Assembly (NCBI GenBank): GCA_973895155.1
Contig: OZ316894.1
Span: 9,523,440-9,587,439, forward strand
Length of the DNA: 64,000 bases
Direction: 5' to 3'
Origin: Marsupella aquatica
Lineage: Eukaryota; Plantae; Marchantiophyta
Positions 1 to 64,000 of this stretch are shown piece after piece (positions within the stretch are counted from its first letter, which is position 1; each line of letters begins with the position of its first letter). Position numbers and translations under genes: made by a program. Below the pieces are notes generated by a model. The model was not told the DNA's origin. It worked only from the letters and a program-made list of their open reading frames with translations, and made no database searches.

Positions 1-3000
1 GTCAGCCACATTACAAGGGACCTCCTCCCCCCCAACACTTGGACTGAAGTGGTGAGTGTTGGACAGAGGTAAGTGCACCTGGTCTGGATGCCATGTAGCA
101 GCACCATGGAGTGGTAGGGCTGGAACTCCTGATGCTAGATGAATGTACATCTGAAAAAGGATGCAAGTGACCAAAAGCCAAGTGAGAGCATTAAGATCCA
201 TTACCCTGCCAAGTAAAGCATTCCTGGCCAGCCTGGTGATTTTGGTGTGACCTGTAGTACTGGGTTGGAAGCCCATAGCCCGTTCTCTCTCCTCATGACT
301 AGGTTCATCCCATGTACCGGTAGAATGTCGATAAACCAGGCCAGGACCATCAGTGCCCTGAAAATCATGTGCACCTGGAAAGGACACAAATATAGGCCAA
401 GCAGCACGGGGCTGTCCAATGGTATTGGCTGGATACCAAGGTGCTGGCTCTTGCCGTGTAACTGGTTGGCAAGAACTGTCAGGATCCAAAATCTGGTCCA
501 CTGTGAGGTTAGTGTCCCTGGATGTGTGGTGAAGAGCTAACTCCAACAAGGAAGGTGGTGCAAGGTTAGTCCAAAAGTTACGAAGACGATGTGCATAAGA
601 ACCACAGTGCACTGCATCAATGAGAAGGGGTGGTCCCAAGTAGTGTTGGAGCACACTGAAATCCTCTTTGACCTGTGGACGCTGGTCAAACTGAGATGGA
701 GTATTCTCAATGATATAACCAACAGCAGGATAAAGGGATTGAGCCCAGGTGAGAATCTGAACCAATGCTGTGAAAAGGCCAGAACAAGAATCATGCAGTC
801 CAGCACCATGACCAGCAGCTGAAAACCCTTGGCATTCCCAACCAGCTATGATCAAATCAAGGGAGCCAAGAAGGGTTAAGTGCCGGTGCTAGACAAGCTG
901 GATATCTGGAGGAAAGAAAGAAAATGCAGACTTCCATGCACTATGTGGAAACTGCTGAGGAAATCGCTCTGAAAATTCCAGCAGACGGGATTCAGCCACT
1001 TGCCTTGCACCTGGATCAATATCCACATAGATGTAGTGCTTCACCACCATGCCAGACTGTAGGAGAGCTTCCAGGCCTATAGAAATGCCACCAAAAAGCT
1101 CAAGCAATGTAAGGCCATCCGGAGCAGGAGTCCATATAACTGGTGCGCTCAAGATTGGGGCTATTGGCTGTCCATTGTGCTGCCCAAGGTCTTCAAACTT
1201 GTGCAATGCAGCCACCAAAGGTCCATGGGCTGCTTGGAGCCGTTGTACCACCTTTGGTTGATGATCCACGTTGCTGGAAAGTGCTGCTATACATGCAGTA
1301 GCATGTGCAGCAGCCACCTCATCGTCATCCTCCTCAATCCAATCTTGCAATGGGTGGTTGACATAGGTAGCTGTGTGCACTGCTTTCAACACACATTGGT
1401 GAGCCATAGGTGTATGGGCACCATGCAAATCAAGTGGAATGTAGCCCAAGTGTGAGCCATCAGTATGCCAATCAACTCTGTAGTATGCATGCTCATGCCA
1501 GTTGTCAATGGTAAAACCTGGTGGGAACAAAGCCTCCTGGCCAATGAGCACATCATACGTAGTGGCATTAGTAACCAAACATCTGACTGGGAAATGCAGT
1601 TCTTGATCTGTACCTCCATTAAAAGTGAGAGTGAGTAAAGTAGACCTCTCACCCAGCACATCCTCCACAGTGCCACTAGCAGTCCGAATGTGCCACTTGG
1701 ATTGCTGTAAATGATCAGTCAACAGTCCCATCTTCTTGGCAAACTGAATGCCCAATATCACTGGTTGAGCACCTATGTCTAGCATGACCACCTGAGGAGT
1801 GTGACCCTCCAACTTGACCACTGAATTCCTGTTGTCAACAATGGCAATGGTGGTGGAAACTGAAGTCCTGTCACTAGGCACCACTCTCGGCAAATGATGA
1901 GGTGCCTTGTGAAGGGAGTTAGTGTCCACGGTCTTTCCACTCAACAACATAGCCAGGAAAGATGGAGCAGCATGACCAGAATCAAGTGTAGCTCTGGTCA
2001 CACAATCAGCAGCAATCGGTACTGGGGCAGCCAAACCAGTGGAAACATGTAAAGGAGAAGAAGAAGGTCCAGTATGTACATGAGATTGGACCTCAAAAAC
2101 TGGTGTCACAGGGGCTGATGAAGAATGCAGTGAGCCCTCTAGCGCTCTGATGACAGCTCTAGCATCCAGCTGTAAATCATGACAACTGAAAAGTGGAGTT
2201 GTAAGAATCCTTTGTGCCATACCGGAGGTGAAATGCTCAAGCAGCTCAAGAGAAACAACTCCCTGTGAAATGTCAGCAGCACCTGGTGGTGGAATGGATG
2301 TAGCTGCAGCTCCCTCCCCCCTCGCCAACAAGGTGCGCTCTTCAGCAAGTGTGAGTGGCTGAAAAGATTGGGGCATGACAGCCCGAGCTCCCCTGGCTCT
2401 AGTCATAGGACCGGCAGCAAGACCATCAGCCTGTACAATGCAGCGTGTGAGAGCAATACGGGGGGCAGCATTGGCGTGCTGGGAAGCAAAATAAGAAGGG
2501 CAGAAGGAATCTGAAAATTCTGCTATAAGGCCAGGCTGTGTAGCAGAGGACAGCACACACTCACCCATATGAGCATCAAAGGGCAAGCCATAGAAAGAGC
2601 GGGGTAGAGGTGCTAAACTGTCAGTGGTGCCTAGGCCAGGGATGGGTTGCACGTGACCAGCCGGTTGAGAAGGACCAGTAGAGGCAGTTGACTTGCCTTT
2701 GATGTTGGCAAGTTGGGCACGTAGGGACTCAACCTCATGAGTCAGAGACTAGAGTTGAGTTGCGTGTGCGTTGTGAGCCTCCTTCTGAGCTGGTTGCTTT
2801 TGTTGCTACTTGGGCAATTTGTTAGCACCGGGTGCTTTGCCACTGGAAGGAGGAGCAACTGAGGCAATAGGAGCCCTCCTAGCTGGTGGGGGAGTGGAAG
2901 CAGGAGCAGGATGAGGGGTTTGCTGTCGTAGTTGCTTCCTCTCTGGGAATTGGGCAAAACAAACTGCCTCCAAGTGGCCCACTCTCCCACAAAAATCACA

Positions 3001-4201
3001 AGACATGTCCTCAGCAACAATATCACATTCATTAGCCTTGTGATTGGGTTACCATAGTAGTTGCAAGATGGCAGCATGAAAGCAGCATGGGCTGGCTTGG
3101 TCTTGGAACCATACTATGGCACACGGGAAGGAGTGGCCAGTGTAGGGGCAGCAGCCTGGTACCTGGATCGCGGTGGACGTGCAATACTGCCTCATAATGT
3201 GCATGGGCCAGCTCAAGTTTCTCAGCAGTGTCATAGACATTGAGCAGGGTGTAGCTGTCTCCAAACTCTAAGAATACTTGCTGCAACACTTGCGAATGGA
3301 AAGCTGGTGTGCCCTCCAATGTGTGAAGATAGCGATGAGCAGCTTCCAGGTCAGTGATGCTCTGGGTGTCCTCCTTCAGCTTGAGAAGTCGGCGATACAT
3401 CATCTTTAATGTTTCATCGCGCTGCCTCACAAAGGTGGCCAACTACATGATTTTGTCAGCACTCTTGATTAGGAATTCCAATTCAAGAACCTGGAAAAAC
3501 TCAGCCACCGGATCAGCAAAGGTAGGAGAATCAATGGTGGGAGAAATGCCTGATGTAGCCTGTGCCAAGACAGTGGGAGTAACTGGCGCAGTGGTAGGAA
3601 CTGGAGTAGGAGGGGAAGTGGCAGGAGCAGCAGCATGGGCTGCAATGGCATTCTGTAAGGCCAATTATGAGGCAGCCGCAATTGCACTGGCATAGGTAGG
3701 GTTAGGCAACTGTGTGACAGCAAGCAGCTATTGAGAGTGCTGCTCATACACATCTAAAGCCTCATGGTGCACATACCTGGCTAGTTGCTTAAATGCAAAA
3801 GCATTTGTGAAATTGTTGTCGTACTTCAACTCCAATTCGTCAACGACAATGTAAAAAGTGGATTTGAACTCACGTAAAGAAACAGTGCCTGGCCGTCCGC
3901 TGAAGCGCTCAATGCGGCCAGATGAGTGGCTAGCATCCATGTTGTATGTCGGTGAAGTTGGAACAACCACTGATGCAGAAGGGGTAAATGGCAAGGAAGT
4001 GATAGCAGGCTTCGGGTTAGTGGTGAAGCGACCGCCAAATTGAGCAGAAGGATTGTGTGGTGTGGGTGCTACTGCTTGCGGACGTCGTCAAAATTGCCGA
4101 GACTCCAATGAAATTGGCACCAATGGTCGTGGATCACTCCGTAAATGGTACCTGGGTGTCGGTGGCAATGTGCTGCTACCTCCTGGCTCATCGGCTGACA
4201 T
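1..4201 (-). pseudogene. Disrupted gag-pol polyprotein: Gag, 2x CCHC zinc knuckle, aspartic protease, cytosine-5 DNA methyltransferase
   Basis: Manual translation from ATG 4201 (MSADEPGG...). Gag-like IERFSGRPGTVSLREF and FVRQRDETLKMMYRRL; knuckles CNY(Y)GNPNHKANEC and CDFCGRVGHLEAVC (~3063-2960); protease VMLD(I)GAQPVILG...YDVLIGQEAL (~1790-1530); DNMT from ~1115. In-frame stops at 4088, 3728, 3665, 3443, 3114, 2806, 2749 and 889, and two frameshifts near 3180 and 3045. Confidence 0.88.
190..1115 (-). pseudogene. C5-cytosine DNA methyltransferase domain within the retroelement polyprotein (one premature TAG at 889-891)
   Basis: Motifs in canonical order, all in one frame across the TAG: I LLELFGGISIG, II YIYVDID, IV DLIIAGWECQGFS, VI YIIENT, VIII AHRLRNFWTN, IX EERERAMGF, X RNALLGRVMD. 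Confidence 0.92.
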
Positions 4202-4669
4202 GCTGCATGCTCACCCGGGGTGCCAATGGGAAAGAAATTGACAACAAAAAAGAATGGCAGCCCCCAAGGCTAAGAAATAAAACCCACAAAGGGAACAAAC
4301 AGTGCGAGGTAGAAATGTGTCGAATGTGTAAACACACAGAAAAACCGTTGGCAAAGAAAAGACCCTTAAAAACTCCGGAAAGGCCTAATGTTGGCAGCAG
4401 TAAAGAAATCCGGGAAAAGAAAATAGAAGTGGCCCCCCTTAAGTGTATACATCGGGGCCCTGTGTGGACCCAGAAACCGGCAGCCGGCCGGCCGATTGTG
4501 TAAACACACTCTGGGCCCGGCGCCCTATGCACAGGCAGCCTGTGGAGGCCCTATGCAGGTCGTTGCGAGGTGGAAGGAAAGACAACTGCCGAAAAGAAAA
4601 GACAGACAGGCGGATTACGAGGCGGAAAGGAGGCGAGGCGGGAGGCGATGCAAAAGAAACCGGGCCAAA

Positions 4670-5090
4670 CCGGGCCCTCTTAATGGCATGAGCCCTCCCA
4701 TAGGGCTTCGTGCCCCACCTTAAGAGCTTCCGAAGGGAAGCTACGAACTCCCCCTCCCCTCCTTAATGAAATTGGGCCTGGTGCCCTGGTGACAGTATTC
4801 CCAAAGGGAACGGAGTCGAGTGTACTCCCCCTCCTCCCTTTAATGCTTCATAGGGCTGTGTGCCCTCTCCTCTCGCACTCTCGCAACCTCGCTTCAACTC
4901 CTCCCCCTCGTTAATGCTGAATGGGGCCTTGTGCCTGGCAGAAGGCTCCCGTGTGAGGGAGTTCGAATTGAACTCCCCTCCCCTCCTTTAATGCTGCCTA
5001 GGGCCTTGCGCCCCCCCTTCTCCTTATGCTTGTGCTCGGCTCCCCCTCCTGCCAACAGCTCCTATTAAGACCAGGGCACGATGCCCTATG
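4670..5090. repeat. Array of six degenerate ~71-79-bp units in the retroelement 5' leader
   Basis: Each unit is a CTCCCC-rich tract, then TTAA(TG), then GGGC-N5-GCCC. Dyads start at 4703, 4774, 4853, 4924 (GCCT), 5001 and 5074; the intervening sequence varies. Confidence 0.85.
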
Positions 5091-5318
5091 TGCGTAAGGC
5101 GGAGCAAAAGGAGCGTGCGCGGCCCTATGTGCGGCCCAGGGGCATTGATGGGCCCCGAATGTGTGTATACACAGGCAGGGTAGCTGCCGGACCGGAAGCA
5201 GCTCGCGATGGCAGCTGCCGAGTAAAGAAAAAGGGGTCGCGGCCGGGGAATAGCTCACGACGGAAATTGACCGGGGAACACCAAAAAAACGGCCTCACGT
5301 ATGTCGATCAGCAGCAAG

Positions 5319-5330
5319 TCGCCTCCACTT
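5319..5330 (-). promoter_or_regulatory. Putative primer-binding site
   Basis: The minus strand reads ...CTATCACA AAG TGGAGGCGAC, i.e. TGG (complement of tRNA CCA) 3 nt after the putative LTR end. Confidence 0.55.
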
Positions 5331-5763
5331 TGTGATAGTCGATTGGCAGTCGTAAGTAGGTCGTGCTGCGGCCGACGGAGGCAACACTCAACGGAAGGGA
5401 TCACGGACGCAACTTGGAAGGAAAAGCTGGGTTCCAATAGAAGCGTTATGTGTATACTTACACATAACGCGACATTAAAACCATAATTTCAACCCGTTCC
5501 TCCATTGTTGCTCAAAGAAATTGCACCGACTTCGACGGGAATTGTCTGGACCGATATAAGCAGCTGAGACAAGAATGTCTCCTACCTTCTTCCCCTCGCC
5601 GGCAACTCGACAGTTCTTCTTGAATAAAAGGCGTAAGAGAAACAATTGTACTGAAATCGAATCGAAAACCGGCAGGATGCCAAGATCGGCCGGGAGCATC
5701 TAACAAATCTCTATGTGAATCCCGTGTACGGAACCGACGAGCACTGTCTGAGCTCTGTCAACA
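5331..5763 (-). repeat. Putative 5' LTR (~430 bp)
   Basis: TG...CA ends with imperfect inverted termini (TGTTGACAG / CTATCACA), adjacent PBS, TATA-like GCTTATAT near 5555. The second LTR is outside the window, so the outer boundary is tentative. Confidence 0.55.
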
Positions 5764-6271
5764 ACGATTCAAGAAGAACTGAAAACCAACAAAGAAAGAC
5801 ATGCCCTAAGTAGATCAAGTCAAGACGTCACACTAACAAGCACGTTTTGCTTCAAGAACGGCCCAGATTTGCTACAAGAACATGACACTAACTCAAGTAG
5901 TACACTAGCCCTAACTACATACCTAGCGGGCATGCAAGGGACATGCCGATGTGCACAAGCGGCACTGTCCCTCGGCATGACAATCAGCCATATGCCATGA
6001 TCATAAGTCCCTCTAGAGGCTAGTGGACTTATGATCATGCCAAAAAGCTGTTGCCATTGTTTATGGCCAAAAACCCTAAAAAATATAAAATAACCTTGTG
6101 AAAAAAGCTATGGCCATCTGTTTATGGCGAAAATCAGCAGCTATAACTAAGAACTGTAAGATGTGCTATTAGAGTTCACTGAATGTTAAATATATTGTAG
6201 GCCATTTAGGTCTCTAAGGACATTATTGGGCCTCTTTGGTGAACATAAGTGTGAGTAGAGTGAGCGCTTCA

Positions 6272-6440
6272 TTTTCTACACAAGCGTCTTCAAACGTTTG
6301 CTCAATGGTAAAAAATGAAACAAACTCATTTTTCAAGAAGGCGCTGCAGTTTTCTACACAAGAGTCTTGAAAAGTTTGCTCAATGGTAATAAAACAAAAC
6401 AAACTCATTTTTCAAGAAGGCGCTGCAGTTTTCTACACAC
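6272..6440. repeat. ~80-bp tandem duplication
   Basis: TTTTCTACACAAG..GTTTGCTCAATGGTAA..AACAAACTCATTTTTCAAGAAGGCGCTGCAG occurs twice head-to-tail. Confidence 0.85.
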
Positions 6441-7166
6441 TGCCTTGAGATTCTATGGCAATGATCTTTTGCTGATTGAGTCTGGGTCTTATGGGACAGT
6501 TGTTGTGGAATCCTATTTTTGGCAAGGAGCATTGCTCTTGTTACAAAGAGTGTTTCAAGTAATTTTGTTGCTGCATAGCATGCCTCGGACATTTTAATTT
6601 GTGGGAGTGTTGTTGTTCAATCATGCTTTTCAAAGAGCATTGACCTTGTTAAAAGGAGCACTTCAAGTACTTTTGCAATGATTATAATACTGGAGATTTT
6701 AATTTGTGCCTGCTTATACTGTGGTAGGCATGCAACATTGTTTCCCCGCCAGTAGTGTAAAAGGAATGCAAGTGAGCAGCAGCTGAGAATATTTTCTTAT
6801 GCATTTACAATCTGTTTCTCTCACTATTTGGCATAATGTGGTGGTGACTGTGTCACAATCCATGGGGATTGCCAGTGACTACCCTTGGTCAGAACATGCT
6901 CTATCCTTTCTTTCCAGATTTTGAGTCATAAGTCTACATAGGGGGAGTATGCGGGATTTCGAGTCATGAGTCTACATAGGGGGCAACCCTTTCTTCACGA
7001 TTGTAGTTTTATGCTTTCGACCATGTCTGAAGTGGAAAGAATCTTCCTCAAATTATTTACGCATTTATTGCATGATTTTGCATTTTTTTGTGTACATCCT
7101 GACATCAGGGATCAAAGCTGGGCTAATCTGGCTCTAAACTTGTCCGGTAGATAGAAGAACCAAGCT

Positions 7167-10100
7167 TCAGGCAGCTATCAATCTCATACTGAAGTCCCAC
7201 AGCTTCTGTTGCAGTTCTTCCTCAAGAGCATATTTATATTTCAATTCATACTCCTTGCCATTCGCAAAGTATTTCCCTGTTATTCCTTTCACATGAGGGC
7301 TTACGGATAGAAACGTCTGGAGAGAAGCACCCTGCATTCAAACCAACGCAAAACTTTTAGAACCAAATTATCTACTTCCACACGGGGTCTCATTAGAATG
7401 GTAGATAAAACACAAGCAACAGAACACCTAGAAATAGGTGGTAGCAGAGGAATCAATGAAACTGAAAGTGCTAATATCAATTGCTCGGGGGTCTCACTAT
7501 ATGGAGGACCCCCCCATCACCTGCGACGTTTTCATGCCTAGACCCCCATACTTATTAAGTTAAAAAAAAAAATTCCTCCCTCTTTCTTTCTTCTAAGAGT
7601 CTAAAATCCAATTTGTATTGCCCCTATAATTTGTGAAGTAAAGTGTCACATATCAATAAAAAATGCCTAGAAAGAAAAGATAAGTCTATGTCAGTACCTT
7701 GTGAAGTCGTATGTCAGACATGGCACGCCCTGTAACAGTTCTTGCACACGGGAGTGCACTAGCTCGCCTCCACAACAAAGGCACCAAAACCCGATCGCCA
7801 ACAGCAGCTTTTAGCAGCCCAAATCCGTGCAGTAGCCCAGCGCTGCAAGTGCAGCTCAATGGAGCTCAAGGAAGTACGTGTAGCCCAGCTCAATGTGCAC
7901 CTCAGCTCAGCTCAATGCAGCCCAGCTCAATGCAACCTAGCGCAGCTCAATGCAGCCCAGCACAGCTCAGCTCTAGCTCGGATTGCAGCCCAGCTCAACC
8001 AGATTACAACTCTGAACTCGATCGCAACCCCAACTCGCAGCCCACCTCGCAGCCACCTCGTAGCCCACCTCGCAGCCACCTCGCAGCCCACCTCACAACC
8101 CACCTCGCAGCCCACTATCGATCAATAGAAACTGTAGTTCAACATTGATCATAACCTGCAACAGCCCGATTCATAGCACTTCTTCTGGATCAACACAAAG
8201 CAAGCAGTAAAAAGTGAGCAACACAAACCCGATCGCCAACAACACCTTTAGCAGCCCAAATCCATGCAGTAGCCCAGCGCTGCAAGCGCAGCTCAATGGA
8301 GCTCAGCATAGTACGTGTAGCCTAGCTCAATGTGCACCTCAGCTCAATGCGCAACCCAACTCAATGCAGCCTAGCGCAGCTCAATGCAGCCCAGCGCAGC
8401 TAAGCTCTAGCTCGGATTGCAACCTAGCTCAACCAGATTGCAGCTCAACTCTGAACTTGATCGCAACCCACCTCGCAGCCACCTCGCAGCCCACTATCAA
8501 TCAATAGAAACTGTAGCTCACATTGATCATAACCTACAGCAGCCCGATTCATAGCACTTCGTCTCGATCAATACAAAGCAAGCAGCAAAAAACGAGCAGC
8601 ACAAACAAAAGAAACTAAGGATGATTGTTGAAGCAAGCAAGATCGAGCACTCCCATACCTGAACTGAATAGAGCAGCACTTGAACTCTTTGAGCAAGCAG
8701 GTGCGACTCCCGTTTGAGCAACCCTCACAGCGCAGCACCCCTGTGTGTGCAAGCAGCAATGGAGCACTTCGAGCAAGCAATGCGCACCTCCCGTTCAGGC
8801 CCCGTTTCAGCAAGGGCCGCATACACTCCTATGTGTGCAAGCAGCAAGCACCAATGCAAGACTCCCGTTAGCAGCGCAGCACTCCCGTTAGCAATGCAGC
8901 ACTCCCGTTAGCAACATAGCACTCCCTTTGGACAAACAAGATGCTATGGAGGCATGCGAGGAACAAATTGGGCGCTAACCAGGGACATTCAAAATGGTCC
9001 CCCAAAAACCCTAAACATGGAGGCCGGGTACGAGTCGAAACCTACCCCACTCTCGTATATACCCCATCCAAAACTCTTGCCATGTCTCAAATATGTAGAC
9101 TACCCAATTGAGTACCCCCTATTTTGAAATGGGTGCCACGTGTCCCAATCCGATGGTGACACGTGTATACCTTGTTTTCTCATAAGATATTACCCTATCT
9201 TTCCTCAACCCATTCCATGGACATTGAACCCCCCCGCAAACAACCCTATCATTCTTTAAAGTGTATTTATGATTATATTGACCCCTATTGTTCTTACACA
9301 AATCTTCTTAAGTCTTTCCTATAATCTAATAAAATGACCCTACACTTTCTCGCACGTGATGTGCCGTTTTCGCGAAGTGAGACCCCCGAGATCAATTGTA
9401 CTGGAGACCTCACTTAAGTGTCCTGCCTCTTTGTGTTGCGAGTCATTCTATTCTCGTCAAGTCAAATCTTTTGGAATAGAATTACGGGAAACTCAGCAAA
9501 GTCTTCAGATTATGAAGATTTTGTTGTTACATCCTAACCAGAATATGAACTTCTAGTCTAGTTAGATTAGTTAGTCGTCTTGTAGACCTTGACTGCATGA
9601 TTGACGAGGAGCACACAATGGGATGATCTACAGAGTGATTGATCTGTGCTAAACGCAGCTTAATGGCTTCTGGCGGACAGGGTTTGTTACAAAATGTGGA
9701 GAGCATGTCAATTGACTAGAGGGAAGAATGTACGAAGAGTTAACTTACCTGGGAAGTAGTTAAACCGAATAATAAGAACGCAAAATTGATGACGGCTGCA
9801 AGTCACAACCGTAAAAAGAGGACTTCAGTGACCAAAACCAATCTGAACATCGGATGATGGCCTGTATAAACAAATCAACATTGTTCTTTACTTCAGAAAG
9901 TGTCGCAGTGATACTTACGCTTCATCCACGAAGGCGCTTGGACCGCAAGGTTCGTCCTTACCATACCAGGATGAAGGCTGTTTACTGTAACGTTCTTAAC
10001 ACCTTCATCCTGCGTTCAACAATGGACGTCAAATACGTACGCATCTTCAAAATTGAAAGAACCAGGGCACTTTGCTTAAACAGAAAGATGCAGGTAATGC

Positions 10101-12845
10101 ATGGGATTCAGTGGAACAGCTATTTCTAGTAGAATTCATTGAGCAGCTGGATGTCTATACAAACTGATTGCCTGTCGTTCAATCTCATTCCCGGGACCCA
10201 GTCCTGTGTTTAGCCCAAGCAGACCATGAAGTCCCCATACAATGTGGGTGTAAGCTAGTGAAAAGTTTGGATAAGCGACGACCTGCAAACGCTTCGCGAG
10301 CTCCTTGGTGTATAGAATCTGTGCGAGCTTTGATTGGCCATAATTCTTCAACAACGCACCTAATGGAGCTCTACAAGAAGACAAGTTCATTACATTAACT
10401 CCTGTGAGTCCCAATCGAGGTCCCAATTCGGGAAATCCCTCCGAGAAGATATTAGAACTAGCACTATGAGGAACCTGGCCACATTCAGTCATTAATATTC
10501 CAAGGACAACTCAAGAGCCCTCGACTCAAATCCACTAAGTTTCTCTGAAATGCGCGACTGACTGCTCTATTTGAAGAAAGTCAAACTCTCAGCTCTTCAA
10601 GAGTATCACCGTGACCCCCAGAACGTTGTTTTGGAAAGCTAATTCGGTTGACAATTATTAAAACAGACGTTTAAACTGCAAAACAGTGATGAATGTTTTA
10701 GCCCATACCCTTCAGTAGTAGGCTTGTCGGGTCTGTAAATGTCATCAAAGTTAATGCCTCCTTCTTGAGCAAATGCTTGATGGGCATCAGATGCCACATT
10801 GACTATCCTCCCCTCCATCCCAGATTCGGTGGCTGTATCTTTCAGTTTATCCAGCAGCAGAGACGTGAGTAGGACATGACCTACAGTTGACGCAGGCGAA
10901 GTGTCCTGGTTAAGAGTTGTGAAAAGGCCACCATCACGAGCGACGTAGTCCAATTCACGTTGACTGACCGCTGAAGCAGTGCAGATGACTCAGGTTCCAA
11001 GCTTCAAAGTGTCACCTTCGTTGATTACGATGCACAGAAGGCTTACGTACTATGGGACTGAATGTGAAGGAGAACCGCACACCAACTCGAAGGGATTCAA
11101 GTGCTCGTAGATTCCATCGAACCAATTTTCTTAAATTCTTGAATTCCCATGCTTACCGAGATGCTTACCAAGATAATTTGTGGCAAAATCTAATTCTATG
11201 CCATCAACAGAATATTCGACCGTTCGTGACGCAATCCCAGCATTACATCTGCACAAACCGCACGAGAAGAACATCAAGGATGGAAGATATTGGAAAGACT
11301 ATCTTCAAAATCGGTGAATTAACGATCATTTGGATGCAATTGACGAACTTCAATGCCTTAGCGAACAATTGGATTCAGTTAACGAAGAGTTGGATGAACA
11401 TAGATGGTACTGACGATGACTCAGTAAGAATTGGCTTGAATTGCGATGAAATTGACACATGATTAAATCTCTAGTCCACGTAATTGCAAGCGCTTCAAAT
11501 CTTGACATTGGTTGTAGCTTACACCAAAACATTTAATGGTACATCAAGTGCCAAAAACTCCTTCCCAGCTGTTCTCACAGATTCCAATGAGGCTAGGTCA
11601 ATCTTCAAGAGATCGATTCTAGCACTGGGAATCTCCTTCACAATCCCCTCCTTCACCTCGTCGGCAGCCTTAAGATTTCGCGCTGCAAGGTAAACATGCG
11701 CCCCTCGTTTTGCCAATACACGGACTGTTTCTTTTCCTAGGCCATTTGTGCCACCTGCAAACCGTGCAATTTATGATTCAAAACACAAAGGGGACGATCT
11801 TCAAAGTTGAGAAGATGGGCTCTTTGTCGACATATCACCGACTCACCATTCAAGGTCAGGACCAAGGCATTTGTTTCCCTTGATGCTGTTTTCGTTTCTT
11901 CTCTAATTCCGTGAGTGTTGTGTGCACTAAGTTCCAAACTAAAACTCGGGCTGGTGCACATATAGCATTATTTATTCTGCTCCGACAAAGTCTCCATTCC
12001 CTTAGCTGGCTATGTGGCACTTGGACACAATCTGGCCAAATGTTATATAGCAAGGTCTGAATGAAACAGCTCCTTTGAAGGTCGATAATATCGATCTTCG
12101 ATTGTGTGCCTCCAAGAGAGATCCAGCCCAAAATATGTCCACGGTGAGGAATAGGGTGATCTCCACTGCGTCATCAAGTCTCGCATCACGTGCTCGGGTA
12201 AATCCTCACGTGAGGGACCTATGATGCCTCGTTCACTCCATTATCCATGTCTGTTTCTTGGTCTCTCCTACATCCGAACGTCTGTGGGTAGAAATCCGTC
12301 TCCACTCTCGTGACCAAGCGAGAAATCAAATCCTTAAATATGATCTGAAAATTCCACACCATTGCGTAGGACGCGGCTTTAGCCAAATTAAGCATCTACA
12401 CGTTACTTTGCATCATCTATGCTGATGTAAAGACAGTACTCTCAACATGTCACGCGATCCCTCGCGACAATTCTGTCGTCTCACTGATGCATTAACGGTT
12501 AGCATCACGATTTGGAGACCCCCAACTTCGTGGACACCCATTGCTGGACAACTTAGTTCAAGCACGAGGACCAAGCGTAGAAGGATGCGATCTAGAGTGG
12601 CATTTACAGTAAATCACTCGATCAATTAATTAATAGAACACTAGCGAACTATATAAATCGAGCAGCCTCACAGACGGCAATGCGCGGGTCGGCGAGAGAG
12701 TGAATTGACCGATGCTTGCAGATAATATTGAAACAAAAACATTTTCGAACGTTCAATGACAATTTATTACGGCACCTGTAACTATAATGGTGAGATGACT
12801 TGCATCAATTCCTTCCGTCAATTGCTCGGCAGTCAGCCTCCCCAT
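7167..12845 (-). CDS. Short-chain dehydrogenase/reductase, TIC32-like / retinol dehydrogenase-like (7-8 exons)
   Basis: Exons read by hand with GT-AG borders: 12845-12776 ([23 protein letters not shown]), 11754-11523 (GGTNGLG Rossmann motif), 11248-11169 (CNAGI...FATNYLG), 10880-10709 ([10 protein letters not shown]...GRIVNVAS), 10370-10283 (catalytic YGQSK), 10009-9919 ([10 protein letters not shown]), 9795-9749, 7331-7167 (GITGKYF...KLWDFS). The frame is maintained across all junctions. Confidence 0.92.
7484..9390. mobile_element. Non-autonomous TIR DNA transposon in the last SDR intron
   Basis: Perfect 15-bp TIRs CTCGGGGGTCTCACT (7484-7498, 9376-9390) and a perfect 8-bp TSD ATCAATTG (7476-7483, 9391-9398). 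No transposase ORF. Confidence 0.9.
7785..8930. repeat. Internal repeats of the TIR element: ~430-bp direct duplication plus CAGCT/CAGCCC-rich and GCACTCCCGTTAGCA microrepeats
   Basis: AACCCGATCGCCAACA...GCAGCCCAAATCC...CCCGATTCATAGCACTTC occurs at ~7788-8182 and ~8226-8560; GCACTCCCGTTAGC is repeated at 8860-8915. Confidence 0.85.
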
Positions 12846-15800
12846 TTCCTTCCCCACTGAGAACTTTCTCTCCTGTTACCTTGATTTGCGTCTTCCTTGC
12901 AGATCACGCTGTGAAGCCAAAGCCAACAGTTCACAGACACACGATTTCATGCAGCTCGAAAGAGTCAATCAGCACTTCGAGGAGACTCAATCTCATGCAA
13001 CTCCAAAGAGAAAATCGATGAATCAACCTCGTGGAGATGGCAGATTCACAAAGCCTGAAATCTTCGATGATTTGTATAGAAGGATGGGGAACGGAAAATA
13101 TAGACAGCAGAGTCACGAGGATTGGGATTTGGGACCTTGAGAGTTTGCCATGCGCACGAAAAGAAAATCAAATTGAAATGACTATCAGGCCTGACGACTG
13201 ATGGGTGAAGTGAATGTAGTCTCATCTACAACCCACCAGTGCATAGATACAACCCACCAGTGTACCTTGCCCTCAACGTCAACACTCGCATCCTCAACAC
13301 CTTGCCTTGCCATGATCCGTGTCTCACCCTCGCCATCTCTGGGTGCATTGGGCTCATCATGGACTCATATGGATAATTGGCTGCAATTGTAAATAGTTTG
13401 TTCTGCATGGGACACTATGCTGTGGTCTTTGTCTGTAGAGAGTATTATTCTCTTTCATGATGCGCATCATGAATATAGCATTATCATAACAATGTTTGTT
13501 TACAGGGGATCATGCATCTTTCTAAAGCCAGATGTTGATTTTTCTTCCAAGAATGTCTTCTAGTTTGAGAGTCAACTTGATAATGCTTCTAGTTTGATAG
13601 TCAACTTCGTCACAAGAAAGCATAAATGCGAAAATCCTAAAATATACTAGAATGATCCTAAAATTAAGGAAGAATTTATAGTCTTGGGACAAACTGTTTC
13701 TTTGGTTTGGGAATGAGCTTCAAGATTGCTTACTTTATATGTTTTCCTTAGTAAGTCCTTCAAAAATAGCTTAGTGAGACTTAAGAGGCCACCCTCAATG
13801 GTTTGTCTTTGCATGTACAGTAGCTACTGGGTATTTCCCAAAAGCATTAAAAGGAACATACTGACGTGTACTCTGGATTTCAGACTACCTTAGGTTTATC
13901 AGGTTGGCCCAAAAGATAAATAACTATTAATATATTCAGGTCTTAAAAAATAATCTAGATATTTACTCATGGCATTGCTCTATAATTTGAAAGGTAGAAA
14001 CATTAACTTTTTGCAATGGCCTCTATGGTAATTCAACACCTCTTACACCTCTTAATGAGTCCCCATGTGTGACCTCTCTATCTAAGATATGCAGTGGTTC
14101 TCTTTCTTCTTCTCATGGTCTGTTTATGAATGTCATTTTGGCAGAAAGTCATGACCTGGACCTAAAGGTGACAATGTAGACCTCTCCACACCCAAGGACC
14201 TAAAGGTGACAGTGGAGACCTCTTCCACCCCCAACCAATTTAAATCAACGTTACTTATGATTGACAAGTGTGCAATGCACCAGCTTTGGGCTAGACCGGT
14301 GGGATTGTTCTTAGATTGTCCATTTGTTTGCCTCCAAAAGAGAGAATCAGCCAACAATGAACTTATGTCCACAGCGAGGAAGGGGATGGCTAATCTCCAT
14401 GAGGGACCTATGTTGCCTCGTTCTCTCCAATGTCGATTTCTGTTTCTGGTCTCCAAGCGGATCGCCAGGACATCCCAAATTCTTTTGGCAGAAATCCATC
14501 ACCACCCTCCACTCTGGGTGATCAAGCGAGTACTAAGCATTTCTCAATACTTATCTGGGAATTCAACGCAATTGCCTTGGATGTGGCTTGAACCATATGC
14601 TACAGACTGTCTCTCGTGGACCATCCACAGCTTTGCAATTCCGTCTCCATGGCTGCCAGTGTCTGGCATAGGTAATAACCGGCACTGCTGCAGACCTTGC
14701 CTCCTCTTCAGGCCTCATTGTCTGGCCCAAATTGAAACTGATCTGTGGGTGCCTTTGCCATCCTCTTCAACCTCCTTCCACTGCTTCGAAACAACCTCCC
14801 TCTCTGCAAGCTCATCAAATTATTCCAGAGACGAGAATTCATCAATTGCTAGCGATGTGTTCTCCAGAATTTTGGAAAAGATAACCTTCAGACTGTATCA
14901 TTTAATTTGTGATAGAGAGGTCAGGTGAGAAGCACTGGTATTGTGTTACCTGTAGAGTACATCGACCGGCGACAGACGAACGTAAGTATGAAATGCTGGG
15001 AAGTCGCCATGTCTCATGATATTGCACGAGCAGCTTTTCCGTTATTTAAGTTGTGCTCACTTGGACTAGAGTTACGTGTATCAGATAACCGGTGGCTTTA
15101 TGCTTAAGAAGTTATTTTCTAGTTATAGATAGCTCTATTGTGCTCTGGATTGCTTTCAGAATTCGAGGATTCTTTATTGGGGAATTGTCTGGGACGCTAG
15201 CAGAGTCGATTAGCTGAATCGCGTGACCCAATCCTCACTCTGGGTAGGACAATGTCCGCCATTGTTGATGTAAAATGCAGCTGTGGATTCTTGAGCATCC
15301 TTCTTTCGGGGAAAAACTAAAGCTTCTTCCCTACTATTCTTCAAGTGAGAAAAGGAAATATGTCAGAAGGCAAGGATTTCGCTCCAAACTGCATCCAGTT
15401 CAAGAACAGAAGAATGTACAGAGAAAGAGAGCGAGGTCTTGAACGATTGATAGTCACGAGATATCCATTCTGTGGCCCAGTGTCTGTTTTCAGCACAACT
15501 TGCAGGATTGATTCGAAGACGAAATCATAAACCATTCCTCTGTCTTCATCCCTTTTTTGTTGAACTCAAAGGCAGCCTCTAATATATTGTGTAGAAGTTA
15601 ATTTAGTATAGTTTTGCTTCATCCCAGGGCACAGACCTCCTGTCTCCGTACATCTTTGTCTCTTGTCTTCCTTCATTATATCTCCTTGTGATCAGTCTGA
15701 TTTTAAAGGTCTGTGCTTTAAGGAGAGTTACTGAATCTTGGCTTGCTGGGCTGTGTAAATTCTTACAGGGCACAAACCATAACCCTAAGGAAAGAGAGCG

Positions 15801-18800
15801 AATGAAGAGCAATCAAACAAACAATGATTCTGTGCACTAAAAAATAAAAAAAATTACAGTCATTCCACGAGAGTCTAATTGTAGATTACGAGCTGTTCTT
15901 ACAAAGCATTGAGCGCGTTAGAAATCCATCCAACGACATAGGCTCCGTCTAATGCAGCGAGTTGCTCTGAAACTGAACAGGCTACGCGCAAGTAAGCAGC
16001 GAGTCAAATAATCTGTAGGGAACAGACCTCAAGAACACGTTTCTAGCCGGAGAGTTTTTTCTGGGAGAACTTCGGTGAGGAAAGAGATAAAAAAGTGATA
16101 ACTCATTCTCTTGGCTCAACTAAACACTCGAAGATCCTTTTTCGAACCTGTATTCACCGTTGATAAATACATGAAAAAAAAATCTTTTCAGAAGAGCTCT
16201 CAAAGATTTCAGGTTCAAGGAGCTGGCGAACAGGCGAAGCTTTCAACACTCACCTTTTTCTCATTGTACTTTCAGAGGCCATTCACAGTGCGTCAAAATC
16301 CCTCCAATGGCAATCCCTTGATCCCTTCGTCTACGGCCGCCGAGGGATTCAATTCATGGCTGTTTCATGACACATCGATTACGAGGTTCAAATCAGTACC
16401 TATGTACAACCGCGGCGCACCGCCCTGCTATGAAATCGACGACCGATCTAAGAGCATCCGCAATTCCGCACAGGGAGAATTAGTCTGTCCAACAACAGCC
16501 CTCAAAATAATGATATCTGTGAGGTACGCTTAGCGGCCCACCCTACCAGCGTACTAGCTCAACTTCCTCTTCCGCGAAAGTGCGAAACAGCGCACTGTAC
16601 AGGTTCGCGAAAGGAACGAAACGCAAAGCCTGCGAAGGTTCCACCTAAAAAGCTACAGTTGACAGTTGTATACGCGTTCGTTATTCGAGGAAAACCGCGT
16701 ACGGAGAAATGAGTTACAACTTACAAACGCCATCAGTCCATCGCGAGAGGTACTGCCTCGTTGGCTTTTCGGGTGGTGACAGGGGAATAGTTGTTACATC
16801 GCCAGAGCTACTCGATCGCTGTCGTTTCCGGTGGTACTACCGTAGCTAGTAGAGCCAGCAGCGAGGGTGTGGTCCGTGAGATGACTGCGTTTGCTATGCA
16901 GCTCCCTCAATCACTCGAGAAAGTTACACAACAGAGCGGCTATGTCCTTGATCATCAGACATTCAGACCCGCTCACCGCCCATTTTAAATCCGGAAGCCG
17001 TCGAGCTGACTAATCTGGGCCTGCAGGGGATCACGGATTTACGGAATGGAGAACGTGGGCCCGCTTGAGAGCTCCTTCGCTGAGCGTTGGGACTTGTCAC
17101 AGTGGTTGATTTTTGAATTTCGATCCCGTATCGCCGTTTCATAGCTCTTGGAATGATGAGAGCAGGACTGTAGTGGCCTACACTGCTAGACACTCTTGCG
17201 CAGGAGCCGTCCTGAGACTGGTGCACTGTAGCCTGCCCATTCAAGACTAGCATCATCAGGTCGGCAGCATGGGCACCTGGTCTGCCGTCTGCGTGTTCAG
17301 TTGGCCCAAGCTTCTGCCAAAACAAGAGTCCAATCGAAACCTTGGTAGCCCAACCTTCTCTGAAAAGAAGAGTCTAACTGAAATCTTCCCCAAGGCAAAG
17401 GAAAAAGCGTCCGAGTGAAATCTTTGATTTGGGGCCCAATCTTCTGTGAAAAGAAGAGCCCAAGTGAAATCTTTCAAGGCCAACAGAGGAGTCTAAAGTA
17501 ATTCCTTGCCATTAGAATACAAAAATCGGACATGGATAGAATGATCAATTGATGGTCAATTGACGGTCCTTTGCGGCCTTGCATCTCAAGATATCGGAAA
17601 TAATTTGGGTTCTGATGACTTTCCCTGTCAGCCAATGGCTCAACTGATGATCAAGCTTCGACTGCAAAGGGCCCAGCTGGAGAGGCTGCATGACTGCAAT
17701 GCAAGTAGTAATTACAGGACAGGAACAAACAGCTTGAGTGGCAACTGGCAAGGAGATTATTTTACTGCGGCAACATTGACATACATCTGACAAAATCACT
17801 TGATGTTTTCGCGTCTGTTCACTCGTCAACGCGTCGATACAAAATGAGGCTCGGAACTTTTCAGAATCTCAACCCAACATCTACAGTAAACAATTTGAAA
17901 GCATTGTCAGACGCCTTGCGGAGCAAATTTTCCCTCCAAGGGAATCACGTCACTTCCTCATCAGCACAAGTGCAGTGAGAATTGTGAGCTTGGTCAGAAA
18001 TTTATACAGCGCGTTGCTCAGTTGCTGTACTTGGCACTTGATCAAAGTACAGAACAGTAGCTTCAGCGAATTGGCGAGCAGCTCGTTATTGTACTTGGCA
18101 ATTTATCTACGACAATAGTAGATGACTATGTTCGTTGTTGTTCCAGAGTCAGTTCCGTATTTTGAGAGAGGCTGGCCCCCTAAGAGCTTGAGGTATTGTA
18201 TAATGCTAGCAAACAAGAATTTTGTGAGCTTGAGACATTGTATAATGCGAGCGAACAAGAATTTTGTTAGTAGGGGGAATGTTGTAGAGAGTGTTGTTAG
18301 CAATTAAATTTCTTTTGCTTTTTGCTACCTTGTATATATTTTATGTTTTTTTATGACTCCAAATGACTAGCGAGTTACTGTAGCTAACAGAGAGGAGTTC
18401 CAAAAATGTATGTTATCAACCGGTTTTTTGTTAGCTAGGCAGTTGGATAAAGAAAATTTCAGCTCATGTGAGGAAAACTTTTCTCATGCTAGGAAAATCT
18501 TTACTATTTCCTCACAAGCTACAACCTAAGAGCTTCTCCAAAGGTTATGGGTTTTGTTATTGTAAAGAGTAAATACTACTCACTACTGTACCTAAGTACC
18601 ATATATCTTCGACGAATGTCTAAGGGCATGTCTCTTTTGTGTAGAGACAGGCTTTATCCTAACTTTTTGTCCTCAGTGTTTTCTTCAGACAAAGGGAATT
18701 TGTTGCAATTAATTAGTCTCACGAATTCACTATTCTTTCTAAGCTGAGGCTCCTTGGTGTCTCAGGCATTCACTCCTCTTTCTAAGGTAAGGCTTCACTT

Positions 18801-19343
18801 TCTTTCTAACGTAAGGCTCTGGTTGTAAGGTATCTTGACAAATTCTTTTGTGGATTATTCTCTAGCTTTACCGGACTTTTGACCACAATTGAAAGGCCAA
18901 GAGGCTTCTCGCCAGAATGACATTTAGTGAATAGACCATGAAAAAGAAAAAGTGGGATTGCATGTTTATGTAAATGACCAGGACAGGGGTAGTAGTATAA
19001 GGAACACCTCCATTCCAGAATTAGGACGTAATTTTATAAATTTTAGGGGTATTTCAGTACATGTGGCATCTTTGTGGGGGTAATTTGGTCATTTTCCCAG
19101 GTTTTAAACAAAGATAAGGGACATTTAATGCAAGAGAAAATTAGAATATCCATGGAGGTTGATTGGGGTCTACCAATTTGCTCCGACTGAGTAAAGAATT
19201 TGCCACACATACATAGTGAGAAAACTCAATCTCTTCATTTGTAAAATGTACACTACAAAGGTAAGAGATCAATGTGTAACCAGCATGGGACTGTAGAATC
19301 ACACTTATCTGTTTGATCTAGAGCACCTGCAATCACCATGGCA

Positions 19344-22300
19344 TTAACCCAAAGTGCTTGCACTTCGGCGATTATTGTCTACATCCTTTGAGCTACTTCT
19401 AGAAGCAGAGATAGACCGCTTCTGCAACATTGCAACCTTTGCCACGTCCCCCTTATAATTGCGGTCCCATTTTTGTTCACTTATGAACCTAGAATTCTCA
19501 AACTTTGCAGTGTCATTCTTTTGTTTTGGTTTGAGCCAATCTGATATCCCCTGAATCAAGGCCAAATATTGCATTTTAGTGTTCAATTGCACCTAACTGC
19601 AAAAGAAAGAAGGAATGGAGTCAAAGTCATGTATTTCAAGCTTTTATTCTTGATTGAGCAGCATTCAAGGAAACTTTTCTAACAGATCCGGACCCAAGAC
19701 CAGATATCTGAATTTGCTCTAGACTAGATTCATTTATGCTGGTCTAGCAAGTGTAGACTTCCTGTAAAAATGAATGACCTGTTGAAGAATCAGGGGAGCA
19801 GTGTTTCCAAAAATCTTGTTATAATTCTCTTCACGGTTGCACAACTCCAGCTGTAGTTGGTTTGTTCTACCTGCCATTAGCATGGTATAGTGAAAATTCC
19901 CCCATCAATTTATCAGAATCCGAATTAAACCTACAGTACAGTCTGCTTTCTAGGGCTGTTGCATTTTAAACCACTGGACAACAACTCATTGGCTATCAGA
20001 AGTGTAAGTGATAAATGAGGTAAAACCATGTAGACCCACCATTGAGCTTAGTGATAGTAACATCTTTCTGCTCGCACGTCAATTCTAAGTTTGATATGCG
20101 AGCAACATCTTCTACTCTGGATTCTCTGTTCACAAACCTTTTCTGCCATTTTAACACACTGGCATCAGGAAGTGAAATTGTCTATGTACTGTCAGGTTGA
20201 TACAGACTTCATGTAAATAATTGACATAGGATACATGCCACCAACATTATGAAAATATCAACATGACTTGAGAACCACTATCAGTGATCAATCCCTCCCA
20301 AATATCTCAACATCGATCCTGCCTTGTTCACTGGATAAGCAAAGGCTTTGCAGTACTTTAGTCAAAACAATGTTCAGTCCAAGGAGGTCATATCCAAAGC
20401 TTGGAATCTCAGTTTGTTAACATGATAGCAAATTGTTAGTTTCAATGCATATTTGAGGAGGTTTTTTTGCATTTGTTGGTCATGAGGAGAACATATTAAG
20501 TGCTTGACTTTAGTAAATTACAGCATCACAGAAGCTCTAGTCTTGCTATCATTATTTATTTCAGATCATCATTCTCTTGCTATGGCAAACTCATCCACAT
20601 AGTAACAACCTGAAGCTTTTCAAGTTTCTTCTCCAGGTCAATCTGTTTCTCCATCATTTTCACCTTCAAAAGTGAACCAAGGTGTCACTCGTTCAGAAAC
20701 TTGCAGCTGGTTAGTTCTTACTAAGGTAGGCTGAACCATGAAATCAAGAAAATGTGTCTAAGAAAATGATGTAATTTGCCTCTAAGATCATGCTTTGTGA
20801 TCAAGTTCTTACCGTTACTCTCTCCATCTCCACACATGAAGATTCCAATTCCAGTTTTTGCTTCTCTTGCAATTCTTCAACCAAAGCTGCTCCCTCTTTT
20901 TGGACCTCAGTCAACTCAATTCTCTGCCTGTCCAACCTGGATTGATATCACCACCTTCTTAGAATAAGACGGTTTGATAACATGTTCACAATAAGGACTG
21001 GACCGCTGCTCAAGAACCCCAAGAAATAAAATAGAACTGTAGAAAGGAGAAAGATAGTACATTTCACAAAGTTCTGTTTTGTGCTTGGTCTTTAGATCTA
21101 GCACAAGGATTTTATGAGTCTCATCCATCCTGGAAATATCTTGCGACAACCGGTGAAACTTTTCATCCTATAAATATCCCACACCACAGTTACTCACAAC
21201 TCTGGCAAAAAAACTCTTTCACTATCATTACACTATGCCCACTGGAGATGTTTAAGTAGGATACACACACTTCCTCAAATAGACCATTCAAAAGTTAAAT
21301 AATCATTAGTTTTACAAAGGACTGATGTAAATCATTTCTGCACTAATTGCGAGCCACTTTAGGGTGCACATTCGAGGTTTAAGTGAAAAATTGAAAAGGA
21401 AAAAAAAAAACAATCTCAAAACTACATCATGCCTATGATGGGATTAATCGTAGCTGAAGCTGCTTTATTGCACTCATAGTACATTTGTCTTTCTTTCCAT
21501 GTACGCATTTTTGCACTTGTCTTTATTTGCATGTAGAACACATTTTCATAGTTGTCTTTCTTTTTGCATGATTGTTTGAAAGCATTAAACTGGTATACAT
21601 TACAATGATCATGCAAAGAATGACAAGAGTGAAAGTGTATACTACTTCCAAAATAGAGTTCTTTGCTCTCATATGACATGCTTGCAATGCAAGGTTCAAA
21701 GGAGACAAACAATCCAGTTGGTTTTATTTATGGAAAAAGGGAAGGAAAGGACTAGGCTTTCTTAATATGTCAGGACTTTGGACAGTAAATCCTCCAACCT
21801 CAAGAAGAACAACTTGATAAGGGACTAAGCTCTTTCCTTAGGCCTTGCTGAAGGCGTATGGTACAAGAAGTGAAATAATCTCAGTTTGTTACCTTGTCAG
21901 TGATTGACACCTCCAATTCAGAAATGTGGGCTTTCAACTTGCTAGTCATTATCTTGTGGTCTTGTAGCATCTGCACAAAATATCATTTTATGGGTTAAAA
22001 AAATTGGATCTGTGTTAAGAGTCTGAGGCAACACACAGGCACCATCTTCACACTCTTTGCCTTGAAGGTAGGAGATAAATTATTTAATCGTATGACTGAC
22101 CATCCAAACCTGGCAAACTGCCTACTAGTTATTTGAACTCCCCTAAACTAGTTATAACTAAAAATGTAGAAAATCAGTACATTGTTCTTCTCTTCTGCTG
22201 CAGCAAATAATAATGACTTCCGAAGCTCCTCCATTTCACCATCCCGTTCAATTCTCGACAATGTCTCTTCATCATCCAACCTGCGCTTCCAGTGCTTCTC

Positions 22301-25300
22301 CACAAGTTCTAGCTTTTGCTTCCAACCTTCTTCAGTGGTTGAAAGCTTTTGTCTAAAAGTTGCATGTACGTCCCGCAGCTCTTGCGCATGATTGCGCTCT
22401 AGTTTTTCAATCTGCTGGGTATGATCCTCTTCCAATTGATCCAGCTCTCGATTCAACCTTTCTGTACATGATGTCAAAGCTTGGGCATGTGCCTGATCAC
22501 ATCTTTTCAACTCTGCTTCTGCCGCTTCTTTTTGATCCTAAGACCAGAGCACAAACTTCAACAGTTTAAGTACTGCTAGATATAGAGAGTTCTATAAACA
22601 ATGATGAATCTTTGGAGCCAGTATATCTTCACTCAGACCTTGATTACGGCAAGGTGGGATCGGAGGAGTTTGTCATATTTCTTTTTCAACTCGTCTAGTG
22701 AGTCTTTTTGTTCTCGTAACTCCTTGTCAAACTCCAACCTCATCAATTCCATTTCTTCATTCAACTCCAGTTTGTTTCTCTGTAGGCAGTTCTTTAGCCG
22801 AGTCCTCTCTTCCACCACCTCGGCATTCTGAATAGCAGAGCAAAAAATTTGAAATATCATTGCAAGACTTGAACTTCAAAACTAAGCATAAGGGGGCTAC
22901 TGTACTTCAATTACTGTTATCAAGAATCAATGGACTATTCATAAAATTGGCTTTTGGTTTTGTAGTTGGAATATATATGAAGCCACTGACAGGGGGTGTC
23001 AATCACCTTTTGGGACTCAATAGCTAGGCGCAAGTTTGACAGTTCCACCTACACATGACAAGTAAAATAAGTGAGACATCATTTGGCTTCAAATAACAAA
23101 GTAACCATTCTAGTTCTGTATTGTGGTGCTGAAGAAGTAAGGGTTTAGGGTTTAATGTTTACCTCATGTCCCTGTAAAAGTTGTTCTGTAGCAAGATTGT
23201 GCTCATCCTTTGACCTCTGAAAGTCATCCTTACACCTGCATATTCCTCCAGGCAGGATAAAGTTTGAGCTACCTCAATGGTAGACAACTAGACATAGCTA
23301 GATCATTACATCACAGATAAATTTTTAAAGGACAGAAATCAAAACATTCTCGTGTATATAATGGTGACAAAAATGCGGCAAATCGGATTATCCCAAAGTA
23401 AACTCAGTACGGGCAATGAGAAACTACCAAATACTAGCATGATTGTAGAGGAAGGCCAACACCTCACATTATCGTTGGGCAAGAGTACTAAGTTAAATCA
23501 AATCTTAGAATATAACTGGAAACAGAAAGCACTAATTGCAAAGAAAAAATCAGCCTTATCACAAGGTGAAGGAAGAACTTTACTGTTGTATCTGTGTTGT
23601 GTAGGTTTTAGTAATACTAATGACAACATTACTATGTGCCCGCTCTTGTTCAGATATAGCTTGCTTGAGATGTTTGACAATCTCTTCATGTTGCTCCATA
23701 CTAGCTGCGTGCTTTGTTTCAGCCAGTGCACGAGACCACAAAATGTTAGGATTTTATAGTAGCCAGCCTATTTCCTATGACAAGAAAACCTAATTGTTAA
23801 TATTAAGCTATCCTTTCAACCATTTCATATCCAGCATGTGATAAATGTTAACAATGCATGATTGGAAACATGAGAGCACTTGTCAAGGAAAATGCCTAGA
23901 ACAGAGTATGTCATAGGGCATCTTCAAACACATCCAGCTAAAGGAGTGCACAACACCATCAGAGAGATTTTCTATGCTCTCCAGGTGAGCTACCAGGTGA
24001 GCTCCACTAACATTCTTGCTAACATTGTAGAGAACTGTTTGCAAATTCAGGCAAGACAAGTAGGATAAACTTTAAGTCGCAGCTATAGCACCAAAACAGA
24101 GAGTTATTGATATGCTTTGTACACTTGAGGTACTGTGCGCATACCTCTTTGGTGAGATTAACCATTGCACTTTCAAGAGTAGAACATTTTTCCTCAGTTT
24201 CTTTCAATAGTTTTTGCTGAGTAGACCCAATCTGTCACAAGAGCAGAACTTACAGAATACTTATTTGAAGACGACTCAATTATCTAAGTATTCAGATTCC
24301 ATTATTCACATTATATGGAAGCATTATGTCTGCTCTGTAAGGTATTTGAGCTCGGAGTCTGCATCTTTTGACTTGAACTATATAACTAACTTTTGAGGAA
24401 AATGAGCAGGATTTGTCATATTCCCATATTCTGAAATCGGAAGACCTACAGTCCAAAATCTCTATACTAGCCACTAATTGAATGACCAAGCAGCTACAGT
24501 AGCTAGCCAAGGATAATGGCCACCAAAGGACGAAACTGTTGCTAACTTTTGAGAAAAATGAGCAGGAGTTGTGAGATTCTCAGCCAATTCTGAACTCACG
24601 CGACCTACAGTCCAAATGCTCTCTAGTAGCCACTAATCCCAATGACCAATGGGATCAAGCAGGTAGCTAGCCAAGGATAATAGAGCAACAAAGGGCTTAA
24701 ACTATTGCTAGCTTTTGAGATAAAACGAGTAGGATTTGTCGTACTCCCGAAGTACAGTTCAAATCCACTTATCCCAATGACCACTGTACATGATCACATT
24801 GGATGGCAAACTTATTTGGAGGTTAAAAAACGCACAATCATGGGTTTTCATGTAAGTTCCATCTCGCTTTGTGTGCATAGATGGTGAGCAACTTCGTGCC
24901 CATTTCGAGTTCCATCCCCAACAGTAGCCCCTTATCCTAGGTTTTCATCTGGCTTACTAAGGTAGATTGTAATCTAATATTGCAATGTTATAGGTAACAC
25001 AATAATAATATAATAGTCATGCAAGAGAGTACTTACTTGCCTAGACAGCTTTGAATGTTTCAATACTTGTTTCGACAAAGATCCGAATTCCTCCTCGAGA
25101 TTTGAGCTTGAACTTTCTAGAGAGTTCAGCCTTTCCATCCATGTACTCACCTGTAATGGAGCACACCTTTCAGTAAACAAAAACAATTTGTGGACAGTTA
25201 TACTATTATAGGAGATAAATGTCACAATTTTGGAGCATGATTCAAACCTTTGTATCATAGCTCAACAATTGTGACAAAGATTTTTTCTCCTGCTCTTCCA

Positions 25301-28300
25301 ATTTTTTTTGGACAGCTTGGAGAGCTTTGGCAAATTCGTCACATGCAGTTTTTGCTCGTGCTTTCTCCTCTCCTGCAGCATATACCAAATTTTGTCTCAA
25401 TAATTGGGAGCAGTCTCTACATATAGTGGGCACCATAGGGGGTTTTCCCTCTCACTGTTCGCCCCTTTGTTGGTTCTCCAGCCTTTGTGATAGTCTCATG
25501 TCTTGGAATTATTTGTTCTTTGGTACTGTGATACATATAAATCATCCAAGACTTTTTATTCTAAGACCTCAATATAGTCAAGCACTGAAAAAGAATAGGA
25601 GATGTACTCACTTTGTCTCCGTCCAAGAGCATCCAATTGCAATTTCTTTTCCTTCCTATCCTCTTCCAGCTGTGCATGTACACTGTATGCAGTCAGCTTT
25701 GCCCACAACTGGATATTTCTTGCTTATTGATGAGATCTCATTTTACTATATGACCTACAGGTTTACTGTCATCTGGGAATCACAACTAGCATAGTGACAT
25801 CCCGTTGGCGCAATAAATAAATAATTATGAAATTCTGGGTCTTATTAGCAAAATTATTTCGGTTCCTTCTGAAACCTTAAACTAATTTTGTCATGAAAAA
25901 TTCAAGAGTATTTCAAGCACCTAGTGTAAAACACTGACTTTTCATATTACACATTTTTTTATTTAAAAAATGTAAAACAAGAGAATAATATTCTGGCCTT
26001 GAGTTGTTTACAAAAATAAAATAAAATAATGTGTAGCTGAGGTACTGCGCTGATGGGGATGGCACTATGGTAGACTGGAGGTACTGCACGGACTGGGATG
26101 GCACTATGGTAGACTGGAGGGTCCTGCGCGGACTGGGATGGCACTATGGTTGTTCAATAAACACCATAGAGGCCTGGTTCTAAAGTACAGCTACAAGTGG
26201 ACATCTCAAAGAATCATGCTCCTAGATAAACCACCTCTTAAAGAATTACCTGTGCAATGAAAGTCTTCTCAAGAATTTTCTTGTCACTTTCATGTTCTTC
26301 CAGCTGCTGTTGTATTCTAGCCTCAATTATTTCTTGCATTTTCTGTGCTGAACTGTCACTCTGCACTAACCAAAGATATTTGTTGGAGACTAACCAAAGA
26401 TATTTGTTGGAGACTAACCAAAGATATTTGTTGGATATTACAGTAGGCATGCTAAGTACAGCTTCTGTTTACTGACCAGAAAGCTCTTGTTGGTCACGAT
26501 GAAGGAGATCATCTCTAGAGAAATAGGAGTTAGAAGCTTTTGACCTTGCCTATGTAGAGAAGAAATACCTCTGCAATACATTCAAACTGGAGGCGAGAAA
26601 TTTCTGCACTCAAGGTCTGGATTTTTGCTTCAGCTTTACTTTGTGTCCTTAGTATGTCTTCTTTCCGGCACTCAATTTCATGAGTCAGCTTTTGGATCTG
26701 CACTCTTGAACAAGAGCATATATCTAAATTATTTGTTTTAATCTCAACAATTGTGTGTGAAATCATATCCATCCCAGACTTGGTTCAATTTTGTTGAATG
26801 CCAATAAACCTCCAAGTCACTCAATCATTTAAGATGGCCGCTTCATTACCATTTGCACTTCATATGAGTTAACATTGACATTTGTGTCCCAGTACTCATG
26901 GTCAACATTTTCCAACCTGAGCCTAGATCAAAAGTTGGCATTGAATTTTAGGCCATGAGAGGGATGATTCAGTTCGTTTTAACATTAAGAACTCATTCAG
27001 TCAAATTTTGAATGGTCATCATTTTCTAAAACCAGATGTCTTCATATTTGTGGTCATGCTGGTACTTCAGGTTAAGTCCTTTTACAAAGTAGGCTTCTTA
27101 GCCAGTATCAGGAAACAGATCTTTACTGAAAGGCCATGGTGGGAGCAAAACTTTAGGCTGCATTTTGAGGCAAACTAGGTAAAGGCATAAACGTTAATGC
27201 ATTTATGGAAGGATTCAAGAAACTGCCAGTAGTCCCATAAATCAATAAGGGCTGTTGAATTAGCATGTGTTCAGTCATCCAAGCAAATGTTGCTTTCTAG
27301 GATAGCTTTGGACCTGGTCATAGACATCAGAGTTTACCTCCATTTGAAACTGTTCTAGATCACTCTTTGCAAGGCTTAGCTCCTTGCGAGTGGTGATTAA
27401 TTGGAATGCCATTTCATCCACCTAAAATCACACACTTAAGAGGACAGGCAAAGAATTGGATAGATTAGCTTGTGAGATCAGCTAACAGACTCTAGAGTAG
27501 CTTTATCAATTGCCCAAGGATAACCCTCTCGGAAACCATGGGAGGTACTCAAACATTATGATAATTTAGTATTTTGCATATGTGAATACAAGGATTCCAA
27601 GTACTCCTTCAACTCCGTTGAGAATCATACCAGGCAAAACAAAGTCTAGATCCCGAGTCCGAGTGAAATTCAGCAATTATGTGTATATCATAGCATACAA
27701 CTGATTTAGAGCTCAAATGGACACTGACAGAACAGACTGAAAAGGCTCCTAGATGTAACACATTCATCCAGCTAGCAAGCCCCTGAGCGCCATCAATCAG
27801 TCAAGTTCATAAAGGCAAACTATAATTTGGTGATGGCAAAATTTGGTATGTCCTGAGGGTTCAACATCACAAAGCACACAAAGCACAGGTAAAATTTTCT
27901 CTTACTACACACACACTTTTCCCATGCGGGTTACTCTGATAAAAGACAACATGTAAGCTTGAATCCCTCCAAAATATATTCATAAGCACCTTGATTTTGT
28001 GGCCAGTGATATCGTTCTCATTGGCAGCACATGTATTGGTCATGTTTTCAAGGTCTTGCCTTAGTTGTAGAACAACACTTTCCTGAAGAAAGAAGGTTTT
28101 TCCCTTGTCATATGCGCATGCACTCACTGAGTTCATAATTCAGTGTGGCAGGACAACATGGGTCAACTACAAACAATCTGACCAGCACACTCAAAATGTC
28201 AAGTTTCTATCTTCTGGTTGCTTATCATGGCAAGGAATGGTGTCTTCATATTAGAAGCTCACACTCACTCATCATGAAATATTAGCTTCTTGTAGGCAAG

Positions 28301-31300
28301 CAGTTCACTAATGCAAACAATGTGGTAGACTTAGCTTAACAAATCCTCTCTAGTACACCTTGATTCCTTAAGCCATCATCACTATAGTGAGTTGCCTATG
28401 GTAGGCCATCTGAATCGGGAAAAGATAAATTCAACTTCTGACTTCCTAAAAATATTGGAATGAAACACACCCATTTTGAGATAGCTAACTTGTGGGCATT
28501 CTGCGACTCACTGCAAGAACCCCAACATTTCATTGACCAACTTTAGGAAAGAACAAACTTGTATCTGAAAAATCATCACAACTGCATCAGGTGGAATCTC
28601 ATAAATATAGAAAGGCAGATCTTTAGAACAATGTTCAAGGTTCTAGCAATATTGTGGCATATTCAAGAGAGTATCAAAGGTTCAATTGAGCTATTGTCTG
28701 ACCTAACCAAGACCAGAGCTCAACTAACTTACAAGACCTCTTGCTTCATTGTGCCAAGAGCTATGGCCAAGTTGTCATTGTTGATAGAGGCTGTTTTTAT
28801 GTTCTCCTTCTGCGAACTGTCAAAGATTGATCAATTGAATTTGTACTACTTATATCTTCATTCACTGACCACAAAGGCCACACACACTAATCTATCTTCA
28901 CCTGAGGCAGCTCTTCTCCTTAGGTTGTTGGAGAGTTGTTACTTATGTATATTTGTGAAAAATTGCAAATACTTATCAAATCAAATATGCATCAAGGGAT
29001 GGTCTATGAAGGGCACCAAAAATTGAATCTCCTCCTCTGCTAGATGCAGATCATTGTGCAATTTTGATGTCTTCTCTTTCTCCTGCAGTCCTTGAATGCC
29101 AGAAAATGTATCTCAATATCACCCTGAAATTACATGACTGTGCAGATATCACAATTTCCCAGCAGTCTATTGCTTATTTGTGATGGAATAATGATAATTT
29201 AGCAAGCCAGACTACATTCAAGTAGATAAGTTAGCCAGCTGCAAGTGTCCAGTCATATACTACTTCTTCAAAGAATATCTGCACAGCTTACTACTACTTG
29301 TTTACTTTAGAAGTTGAAATAACAAGCTGCCAAAAATGACTCAGTAAGAAAGCAGTAGGCACTTTAAATGTCGAGATACCTGGACCAAAGCTTCTTCCAC
29401 AATTCTCAACAATCTTTTAGTATCTCTAATTTCATTCTGAGCTTTCAAACTGCATTCCATTTTTTCCTGGGTAGCAACAACTATTTGCTTTTGAAGGTCC
29501 AGCTTCTGGAAATTGCCAAGGATGCATAAATTAGTGTGTTACAAGATAACGAAGGAATAAACATCACTCTAGTTCCAAAAATCCAATAGCAGTTGGTCAA
29601 TCAGGGTACCTATCAGGCTATCATTTAACAGAAAGATGCTAATATAGCAGCCTTGAAGCCACTCACTTCATTCTGCCAGTTTGCCTTTTGAGAAGCACAA
29701 TCATGAGAGAGTTTGTCCAGCTCAATAAAGGCATCCAACTGCAAAGGGAGATCATACTTTCAGTGTTGGCATTGTTATATCAATTTTGAAATTATATTAG
29801 GAGTTTATTTTGTCATATTTATAATGCAGGCACCCATATAGTGAAGTCTAGTGGCCTCATTGAAATCAAACAGTATTTTGGGGTCAACTGTTTCCTTAAG
29901 GCAGCCTCCCCAAGCTGGAAAATTCCACTCAGCTGGACTTGCTGAGTCACTTTGTCACTCGACCGCCTCGCTGCATTGAAAGAATTCCACTTGGCTGATC
30001 TCACTGACTTAAGTGTTCACTCAGTAGTGAAATTTTCTACGAAAAATTCAGCTAACTATGTTGAGTCATTTTTCCAGCTCAACAGCCCCTTTGAGTCATC
30101 TGGGAGACCTTGCTGAATAGGAAGGTGCCATAGGCAAACAATTGATGGGAGTGACTGATACTAACCTGATACTTAAGACTGATAAATGATGGGGTTGCAA
30201 CACTCTGCCACAATCAAAAGCTTTGCATGTGTTTGACATGTGACAAGTCTACTGGACTACTAGACCTTCAAGTTACATGTGAGATTTCAACAAGAATTTG
30301 GGTCTTTTGATTAGACAAGCTCTCAATGTACTCGATTGACAACATTATCTAAAGAGAAATGTGCTGAAAAATCCAGAGTACAAATCAATTTTGTAAATTA
30401 TACATGCCTTCAGTTGCTCCATCTTAGCTACATGACGGGCTTCCATCTCCTAAATTTGAGAGAAAAATAAGCTTGTCAGTATATATCAGTCAAATTCTTG
30501 TGATGTTTGTGGTACTTAGAAACTCGTCTAGAAATCCCATCACCCACTCATCAATAAGGCTATAACCTGAGCCATGACATCAAAATGACCCCTTTCATAA
30601 TCTTGTAGTAAGGCTAAGTATTTGAAAATGAATATAGTTTTAGACAATTCAAATCTAGGTGCTTCAATCTCCAACACCAAGCGCAGTGTCCACAAGAGGC
30701 TACTTGTCCCTAGAAGTCTACAGAAACTGAAAAAGTTGCAGAAAGGACCAGAGCAATCACACAAAAACTACACTGGTTTATGTGATTTTTCTTGTAGTTA
30801 TCTCAGATTCAAAGGAGACATAGTTCAGAGCTCGAGTCCGCCTTGAAGTACCACTATGGCTTGAGAGTGTATTGCAGCTTGGTTCTTCAAATGTTCCTGT
30901 AATTCAGTTTCACATGCCAGGAACTGGGATTGTGCCATTGCCAATAGATCTTGGTGGACCTTCTCCAATTGCTCTTTCTCATGCTTCATCTATAGTAATG
31001 AAATGTTGGCATCAAATAGTTTGTCAGACTCACAAGAGTAAACACCAACACCTATCCTAATTTGAATTTTTCAGAAGTTGGTCTTCCATGCCTAGGTATA
31101 GAGGAGACGACTATGGATAATTATTCAAGAAAAACAGTTGCACAATTATTTGTGGTGCTGTCTTAAAATATCTCAATGTAACATTTTCAAAATAGATTGT
31201 AGAAACTAGATCCTGATTTGCCCACATACTTTAAGAAGTCTGAAGTTGTTGGGGGTAAGGATACCTCTTCTTGATGGCATTTCTTCAGTTCTTCAATCTC

Positions 31301-33267
31301 CTGGAGAGGAACAACATAATTTGCTCAAAAAACGAGGCTCCAATTCATTTGAATAAAATCATATGATAAGCTCAACCTTAAGAAATGAGTGAACTCCCGT
31401 GACGACAAGGCACACAAAGATGTAGCTTATGGGTATGTGACTGCTGAATACAAGATTTGCAAGAGAACAAGAATAAATGCCATGCTAACGCGTACTCAAC
31501 AACATGTTTATTGAAGTCAGAGCAACTCAAAAGCTTTGTTCCATAATTTAATACACACTTTAACTAGATTTTGTGCAAGAAGACGTGATTCTGTGTTGAC
31601 CAAGTCGGCATTTATTTAACTTACTCAACATTCAATACTACTGAGTGGTGAGTCTTACTTTTTCAAGATCGTGTGCTTTAGCCTCCAGCTCACTTCTTAG
31701 CAACTTCATCTCTCTGGAAGTCACATAAAAAATTCCAGAGCACCACACTTTAGAAGATGAGAAAAGGAATCTAGGATGCACATTATCATAGTGACAGACC
31801 ACATGTGTCTTAAATTGACAATGCTGTTCACTAAAACACACCTAGAGATACTTAAGGGGGACTTCTCTTGCTAGTTATTAAATATTCTTCTTTCACAGAG
31901 TTTAAGCCAGAACTGAGGCCAAAACCTCCACGAGATGATATTTTGCATGAGTCCTGAGATGTTGGTAAGAAAATCAAAACCCAGATTTCAGCAATCTTGA
32001 CTAAGCCTTGTTAGAGCCAGCAAAGGATGAAGATGAAGCTAAACAGAAATACCTGGCAACTAATTCAGCCTGTTTTGTCAATGACCCTTGTATTATTTCA
32101 CCTTCCTTCAATGCTTCTTGAAGGTCTTTAGCAACCTAAAGAGAGATTTTAATTGCCATAAAGCAGGGAAAATTATCTTAAGTGATAGAAAATTGGAAAC
32201 AAGAGTTGAAAAGTTGCCAAAGGTCCTAACATTTGAACCATGATTATATCTCAACTCAACACACATTGAGGCCTTTTTGAAGTTTAATTCTACATTGACT
32301 TATCCAGGGCTTGGGCTTAAAAATCAGTTATGAGATGTAAAATCAGCCAAGCTACGCCACACATCAAGACACCCAAACTATTTTGCTGTATGTACAATGT
32401 ATGTAGGGGCCCACCATTTCAGCTTTCTTCAAATCAGTCTGAGTAGCTTGTTGAATGGCTTCATGTTCAATTTTCATAGCCTGCAAGGTGATAAGACATA
32501 AAACAAAGTTGAGTAATGGGGGATGGACTTGACCACTTGACCAAACTAAGACAAAACATATCTACAAGCTAGGTTGTGTTTCAAGCCAAGGTAATTATGT
32601 TACAGAGGAGGATAGGAGAGTTGTGAATACCTCAACAACCTGTTGTATGCGATTATCTTGGGCCTCAATTTGTAGGGAAGATTTGAACATTCTGATACGC
32701 GATGCAGTTTCATTAAGAATGTCATGAATTTCACTTTCATGCTGGGCAGCAACCTGCAGGAAATTCCAATTGGATATTGAAGATGTTCAGACCAGCTAAT
32801 GCAAACCCTATACAACAGCTATTCACACCCAAACAGCTAGGATTCAGAAGAGGACCTGCTTATATTAAAGCGTTACAACACTATGAACCAAGGGTTTCCC
32901 AGCCTGCAAGCCAGTTGCGCAGCTTGGTTTGTGCAGTTTCCTTTTAGAAAATGGGTTTGGTCTGATGATGGGGGCCATGGCAATTAATACATGACAAAAT
33001 ATTAAGGAAATAGTAAAAGGCATGCATCACTTTGTCAACACAGCACAAGACACTCAAACAGCTGGGTTTCCCAAATAGTATGTAGAGAAACCAAACCTCC
33101 TCTGGATTGGCAAGAGACGATTCCGCTTCAGGAGGATAGGCAGAAAAGTGGTGTAGCAGCCTAGTGAGCTGCGAGAGCTTGAAAGCCAACTTGTCTTCCA
33201 GCTTGTTCCAACACAGTAATCCCTCTCCTTCTAGCCCCATTTTCTCAGGCGATAAATACTTGGCCAT
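19344..33267 (-). CDS. FAM184A/B-like long coiled-coil protein (roughly 25-30 short exons)
   Basis: N-terminal exons KLAFKLSQLTRLLHHF (33267-33097) and AQHESEIHDILNETASRIRMFKS (~32754-32630). C-terminal exons RFVNRESRVEDVARISNLE (~20160-20042), QLELCNREENYNKIFG (~19872-19780) and KPKQKNDTAKFENSRFIS (19550-19344). These resemble the FAM184A termini as I recall them. Many E/K/L/Q-rich GT-AG exons lie between (e.g. 22827-22638, 22521-22181, 26700-26579). Internal exon set not fully resolved. Confidence 0.75.
26036..26150. repeat. Intronic ~38-bp tandem repeat x3
   Basis: GGTACTGC..GACTGGGATGGCACTATGGTAGACTGGA units. Confidence 0.85.
26365..26435. repeat. Intronic 24-bp tandem repeat x3 at a splice acceptor
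   Basis: ACTAACCAAAGATATTTGTTGGA(G) three times, abutting the exon that starts near 26361 on the minus strand. Confidence 0.9.
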
Positions 33268-36200
33268 TCTTCCCACTCCTCAAATCACACTAGATATACT
33301 AACTACTCTTGTCACTCAAATAACATACTTTTGCATTGACGTTGGAGTCACTCTTATGGCTTCTCACCCACCAAAAAAGGAAAATCCCTTAGACAAATGT
33401 TGCTGTTGAGGCAGTAGCACGCCAGTCAGCCATCATCATCTGGATGCTAAGGTAGGGAGGATAATATTTCTAGTGGAAAGCCCATTCATTCTACCTTCTG
33501 CAATAAGCTATAATCATTTGATTGACTTTGACACCTTGCTGCTAATGCAGGATTAACAGAGAATGCACTAGTGCCAAGAAGGCCAAGCTGAGGAGTGAAA
33601 GCGAGTAAACATCCACCACAAGCAAGCCAACCCTAATACATTAAGGCTCCCTCTTTCACTCTCTCTTCTACCTGGTAGGCCTACAGATGAGATCTGCCTC
33701 TGTAAATAATAGCTCCAGCTCCACAAGATAGGGAATGGAGTGCAAGTAACAAGGAAAAGCAAAATTGCAACTAAGTTTTAAATACATCTGGAAACCTTGA
33801 TCCCTCTTATGAAATAGGATGCAGCAATGCTTGGACGCACATGTTATGTTTTGTTGTGTGCAATTTGTGCATTGATTGCCTGTTTGAGCAAAATACTATC
33901 TTGCAAATATCATTTGCACTTGCTCACCTTAAAATGACCCTCTTTAGAAAAGTGATGCAGCCTAATTCGTTGTGCAAAGATGCAAATGTATTCGGAAATG
34001 ACTGTTCCAATAAAAATCTTTGGGCATGGATGAAAAAGGTAATCTATGCTATGCTAGATTCAATGAAGAAATGCACAAAAAATGAAAGCTCCAAAGTTAT
34101 CAACTGCTTCTAAAGTCTGAAAGACAACTATCTGAAGGCATGGATGGATATGCGTTGTGCTGTCTCTGTATGATATAAACTCCGCTTAGAAAAGAACAAG
34201 AGCCTTTTGTTCTCCCCAAGTGCTTTGACTCCAATTCATCTGGAATATAAAGAAATGCAGTCCAAAAAGAACACAATCCTTGTCATAAAATTGTCAAAAA
34301 CCCTTTTGGTGGAGTCGTCTCAGAGCTGCCAACATTGTTGCTTTCCTTTGCACCACACTTGTAAAGAAACAAATATAATACACGAATGGAATGTGGGAAA
34401 CTATGAACATCCTCTCTCCATAGTCCTCCAAGGTTTCAGGATTCAGAGTGGAATTAATCACACTTGCTCTCTTGACTTCCATCATGATGTCCATCAATTT
34501 GTCTCTTCATTCCAAAGAATTGCTATTGTTTGAGTTGTGGGCAGGTTGGCAACAGGCAAAACAACAATAGAGTTTTGTGTTGATTGTAGCATGGAAGCCC
34601 CTGGGAGGATGGACCGCAGAAGAACATTTCATAATTATCTAGACTTTATAGTACCGTAGTAATAGTGTCTGCGTAGGACCGTGTCCACAATTGTGAAGGA
34701 GAATTGGGTCAATTGTATTGCATTGCATTGCTGATTCTCGAAAAGTTCTTTTGATTTCACACACGGAGTTTCATTTTATTAGCCACAACCACTTCTAATT
34801 TTTTAAATGTTATTATGTCGTACTTGTCATGAATCCTCTCTTTCTAGGTCTTGCATATGATCTGATATGTATTTTTAACGGGAGGCAGGGACGAGGCTTC
34901 TAGACTCTGCATGCCACCCCCTAAAGTGAAAGGAAAATAAGAGTATGTATGATAAAGTTCTTTAGCAGTTATGGAAACTATCAAAGGCTGGTTAAAAAAA
35001 ATTGCATGTGTCATTCCTCTTTCCTCGGAGTGCCAGTTGATGTAATAATTTTGTTGTTATTGACTTTTAAGCAGTTAAACCCTAATTAGCTATATTATCC
35101 ATACTTAGTTGATTGTGCCTTAAAAACACAAGTTGAATACATGAGGAAATTGCAATTAATGTGACCAGCCTGAGTGCCCGTTTTTTGCAAGTATATAGAT
35201 TGAGATAAGGACATTCAAGCCCAATGGGCCATTTACAGAAACTCACCTTGTCCCCAATCTCCATTTTCCATTTGTTATGCCCCAAAGTCAGGGTTTAGAG
35301 ACTTTACTTTAGACCTTAGGCTCTCAAGAGTAACTTTCAATAGCAGTCACATAGTTAGACTAGACAAATGTCCTTATGTCCATGCCTTGTACAGTACTTG
35401 TCATATGTAAGTGTGGGCGAGCATAAGTGAGACACAGCAAGACTCAGCAATCTGACACAACAAGGAACCTTTACAATGACTTATGGTAATCGCATAGTTA
35501 TAACCAATCCTTGTGGCAAAAAGGAGCCTACACAATGACTTATGCTATAGCATATAACCAATCTTTACGGCAAAAAGTTGTGTACTTGTGATCTTGGTAG
35601 CCCATAAGTTTTGGACAGAAAACTACTAAATTAAGTTCCATAAAATTTGAATCTTGGAGACACCTAGAATTAACTACCATCAGTGACAAGATCGATTATT
35701 AATTACCAAATGGAGCTATAGATCCTACAGCAGCATCCATCCGACAACTACAGTAGAGCACCATAGCTTGAAATTTGATACTGCCATAGGCTGGTGTGAA
35801 ACTGGAATGAAGCTCTGATTCCAATGTCCCGAATTGACAAAGGCCGTTTACTTGTCGGCTCATCAATGTCGTTTGTCCGTGAGGTCAGGAAACCACTGTA
35901 CGTGGAATGCTCGCTGCCCTCGCCCCTTGTTGTTGGGCTGTGAGCAGAATTTCAGCTCGCTTGAAATGAGCGTTAAAACATCAAGCTCTTTTAAAAATCA
36001 TTAACATTCTGGAAGTAATCATTTCAGTAACAGTACAGAAACATGATGATGGTCAACAGCCTGTGGCTCCCCTTCGTTCCCCCCTCAGTCCCTCACATAT
36101 CAGTAGTAAAAGTTCGGTACCTTCAAAGCTACAGTGAGACTGTGAGAGAAGCGACGAACAAGAAGAGTGTAAGAAAAAGATGATAAAAGCGAAATCGCAA

Positions 36201-38393
36201 CAAAGGCGCAGACAAAAATTAAGGAAGAAATCCATCGATACGGTAATGTGGAGTCTTGCAACTAGATTTGGATTTCTGGAGTGACTGAAAAGGAGGTGGG
36301 GTCCCGAGGGACGCGAGCTTGAGCCGGCTTTGGAACTTGGGAAGGAAGGGAATAGGAATGAGGGCATTGAGGGGGCGTTGGACGGAAGCAACGGCTAGAA
36401 AGGTCAGCAACTCGGCATTTCACACGGCGTGACATGAGATTCGTAGATTCCGACAGAGATGGACCGTATGAGAGAGTTGAAATTTTCCACTGACAGTGGA
36501 GGGACAGTCAGTTCGTGAGTTTCGAGAGAATGAATGTTGAACGAATGATCAATGCCGTTATTGTTGGTGCGACTTCGATGGAAAGACTGCTGCTGCTGCT
36601 GCTGGCACTGGCACAGGCACAGCCCCGGAGTGAGCAAGAGAGGAGCGAGGAGGAGGCAGGCTGTACAGCGCTGCTGGGGCGAGGATCGAGGAGACTCGCC
36701 CTCGTCTGAACATTCAAAATTCGCGGAGCGCGATTAGGGTGCTTATTACTTTCCGCCCTTCCTCACCACCCCAGCGCAACACATGAATATTTGATTTCGT
36801 AGCTATTCAAGTTCGTGTGGTGACAGGTCAGTGGAGGCTCCCTTTGGCTTCATGATCTCGATGGAATTAACGGTCCCTCTTCAAATCTGTGGTCGTGTCT
36901 TGCCTACGAAATGTGCAGATGAGTGGCTTTCGAGATATGGATTTCGTCAGTCTTAGGCAATAGAATGGATGTGCAGGATTTGTTCTCTGATGTGAGTTGT
37001 TCTCTGATGTGAGTTCGTTTGAAACCGTAGTCGAGTACGTCAATGTCAAAACTCTAGTCGAAACTTCGCTGAAGGTGGACGAGAGGTCCGAGCTGATCTA
37101 CTTTAGTTAGATCTCGGCATTTCACTCTCGATTTGTAGACTTTCGCACATGTAGGACGACTGACAGTTCATTGTCTGTTTGACATTGCTCTAAGTTTGTT
37201 GGAGGTCTTATCCTAGAGTTTAGTCGACCTTGCTTTGTGGATTTCTGTCGCACGCCTTCGATGCCAGGTCTCCGTCGGTGACAAGTACGTCTTAATTGCA
37301 CTTAGCTGACATTTGAATAGAATGTCAGTCTCGTTTCAGCGAAGGCTCTCAAACAGCGCTCACACATAACCTATTGATTGGCAAATACTAGACTTTTTAA
37401 AACTCACCATTCAACGGGTTTCACTTCCCTTCGCTCTCAGCATCTCACTGTCTTTTGGGGTCATAGCTGTTTTCCCTTCCTTAAAGGTGCACGTAGCCCC
37501 TTTGTGCTGTCATTTGTCTTCAGATATGGACTGTTAAGTTTTTCTTGAAGAAACTAAACGTCCCTGCCGAATTTCACCATTGTAGTCCTGTTTTTCGTAT
37601 TCACCCGAGGGGCCGATGCTTCTGTTGGGTTGAAGACTAACAGGTCCAGCGGCTTGAATGGATAGCTTAAGGGAGGCACTCGAGGTTAGCTGATCTGAAA
37701 GGAGCTACTCATTCTTATGCATCTTGTCCGAGTCAATCATTGCGCAATCATCTACGCATTTCCTTCCTCTAGGCGTCCTTCCTAGACCACTGGCTGGACT
37801 TGGTTTCAATATTCAATTGCCCATCCGGGGCTTTTGGGTTAGAAAAATAATCTCCCTATTCTGTCAGATTTACAGAGCACTTGGAGACCCCCGGCGAACA
37901 TGGTGCATTTACGAAATTCCGAGAATAGATATAGGGATTAGGCTCTGGGAAGAAGAATTGTAAGCTTCTGCTCATGTAGTTTTTGCAATAAATGGTTCTG
38001 TCTGTGGGTCTTTGTGACAGGTGATTGCTGCAAGTTTCACCAGTGGCATGGACAAAGGAAGGAACGAAGAGGGATGGTATCTCCTGTGGATCTGTTCAAT
38101 TTGACAGAGACTTGGTAGTGCCAACGGGAATTTCCTCTGCTCTCAGGGAGAAACGGTTTTTGTATTCTATCTAATCGAGCTGACTTCAGATCATGGGAAT
38201 GGGAATCGCCGCATGGATAGTGTTGATGTCGCAATACCAGAAGTGGAAGTTAGGGGCGGTGGTGGACATTTATTAGAATCAACTGGACGGAGGTAGCGTC
38301 TTCGTTATCATCCCACTTGTCATCGTCGCTGTCCTCCTGAAGTTGAAGAGCACAGATTTCAGCTTCCCAGAATTGAAAATTCCCCATTTTCAG

Positions 38394-40632
38394 ATGCCGA
38401 CAGGAATTCGAATTAGCAGTCCAGGGCGAGAACAACGTGCTAAATTTCCAGGGGCGGGAGGAGGAGGAGGAATAGGAGAAGCGTTTTCATGGTTCCCTTC
38501 CGCCCCTGGCTCATTGACATCTTCGCTCAAAATCACGCCTCTCACCCCTGCCATTGGGGCCACAGTGGAAGGCTTGTCTCTCGCGGACAGCTTGTCCCCG
38601 AAAAATCGCGATCAGATCAGGGCAGCATTGCTCAAGTTTCAGGTGCTCGCCCTTGCTCAATTGCAATCTTCAGCTATTGGATTCTTTTAGAGCCTGCATC
38701 AAAAGCTCGTTCGTATGTTTCCTTGATACTTATCCTCATTCGAACAGGTATCCACCAATAAGATCCTCTGAAGACACTCATGTGCAATTTGGGTATCTTA
38801 GTTGAGCTCTTTGTTTGGGCCTAAGCCATTTTGATTCGCTCCGAGTCGGCGGTCTATTCAACAGGTTGAAAGGAAAACAGAGTGTGATTAAAGCATTGGG
38901 ATTGGAGTATCTAGATGTCGTGCACTTCTAGGCTGGGATCAATGTGCAAGCCGGATACCGTCGGCCTGTTTCTGGACCGGGCTTCATCGACTCAGCAGGC
39001 CAGATGACGGAGTAGATGTCAAGATATCACGGATGCGGGATGCGGAATTTGCTGTAGTCTCCCTGAGGCTGCCCCGCTGACCTGTCAAATTCGTTCTCTT
39101 TAGGCAACATAGGACTCCAAATGCAATGTCGACTGATTTCTCCGGCGAAAGTGTGAACTAAATCAGCTGAAAATGCAACTGGAAACGTATCCAGTTCACT
39201 TCCTTCGGGGAACTGTTTCAAAGACTAAAGACTGTACCTGACCTTCGTATTAGCATAATGCAATAGGCCTGATGAAATTGATTCTCTTGAATGGTCCTAC
39301 TTTTCTTCCACAGGTGCTGATCTTCCGAAAGCAGCCGCTGACCCCTTATCAGCAGCGAAAATTTGCTAGATATTTCGGCGAGTTACATATCCACCCGATC
39401 TACCCTAACTTGGGCCCGGAGCTGCCGGAGATCACGGTGCTCAAATTCGATGCCGAAAATTCTCCCGATCAAGCGGATCACAATTGGCATACTGACGTTA
39501 CATTTATAGACAACCCTCCCTTAGGCTCGATACTGTCAGCCAAAGTGCTGCCTCCGTTGGGAGGAGATACGTTGTGGGCAAGCGGGATTGCAGCGTACGA
39601 GGGTCTCTCGAGGCCTATGCAAACATTGTTGCTCGGGCTGACTGCGGAGCACTCGATCATGAAGGCATTCCCGGCTCCGAGGTATCAAGAGAAAGCCAGC
39701 TGGGACGCTTACGAAAGATGGGAGGAGGCTATCAAAGAAAATCCCCCGGTCGTCCATCCCGTTGTCAGAACGCATCCTGAGAGCGGTCGGAAGGTAACGA
39801 ACTCTACTCCATCATCCACCTCGTCGACCTACTATGTCCAACTCCACTTCAGAAGATTGACATTTGGCAAATCAATTCAGACGCATTAAAATCATGAATG
39901 CTGAGTAGTGGTGAAGAATTCTCGTTCAGGTTCATTGAACTCGTAATTTGGGAATAGTGATGAAGAATTTTCCTTTGGGATCATTTGGGCTCAAGTGCGC
40001 AGTCCTGGATCTCCCAACATTTGTGTATGACTACTGCCAGCTGAGTTTTCTTTAGGGCTGCTGAAGTGGTATTTCACCGATGTGGGTTCACACTTCTGTA
40101 GGGATTGTACCGACAACAAGCATAGTTCTCGAACGTTTCGTGAACAGGATTAAATTTCTGTGGGTGGCAATGTAGCATTGTACCCTAGGATTGCTCTCCA
40201 GGTCTCAAACGAAAAGACTCCTTGTCAGGTTGACACAAGACCAGTCCTAGTTCGCATGTTGAACACTTCGGGCGCACACGTTTTAGATGGAGATGGAGAT
40301 GGTCAGAATAATTGATCAAGTTCCCCAAAAGTTTACAGTTTGCGTTCCATCAGGGAGATTGATTGTTGGTGGGATTGTCTGTGCAGGCACTCTTTGTGAA
40401 CAGGGGATTCACAGTACGCATTATTGGGTTGAAGCCCTCGGAGAGTGATGCGTTGCTCAACTTTCTGTATGAGCACACGACGAAACCAGAGTTCTTCCTG
40501 CGCTGGAAGTGGCAAAAGGACGATGTTGCCTTTTGGGACAACCGAGTTACACAGCACTATGCCACCGCCGATTACATGCCTTACACCCGAGTTATGTACC
40601 GCGCCACTGTTATGGGCGACAGGCCTTATTGA
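38394..40632 (+). CDS. tauD: Alpha-ketoglutarate-dependent taurine/sulfonate dioxygenase (TauD/TfdA family), 3 exons
   Basis: Exons 38394(?)-38642, 39314-39793 and 40387-40632 with phase-0 GT-AG introns. Motifs [32 protein letters not shown] (HxD), [37 protein letters not shown] (distal His), RVMYRAT. Start codon uncertain. Confidence 0.93.
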
Positions 40633-40894
40633 TGTTGTAGATGATTCACCCATTCGTTGTGACGGTTTAGGAACTCCGATTTTTCCAGACTCTCGAGTGC
40701 TAGTCTGTGGTCGAAGCAAACCTTGGTCATCTGTTTCTGCTTGAGCGAAGATAATCACTAGTCTCATGTATATAACAGACTAGTGTATCATACCGACTGT
40801 AGAGTAGTCCCCAAAGGTCATTCTGTTTGAGGTATCTGAAGCTGCCTAGCCGTAGCAATGAGTCCTTTCAACAAAATGAAGTTGAAGTTCTGGT

Positions 40895-41085
40895 CCCTTG
40901 AGGCTGGCTAGCAGTGGTCATCTTGAGGTAACTAACTATGGGGTAGTCCCAAACTTTTTGAGGCTGGCTAGCAGTCGTCAACTGAGGTTACTAACTCCAA
41001 ACTTTTTGAGGCTGTTTTTCATGACGATTGGTCTTCGTCATCTGAGGTAACTAACAATTGGGTATTCCCAAGCTTTTGAGGCTGG
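40895..41085. repeat. Degenerate tandem repeat downstream of tauD
   Basis: TTGAGGCTGGCTAGCAGT..TCA..TGAGGTAACTAAC..CCAAACTTTTTGAGGCTG recurs about 3-4 times. Confidence 0.7.
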
Positions 41086-42662
41086 TTTTTTTCCACGAGG
41101 ATTGTTACTCGCTTAGCTGAGGTGGCCCTATTGGTGTAGTCTGTTTCCTTTCTTCTCTTACAAATGTTTCGGAGAATGCGATGTCGACTTATGTCGTACT
41201 TTGCCGCTCCTAGTTCCTCGCATTTTGTCTGCCTACTCATCGTCTGCAGCTTTTCCTACTTGTTAGTAGTGCCATCTGGAGACAAACTTGGGCCTACTCA
41301 TCATCTGCAGCTTTTCTTACTAACTATATCTGCAGACAAACTTTGGCTGTCTTTCATTTTCCCGCTCACAGTTCCTCGAATTTTGTCTGCTTACTCATCA
41401 TCTGCAGCCATTTCAAACTTGCCAAAGTACACTTGCACTGGTGCGGCCGACCTACCTACTTGTACTTCTCCTAGTGACCTCTACCATTGGCCTATCATTG
41501 TACAGTTGAACTCATCCTTCGAGTGGGCTTTGTTATTACGTCTAAAGATTAGCAAGCTATGTAACCTATCCCCCGTCAAATGATTACTTACATGTATTTA
41601 ATATCAGTTTTTAAATAGCACAGTGCTGCTTACATGTGATTAAAGTTAGTTGTCAAATAGCAACAGTAGGCTGTAGAATGATGTTTTAGAAATGTAATCA
41701 TTGAAGTTTGAACACAATCTTTGCCCGCAACGTACCACTACTCTACAGTGTCCATTGAGACCCCCTTGTCAGGAATGAGACGTCGTCTGAAGGCTCTTAG
41801 GGCTACTCAACATTGATAGCCAAGCTCCCACGAAAGACACTCTCACTACTGTGCAGAAAGGTTGAATATTCTAAAACTCTTTTAAAATGCAATGATGTAA
41901 CTAACCAAGTCCGGGAATTTGTCTGTCATTAAGCATGCTTCCGACAACTGAGGATTCAGTTCACTGTTTTCTGCTTGGTGTTGTTCTCCCTACACCGTAC
42001 ATCGACATGACAACATAGATGACAGGAATTTGAAGCTTGAACTGTAGAAGCACCATGTTCCATTATTGATTTCATCGCCCGCAGGGACAATTACAAAAGC
42101 TTTGTCTAAGAATGCTCTTTGGGACATATTATGTTGACAAAGGTTGTTTGTTTGGGAGCAAGACAGTGTCCTCCCGTCATGATTTTGCTACTATGCTATT
42201 GAAACATCATGTTTCATTATTGATTTCGTCGCCAGCAGGGACAATGACAAAGTGTCCCTTATCTAAGAATTCTATTTGGGACATTTGGCAATGTTTGGGG
42301 GCAGGTATCCTCCCACGCTGCATCTAAAAACCCTCCCATCATGAATTTGCTATGTGAGCAACTATCGTAAGTTACTACATGATAGCAACGGAAGAATGCA
42401 CAACAGTGAAGGTTGGCTGACTTGACCGAACTTTGGCTTGGGGCTGTGCGATTGACAACAACCTCTTCTGGCACACCCGTTACCAGCAATCCGAACCTTA
42501 TCCTGGCCTCACTAATACTACTTTTTCTGAGTGAAATTGGACTGTCGCATGTGAAGGTCACGCAGGCATCATCTCTGTGCCTTTCGCGAAACTTCATGTG
42601 CTTCTGCAGCCTTGTTTTCTCTTCGATTTACCGAAGAACGCAATTTCATGGTCGATTTCTGA

Positions 42663-43710
42663 TTACAAGCCGCTGGACGGTGCTGGGGCTGGTTCCTCAG
42701 CAGCGTCCAAGTTCGCATAAAGCTCCTGCTCCTTACGTCGGGGAACCGGCATGTCCCAGCTTTGGTGTTGGTGGTTTGCGCACATCAGTTTCAAACTTCT
42801 ACCTGCAAGTCACCATAACACCATATTAAGTCCGAGCTCCAGCTCCAGCTCCAGCATAGCTTTGTTAATTCTAAGACCTTGTAATTGGTAGGACGGTTGC
42901 CAATCTTTTCTGAATGGGGAATCTGCTGGAGACTCTTGTTACACACGATTACTTAGGAGCTAGCGCTTGAAATAGATGGGCCAACCCAAACCTTTTCGCT
43001 CTAAAATTCCTATAAAACACAAGAGCTAAAATTTATGTAAGAGACGCAACTCATAACCTCGAGCAAGCTAGACTTCCTGGCAAAGATTAATTGCAAGTAT
43101 GGTCATTCAATGGCGAGTTATGCTCTACCTTCTCCGGCAGCCAAGTTGGTGTAGAGGTCCATAAGGTTGGGGCAGTTCACTTGACACTCCGGGGAGCACA
43201 GCTTCGCGGTGAAGACCTCCGACTCTAGCGCGTCAGTGGAAAGACCCACAGTCTCTTTCGCAACACCGCAGGCGTTTGCGCATTGTTGAGTCTCGATGTA
43301 CTCCACGGGACTTCCCTCGCTCACCAAGATGTCTGATGTCTGCACGACAATACAGTAAGGGCGACCGAGGCGACTCTTGATTAATTCCGATCGCTTTGAT
43401 TTTCCTTTGAATCTCCTGTATCTCTGAGACAACTTCACGGTAGCAGTTCGTTAACTTTCTCGAGAACGTACAGGTCAAATGAAAGACATACCTGGCACAC
43501 GTGCCAATTCATGTCGCCAGAAAGTGTCTCGAGGACGCATCTCTGTCCCGCGGAGTCTACAGCGAAAGCACATTCATCCGTTGGCAGCATGCTACAGAAG
43601 AGTCGTAACGGCTCTGAGCTGTGAGCCATGGCCACATGCACCAGCGCCGTCAGCAGAACCTGTACCGAGACGAGAGCTAGGAGCATCGCTATGGTCTGCG
43701 GAAGCGCCAT
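42663..43710 (-). CDS. PAR1 (photoassimilate-responsive)-family secreted Cys-rich protein, 3 exons
   Basis: Exons 43710-43492 (signal peptide, CSMLPTDECAFAVDSAGQRCVLE), 43339-43129 (YIETQQCANACGV..VGLSTDAL..KLCSPECQVNCPNLMDLYTNLAAGEG) and 42802-42663; characteristic PAR1 cysteine pattern. Confidence 0.9.
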
Positions 43711-44679
43711 CTGAAATAAAATTTTCTCTCCCTCGCTTATGCGACGATAAAACACGTACTACTCCAGACTCTTAGTAATAGGAAGGCGAAATCTTTCTAA
43801 AACAGTTGCAGCGATTCCGATCAAAGTACAGCCGAGATTGATACATACACTCCCAACTCAACAGTGAGACTCTCTGAACTCAGCTCAACCTTACCCTGAA
43901 ACTCGAGAGATTTACGTTCACTTCATATATGTGTGAGTGCTATGATTTCGAGAGTAACAACCCGTATTTTTAAGTCTTCACCTGACTATTGACTGTGCTT
44001 AGAAATTAGTTGCGAACTAACCCCAGACCAGCTCATGGAGTGAGTGCACAGTCGTGCTGATCTGATTGAGTGTTGTCTTCTCCTCTCCGCCTGGAAGTAG
44101 ACCTCAGAAAGAGGTGTGGCAAATGAATAGAACACTGACAGATTGGTGGGTATGGAAATAATCTGGATTCGCCACCGTCTGGTCTCGGTCGACGAGTAGG
44201 TGCGGACGTGATGAGAATTATTTTGAAGAAGGCGAATTCGAGAGACCGACTTCCACAGCAAGCTTCCAATGATTGGAAAAGTACTCTTACTTAGATTTTA
44301 CACTTGATAGAAAGAAAGTTTTCCTTACATCACAAATGGAGCGAGGATGAGTCGAGGGCTACAGCAGTAGCCTCGCTTTGCTTTCGGTCTCATGCACACT
44401 GAGATATTATAGAAATGGAAATGATGACGATTCAAGGGTCGATGTCTCGAAGCAGAATTCGATCAGCATGATTGTGCACCGTCTCAAATTCAGGAGTAGT
44501 AGCGCCACTGAGCGATTGTCTTGCACGGCTTTGACTACACAAGAGCACACCACGATCATTTCTTTGTGTAGGTGCTGATTCTCTTGTAAGAACGGTTTAG
44601 TGGTTGGTGCACCGAAGTTGTAATTCCCATCATACCACTGCGGTCAGCTCGATGCCTCGATGGTTTGGTGCAGCCTAGA

Positions 44680-47600
44680 TTTTTAAAGTTATTATTATTA
44701 TTATTATATTTTTTTGCCTTGAGAAAACCAAATAAATTCCATTCATAGGGCCTCTTTGGTCTTCTTGGGGTCTTTTGCTTCCCCCCTTTATTAAGTTTTT
44801 TCGCCTTTGGGACCATGTCTCAGCAAGCATAAATAGGTGGGGAAGCCCCGTTTGTTCACTTCTTTTAGGTTTGGTTTTGTCCACTTGGACCCTCTTTTGT
44901 TTGTTCTTGTGTACAGTGTTTGGCCCCTTTCTATAAAAAGTGTGTGTATATCCCAAAAGGCAAAACCCAAAAGGCAAAACCCAAGTGGACCTAAGGTAGA
45001 GGTGCTACAATCAGGTGGGGCGAAGTTGGCCTCCATAGGTGGGGCCAAAACCAGGGGCCAAGCTACCCTCCATAGGAGGCAACTAAACCAGGAGTTCACA
45101 AACTGCAGCAGGAGCAGCACACTCTTATAGACCCGCCAGTGATCCCCTGCAAGATTCCATCCAGTGGGTCTATGACAGAATGTTGAGTTCTGTAAGTGTG
45201 CCAGGTTTTTTTCTTTTTCGTGAGGTGGTGAGTGTCACCAATTTGCCACCCCTATCAAATTTTACTAAATTACTTTTTGACCCGTCCTCTCCATCCTAAG
45301 CAAGGATGATGAGCGCGAGAGGTAATAAATACAATTCCCTGGAGAAAAGGCCCCTCCATCTATTTTTTGGACCACCTCAAGAGGAGGTCTAAGTTTTTGA
45401 CGAAAACGATGTACACATTAGAAAGAAAGGGACCCACAAGGAGCACATTGACTCTTGAGGTCTAAGTTTTTGAAGAAAACCATGAACACACTAGAAAGAA
45501 AGGGACCCACAAGGGAGCATGACAGATATTGCCTCTAAGTTCATGTAAAGTGAAGTCTGGCCTGTTCCAACATTTCAATACCCAGGATTGTATCTCACAC
45601 ATAGGAGAAAAAAGGGATTGCTGCCCCTGAGTTCTTGTAAAGCCACCCTAATTAAGGACAGCAGTCCTATTCAGGCTAATGGTCTGTAGCTTGATGCGAA
45701 ACTGGCTAGTGGAAGACAAAAGACATAGTCAATTTAGTAAAAAAAGGTGAAAATTTTCAGAGTTGGAATTTATCAATTTTTGCCACTAAAAATATGCGGG
45801 CTGTGGTGTACAGTAGATGATCTTCCGTAGTCATAACTGGGGTTGCGGAAGATGTTCCAAAAATGGTGGATGGGAGAAAATAAAATCCTAGACAAGAAGC
45901 CTGAAAACTTTCTATGTTGAAATTGGCTGCAACAGCATGTTTTGGCTATGTGATAACCAAATACCAAAAAAAGCAGACTGCAAAAACTCTTTGACTGCAA
46001 GAAACTAAAATGGCCACCTGCAAAGATAGAGTGGAAGCAGGTTAAAACAACTGTTTAACTTTTCCCAAGTTTACAACAAGGGTAGAAGATCTTGTGAACG
46101 GGAATTAAGAATGTCAAAAGGTTACCAAATAAGCACAGATGTGAGCCAGATCTAATATTTTACCCTGTTACTTGGGTATTGGAGGTTTGTTCTGCTCAGA
46201 TTAAAACACACCTGCCCCTATAACGGGCTAAGGGGAACCCGTAGCTCTCATTGTAAAGCTAGAGCACAGGTTCAAGATGGACTTTGAGCTCCACAAAGGG
46301 TGCTGACTGCAAAACCTTTTTTTGGCAAGTATTCCACAAAGGGTGCTAGTGTTCCACCTTTTATGGTGAGTAGTGAGACATGGAATAAGGTTTTTATAGT
46401 GGCAGGTGTGGTTTAAGCATCAACTAGACATATCTTTAAAGTCTGTGCTATTGAAATCTTACATATGTTTGAGGGAAGCAACGGTGGATGTGACAAGTTC
46501 TTGGAAAGTGAAAATTGAAATTCTTGTGCTTGCCTTCACAGCCAACCCCAATTTTAATGGCCTTGGTATATCTGAATTCATGCCTCATCATAGGACCTAC
46601 TATAGAAAGACAACTTTCTTTGCCTGATCCCATCATAGGAACCTCAACTTGAGGTGAAACAAGTTGAAAAAAGTTATCAATGGTCTGGTCTAGTCTATAA
46701 TCAAGTCTATCCGCAATGATCCATGAAATATTTAAGGGCGATAGGCTATAATCCCCTAGGTTTAGCCACCTTGGGGAATTACAGCCCATAACCCTCTTGG
46801 GACCATGGGTTATCCTACAGTGCAGTAAGGGATTGCCTAAGTACACATTTGAAAGCATGCATGTTCAGTTAAATACACACTTCAAATCTAGTCTTCTTTT
46901 ATAAACGACAATGAATACATATGCAAAACAGGTGTAATAAAGTATTTGTAAATAATTGCTAACATTTTAGATTCCAATTTATGTGTAATTATGTGAACAA
47001 CATTAAATTACAAAGGATTGGATAAGTGCACATTTTCCTCCAACACCAAAGTAAGTACTGACGAGCATGTGGCCATCCAGCAAGAGTGAACAAAGTGCGC
47101 AGCTCTCTAAGGGACCTTTTCTCAGGCCTATTCTTCAGTCACAAATAATTGTGACTGGCAAAACGTTGCTCTTTGACCTCTGAAAGAATACAGACTATTT
47201 GAGGTTGGCTAAGGAAGTCTCCAACTGATTTGTGCATATAGTGGATTCTGTTGAATCCCATTCTGAATCAAAGCGGGACTCGAAGAGACCATGAAGTAAA
47301 ATATTCACAGATATAGGCCACTTGGCTGTGCCAATGATTCTAGCCATCCATAGACACTATTTTTGCCATCCTCAACCCTTTTTCTAATATGTACATTCTT
47401 CAGGAGGCCTCAATAGTATCTGAGTGAAACACTATAGAAATTTGTTTCTTATAAAAAAAGTAGTCTTTGATTTGCATCAATCTTCCCCGTTCGCACACAC
47501 TATGGACAATTACACTTAATATCCTTCATATATTCTTCACCTCACCTCAAATGCCATGGCATTGGCAAACCAGTGTATATTTGTTGATTCCCTTGGAGAC

Positions 47601-50400
47601 TTAATCTTTATTAACTCTGAGAGCCTCTGTTTGCATCCTAAACCTTGCCTGCAAGGGCTCTATAGAGAGTTAACATGCCATTGCTGAGATACCATGGGGT
47701 TCCCTTTGGGGCATTGAGTGATTCTAGTTAATTTGTTGATGGAATTCTGCAAACATAGTACTACTAGGCACATATCTTACACACATTATTTATTGAACAT
47801 AAAAATAATTCAAAATGTCATTTTTTAAGACTTCAACAGATGAGGATAGTTAAATTCATGCACTGAAAATCTCCTCAAGCCCACCAGCTGTTTGTTGGAA
47901 TAAAATAGAAAGCAAATATTAATGTGACGAAGAAAATATAAAAAATAAGTTGGGGTTTTTTCTTAAACTTGAGAGTTGTCAATCTAATTTCAATAAATTG
48001 GAGAATTAAGGGAACCACAAATCATGGAGGTGTGCCTCTGACTGAAAGATGAGAATCATTTGTTCTTAATTACCTCTCTTTGCAACCCTTTGCCTAGCTA
48101 ATTTAGTAACATACTTGGATGGCAACCTGCAATCCTCATTGAATTAACAAAATTAGGTACCCTCACTTACCTCTTTAATTAGCTTTGGTTCTAACTTGTC
48201 AAGTAGCCGTGAGTATGCATGGAAGCATATTTGTGCCACAACTTCCGCTGAGGAAGTGGTGACAATTTCAGGGACAATTTTTTGTCTGATTCCAAACAGA
48301 GGGCTTATTCACACCCATTGTTGAGGCTAACCTTGGTAAAACAGAGTGGACGAGAAGCCATTTTTCAATCTATTTTACCTGCCTGGTTATCCTTGGGATT
48401 ATCACATATTTGAACCTTTTGGGGAGGTTTGATTGTCCACAATCCCAATAATAGGGTTTGATGCTCCTAGATATTTTCCAGCATCTGATTTAACATTTCT
48501 TTTCAAAATGTTGTCGGGTGCCAGGTTCAATTGTAAGAATTCGCAATCTTCAATTGAACTCCATAAAGCTTGATACTTGTTGAGGAAAGGTTAAACCTCA
48601 ATTCTTACAGGTAAGCTCGACAATCTTCTGCTTCTCTTTTGAGAATCACACATGGTTGTCATATGATATAGGTGTAGATTTTACCTTGGGCCTCAAGTTT
48701 AAATAAAAATTGCCCATTCTATCTGTACAAATTACAAATCAGCACCTAGATGGTGAAGTGAGAGTTGAGTTGTAGGAGTTGACAATTTGCCTCTTCCTCT
48801 CTCATTAGTGGGTTCAAGCATGTGGGTTTCATGCTGCCGGCGCTCCTGCCCTCATCCCACATAAGATTTCTCTTTGTGCTGCCACTGCCATTTCAGAAGT
48901 ACTCGCAATGGCAGTCTTCAATCTCTCAACAGACAATCGCAATCTATCAACGGTTTCACTATACCTGTCAATAAATTGTTTGGATGCCTCACCATCATCT
49001 AAACAAATTGTTTCTAAAAAAGCAGCTGACTCCTCATCTTGCCTGTCTATATCCTTTGTCAATGCATCTTGCCATTGTGCACACAATGGAATCAGATCTT
49101 GGTACAAAGCAAAGGCTTTTTCGCCTTCTGCTGTCTCAAGTTCTTGAACTAGACGAGAATATTGGCTGAAATAGGTTGAAGATGTGGTCGAGGATGCAAA
49201 TGACATGGAAGCATACAACTTCTCCATACTCTTTGCACAGTTTTAATTTAAGAATATGATCAATAGACAGTTTCTATTGCATAAATACTTCCATATGAAT
49301 CCACAGAAGGTAACTTAGTATTCCTTCATTTGATTAAATTCATGCTCTATGCCACCTTCATTCAGAGCTTGAAATTGCCAATTTTGTCTACGTATACAAT
49401 TCTTGGGCAAATCTAAATATCAGCACTTCTTGGAGGGGACCCATTCATCAAATTTCCTTTCAATCAACTGATTAAATTGTACTTGTCACCCCACTTGTCA
49501 CCATTGATAGACTGGCTAGTCATGCCTTTCAAATACGGTGCTAATTCACAGTCATTCCTTGATAGCAAAGTCATGCCATCAAACCAGGCTGGAGTTGACC
49601 ATGCTTTCATCCTCAGAAAATCTAGTACCACTATTCGCCAATGGCGTAGATTTTTTTGAGCAAGAAACATCATATTTGCTAGATAACCCGCATGATCAGT
49701 CAACACATTTGTGAATTAGACTGCCCAAGGGTGGCACATCACAAGAGTAGATGACTAATAGTCTGTCTATTCAATTGAACCATGCAGAATTATGATAGAT
49801 CTACCAGGCTGAATTATTAGAGAGCAAATCTTCAAGAGCAAATTTTGAAGGAGAATAATTAGACTAAAGGTTTCCATTTCTTTGCATTAGATGCTTTTCT
49901 ATCCTTATATATTTCTCCATATCATTTCCCCTAGCAACCAAATGTAGGAAATTGATCGCACTGCTATCTTACCATTGCAATTCAATTATCTTACACAATC
50001 TTGCTTGAACAAGTTTCTTCATCCCACTAAAAGTTCAAAGAGTTTCAAAGAGTCTCAACTTGTTAGTCTACATGACTTCTACATGTGCATTACAGGAGCA
50101 CACCCTTTGGGGACAATTGTGCATTAGCCTTAATTCCTGACCAAAATTTAATATACAAATACAATTAAACTAATAAATCATCAATTACGCATTTTCACAG
50201 TTTTTTGCCTGTCTGGGTCCAATTTGTAAACTCTCACCAAGTGCTTAGAAATTAATCACGGCAACTTGCGAAGGGCTTGGGAATATAGGGCAACAATGTT
50301 CCAAAGAACTTGCATTTCAGAGACCCTTAATTTATGTAGAAAATGATTTACCTTGATTGCCTCTCTCTCCCTCCACAGCTTGATGAAGTGGCTACATAAT
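44680..50400 (-). mobile_element. Highly degraded LINE-like remnants
   Basis: (AAT)n tail on the minus strand at ~44690-44706; a stop-riddled frame with a KYLG motif near 48470 and a Cys cluster near 50100; AT-rich, with no intact RT ORF. Confidence 0.3.
48829..49227 (-). CDS. Hypothetical 132-aa acidic alpha-helical protein
   Basis: ATG-initiated intact ORF with natural amphipathic-helix composition, in an otherwise stop-rich region; no recognised domain. Confidence 0.4.
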   Translation of the reverse strand: MEKLYASMSFASSTTSSTYFSQYSRLVQELETAEGEKAFALYQDLIPLCAQWQDALTKDIDRQDEESAAFLETICLDDGEASKQFIDRYSETVDRLRLSVERLKTAIASTSEMAVAAQREILCGMRAGAPAA

Positions 50401-52103
50401 TTTTCTTAATCCATTTTTGTCTTGTAATTGATATCATCTTAGGGCAGCATCCAAGAAAATTATGAGATTGAACATAAGAGGTTATAGAGATTGCCACAAG
50501 ATATTCCAATGAAATTAGGGTGTTTTAAAAGCATGTGTATATCGACATGTGTATTACTTGTGCTCACTTTAGTGATTGAAACTTGGAAGAAATGAGTGGT
50601 GAAGCCTACAATAATTACATGGTTTGGGAGCTACACGGGCCGGGATTTACTGTTACCTGAGTTAGTTAAATGCACAATTTATACTCTAATGGAAATCAGA
50701 AGTATGAAATTGTATAAATAATTATACACAAGGCTCTTACAAAATCGATGAATTAGGGCCTCGTTTTGATATGTGTACAAGACATCAACAAATGGTTTGA
50801 AGGGGCGTGTCTCTTATCAAAAGACACCATGGATACACAATTGGATTCTTTTTATAAAAATTATTCAAGGAAACCAGTAAACTTGATCTTAGACAGTTAC
50901 TTGAACACATTGGATTGTATTGATTTCAATCTGTTTGTTGCCCAGTCTGCAATTACTTAGTCCAAAATCTCTAAACATATATACTGCCAAAGTGTTACTG
51001 ACATCATTGGTGGGGCCAACACAACTTCCCTCTCTAGAGATTCCCAACTCCAAGTTCAAACAATGCAGAATGAATGTCCAATTTGACTTACTAAGAAATT
51101 TTGCCCACTAGAATTGCAAGCATTTCATAGTTTGATATGCACAATTCCACATCTCAGGTCTACCTCACTTTAACTATTACACTTACCTCACCCTAGATGT
51201 CTAGTCTCATATCTTTCATCACCAAAAGTTCACTGCTACTTCTCACAGACAGAAAACAATTTGCAGCTTAGCGCACATTGGAGGAATTCTATTTGAAGTA
51301 ATCATATCTATTCACAAGATCATATCTCTATTTATGAGAGGTTAGTGGGGTCGGCTTACTGAAACTGCTGGTAATGTCGAGTGTATTGGCCCAATGTGAA
51401 AATCCTATCCTCTGCTTATATCTAGTTGAACGGGAATTTAAACGGTTGCACTTCAAATGTAGTACTTCAGGGCCAAAGGAGCCCACAACTCAAGCTGATA
51501 GAACCTGTACATTCACTTTTTCCTTTGACTGGCTTAGCACGATAATGCTAGTCACTCATAAATTCAAAGTACTGAAAAAATAACAATTGTATGTAAACAG
51601 AAGGACTGGTACGTTAAGAATTAAGGATTGATCTAAATGAGCGAATGAGCTTTGCTTCATGTCTGGCTTGTGTTAGGCACTGTGTTCTGAACTCAACTTC
51701 AGTCCTAATGGTGTCTACATATTAGCATGGTAAGTTAGATTTTGCTATGGTTGTTTTTAGAAATTATGACTGTGAATGGGAACATTTGGGCATGAATCTT
51801 TTTGTCACAAATCAGGATGACTTTGAAGTCTGAAGCATACCTCTACCCTAGATTCAGAGGTAGAGTTGTTCCTCAATTTCATGTAGTCTTTTGACTCCAA
51901 GAGCAGTTGCCAGGACCTCATCACTAAAGATATTGACAAAACCCATATATGTCAATAGTTGATTGTTATATGCATATTCCATTCTTTGCTACCTCTTTCA
52001 CATAAGTAAAAGTGATGAACTGAACTTTTAGTGGACTCACAGAAAGCTGTTTCACAACTCTCAACGGCAGACTCTGCCAGCAGCATTATCATAGAGAATT
52101 CAG

Positions 52104-53369
52104 ATGTCTTTGAGGGGTGTCCAATTTTGTACCCAAACAAAACTAGGGGGCAGGAGTAGTAATACATTGACTACAATCAGAAATGATCTAGTCAATGGAG
52201 ACAAGGAGTTTGAGGATGGGAGTAGGATGATAACACGTCATGGACACCTTGCGGGTTATAATTGTAGTGCTAGCCAAAGGAAAGATTTGGTGCAAGAGGA
52301 GATGGATCCATCCCTGTGGGGATCTCTCACCGAAGACATTGAGGATCGCATCCTTGCATGGTTACCATTTGACGCCTTTGCAAAGATGCGCACTGTCTGC
52401 AAGAGATGGAATGACATTCTAAGATCGTCAACTTTTCTCCAAGTGTATAGAGCAATTCCTGCTCCAGCCCACCCCTGCTTCCTCATGTTTGATGCAAAGG
52501 ACTGGACTATGTGCTGGTTGTTCAATCCATCCATCACTCGTTGGCACTCTTTCCCTTTTGACTTCGAGTGCAGTGAATCCAAATTCCCATGTGCTGCAGC
52601 AGGGGGCCTCATGTGTTTTTGTGGTGCAACCTCATACCCTAACATGTACGTCTGCAATCCATTAACTAGGCAGTGGAGAGAAATACCTCCCAGGAAAGAG
52701 AAGCGATTCCCCAATATGGTTGGAATGGTGGTCAATGAGTCCTCAAAAACCTTCAAGCTGGTTGTGGCTGGAGATTATCACGGTGTGCATGTCACATCCA
52801 CTGAAGTTTTTGACTCTGAGACCAACTCATGGGTGACTACAGAAGGAGATCAGATACCAATTGTTCGTCTAACTCCTAGAAACTCATCTTGCCTTGGATG
52901 TATTTTCTGGCTAACTTGTGATCCATTTGGTTTGATTGCTTTCAATTTGGAACAAGCAGAGTGGACCACACTCCATGCTCAAATGCCTGCTTTTCTCATA
53001 TCCCCTCACCTTGTGGGATGCACAAATCGTTTGCTCATGGTAGGTGGGGTGAAGAAACAGATTGCACCAAAGAGCATTAGGATTTGGGAGTTGGACATGA
53101 CGTCAATGCAGTGGGATGAGGTGGCAAGCATGCCACCAACTCTTTGTAGCAGATTTTTGAAAGACTCACTCACTGGGGATTTTATGTGCATAGGTCAAAA
53201 TGACCTCATTTGCTTTACAAGCTACAAATGCTCTCAAGCTTTGATGTATGATGTTTTGAAGAAGGTTTGGCAATGGTTGCCTGCCTACCCCTTTCTGTCT
53301 GTGCTTGACATCTACCGCTTGCATATTGGATTACCCTTCACCCCTCATTGGGACATTGGGGTCTTCTAA
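52104..53369 (+). CDS. F-box protein with kelch-like/FBA beta-propeller (intronless)
   Basis: F-box LWGSLTEDIEDRILAWLPFDAFAKMRTVCKRWN followed by AAAGGLMCF, YVCNPLTRQWREIP, TEVFDSETNSW and W-x-EVASMP repeats. The true start may be a downstream Met (e.g. 52302). Confidence 0.92.
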   Translation: MSLRGVQFCTQTKLGGRSSNTLTTIRNDLVNGDKEFEDGSRMITRHGHLAGYNCSASQRKDLVQEEMDPSLWGSLTEDIEDRILAWLPFDAFAKMRTVCKRWNDILRSSTFLQVYRAIPAPAHPCFLMFDAKDWTMCWLFNPSITRWHSFPFDFECSESKFPCAAAGGLMCFCGATSYPNMYVCNPLTRQWREIPPRKEKRFPNMVGMVVNESSKTFKLVVAGDYHGVHVTSTEVFDSETNSWVTTEGDQIPIVRLTPRNSSCLGCIFWLTCDPFGLIAFNLEQAEWTTLHAQMPAFLISPHLVGCTNRLLMVGGVKKQIAPKSIRIWELDMTSMQWDEVASMPPTLCSRFLKDSLTGDFMCIGQNDLICFTSYKCSQALMYDVLKKVWQWLPAYPFLSVLDIYRLHIGLPFTPHWDIGVF

Positions 53370-55941
53370 TCACTGAGTGAACACAATCTATCAACTTACA
53401 CAAAATCTATCTAATAAGGTGTGATCTAAAGCTAGGCTAGCTAAGGGCCTAAGGTCTAGAGTGAAGCCTCTAGACAATGACTTGGGGCACTCTGGAGGCA
53501 CAACTAAGGTTGGGGGTGGAGCTGAGAGGATACTCACCATCAAAGCGCAGATATCATTGATACTCACCATCTATTTATGAGCAAAGCTAGGGCATTCAGG
53601 ATAGCTAGTGCTTATGGAACAGGCCCGGGAACAGGAAATAAACTATCTATAAAAGGGTGAATGAAAGCCAGGGTAAGGGCCTCTGGTCCGGAGTATTCAA
53701 GTCTCTAGACCATGACTTTGGGGACACAACTAAAGTTGGGGGTGGAACTGGAAATGGACACGATGGTACTCACCGTCTATAATTTATGTGCAAAGCTCGA
53801 GCATTCACTCACCCTAGTTCTACAAATTGATGATATGGTTCTGTTGTGCATTTGAGAAATAAGAGCTACTAACTATCTCAAGTGGGCACCAAAGGAGAGA
53901 ACTCTTAAACCAATGAACACCCATTTTCAACTTTGGTGGATCCAGGTTACCATAATTAGTCAATAATGTTCAGCCCTAACAAAGAATACATGTGAGCAAA
54001 CAGTGGCTATCAGTTTGTCCTTCCACAACTATGGGACAGTGGTGGTTTAAGGCCTTTTTATCACCCTGCTGGAAAGAGCCCTCGTCCTCTCAAAGGGGAA
54101 GAAAGTAGAGTGAATGGCCTGGTGGCCATTTCTCCAGCGTTAAAATTGAGGGTCTCTGCTCGTTCTGGAGATATAACGGTAAAGCCTGTTAACCTTATTT
54201 GAGGGCTGATGGAATACAGGCCTAAGCACCCACAATGGCGCCCTAAACATAATGTTTGAATTTGCACAGGGCCAGTACATGCAATCTACAACATGGTTAG
54301 AGATGCCACCCGGTTCCACATCAGCTAATCTAAATTCAAAGGAATAGCTAGGGACAAAAGGACTTACTAGGTACCCTTAATGTATGGGTGCCATGCTACG
54401 GGGTGGGTAACTTTGTTCACTCCCATTCAAGACTCACTGAAATTATTGGAATAAGAGACGGCAAACCTGAATTTCAGATGTCTGATCGAGCAAGTTCAGT
54501 TAGGAGGTGACTTGAGTTGGTGGCCACTTGTTGCTCCACTGACAAGTAGTGTACTCTAGTAAACATTCACGATGGTTGGACACTAAATCAAGTATATTTG
54601 AAATTTCTCTTGGCAAAATTTTGAACCAAGTTACCATCGTCAGATTTTTGTTGCTAGTATAAAGTATGGTGGCATTGAGGCACCCCTGTTTTTTAGGATT
54701 GCATCCACACATTTGCTAATGTTGTTCCCCATTAATTAATCAAATAAGGGGCATTCCATTTACTCAATCCTTGGTTGGGAGTCATCTTCATTACCACCCG
54801 CATTACTACTTTCAAAGGAGGCTTCACAATCTCAGGGAAAGAGAAGGGAAACAAGGGGGTGTGTCCTAGTCCCCGAGGGGTTGATCAAGCCACGTCCTCT
54901 AGGATTTTTATACCTCTAGGCGACCAGAAGGAAACAAACTACATCCTCTAGACAATTTGTGAAACGACACTTTCACTCAGGTTATGACTCCCAAATGGTT
55001 GCCCAGTTGTTTATAATTCAGTGACACCCTAAAATGTATGTCCTCCACCATGGACCCACATAGTTACCTGGATAACTCAAAGGAGGTGGGCTGACCCACA
55101 TAGTTACCTAGATAACTCAAATGAGGTGGAAACACTAACAAATGTCGAGGCTGCCATAATTAAAACAAAGTCCAGTTCAACCATAAAATGAGACAGTCCT
55201 TGTGGGTACTCACTGTTATGCATTTCCTCGTAGGTCTAGGGTTACGATTGTAACCATAGTAAGAGCTGACCTTAGTCGCGGACTAGGTTGGGTTAACTAG
55301 GTTGCACACTATGTCCCAAAAGGTATTTGCTTGGATAGTAGGAACTCAGGTTCATTGTTATGGAGCTAGTTGAGAGATAAAAAGATCTTATATTGCTGAG
55401 ACTCGGTATGACTGACGAACCTAGAGTGCAGTACAGCTCTCATGTGTTCAAGTGGACGTAGCCTCAGCTAAGGTGAACTAGCCAGATATTTCTTTGTGTC
55501 GACTACTTGTGCATTGGATGATCATGGATGTGTCGTTGTGAATGTCATCTTTGCTCAACACTCACTATAATGCAATCAATTTCTTTGTCCACAACATAAC
55601 AAAAATAAAAAGACTACATCAAAAATCTGAAATTTTACTAGTTAAGATAGTGTTAAGTTACACAAGTTACTTATGTTCAAATTTTCAATGCTCCAGGGAG
55701 AGATCCAGGCATAAGACATTTCAAGGCTCAGCTGAAATGAAAAGACATAATTATTTCATTCTAATGCGGCTGACTTACCATCCATCAATTACATTAGCAG
55801 TAGTCAATCATTAATTGGCAATGAAACAAGGCTCACCTGAAATTCTGAAAATACATTTTGGCATTTTGCATTCTAATGCGGGTGATTTACCATCTATCAA
55901 TTACATTTGACCCTACTCATTAATTGGCAATGAAATGACTC

Positions 55942-56266
55942 CCAGGTTTGAAGTGACAGGCAACTTGCCGAGTTGCCCGACATGCAAACTCGACTTTTGC
56001 CGGGCTAAAATCGGCCCAAATGCCAGATATTCCTTGTTATTCCCCGGGCCGGGCTGGGACAGGGCGGGCAGGGATGGGCCAGGACAGGCTGGGACAGGTT
56101 GGGGCTGGGCCGGGAGAGGCCGGGACAGGCCGGGGATCGGGCCGGGCTAGGCGGTGTGAGCCAGCCGGGGCTGGGAGGTCATGGCCGGGCCGGCCGCTCC
56201 GGGTGACGAGTTGCGGGTTGATGACGGACTCTAAATCCTCTATTTGCCGGGCACATCCAAACCCAG
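55942..56266. mobile_element. hAT-like MITE with a GC-rich GGGCCGGG interior
   Basis: Imperfect TIRs (CCAGGTTTGAAGTG / CACATCCAAACCCAG) and an 8-bp TSD with one mismatch (AATGACTC 55934-55941, AACGACTC 56267-56274). Confidence 0.65.
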
Positions 56267-57545
56267 AACGACTCACATTGACTACTAAGGGCATTACGGC
56301 AATCTCTAGGCTGGCTAAGCTGAATAGCATTAATTGTCCTCGAGATTAGCTTTCGAACATGATCCCTATCATTGTACGAAAGCCGCCAAGGGAAAAATTC
56401 CATTAATTTCATTGCAGCGCTGCATTCATTGAAACTTTATCACGAAGCTTTGGATTGCTATGGATCGTGATATGCTGCGAAATTTGGAGTGCTATGGATT
56501 TTGATATGGCACGAAACAGCTGCCATTGAACGTTTACGACAGACGAATGTCGTCGACTATACTTGTCTGTGGAGGCCGGGAGAGAGCCAAAAATCGTTTC
56601 GAAATCCACTGCGACGACTTGAAGCCCAGATGCCGGGTTCCCCAACCAAGAGTCCAGAACTGAACTCTGGATTGTTAGGGAATGTACATTACAAGGTGCG
56701 ACTGTTTTCTCCTCTCTCAATGTGTTCTGTCTTTTGCAATCTTCTTGTTCTGAAGGCCATTGTGGCTTTTGTCATGGCAAATCCTTAACTTCAGGCTTTC
56801 AAAATGTGGTGAAAACTGAGGTAGATGTTTTGAGCCAATCAACCATTCTTTTTCACAGACGTCCCGGTTGTGACAACAGTTTGTGCTACCAGTCCTTCTT
56901 TGCTGGAATTATATGATAGGCTCGCAAGTGTACAGAAGCTCTGTAAGTCCTTTGGATCAATGGTTTCTTCATTAGCTCTTCTTATTAGTTGCGTCCGTTT
57001 CCATCCGTATCCCTACAGTCGTCGCCACGCTTTCGGCTAGGCGTTGCAGCTTCTCCTAGCTGGCCGCTCGTCTGTAATCGAGCTTCCAGACCTTCACTCT
57101 AATCATCGAGCTGTGATAAGCCGGGATCATCGAGCTGTGGGAGTGGATTAACGATTGTGCTATCTTTGAGCACTCCTTTCAAGAGAAGATGTTTCCTCCC
57201 GCAGCGTGGTTTCGCGTGTCTTCGCTGGAGATGCCCGTGAGCAAAAGATATCGTTTTGGAAACAGAACAAACTACTGTAGCTAGAAATCAAATTCCGCAA
57301 AGCAAACCAAATGAATCTCGTCGACCCCACAATTGCAAGTACCAGGAACTGTACAGTAGAAAATGTGTACTGTTCAATAGCTCAATCACAGAGATTAGGC
57401 TGCCTCCATTTAATTGGATGATATTTTCGTCAACTGTGGTTGATTGCACTCGTGTTGTTAATTCACATTGCTTATGTTTCTACAGCCTGTGGGATGCGAC
57501 AGGAACGGCTGTAATCAAGGTTCATTAGCTGGTGATGGTGCCAAA

Positions 57546-58550
57546 ATGAACAGCGATGGAGAACCCTGGTTGTCAATGACCGTGATAGAGAGGGTGAGGC
57601 ATATACACCGTCGTTTGGTCGAGAACAATGAGAGGAGATCGTACGATTTCAAGATAGAGTGCGCAAAGGAACTGCACATGCCGGGATTTGGCAAGCGCAC
57701 CGATTCGGCTGTGATCACGGCTTTCGACAATTATTTTCAGCTAGCGTACAGGACGGGCCCGGTGTGGCTATGTGTGAACAAAATATTGAGGATGTGGGAG
57801 AATGAAATGCTGAAAGGGCAGAGGAGAGGCACTGAAGATGGCGTCAAAATTAAGCTTACACAATGGCAGCATATGCAAGGGATTTATGATGACACAATCA
57901 TCGTCCCCGTCCTTGAAAACGTCGTCCGGGGAAATTTTTCACTGCAGGAGATGGGGGAGGAGTTTGTCCAATACAAGCTCGTCTACAGTGTGCAACAGGC
58001 CTTCGTGAAAGCCTTACAAGGAGATACATGGGATACGTGCAAGGTTCTATACCCGGAACACGCAACTGACAAAGCTCTCAAGACATTCATTCCTCTCTTC
58101 AAATGCTGGGTCAGTTTTAATCTCGACTATGTTCAGTTCTTCCACATATTCTTATGCTAAACGGGTGTAGATACATATTGGGCAGTGTTGGGCTTTATAT
58201 TCTGAAGCAATTTCGACTTCTCAATGTAGCCATAGGGCATGTCCATTTCTGCGCTTCTAAATCCGCTATTAAATTTACATTTCATTGAATACATCTTTGA
58301 ATGACTTTGCTCTCACATTTAGCTCTCCTTTAATTACACGAAGTCTCGATCTTCTAAGTAGCTTTATCCTTTGTCGAGAAATATTTTTCTTGTGATTCGT
58401 CGGACCCAGCTCTGATTGATTTTGTTGTGTCTGTTTGTGCAGAAGGATCCGACTAAGAAAAAACGAGCGTTCACTTCAGAGCTCACAGAGTTGCCGGACG
58501 TGTTCATCGCACACATTCAAGAAGCGCGGAGGTGGTCACAGAAGCAGTGA
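57546..58550 (+). CDS. Uncharacterised protein, copy 1 (2 exons)
   Basis: Exon 57546-58109 (MNSDGEPWLSMTVIERVR...LFKCW), GT-AG intron, exon 58443-58550 (KDPTKKKRAF...WSQKQ*). The intron position is conserved in copy 2. Confidence 0.65.
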
Positions 58551-60509
58551 GTACAGAGATATATTGTGAAATACAGCAATCTATAAATCTCTACAGTGAT
58601 TCACAGAATTCAGATTTGGAAGACCTTCATTCTTCTGTTTCTCTCGAGAAAGATCACTTTTGAAAAGCACTAGGTGTGATGATTCTCACGATTGATATGA
58701 AAAAACAGGAGGATTGAAGGGGGCTAAGTTTGACTGAACGGAAGGTGGAAAGAGTTGGGAACGCAGACAGAGCAAGTTTTCGGGGTCTAACATTCTTACA
58801 TTCACTGTTGTATTGAGTAAATTTGTCGAGGCGTGTCTGGCCTGAGAAAGCTAGACCACTTTGGAAAAGCACGATGTGTGATCACTCTATCGATTAACAT
58901 AAAAAATTCCGGGAGGATTGAAAGGGGCCTAGTTTGGCTGAACGGAAGGTAGAAAGACATGAGGGAACGAAGATAGAGCAATTTTGGGGGGTCTAACTAT
59001 CTTACATTAGCTGTTGTGTATTGAGTAATTTCCTAGAGGCATATCTTGCCTGACATGTTGGATTGACATCGAGTATGTTAACGTTTCGTGCACTTAATCA
59101 TGTGAATGTTTCCCTCTCTGATATAGTGGTTGATGAACTTTTATAATTTGTTAAGGCCCTGTTTACGGATCCCCCATTTGAGATAACCATAGATGCCAAA
59201 CTCATCTGAGCAATATAATTGACTTATGTGTGAGTGTATCCGATGATTTAGCCCAAGTCATATCCTCAACTCAAGTACATCCGAATGCCTCAATGAAAGA
59301 TTATAATTCTTTTCACAACTTTCGTGATTCAACATACACATTAGTGTGATTCCCGGTAAAAACTGATTTGGGCACTAATTCTTCACTTACACTAATTCCG
59401 GTGGACACGGTAACGAGGTTACCAGTACCTCATATGTACTCATTAATTGGCATTGAAACTACTACAGTACGAAGTGGTCTCTATCTCTGTATCGTAGCTG
59501 CCAACGGAATTCTATTCATGAAACTTCACCACGAAGCATTGGAACGCTGAGGATCGTGATATGCCTCGAAATCTGGAGTGCTGTGGATCGTAATACTGCA
59601 CGAAAGAGCTGCAATTGAACGGCTACGACAGGCGAATGTCGTTGACCACTTGTCTGTGGAGAGGACCAAAATCAATTAGAAAGCCACTGACTGCGACGAT
59701 TTGAAGCTCAGAAGCCAGGACCTCCACGAGTCCAGAACTGAACTCCAGATTGTCTGGGAGCCCACATCACAAGGTACGAGTGTTTTCTCCTCGCTCAATG
59801 TGTTCTTTCTTCTGCAATTTCTTGGTCGTTTGGCTATGGAGTCTTTCGCCGTAGCAACTTCGGGCTTGCAAATGTGGTGAAGTCACGTCTGAGGTTAAGG
59901 GTTTTGAGTCAATCAACCACTCTTTTTGCAGACGTTCTGGTTGTGACAAGAGCTTGTGTTACCTGTCCTTCTTTGCTGGAGTTATATCATCGGCTCGGAA
60001 ATGTTTTAGCTCTGTAAATCGTTTCAGTCAATGTTTTCTCATTAGCTCTTCTAATTAGCTGCATCGGTTTCTATCCGTGCTCTTGTATGAGCTGCAATTG
60101 TCGCCACGCTTTCGGCTAGGCAAAGCAGCTGTCGTCTAACTGGCCGCCGTCTGTGATCGAGCTTCCAGCCCGTCTGATCGTCGTCTCTGGGAGACGCCCG
60201 TGAGCAAACATTACCTTGTTGCGAACAGAACAAACTACTGTACTGTAGCTAGCAACAAGTCGCAGAATCTCGCAGACCCACAATTGCAAGTAGCAGGAAC
60301 TGTGCAGAAAATATGTACTGTTTACAGAATTTAGGCTGCCACCATTTAATTCTCTTTCAAAGGTGGCAAGTACTTGGATGACTGGTTTTGTTGGAACTGT
60401 GTTTGATTGCACTCTTGATGTTAATTCACGTTGCTTATGTTTATGGAGCCTGTGCAATGTAGCAGGAACGGCTGTAGTCAGATTCATTTGAGCTGGTGGT
60501 CGTGCCAAA

Positions 60510-61415
60510 ATGAGCAGCGGTGGAGAATCCTGGTTGTCGATGACCGTGATCGAGAAGGTCCGGTTCATTCATCGCAGTTTGTTCGAGAACAGAGGGATGA
60601 GATCGCACGAGCTAGCGGAACTGGAAATTGCCAGACGCACGGATACAGCTTTTTACAGGTATTGTCTGCTAGCTTCCAGGACCGGCCCAGTGTGGCGACG
60701 TGTGAATAAGATATTCAACATGTGGGTCAATGGTGAGGTGAAAGGGCAGAAGACAGGCATTGAAGACGATGTCCAAATGAAGCTCACACAATGGCAGCAT
60801 ATGCAAGGGATCAATGACGACACAATCATCATCAACATTCTTGAAAAAGTCGTGCGCAAAAAGTTTTCATTGCAGGAGATGGGGGAGTGGTTCGTCGGAT
60901 GCAAGCTCATCTGCAGTGTGCAACAGGCCCTCGTGAGAGCATTACGAGAAGAAACGAGGGATTGTGTCAAGGCTCTATACTTGAAACCAGAGGACTCTGA
61001 TTTCAAGAGACATGATACGTGGGATATGTGCCAGATTATATACCCGGAACACGCAACCGACGATGCTGTCGAGATATTTGTTCCTCTTTTCAAAGACTGG
61101 GTCAGTTTCGAGCTCTATATTCAATGTTCATTTCTTCGACGATTCTCATTTTTAGATTTCATTGCATACATCTAAGAATGACTATGCTCTCAACATTTAG
61201 CTCTACCTTACTTACAAGATGTCTCGATCTACTTGGTACTCGATCTGTGATTGATTTTGTTGTGTCTGCTTGTGCAGAAGTATCCGACTAAGAAAAAAAG
61301 ATCGCTCACATCAGCGCTCACAGAGTTCCCGGACGAGTTCAATGCACACATTGAAGAAGCCCGGACGTGGGCACAGAATAACCTCAAATATGTTTTGGCT
61401 GCAATCAAAGGATAA
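60510..61415 (+). CDS. Uncharacterised protein, copy 2 (2 exons)
   Basis: Exon 60510-61100 (MSSGGESWLSMTVIEKVR...LFKDW) and exon 61278-61415 (KYPTKKKRSL...AIKG*); clearly paralogous to copy 1, with in-frame indels. Confidence 0.65.
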
Positions 61416-63734
61416 TCTCTACTAACAGTGATCCATGGAATTTAGATTTCAAGAACTACACTCTTTCGTTTTCGCTGAGAAAGGTCACTTTTGAAAAGCA
61501 CGAAGAGTGATCATTCTCTTTATTGACATTAAAATCCGCGAGGATTGAAGCGGCTTCTACTGATTGCACGGAAGATAGAAAGAGCTGGGGAACGTCGATA
61601 GAGCGCTGTTTGTGGGTCTAACTTCGTTGCATTCACTATTCTATTTAGTAATTTTCTCGAGGCATAGCTTGCCTGATATGACTAAATTGGATTGTCATGA
61701 CATAGACCATGTTGACATTTCGTCCACTTACTCATGTGATCATGCTTGTGAATGCTTTCTTCTCTCATGTGATGTTTGACGAACTTTTATAACAAGATAA
61801 GGCCCTTTCTAAGCATCTCCCATTCGAAATAAACATACATGCCAAACTCATCTTAGCAATATGAGTGACTCATGTGTGAGTGGATCCGTTGAATTAGTAC
61901 CCTCAAGTCAAGTACATCAGAATGCCTCAATGCCAACCTTTTGAGTCAGCTAGTAGTGAACCTGTGTTAGAGTGGAGGGTCATAATTATGCCTTTTGGAA
62001 AAGAATGACCTCAATTCAATTCAATTCAATCCAGTAAGTGTTTTCAAACGGGTTTTTGGAATGTTTTCATTATTGATCTCAACCCTCACAAAGCATCCCT
62101 TAGTAAAGGTACTGCTGGTGGTTAGAATGATGCTTTGAAGATGAACCGACCATGGGCAGGCATCGAGAAGATGTTAAATATGCATCCTTAAGTTAGTCCT
62201 GGATGAGTTTGAAACAATTATAGTAGAAAAGGTTCTTGCATGTCAGCTATGCATCCTTAAGTTAGACCTGGATGAGTTTGGAACAACAACAGCAAACGAG
62301 GTTCTTGCATGCCATGCAAACCCTGATTAATGCCCAACTCAGAAGAGATAAGAAGGTGCACAGGCCATTGGGGTAACCTCAAGGCTATTCAGAGTTTCTC
62401 TCAAGATTTTGAAAGGTCAATACTTCGCGGTCAGAAAAGCACAAATCAAAGTTGTTCACTTTCCCGTTGCCTTGTAAGGTCCCTTTCAAGTCAAATAGCT
62501 CACTAACCCTTTCGAATGTGAGAGCCAACATGCACAATTTTCATCATTAACAAGACAAATCCAGTGGTTGTGAATTGATGACTGCCTGAAGTTTTCTCTG
62601 AATTTTTAGATTTGAAAGAGTCTACCTTTGTAACGAGCCTAAAATATTACCTTTCCCAACATTACCTTTCCCATCTAAAAACTGTATCTATTGAACAAAA
62701 ACTGGAGAGCGTGATACATTTTAAGGATGTCCAAATGCAACTTTTTTTCTTAACCGACCAAAACATGCATATTTTGTCCCAATGGACCTTGGGCACACCA
62801 AAGGGACATTTCTTGTCAGAAGTTCTTATAACACAATTTCAGTCCTTACAATGTGAGAAAGTCACTATAAAATGCATGATGTTCTATGGTTGTTGAGTGT
62901 CTGACCGCACTGTCAAATGTGTCTGGCTACAACCGCAATTTCACGTGAATCGTTTGCCATGCAGAAAAAAGCACGATACATAGCGTTGCAGTTTGAACTT
63001 TTATACATTGACAACAATGTACACATAGTTAGAGGACTACAATTTAGGGCACAGCGTAGCGAAGGCATATTAATCAAAATGAATATGTGCATCTTGAAAA
63101 AAATAAAATACATTATGCAGAATGTATTCAATCTAAGACCTGCCAAATTGCAAACATAAACTTGGATTGGCCCAATGATAATTGTTGGCCGCTCCTCCAT
63201 TGCTGTTCACACATCTCAAAGGGTACCCAGAGGAGGAACACAAGCAAGAACATGAGTAGGGAAAGCCAGACCAAGAGGCAAAAGAACCTAAATGCAATAA
63301 GAACAAAACAGGCTCCCAACTGAAATTTCATGAGAAGTAGGGCACATTTGAATTTAAAAAATTGTTCACTTTTTTATACAATATCCACATTATCTTTAAA
63401 AAAGCAATGAGATTGGGACATTATGGTACTTGCACGCTTCAATGTGGTTGTGAACTCTTTCCCGGGCTCTTTCCTTGGTAGTTTATATACAATCTTGGGG
63501 GTTTCATTTCCACAAAAATGGCACATCAGTGCACCGAAAGATAGGGTCTTTCTATTGGATCTAAGGAAGGACTTAAGAATTTTTTGGGAAGTCAGAATAT
63601 TAGGGTATTTTGAATCATATTTTCAAAAATTTAAAAATTTCTTGGAATATTCCAAATTTATAGGAATTTTAAATAATAATTCCCTTACATGTTACGGGGT
63701 GTGAGGGCTAAAAAAGTCACATGATGTGATTGGG

Positions 63735-63768
63735 CACGTGATGGGGAGGCCTCCATATAGTGAGACCC
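63735..63768 (-). mobile_element. Terminal remnant of the same TIR family as 7484-9390
   Basis: The reverse complement GGGTCTCACTATATGGAGGCCTCCCCATCACGTG matches the left end of the intronic element, GGGTCTCACTATATGGAGGACCCCCCCATCACCTG. Confidence 0.7.
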
Positions 63769-64000
63769 TATAGGATACAACAGCCACACTCAATGTTTAA
63801 ACTCAACCAAGCTGGGAGGCGTCACTACGACGTTGGGGTACTCCAATGCGGTGATAAGATCCGGCATAAGATCTTTCAGTTTAAACACAATAGCCACAAT
63901 GTATTCGACCAAGTTGGGAGGCTTCGCTACGGTTCTTGGGTGCTCCAATGCAACCATAATATATATCTTTCATTATTTTCTAGTTTGAATACATTATAGT

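Follow-up and report, generated by a model that had tools for sequence, protein, structure and literature searches.

The window, a 64,000-nt stretch of Marsupella aquatica contig OZ316894.1, almost certainly contains the 5' half of a dead Ty3/Gypsy-type retrotransposon copy with a DNMT3-like domain between protease and reverse transcriptase (RT). On the minus strand, Gag is followed by two zinc knuckles, then by the protease and last by a DNMT3-like C5 methyltransferase domain, which is complete (Table 1). The protease and the methyltransferase domain share one frame (2748 to 1), and RT, integrase and the 3' repeats fall beyond the window, whose edge precedes RT.

Table 1. Features of the element copy in the window, in order of transcription
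Feature	Position	Strand	Remarks
Candidate 5' terminal repeat (A), with neighbouring repeated DNA	5401..5982	-	Putative; TG at 5982; inner end not fixed
Leader, terminal repeat to gag	4202..5400	-	Imperfect repeats of ~130 nt at 4746-5022
gag	3188..4201	-	Stops at 4090, 3730, 3667, 3445; tblastn matches to relatives
Two CCHC zinc knuckles	2959..3065	-	First broken, second whole
Aspartic protease, retroviral-type	1528..1818	-	PF13975
Protease-DNMT linker	1114..1527	-	~135 aa; less conserved
DNMT3-like C5 cytosine methyltransferase domain	145..1113	-	Motifs I-X, unpermuted; TAG at 889-891
Start of DNMT-RT linker	1..144	-	Cut by window edge; collinear with P0075

An earlier sequence-only reading had placed the methyltransferase motifs in the protease frame and directly downstream of the protease. 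The frame was confirmed, but a linker separates the two domains. It had also placed Gag and two CCHC knuckles upstream of the protease, and this order was found, except that the first knuckle (3065-3025) has lost one cysteine and contains a frameshift; the second (3000-2959) is whole. The zf-CCHC Pfam match in the window was below the cut-off (E 0.029), and both knuckles are whole in the relatives P0040, P0070 and P0075. By tblastn, the Gag segment 3940-3188 shared 67-69% identity with the Gag ends of two relatives, P0075 and P0040. Gag of the relatives starts at a Met matching 3940 and not at 4201, which is a possible longer start. The window protease matched PF13975 with E 3.8e-5 and 24.6 bits, below the 28.2 cut-off, which the protease of the Calypogeia relative exceeded at 34.1 bits, and a triad census of 71 loci showed that it differs from the family's usual active-site triad. 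In a collinear tblastn alignment, window position 1 corresponded to residue 1314 of 1549 in P0075. Self-comparison of the leader repeats gave 69% identity over 133 nt, and read depth over the leader was much below that of the coding region. An F-box gene neighbours the element in the window and shows the host to be a streptophyte; the nearest named relatives of the element point to a bryophyte. An exact-sequence search of the protein collection did not return the F-box protein.

The window copy is dead throughout. Seven stops interrupt its coding path (codons starting 3730, 3667, 3445, 3116, 2808, 2751 and 891), and the frame shifts twice, around 3188 and around 3045; if Gag starts at 4201, the TGA at 4090 is to be added. 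The TAG by which the sequence-only reading had explained why most of the domain is hidden in the ORF track does split the DNMT domain, just ahead of motif IV, but the other stops and the frameshifts accompany it. A frame of 619 aa is open upstream of this TAG, as might be expected if the host had domesticated the element as a gene of its own. We consider such a gene very unlikely, given the stops, the frameshifts, the high copy number and the contigs from other copies, which carry a different letter at stops 891, 2808 and 3116.

We then compared the copy with its relatives. A protein of the liverwort Calypogeia fissa (CAM6101866.1, 1549 aa) is open and collinear with the window from Gag to RT, at 59-67% identity. 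The comparison set comprised 80 peat-moss-like loci, partly redundant. Because the search patterns used to retrieve them contained motifs I and IV, the conservation of these two motifs is in part a product of the selection. Among loci with room for the domain in question, the protease lay upstream of DNMT in 72 of 73 and RT downstream of it in 62 of 63, beginning about 500 bp past the DNMT domain; integrase was present in 32 of 33 and a PHD finger in 27 of 33. The order in the relatives was Gag-PR-DNMT-RT-RNaseH-integrase-PHD, and the single-ORF relatives P0002, P0004, P0006 and P0007 (2300 aa) carry every domain in this order. The sequence-only reading had named as refuting conditions the lack of RT/integrase or a second LTR beyond the window and the absence of the protease-DNMT junction from all other family copies; these did not refute it, as the related loci carry the junction, RT and integrase. 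The results showed that the relatives have the Ty3/Gypsy pol order of RT, RNase H and integrase, while the window stops short of RT.

RT and the 3' repeats lie outside the window, which would also fit a one-off chimera, an assembly artefact or a captured host DNMT3 fragment lying by chance after a Ty3 protease. This is extremely unlikely: the junction recurs across the loci and in named proteins from a liverwort, peat moss and Closterium, and the domain, which has no introns, shares 77% identity with that of the Calypogeia element. A one-off chimera in particular is refuted by the collinear Calypogeia protein and by the recurring protease-DNMT-RT order. DIRS identity (tyrosine recombinase) was likewise ruled out, as the relatives have target duplications and the core of a DDE integrase (PF00665); no recombinase family was among the Pfam matches of 24 proteins.

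The ends of 10 full-length loci were judged by eye. Full-length relatives had split direct repeats in the order A-body-B-A-B, TG...CA ends and 4-bp target duplications, which were exact in 6/10 loci (5 distinct insertions), had one mismatch in 3/10 and were unclear in 1/10. A twin of repeat B of at least 80 nt was present in nine of the ten and a 29-nt remnant in the other, a G-run lay ahead of repeat B in six, and 11 further loci of 81 scanned had a twin B-type repeat beyond their coding region. TGG did not directly follow A in any of 8 relatives examined. The canonical LTR layout, with one identical terminal pair and a tRNA primer site, was not found in the relatives. The proposal of a land-plant retrotransposon with its own C5 DNMT in Gag-Pol stands, as a Ty3/Gypsy element, but in place of a plain LTR pair the full-length relatives carry A-body-B-A-B.

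Within the window we found no LTR-like repeat pair, and split repeats were not visible there either; of the terminal features (TG...CA, duplication, polypurine tract) it shows the 5' TG alone. The first 9 nt from 5982 match the start of the relatives' A repeat, although a profile of 14 such repeats gave no significant match in the window, and upstream of window position 4000 there was no blastn match in any of the 80 loci. Read depth was high over 5401-6000 and near single-copy beyond 6000, and a single-copy contig of read run X3 (5955-6347) ends 28 nt inside 5982. We infer that the 5' boundary of the element lies at 5982. Two further X3 contigs, of 273 and 331 nt (2 and 6 differences), had depths of 1207 and 1292, whereas flank contigs with no differences stood at 17-18.5. 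The host genome holds many copies of the family.

The split-repeat layout recalls KnitGypsy-Dnmt3 of Klebsormidium nitens, described as a Gypsy element with DIRS-like A-coding-B-A-B repeats in the available text of de Mendoza et al. 2018 (PMC5890265). As described there, the two share a Gypsy domain set and the split-repeat layout, here seen in relatives rather than in the window, and in both the Pol ORF includes a Dnmt3-related domain that lacks introns and is under purifying selection. On the strength of the relatives' split repeats, the element most likely belongs with the KnitGypsy-Dnmt3 design and is not a separate invention, the likeness being to the published description. The hosts differ, being land plants here (liverwort, peat moss and the window genome). 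The sequence-only reading had named dinoflagellates and Klebsormidium as hosts of such elements. The same source reports SymbioDIRS-Dnmt3 of Symbiodinium; it resembles our element in its Dnmt3 domain in Pol with RT and its split repeats but uses a tyrosine recombinase, whereas the bryophyte-type family has the DDE core and 4-bp duplications. Chlamydomonas Gypsy-7a_cRei and REM1 share a Gypsy polyprotein with a PHD finger (PMC9940879); the domains listed for Gypsy-7a_cRei in the accessible part of that paper include no methyltransferase, and its repeats are described as LTRs. No report of a land-plant DNMT-bearing retrotransposon was found in the literature searched, a scope that left out most subscription papers, Repbase and theses, and 'KnitGypsy' occurred there in PMC5890265 alone. 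The available text of PMC12344493, PMC9861306, PMC11982613, PMC6453930, PMC10952607, PMC9940879 and PMC6673714 names no land-plant case; PMC12344493 gives 'streptophytes and dinoflagellates' only, citing the 2018 paper.

Judged by sequence and by a predicted model, the DNMT domain appears nearest to DNMT3, ahead of DRM, DNMT1/CMT, DNMT2 and bacterial enzymes. With the stop read as X, the window domain matched PF00145 at 22.6 bits (E 8e-5), just above the cut-off of 22, so the profile check proposed earlier for the read-through translation gave a positive result. All 17 of its 17 PDB sequence matches were DNMT3A or DNMT3C, and a family profile gave 5e-23 for DNMT3A, 1e-11 for DRM and 1e-9 for M.HhaI. 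The predicted Calypogeia domain (pLDDT 91) best matched DNMT3B/3A, with DNMT3B as the best fold (Z 28.1, rmsd 2.6, 268 aligned), compared with Z 24.5 for M.MpeI, 19.3 for DNMT1 and 17.8 for ZMET2. Host DNMT3 of non-flowering plants and animals (described in part in PMC6453930) likewise shares the unpermuted motif order and the fold, with DNMT3A/3B as best matches; structural alignments of the element domain with human DNMT3 give an identity of only about 20-26%. It differs from host DNMT3, represented in these comparisons by animal enzymes, in being embedded in Gag-Pol, in lacking introns and in its W-E-C motif IV.

Numbered by the C5-methyltransferase scheme, the motifs lie at 1107-1075 (I), 1029-1015 (II), 858-820 (IV), 714-700 (VI), 591-571 (VIII), 294-268 (IX) and 216-199 (X). 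In the window copy the catalytic Cys is intact, as are Glu-Asn of motif VI and the two Arg of motif VIII. Motif IV reads W-E-C against the canonical P-C, a trait of the family; the family Cys aligns with the DNMT3A catalytic Cys and is preceded by Glu. Among 180 retrieved domains, 109 had E-C, 54 P-C and 17 another motif or none. A rival reading draws on this non-canonical motif in most members, on the lack of a family-specific CG footprint and on the KnitGypsy-Dnmt3 domain, which gave no methylation in yeast (a result called inconclusive in the available text of PMC5890265): the domain could have been retained to bind DNA or to play a structural part, such as gripping the ends of the cDNA or anchoring the integration complex, while catalysing little or nothing. 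We consider this rather unlikely, since 12 members (31-73% identity) all have the catalytic Cys, Glu-Asn of motif VI and the first Arg of motif VIII and have largely preserved the SAM-binding motif, and E-C and P-C members are interleaved across the family.

The dN/dS of the window against the loci was 0.124 for DNMT (77 loci), 0.129 for Gag, 0.111 for protease and 0.33 (0.334) for the 95 linker residues adjoining DNMT, ratios that are rough because dS is about 2, near saturation. These values suggest that DNMT is under purifying selection, conserved as Gag and protease are. Among dead peat copies, dN/dS was 0.34-0.45 for DNMT, like that of RT (0.34-0.57), and DNMT was stop-free in 1 of 76 peat loci.

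We also examined CG depletion. CG O/E was 0.27 in the window element, 0.41-0.63 in the remaining window and 0.24 in the host F-box gene; in peat copies it was 0.31-0.40, no lower than in their flanks (0.09-0.40), and three algal-type elements with long open frames showed mild depletion only (0.55-0.80). As a footprint of self-methylation, CG depletion was non-diagnostic, the F-box gene and the peat flanks being similarly depleted. Another Gypsy fragment in a flank was set aside as a control because it was too short and undated. Twin-repeat differences fell at CHG (75/189) as often as at CG (97/306), in counts that are approximate because mutation alters context, and this fits host silencing. 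The main target of the enzyme might be the DNA of the host, either next to the insertion or in trans, so that it would shape chromatin instead of marking cDNA. An integrase and a PHD finger in the same polyprotein, the many copies in the host, and the role of true DNMT3 in moss, reported to drive de novo and heterochromatic methylation (PMC6453930, in part), would suit such an activity. We think it improbable in view of the similar CG depletion of flanks and elements and of the K. nitens methylome, which the available text of PMC5890265 describes as ordinary and plant-like despite its elements.

We lean towards the reading that the element's DNMT would methylate its own newly made cDNA inside the particle. 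As in other Ty3 elements, the polyprotein would be packaged and the protease would then cleave it. RT would make linear cDNA, with plus-strand priming at the G-run that precedes B, and the inner B-A junction is proposed as the likely template restoring both ends because no tRNA primer site is evident. DNMT would methylate this cDNA; CG is its most likely target, to judge from animal DNMT3 and from SymbioDIRS-Dnmt3, two domains of which methylated CG de novo in yeast according to the available text of PMC5890265. Integrase would insert the cDNA, probably steered by the PHD finger, and the new copy would arrive pre-marked, either passing as host DNA or starting quietly silenced.

Related elements were found in Closterium and, with the order RNaseH-DNMT-integrase, in chlorophytes (Haematococcus, Chromochloris, Hariotina and Cymbomonas). 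KnitGypsy-Dnmt3, in contrast, was treated as an acquisition of the K. nitens lineage in the available part of PMC5890265; no named Klebsormidium protein was among our sequence matches. The RT-RNaseH and DNMT trees divide into the same two groups. With midpoint rooting, the bryophyte group joins the other PR-DNMT-RT members; with an outgroup limited to 7 bacterial/phage sequences, it joins the chlorophyte group weakly (90/88). A phage origin was rejected, as viral contigs gave one partial 30% match and phage genomes E 7e-8 at best. A bacterial origin was rejected as well: 12 of 15 prokaryote loci were only partial (25-40%), and the remaining three, full-length, were entire retroelements on MAG contigs that are short and probably derive from contaminating algae. 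As a tentative joint reading, possible but doubtful as a whole, a Ty3 lineage would have captured DNMT3 once, before the chlorophyte-streptophyte split, and kept it since in two orders, PR-DNMT-RT in streptophytes and RNaseH-DNMT-integrase in chlorophytes; it would still be multiplying in bryophytes, replicating without a tRNA primer via split repeats and methylating its own cDNA with an E-C site.

On sequence grounds, a DNMT-bearing Gypsy design known from an alga appears to extend to land plants. What a transposon gains from DNMT3 was left open in 2018, with the Gypsy case treated as confined to Klebsormidium in the available text (PMC5890265). A large liverwort and peat moss family, some copies of which have open frames and which shows signs of having multiplied recently, brings this question to land plants with assembled genomes and with DNMT3, CMT and MET1 pathways of their own. 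DNMT inventories of bryophyte and algal genomes can miscount element domains as host genes, and LTR finders expecting one repeat pair may misread the ends of split-repeat elements. The related chlorophyte domains would put the DNMT capture much deeper in time, and, if the single-capture reading is true, a de novo methyltransferase borne by a transposon would accompany or replace the host enzyme in land plants and algae.

The sequence-only reading had proposed Gag, zinc knuckles, a protease and an in-frame C5 methyltransferase (DNMT) with a full motif set, and translation, PF00145 and PDB matches bore this out. The protease and the DNMT were about 135 residues apart in a single frame, and motifs I, II, IV, VI, VIII, IX and X, numbered by the C5-methyltransferase convention, were present in unpermuted order. 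PF00145, run on the read-through as that reading had suggested, gave 22.6 bits, barely above the cut-off, and 17 of 17 PDB sequence matches were DNMT3 proteins. The window copy is dead. The results showed seven stops (3730, 3667, 3445, 3116, 2808, 2751 and 891) and, around 3188 and 3045, two frameshifts in its coding path, a broken first zinc knuckle and a protease triad differing from that usual in the family; one stop, a TAG at 889-891, interrupts the DNMT ahead of motif IV. At stops 891, 2808 and 3116, all overlying contigs from three public runs containing the host's flanking DNA carried a different letter, indicating that these stops are not common to the bulk of copies.

Coordinates of the element and of other features in the window
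Feature	Position	Strand	Remark
Gag, two zinc knuckles, aspartic protease and C5 cytosine methyltransferase domain	3940 (or 4201) to 1	minus	
Aspartic protease	1818-1528	minus	
DNMT domain	1113-145	minus	same frame as protease
Perfect 12-bp hairpin stem, 4-nt loop	5443-5470		near inner end of repeated 5' region
Imperfect inverted repeat	5977-6057		77% over 83 nt; immediately outside candidate 5' end
Raised contig depth	7501-7800		overlaps the nested tandem repeats
Nested short tandem repeats	7700-8930		~435 nt unit duplicated at 90-93% identity
TauD/TfdA dioxygenase host gene	38277-40779		PF02668 at 39254-39886 (E 1e-32); looks split into exons
F-box/kelch host gene	52104-53369		single exon; nearest Atlas clusters streptophyte
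Tandem duplication, ~3 kb	56430-61897		76-88% identity; two related ORFs (57462-58160, 60492-61175), no Pfam match for either

Summed contig depth over 1-4200, which does not equal copy number, was 22,849-89,314 in public run X1 against 55 for the identical flank contig, and 1,099-5,079 in run X3 against 17-18.5 for the flank. In X3, one contig of 273 nt, differing from the window in 2 places, reached a depth of 1207, and another of 331 nt, differing in 6, reached 1292. These depths are roughly 65-70-fold that of the flank and suggest dozens of near-identical element copies and a recent expansion.

P0075 (CAM6101866.1, 1549 aa), a protein of Calypogeia fissa, has an open frame running from Gag into RT. 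The window was collinear with it as far as position 1, which lies within the DNMT-RT linker, and the two DNMTs were 77% identical; a fragment from Sphagnum magellanicum, annotated as a gene model, is 61% identical. A metagenome scan gave 422 confirmed stretches, the best 80 of which were retained as loci, partly redundant in that several are one insertion in different assemblies. At the DNA level these best 80 shared 64-69% identity with the window, and 60 of them reached up to 92% identity (median 85%) to the Sphagnum protein. Where the best 80 had room, the protease lay upstream of the DNMT in 72 of 73 loci and RT downstream in 62 of 63; an integrase was present in 32 of 33, a PHD finger in 27 of 33. 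Single-ORF relatives of ~2300 aa held the complete domain set in the same order; RT-RNaseH-integrase is the Ty3/Gypsy order. The recurrence of the protease-DNMT junction, RT and integrase in these relatives shows that the element is a member of a family and not a one-off chimera, the alternative raised from the sequence.

A profile of 12 family domains matched DNMT3A (5e-23) ahead of DRM (1e-11) and M.HhaI (1e-9). The Calypogeia DNMT domain was modelled at pLDDT 91, and DNMT3B/3A were its best matches in both Foldseek and VIA-align (Z 28.1, rmsd 2.6, 268 aligned), above M.MpeI (24.5) and DNMT1 (19.3); phage and bacterial enzymes were distant. In the DNMT tree, the window's DNMT grouped with Calypogeia and peat-moss-like metagenome sequences (support 100/100), which makes a bryophyte host likely. 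Motif IV is E-C in this group, and among 180 retrieved domains it was E-C in 109 and P-C in 54. By dN/dS, the DNMT (0.124) is constrained as strongly as Gag (0.129) and the protease (0.111), and the linker less so (0.334; dS near 2).

In 10 of 25 long loci examined, the coding region was bracketed by two copies of a repeat A of 290-340 nt. Repeat B flanked the 3' A on either side in nine of these ten, giving A-body-B-A-B, and the tenth held a B remnant. Full-length relatives ended in TG...CA. By eye, the 4-bp target duplication was perfect in 6 of the 10, which represent 5 distinct insertions, had one mismatch in 3 and was unclear in 1; 6 of the 10 have a G-run ahead of B. In none of 8 relatives examined was A followed by a TGG primer site. 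The split repeats and the missing TGG set the element apart from conventional LTR elements. The earlier label of LTR retrotransposon thus held for a Gag-Pol element with RT, RNaseH and integrase in relatives, but not for a plain LTR pair. KnitGypsy-Dnmt3 likewise combines DIRS-type repeats with Gypsy domains, as the Fig. 4c legend of PMC5890265 states. In loci L003, L012, L015, L048 and L059, the inner B-A junction consists of the CA end of B, exactly two bases and the TG start of A; the two bases differ between copies and resemble the dinucleotide trimmed from cDNA ends by integrases. Of the two ends, the window contains just the 5' one. We infer this boundary at the TG at 5982, where the first 9 nt equal the start of the relatives' A and contig depth falls beyond 6000, just outside it, but a profile of 14 relatives' A repeats had no significant match in the window.

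Profile searches gave 177 proteins within one length class and 542 clusters at 50% identity (E up to 1e-30). Named members included Closterium, with the protease-DNMT order, and the chlorophytes Haematococcus, Chromochloris, Hariotina and Cymbomonas; DNMT follows RT in the Haematococcus, Hariotina and Cymbomonas proteins holding both domains. The two orders were separated in both RT-RNaseH and DNMT trees. The second architecture, RT-RNaseH-DNMT-integrase-PHD, occurred in 79 of the 91 retrieved proteins that contain both domains (P0008, P0021, P0029, P0037, P0158, P0169, P0191 and others; also loci L083 and L084), had those four chlorophytes as named hosts and was monophyletic in the DNMT tree (100/100); literature searches found no published account of it. 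P-C motif IV characterises a sister group (P0003, P0046-P0048, P0090, P0137, P0138, P0146) whose Gag-protease-DNMT frames of 1300-1700 aa end without RT; RT could be encoded in another frame or be missing. Three contigs of 9-13 kb assigned to prokaryote genome bins, two of cyanobacteria and one of Minisyncoccia, carry entire DNMT-retroelements (L082:1548-6605, L083:3219-7637, L084:3207-7631) and are likely algal contamination. All 32 retroelement DNMT domains formed one clade against 7 bacterial/phage outgroups in a tree without host DNMT3 or Klebsormidium sequences; the trees differed in where they placed the root, and we put forward a single ancient DNMT capture as a hypothesis.

We propose that the Gag-Pol polyprotein would be packaged and then cut, that RT would produce linear cDNA with ends restored from the inner B-A junction, that the DNMT would methylate the element's own cDNA, probably at CG, and that integrase would insert the methylated cDNA. 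We lean slightly towards such self-marking because of the DNMT's position in Pol, its conserved catalytic residues and the yeast activity of two SymbioDIRS-Dnmt3 domains described in PMC5890265. Speaking against it, KnitGypsy-Dnmt3 was inactive in the same assay, a result its authors call inconclusive, motif IV of the family DNMT is unusual, and CG/CHG/CHH comparisons of the window element and peat copies revealed no methylation footprint. The window element was CG-poor (0.27) with CHG intact (1.23), as was a host gene in CG (0.24), and CG depletion in peat copies was no greater than in their flanks; twin-repeat differences were alike at CHG (75/189) and CG (97/306), with 202/1333 at CHH. A non-catalytic binding role for the domain and action of the DNMT on host DNA both seem improbable to us, and self-marking of cDNA is the reading we narrowly favour.

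A Gypsy element with Dnmt3 has already been published for Klebsormidium (PMC5890265), and literature searches, with most subscription papers and repeat databases outside their reach, found no land-plant report of one. The feature is real, and it is a published design with a notable range extension.

Follow-up and report, generated by a model that had tools for sequence, protein, structure and literature searches.

The locus described here raises two questions: how a gene resembling a bacterial taurine dioxygenase (TauD) came to lie in the genome of a liverwort, and whether its product still acts on taurine. Plants are generally held to rely on microbes for unlocking the sulfur of sulfonates; with a bacterial-type TauD, liverworts, mosses and a clubmoss would have a sulfonate-sulfur route of their own. 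The window, meaning the whole stretch of DNA that was analysed, is 64,000 nucleotides long and comes from Marsupella aquatica (contig OZ316894.1). The original prediction for it was of a TauD gene transferred horizontally from bacteria and domesticated with spliceosomal introns. The parts of the gene, all on the plus strand, are as follows:

38394..38642, plus strand: coding exon 1, 249 nt, with a 44-residue Gly/Ser/Pro-rich extension and then the start of the TauD domain
38643..39313, plus strand: intron 1, GT-AG, phase 0, 671 nt
39314..39793, plus strand: coding exon 2, 480 nt, with H110, Y113, D135, the inserted loop, H142-T-D144, A201 and F202
39794..40386, plus strand: intron 2, GT-AG, phase 0, 593 nt
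40387..40632, plus strand: coding exon 3, 246 nt including the TGA stop, with F251, H300, R311 and R315

The two phase-0 GT-AG introns were borne out, as the length of each exon is divisible by three, both introns start with GT and end with CAG, and the joined frame of 324 aa is free of stops. PF02668 (Pfam) was matched on all three exons. Placed on NF007104, the NCBIfam model for taurine dioxygenase, they cover positions 3-43, 45-198 and 199-279, almost its whole length, with separate scores of 29, 213 and 138 bits. Exon 2 alone matched E. coli TauD (1gqw) with an E-value of 2e-53 in phmmer, and every motif that had been quoted for a motif-by-motif resemblance to proteobacterial TauD was present. 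Calypogeia fissa P0002 was the best match: its identity across the 324 aa is about 90% (89.5-90.1%), and it shares the start and the residues at the exon junctions, so that the host is likely a leafy liverwort and not an angiosperm; the N-terminal extension and the start of exon 1 are the same in Calypogeia P0002 and P0122. Chitinimonas TauD is 66% identical and Escherichia TauD 56%. By its predicted structure, this is an intact three-exon TauD-type plant gene.

The catalytic centre of TauD can be followed residue by residue in the predicted protein, where the iron triad H142/D144/H300 and the 2-oxoglutarate ligand R311 align to H99/D101/H255 and R266. Positions T126, H70, Y73, D94, F104, F159, F206 and R270 of TauD are kept as well. 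His70 and Arg270 bind the sulfonate in TauD (passages of PMC9304159 and PMC12951627), and correspond to H110 and R315 here. Three further residues, D94, N95 and S158, position the amine of taurine in E. coli TauD, in which N95D and S158A lower taurine turnover (passages of PMC9304159), and only D94 is kept in the liverwort protein. Two residues are inserted after its equivalent, an insertion found in none of the 210 non-plant sequences (these include unnamed ones, taken as bacterial from their tree position). N95, kept in 209 of the 210, is D138 or Q136 here depending on gap placement, and S158, kept in 206, is A201. The insertion makes the alignment ambiguous, so that the amide of Gln136 could stand in for Asn95. 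These pocket changes are common to all six sequences of this liverwort subfamily; Calypogeia P0007, from a second liverwort subfamily, retains the full bacterial taurine pocket, and among the copies of moss and clubmoss, positions 97, 158 and 206 are variable.

The claim that the triad and the pocket His/Tyr are intact therefore stands for H142/D144/H300 and H110/Y113 but has to be qualified, as the pocket is only partly intact, with the Asn95 and Ser158 positions changed. The proposed TauD role on sulfonates is in keeping with the conserved sulfonate-binding His/Arg; the case for taurine itself is weakened by the two amine-binding residues that are not those of TauD. Judged on its residues, the gene is classed as TauD-derived and not as a proven taurine dioxygenase, and its product likely oxidises a sulfonate or a sulfate ester, with its preference shifted to a substrate that carries a different tail. 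An AlphaFold model of the ortholog P0002, made with a 108-sequence alignment, had a mean pLDDT of 83 (residues 1-45 below 50) and matched E. coli TauD 1gy9 with Z 42.3 and an rmsd of 0.9 Å over 276 residues, compared with Z 34.5 for AtsK.

Our preferred reading, to which we give a probability of about 55%, is that the protein is a TauD-type Fe/2-oxoglutarate dioxygenase whose family likely reached early land plants in a single transfer out of a beta- or gamma-proteobacterium. On this reading the enzyme is predicted to free the sulfur of a small organosulfur compound, likely not taurine. By analogy with TauD chemistry, Fe(II) on H142/D144/H300 would react with O2 and the 2-oxoglutarate bound by R311 to form Fe(IV)=O, which would hydroxylate the carbon adjoining a sulfonate or sulfate ester gripped by H110/R315, and the hydroxylated product would collapse to sulfite (or sulfate) and an aldehyde. 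After the transfer, this liverwort subfamily would have gained its introns, and its substrate-tail pocket would have been remodelled by the two-residue insertion and by the changes of Asn95 to Asp or Gln and of Ser158 to Ala, with the second subfamily (Calypogeia P0007) appearing to have kept the full taurine pocket. The enzyme would likely serve to regain the sulfur of sulfonates or sulfate esters that bryophytes produce themselves or encounter. Sulfoquinovose was also considered as a substrate. It was rejected because SqoD binds its sulfonate without the His/Arg pair (passages of PMC12951627) and the window protein keeps both residues.

A true taurine dioxygenase working under sulfur starvation, as originally proposed, with pocket changes that compensate each other, is possible, though we consider it doubtful. 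The equivalents of H70, Y73, D94, F104, F159, F206 and R270 are all kept, P0002 scores 430 bits on NF007104 against an equivalog cut-off of 313, Gln136 may replace Asn95, Ala at 158 is also found in 2 of the 210 non-plant sequences, and taurine has been reported from Sphagnum (PMC8941135). However, two of the three amine-positioning residues differ, the loop insertion is absent from all 210 of those sequences, and the stem of this liverwort subfamily is long, at 0.68 changes per site. The second copy of Calypogeia, with its full taurine pocket, would also free this copy to diverge.

The origin of the family was followed in several trees. The 24 plant-clade sequences formed one group in a FastTree analysis of 240 sequences (support 95). 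With a mixture model in IQ-TREE, the plant clade, made up of liverwort, moss (Ceratodon) and clubmoss (Diphasiastrum) copies, received 100/99 in a tree of 38 sequences, which leaves out 21 long or redundant ones, and 71/95 in a tree of 59 sequences with long outgroups, for which the bootstrap had not settled. Of 148 added representatives (from an unfiltered HMMER search clustered at 50%, so that close relatives are hidden), none joined the plant clade (support 97), and the clade was nested in canonical beta/gamma-proteobacterial TauD (96). In an LG+G4 quick tree, joining the plants with Chitinimonas, or with a metagenomic clade that has one member named Steroidobacteraceae, gave a p-AU of 0.48 each, so that the AU test picks no donor. 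Chitinimonas, in which 2 of 2 TauD loci checked lie in tauABCD operons, was considered as the donor and is not established, its rival being equal.

As the clade is common to liverworts, mosses and a clubmoss, the transfer was likely ancient, with the gene inherited within plants since. The horizontal transfer that had been proposed is thus upheld as to its bacterial source and refined as to its date, which was likely early in land-plant history and not recent. The branching inside the clade is less simple. Moss and clubmoss copies fall together (96/95 in the 38-sequence tree), apart from the two liverwort subfamilies, a grouping which we take not to follow the species tree, and Calypogeia P0007 is without the one-residue insertion common to the other plant copies. 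Neither observation sits easily with one simple transfer, and both would be explained by ancient duplications followed by losses, or by movement between plants.

Several transfers from one unsampled bacterial lineage, or spread between plants, in place of one transfer into the land-plant ancestor, would be compatible with any function, and we regard this as unlikely. The distribution is patchy, with only Calypogeia, Ceratodon and Diphasiastrum named among the matches listed, the moss copies group with those of the clubmoss, and PMC12454661 deals with the repeated acquisition of one microbial gene. On the other hand, the plant clade is free of bacterial sequences in all six trees, and the one-residue insertion, which none of the 210 non-plant sequences has, unites the copies of liverwort A with those of moss and clubmoss. 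A single entry is still the history that we prefer.

The distribution rests on two word-filtered searches. The first was a sequence search, with the best 120 of 2049 matches listed, mostly without names. In the second, a seven-sequence plant profile put ten plant-clade proteins first among the best 120 of 7425 matches (8000 candidates scored); six of them were named (Calypogeia, Ceratodon and Diphasiastrum, five having been in the query) and four were without a name. Every named protein among the other 110 matches listed was bacterial, with Chitinimonas first. Marchantia, Physcomitrium, Selaginella, ferns, seed plants and algae were not named among the matches listed of either search, which is suggestive of the absence of the family from the usual model plants. 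Among longer proteins (12 matches from 223 candidates) there was no plant or algal name; three Phytophthora proteins and four TauD-permease fusions were found. The latter (P0234, P0235, P0237 and P0238) are 487-527 aa long and join an ABC permease domain (PF00528) to TauD, apparently by fusion. ESM Atlas searched with P0002 returned only bacterial TauD clusters. One metagenome match (L081), the sole match to a degenerate plant-clade motif, was judged to be due to chance, its surroundings being without a TauD frame.

On two contigs, 120 and 235 kb long, moss-like members were found as uninterrupted frames of the full 280 aa. Moss copies therefore likely lack introns, and it was likely in liverworts that these were gained. 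Ceratodon (P0004/P0005) and Diphasiastrum (P0010/P0136) have two copies each with neighbouring locus tags, likely in tandem, and within each pair the pockets differ at 97, 158 or 206 (P0136 also at 73).

Recruitment to specialised metabolism, in which the enzyme would hydroxylate a substrate without sulfur, appears improbable. TauD-fold oxidases of non-sulfur substrates exist (RdpA/AAD-1, PlaO1 and ScoE), and the plant copies are duplicated, with pockets that vary at 97, 158 and 206. Nevertheless, no full-length plant sequence has lost the anion-binding pair His70/Arg270, and the ortholog model gives Z 42 to TauD against at most 36 for RdpA/AAD-1, PlaO1 and ScoE.

Vertical inheritance, from green algae or an older eukaryotic ancestor, is highly improbable. 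A Chlamydomonas gene is annotated as TAUD1 (part of PMC8374494), and the TauD Pfam domain is spread across algae and plants (part of PMC13069868). However, beyond the ten plant-clade proteins the named matches listed are all bacterial, and the plant clade lies within proteobacteria, to the exclusion of oomycete TauDs: a single clade of the plants and two Phytophthora TauDs was rejected (p-AU 3e-5), these two being the sole named non-plant eukaryotes in the trees, which were built without the Chlamydomonas protein. No broad algal representation, of the kind that would make this a vertically inherited green-lineage clade, was found, as no alga is named among the matches listed.

Read contigs and neighbouring genes bear on whether the gene resides in the plant. 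Four public sequencing runs with DNA-type contigs cover the region. In one of them (X1), which may be the source of this DNA, an 18-kb contig covers 35500-42000 with zero differences at a single depth, and runs from a second study covered 30 of 30 bins. A second X1 contig, a paralog at depth 22 vs 20, matches only 39312-39798 and 40383-40621. Its similarity restarts at the intron-1 acceptor (39312), and at intron 2 it carries 301 unrelated letters in place of 584 nt of the window. The intron-1 donor lies at the same codon in paralog contigs (loose ends 38625 and 38632). Changed codons in exon 3 of the paralog were synonymous in 13 of 21 cases (among 23 of 28 differences listed), as were 4 of 4 listed exon-2 differences in organism B, and metagenome frames P0123 and P0124 stop just past the exon-2 boundary, as unspliced genomic exons would. 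This liverwort subfamily has duplicated. Further copies of it, which have diverged, were seen: one in X1, and in X3/X4 as many as three contigs with a variant exon 1, of which two carry an in-frame 3-nt insertion.

A Pfam scan of all 106 stop-free window frames of at least 85 aa named two plant neighbours:

43121-43758, minus strand: PAR1-family gene in two pieces (Pfam)
52095-53366, plus strand: Kelch-repeat gene (Pfam)

The location among plant genes was thus confirmed, with the PAR1 gene (PF06521, E 9e-26) 2.5 kb downstream of TauD and the Kelch-repeat gene at 52 kb. At the left end of the window (1-2748, minus strand) there are retroelement-like frames with an aspartyl protease domain (E 4e-5), next to a frame with a weak C-5 DNA methylase match (E 1e-4). 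For 47 short frames on the minus strand at 21-36 kb, Pfam named no domain, and ESM Atlas gave nothing above 0.82 for an upstream minus-strand frame.

Residence in the plant genome, which had been argued against contamination, holds because the introns lie at sites common to paralogs, the neighbours are plant genes and relatives occur in other plants. Bacterial contamination or a dead pseudogene, as the 66% identity of the core to bacterial TauD and a coding GC of 53% above an intron GC of 44-46% might suggest, is hardly credible against two spliceosomal-type introns shared with paralogs, the single-depth contig, the full coverage in the second study and an open frame whose listed exon-2 differences in organism B are all synonymous.

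The sequence in front of the ATG may hold a further part of the gene:

38277..38393, plus strand: stretch that may extend the TauD frame upstream, stop-free in that frame and with a hydrophobic part as a candidate membrane anchor

If translated, these 39 open codons would give a hydrophobic segment of 19 residues with a mean hydropathy of 2.5. In one paralog, with 10 of its 15-18 differences listed, 6 of 9 changed codons were synonymous, where the null expectation averages 2.1 (P=0.008), and it is this excess that hints at a membrane anchor. The hint is weakened by the absence of a start codon within the stretch, by an in-frame TAG at 38274 without a listed difference in organism B, and by another paralog that is out of frame by 5 nt here, and the stretch may instead be 5' UTR or intron. 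Within it, 35 nt (38291-38325), starting from a possible splice donor, are conserved in a paralog at a nearly equal distance to the coding region (258 vs 253 nt), possibly as a regulatory or 5' UTR splice element. Further upstream, an ATG follows a good acceptor (38189) and opens a 27-codon frame in the TauD phase that ends with the TAG at 38274 (38193-38276), a candidate upstream ORF.

Taken further, and as a speculation that we think quite unlikely in full, early land plants could have gained a bacterial sulfonate-cleaving enzyme, an organic-sulfur route which seed plants appear to lack, and the liverwort subfamily could have been retooled, possibly as a membrane-anchored form, for a bulkier cationic substrate such as choline-O-sulfate, reclaiming sulfur from compounds traded by bryophytes and microbes.

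No description of a bacterial-type TauD in land plants was found in the full-text literature, a scope outside which the largest bryophyte transfer tables lie. A term search for taurine or TauD gave no hit in the main texts of PMC12513842, PMC12448838, PMC11228847 and PMC3493653, nor in the supplements searched, namely one of three files of PMC12513842 and those of PMC11906373 apart from one file. The family may already be listed among the 1,809 transferred families of PMC12513842 or in Ma et al. 2022. Bryophytes have commonly received genes from bacteria, which makes the finding less surprising; events of this kind are known, and the family and its pocket divergence seem undescribed. The clade was possibly overlooked because it is apparently absent, among the matches listed, from the usual model plants, and its Pfam domain is common to native proteins. 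To summarise, the sequence evidence points to a genuine TauD gene of bacterial type that has been domesticated in the plant; its substrate pocket is altered, and the land-plant clade to which it belongs is small and likely ancient.

Among known systems, E. coli TauD (1gy9, 1os7; NF007104) is alike in its 56% identity, in the fold predicted from the ortholog model, and in the triad and H70/Y73/D94/F159/F206/R266/R270, all kept in the liverwort protein. It is unlike it in that the liverwort gene is eukaryotic, with two introns and no tauABC operon, and that its protein has a 44-aa N-terminal extension, pocket-loop insertions of one and two residues, Asp or Gln for N95 and Ala for S158. Chitinimonas TauD, encoded in tauABCD operons, has the highest bacterial identity among the matches listed (66%), and its place as sister to the plants ties with that of the Steroidobacteraceae-containing metagenomic clade. 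The AtsK and Rv3406 alkylsulfate dioxygenases, and the yeast sulfonate dioxygenases, presumably of the Jlp1 type, have to be considered as well. They share the chemistry and act on non-taurine sulfur substrates (passages of PMC12951627), although AtsK and Rv3406 are only about 40% identical to the liverwort protein and form a separate family branch. Native plant PF02668 proteins, which we take to be clavaminate-synthase-like, have the same Pfam domain, but none is among the close matches listed. All genomes surveyed carry PF02668, 300 of 300 from tracheophytes and 115 of 115 from bryophytes (part of PMC13069868), and domain-level surveys would therefore mask the bacterial-type TauD clade. Lastly, the bryophyte genes from microbes described by Dong et al. 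2025 (part of PMC12513842), with 1,809 horizontally acquired families and 90 events in the land-plant ancestor, represent the same kind of event as the one that we propose for this gene.
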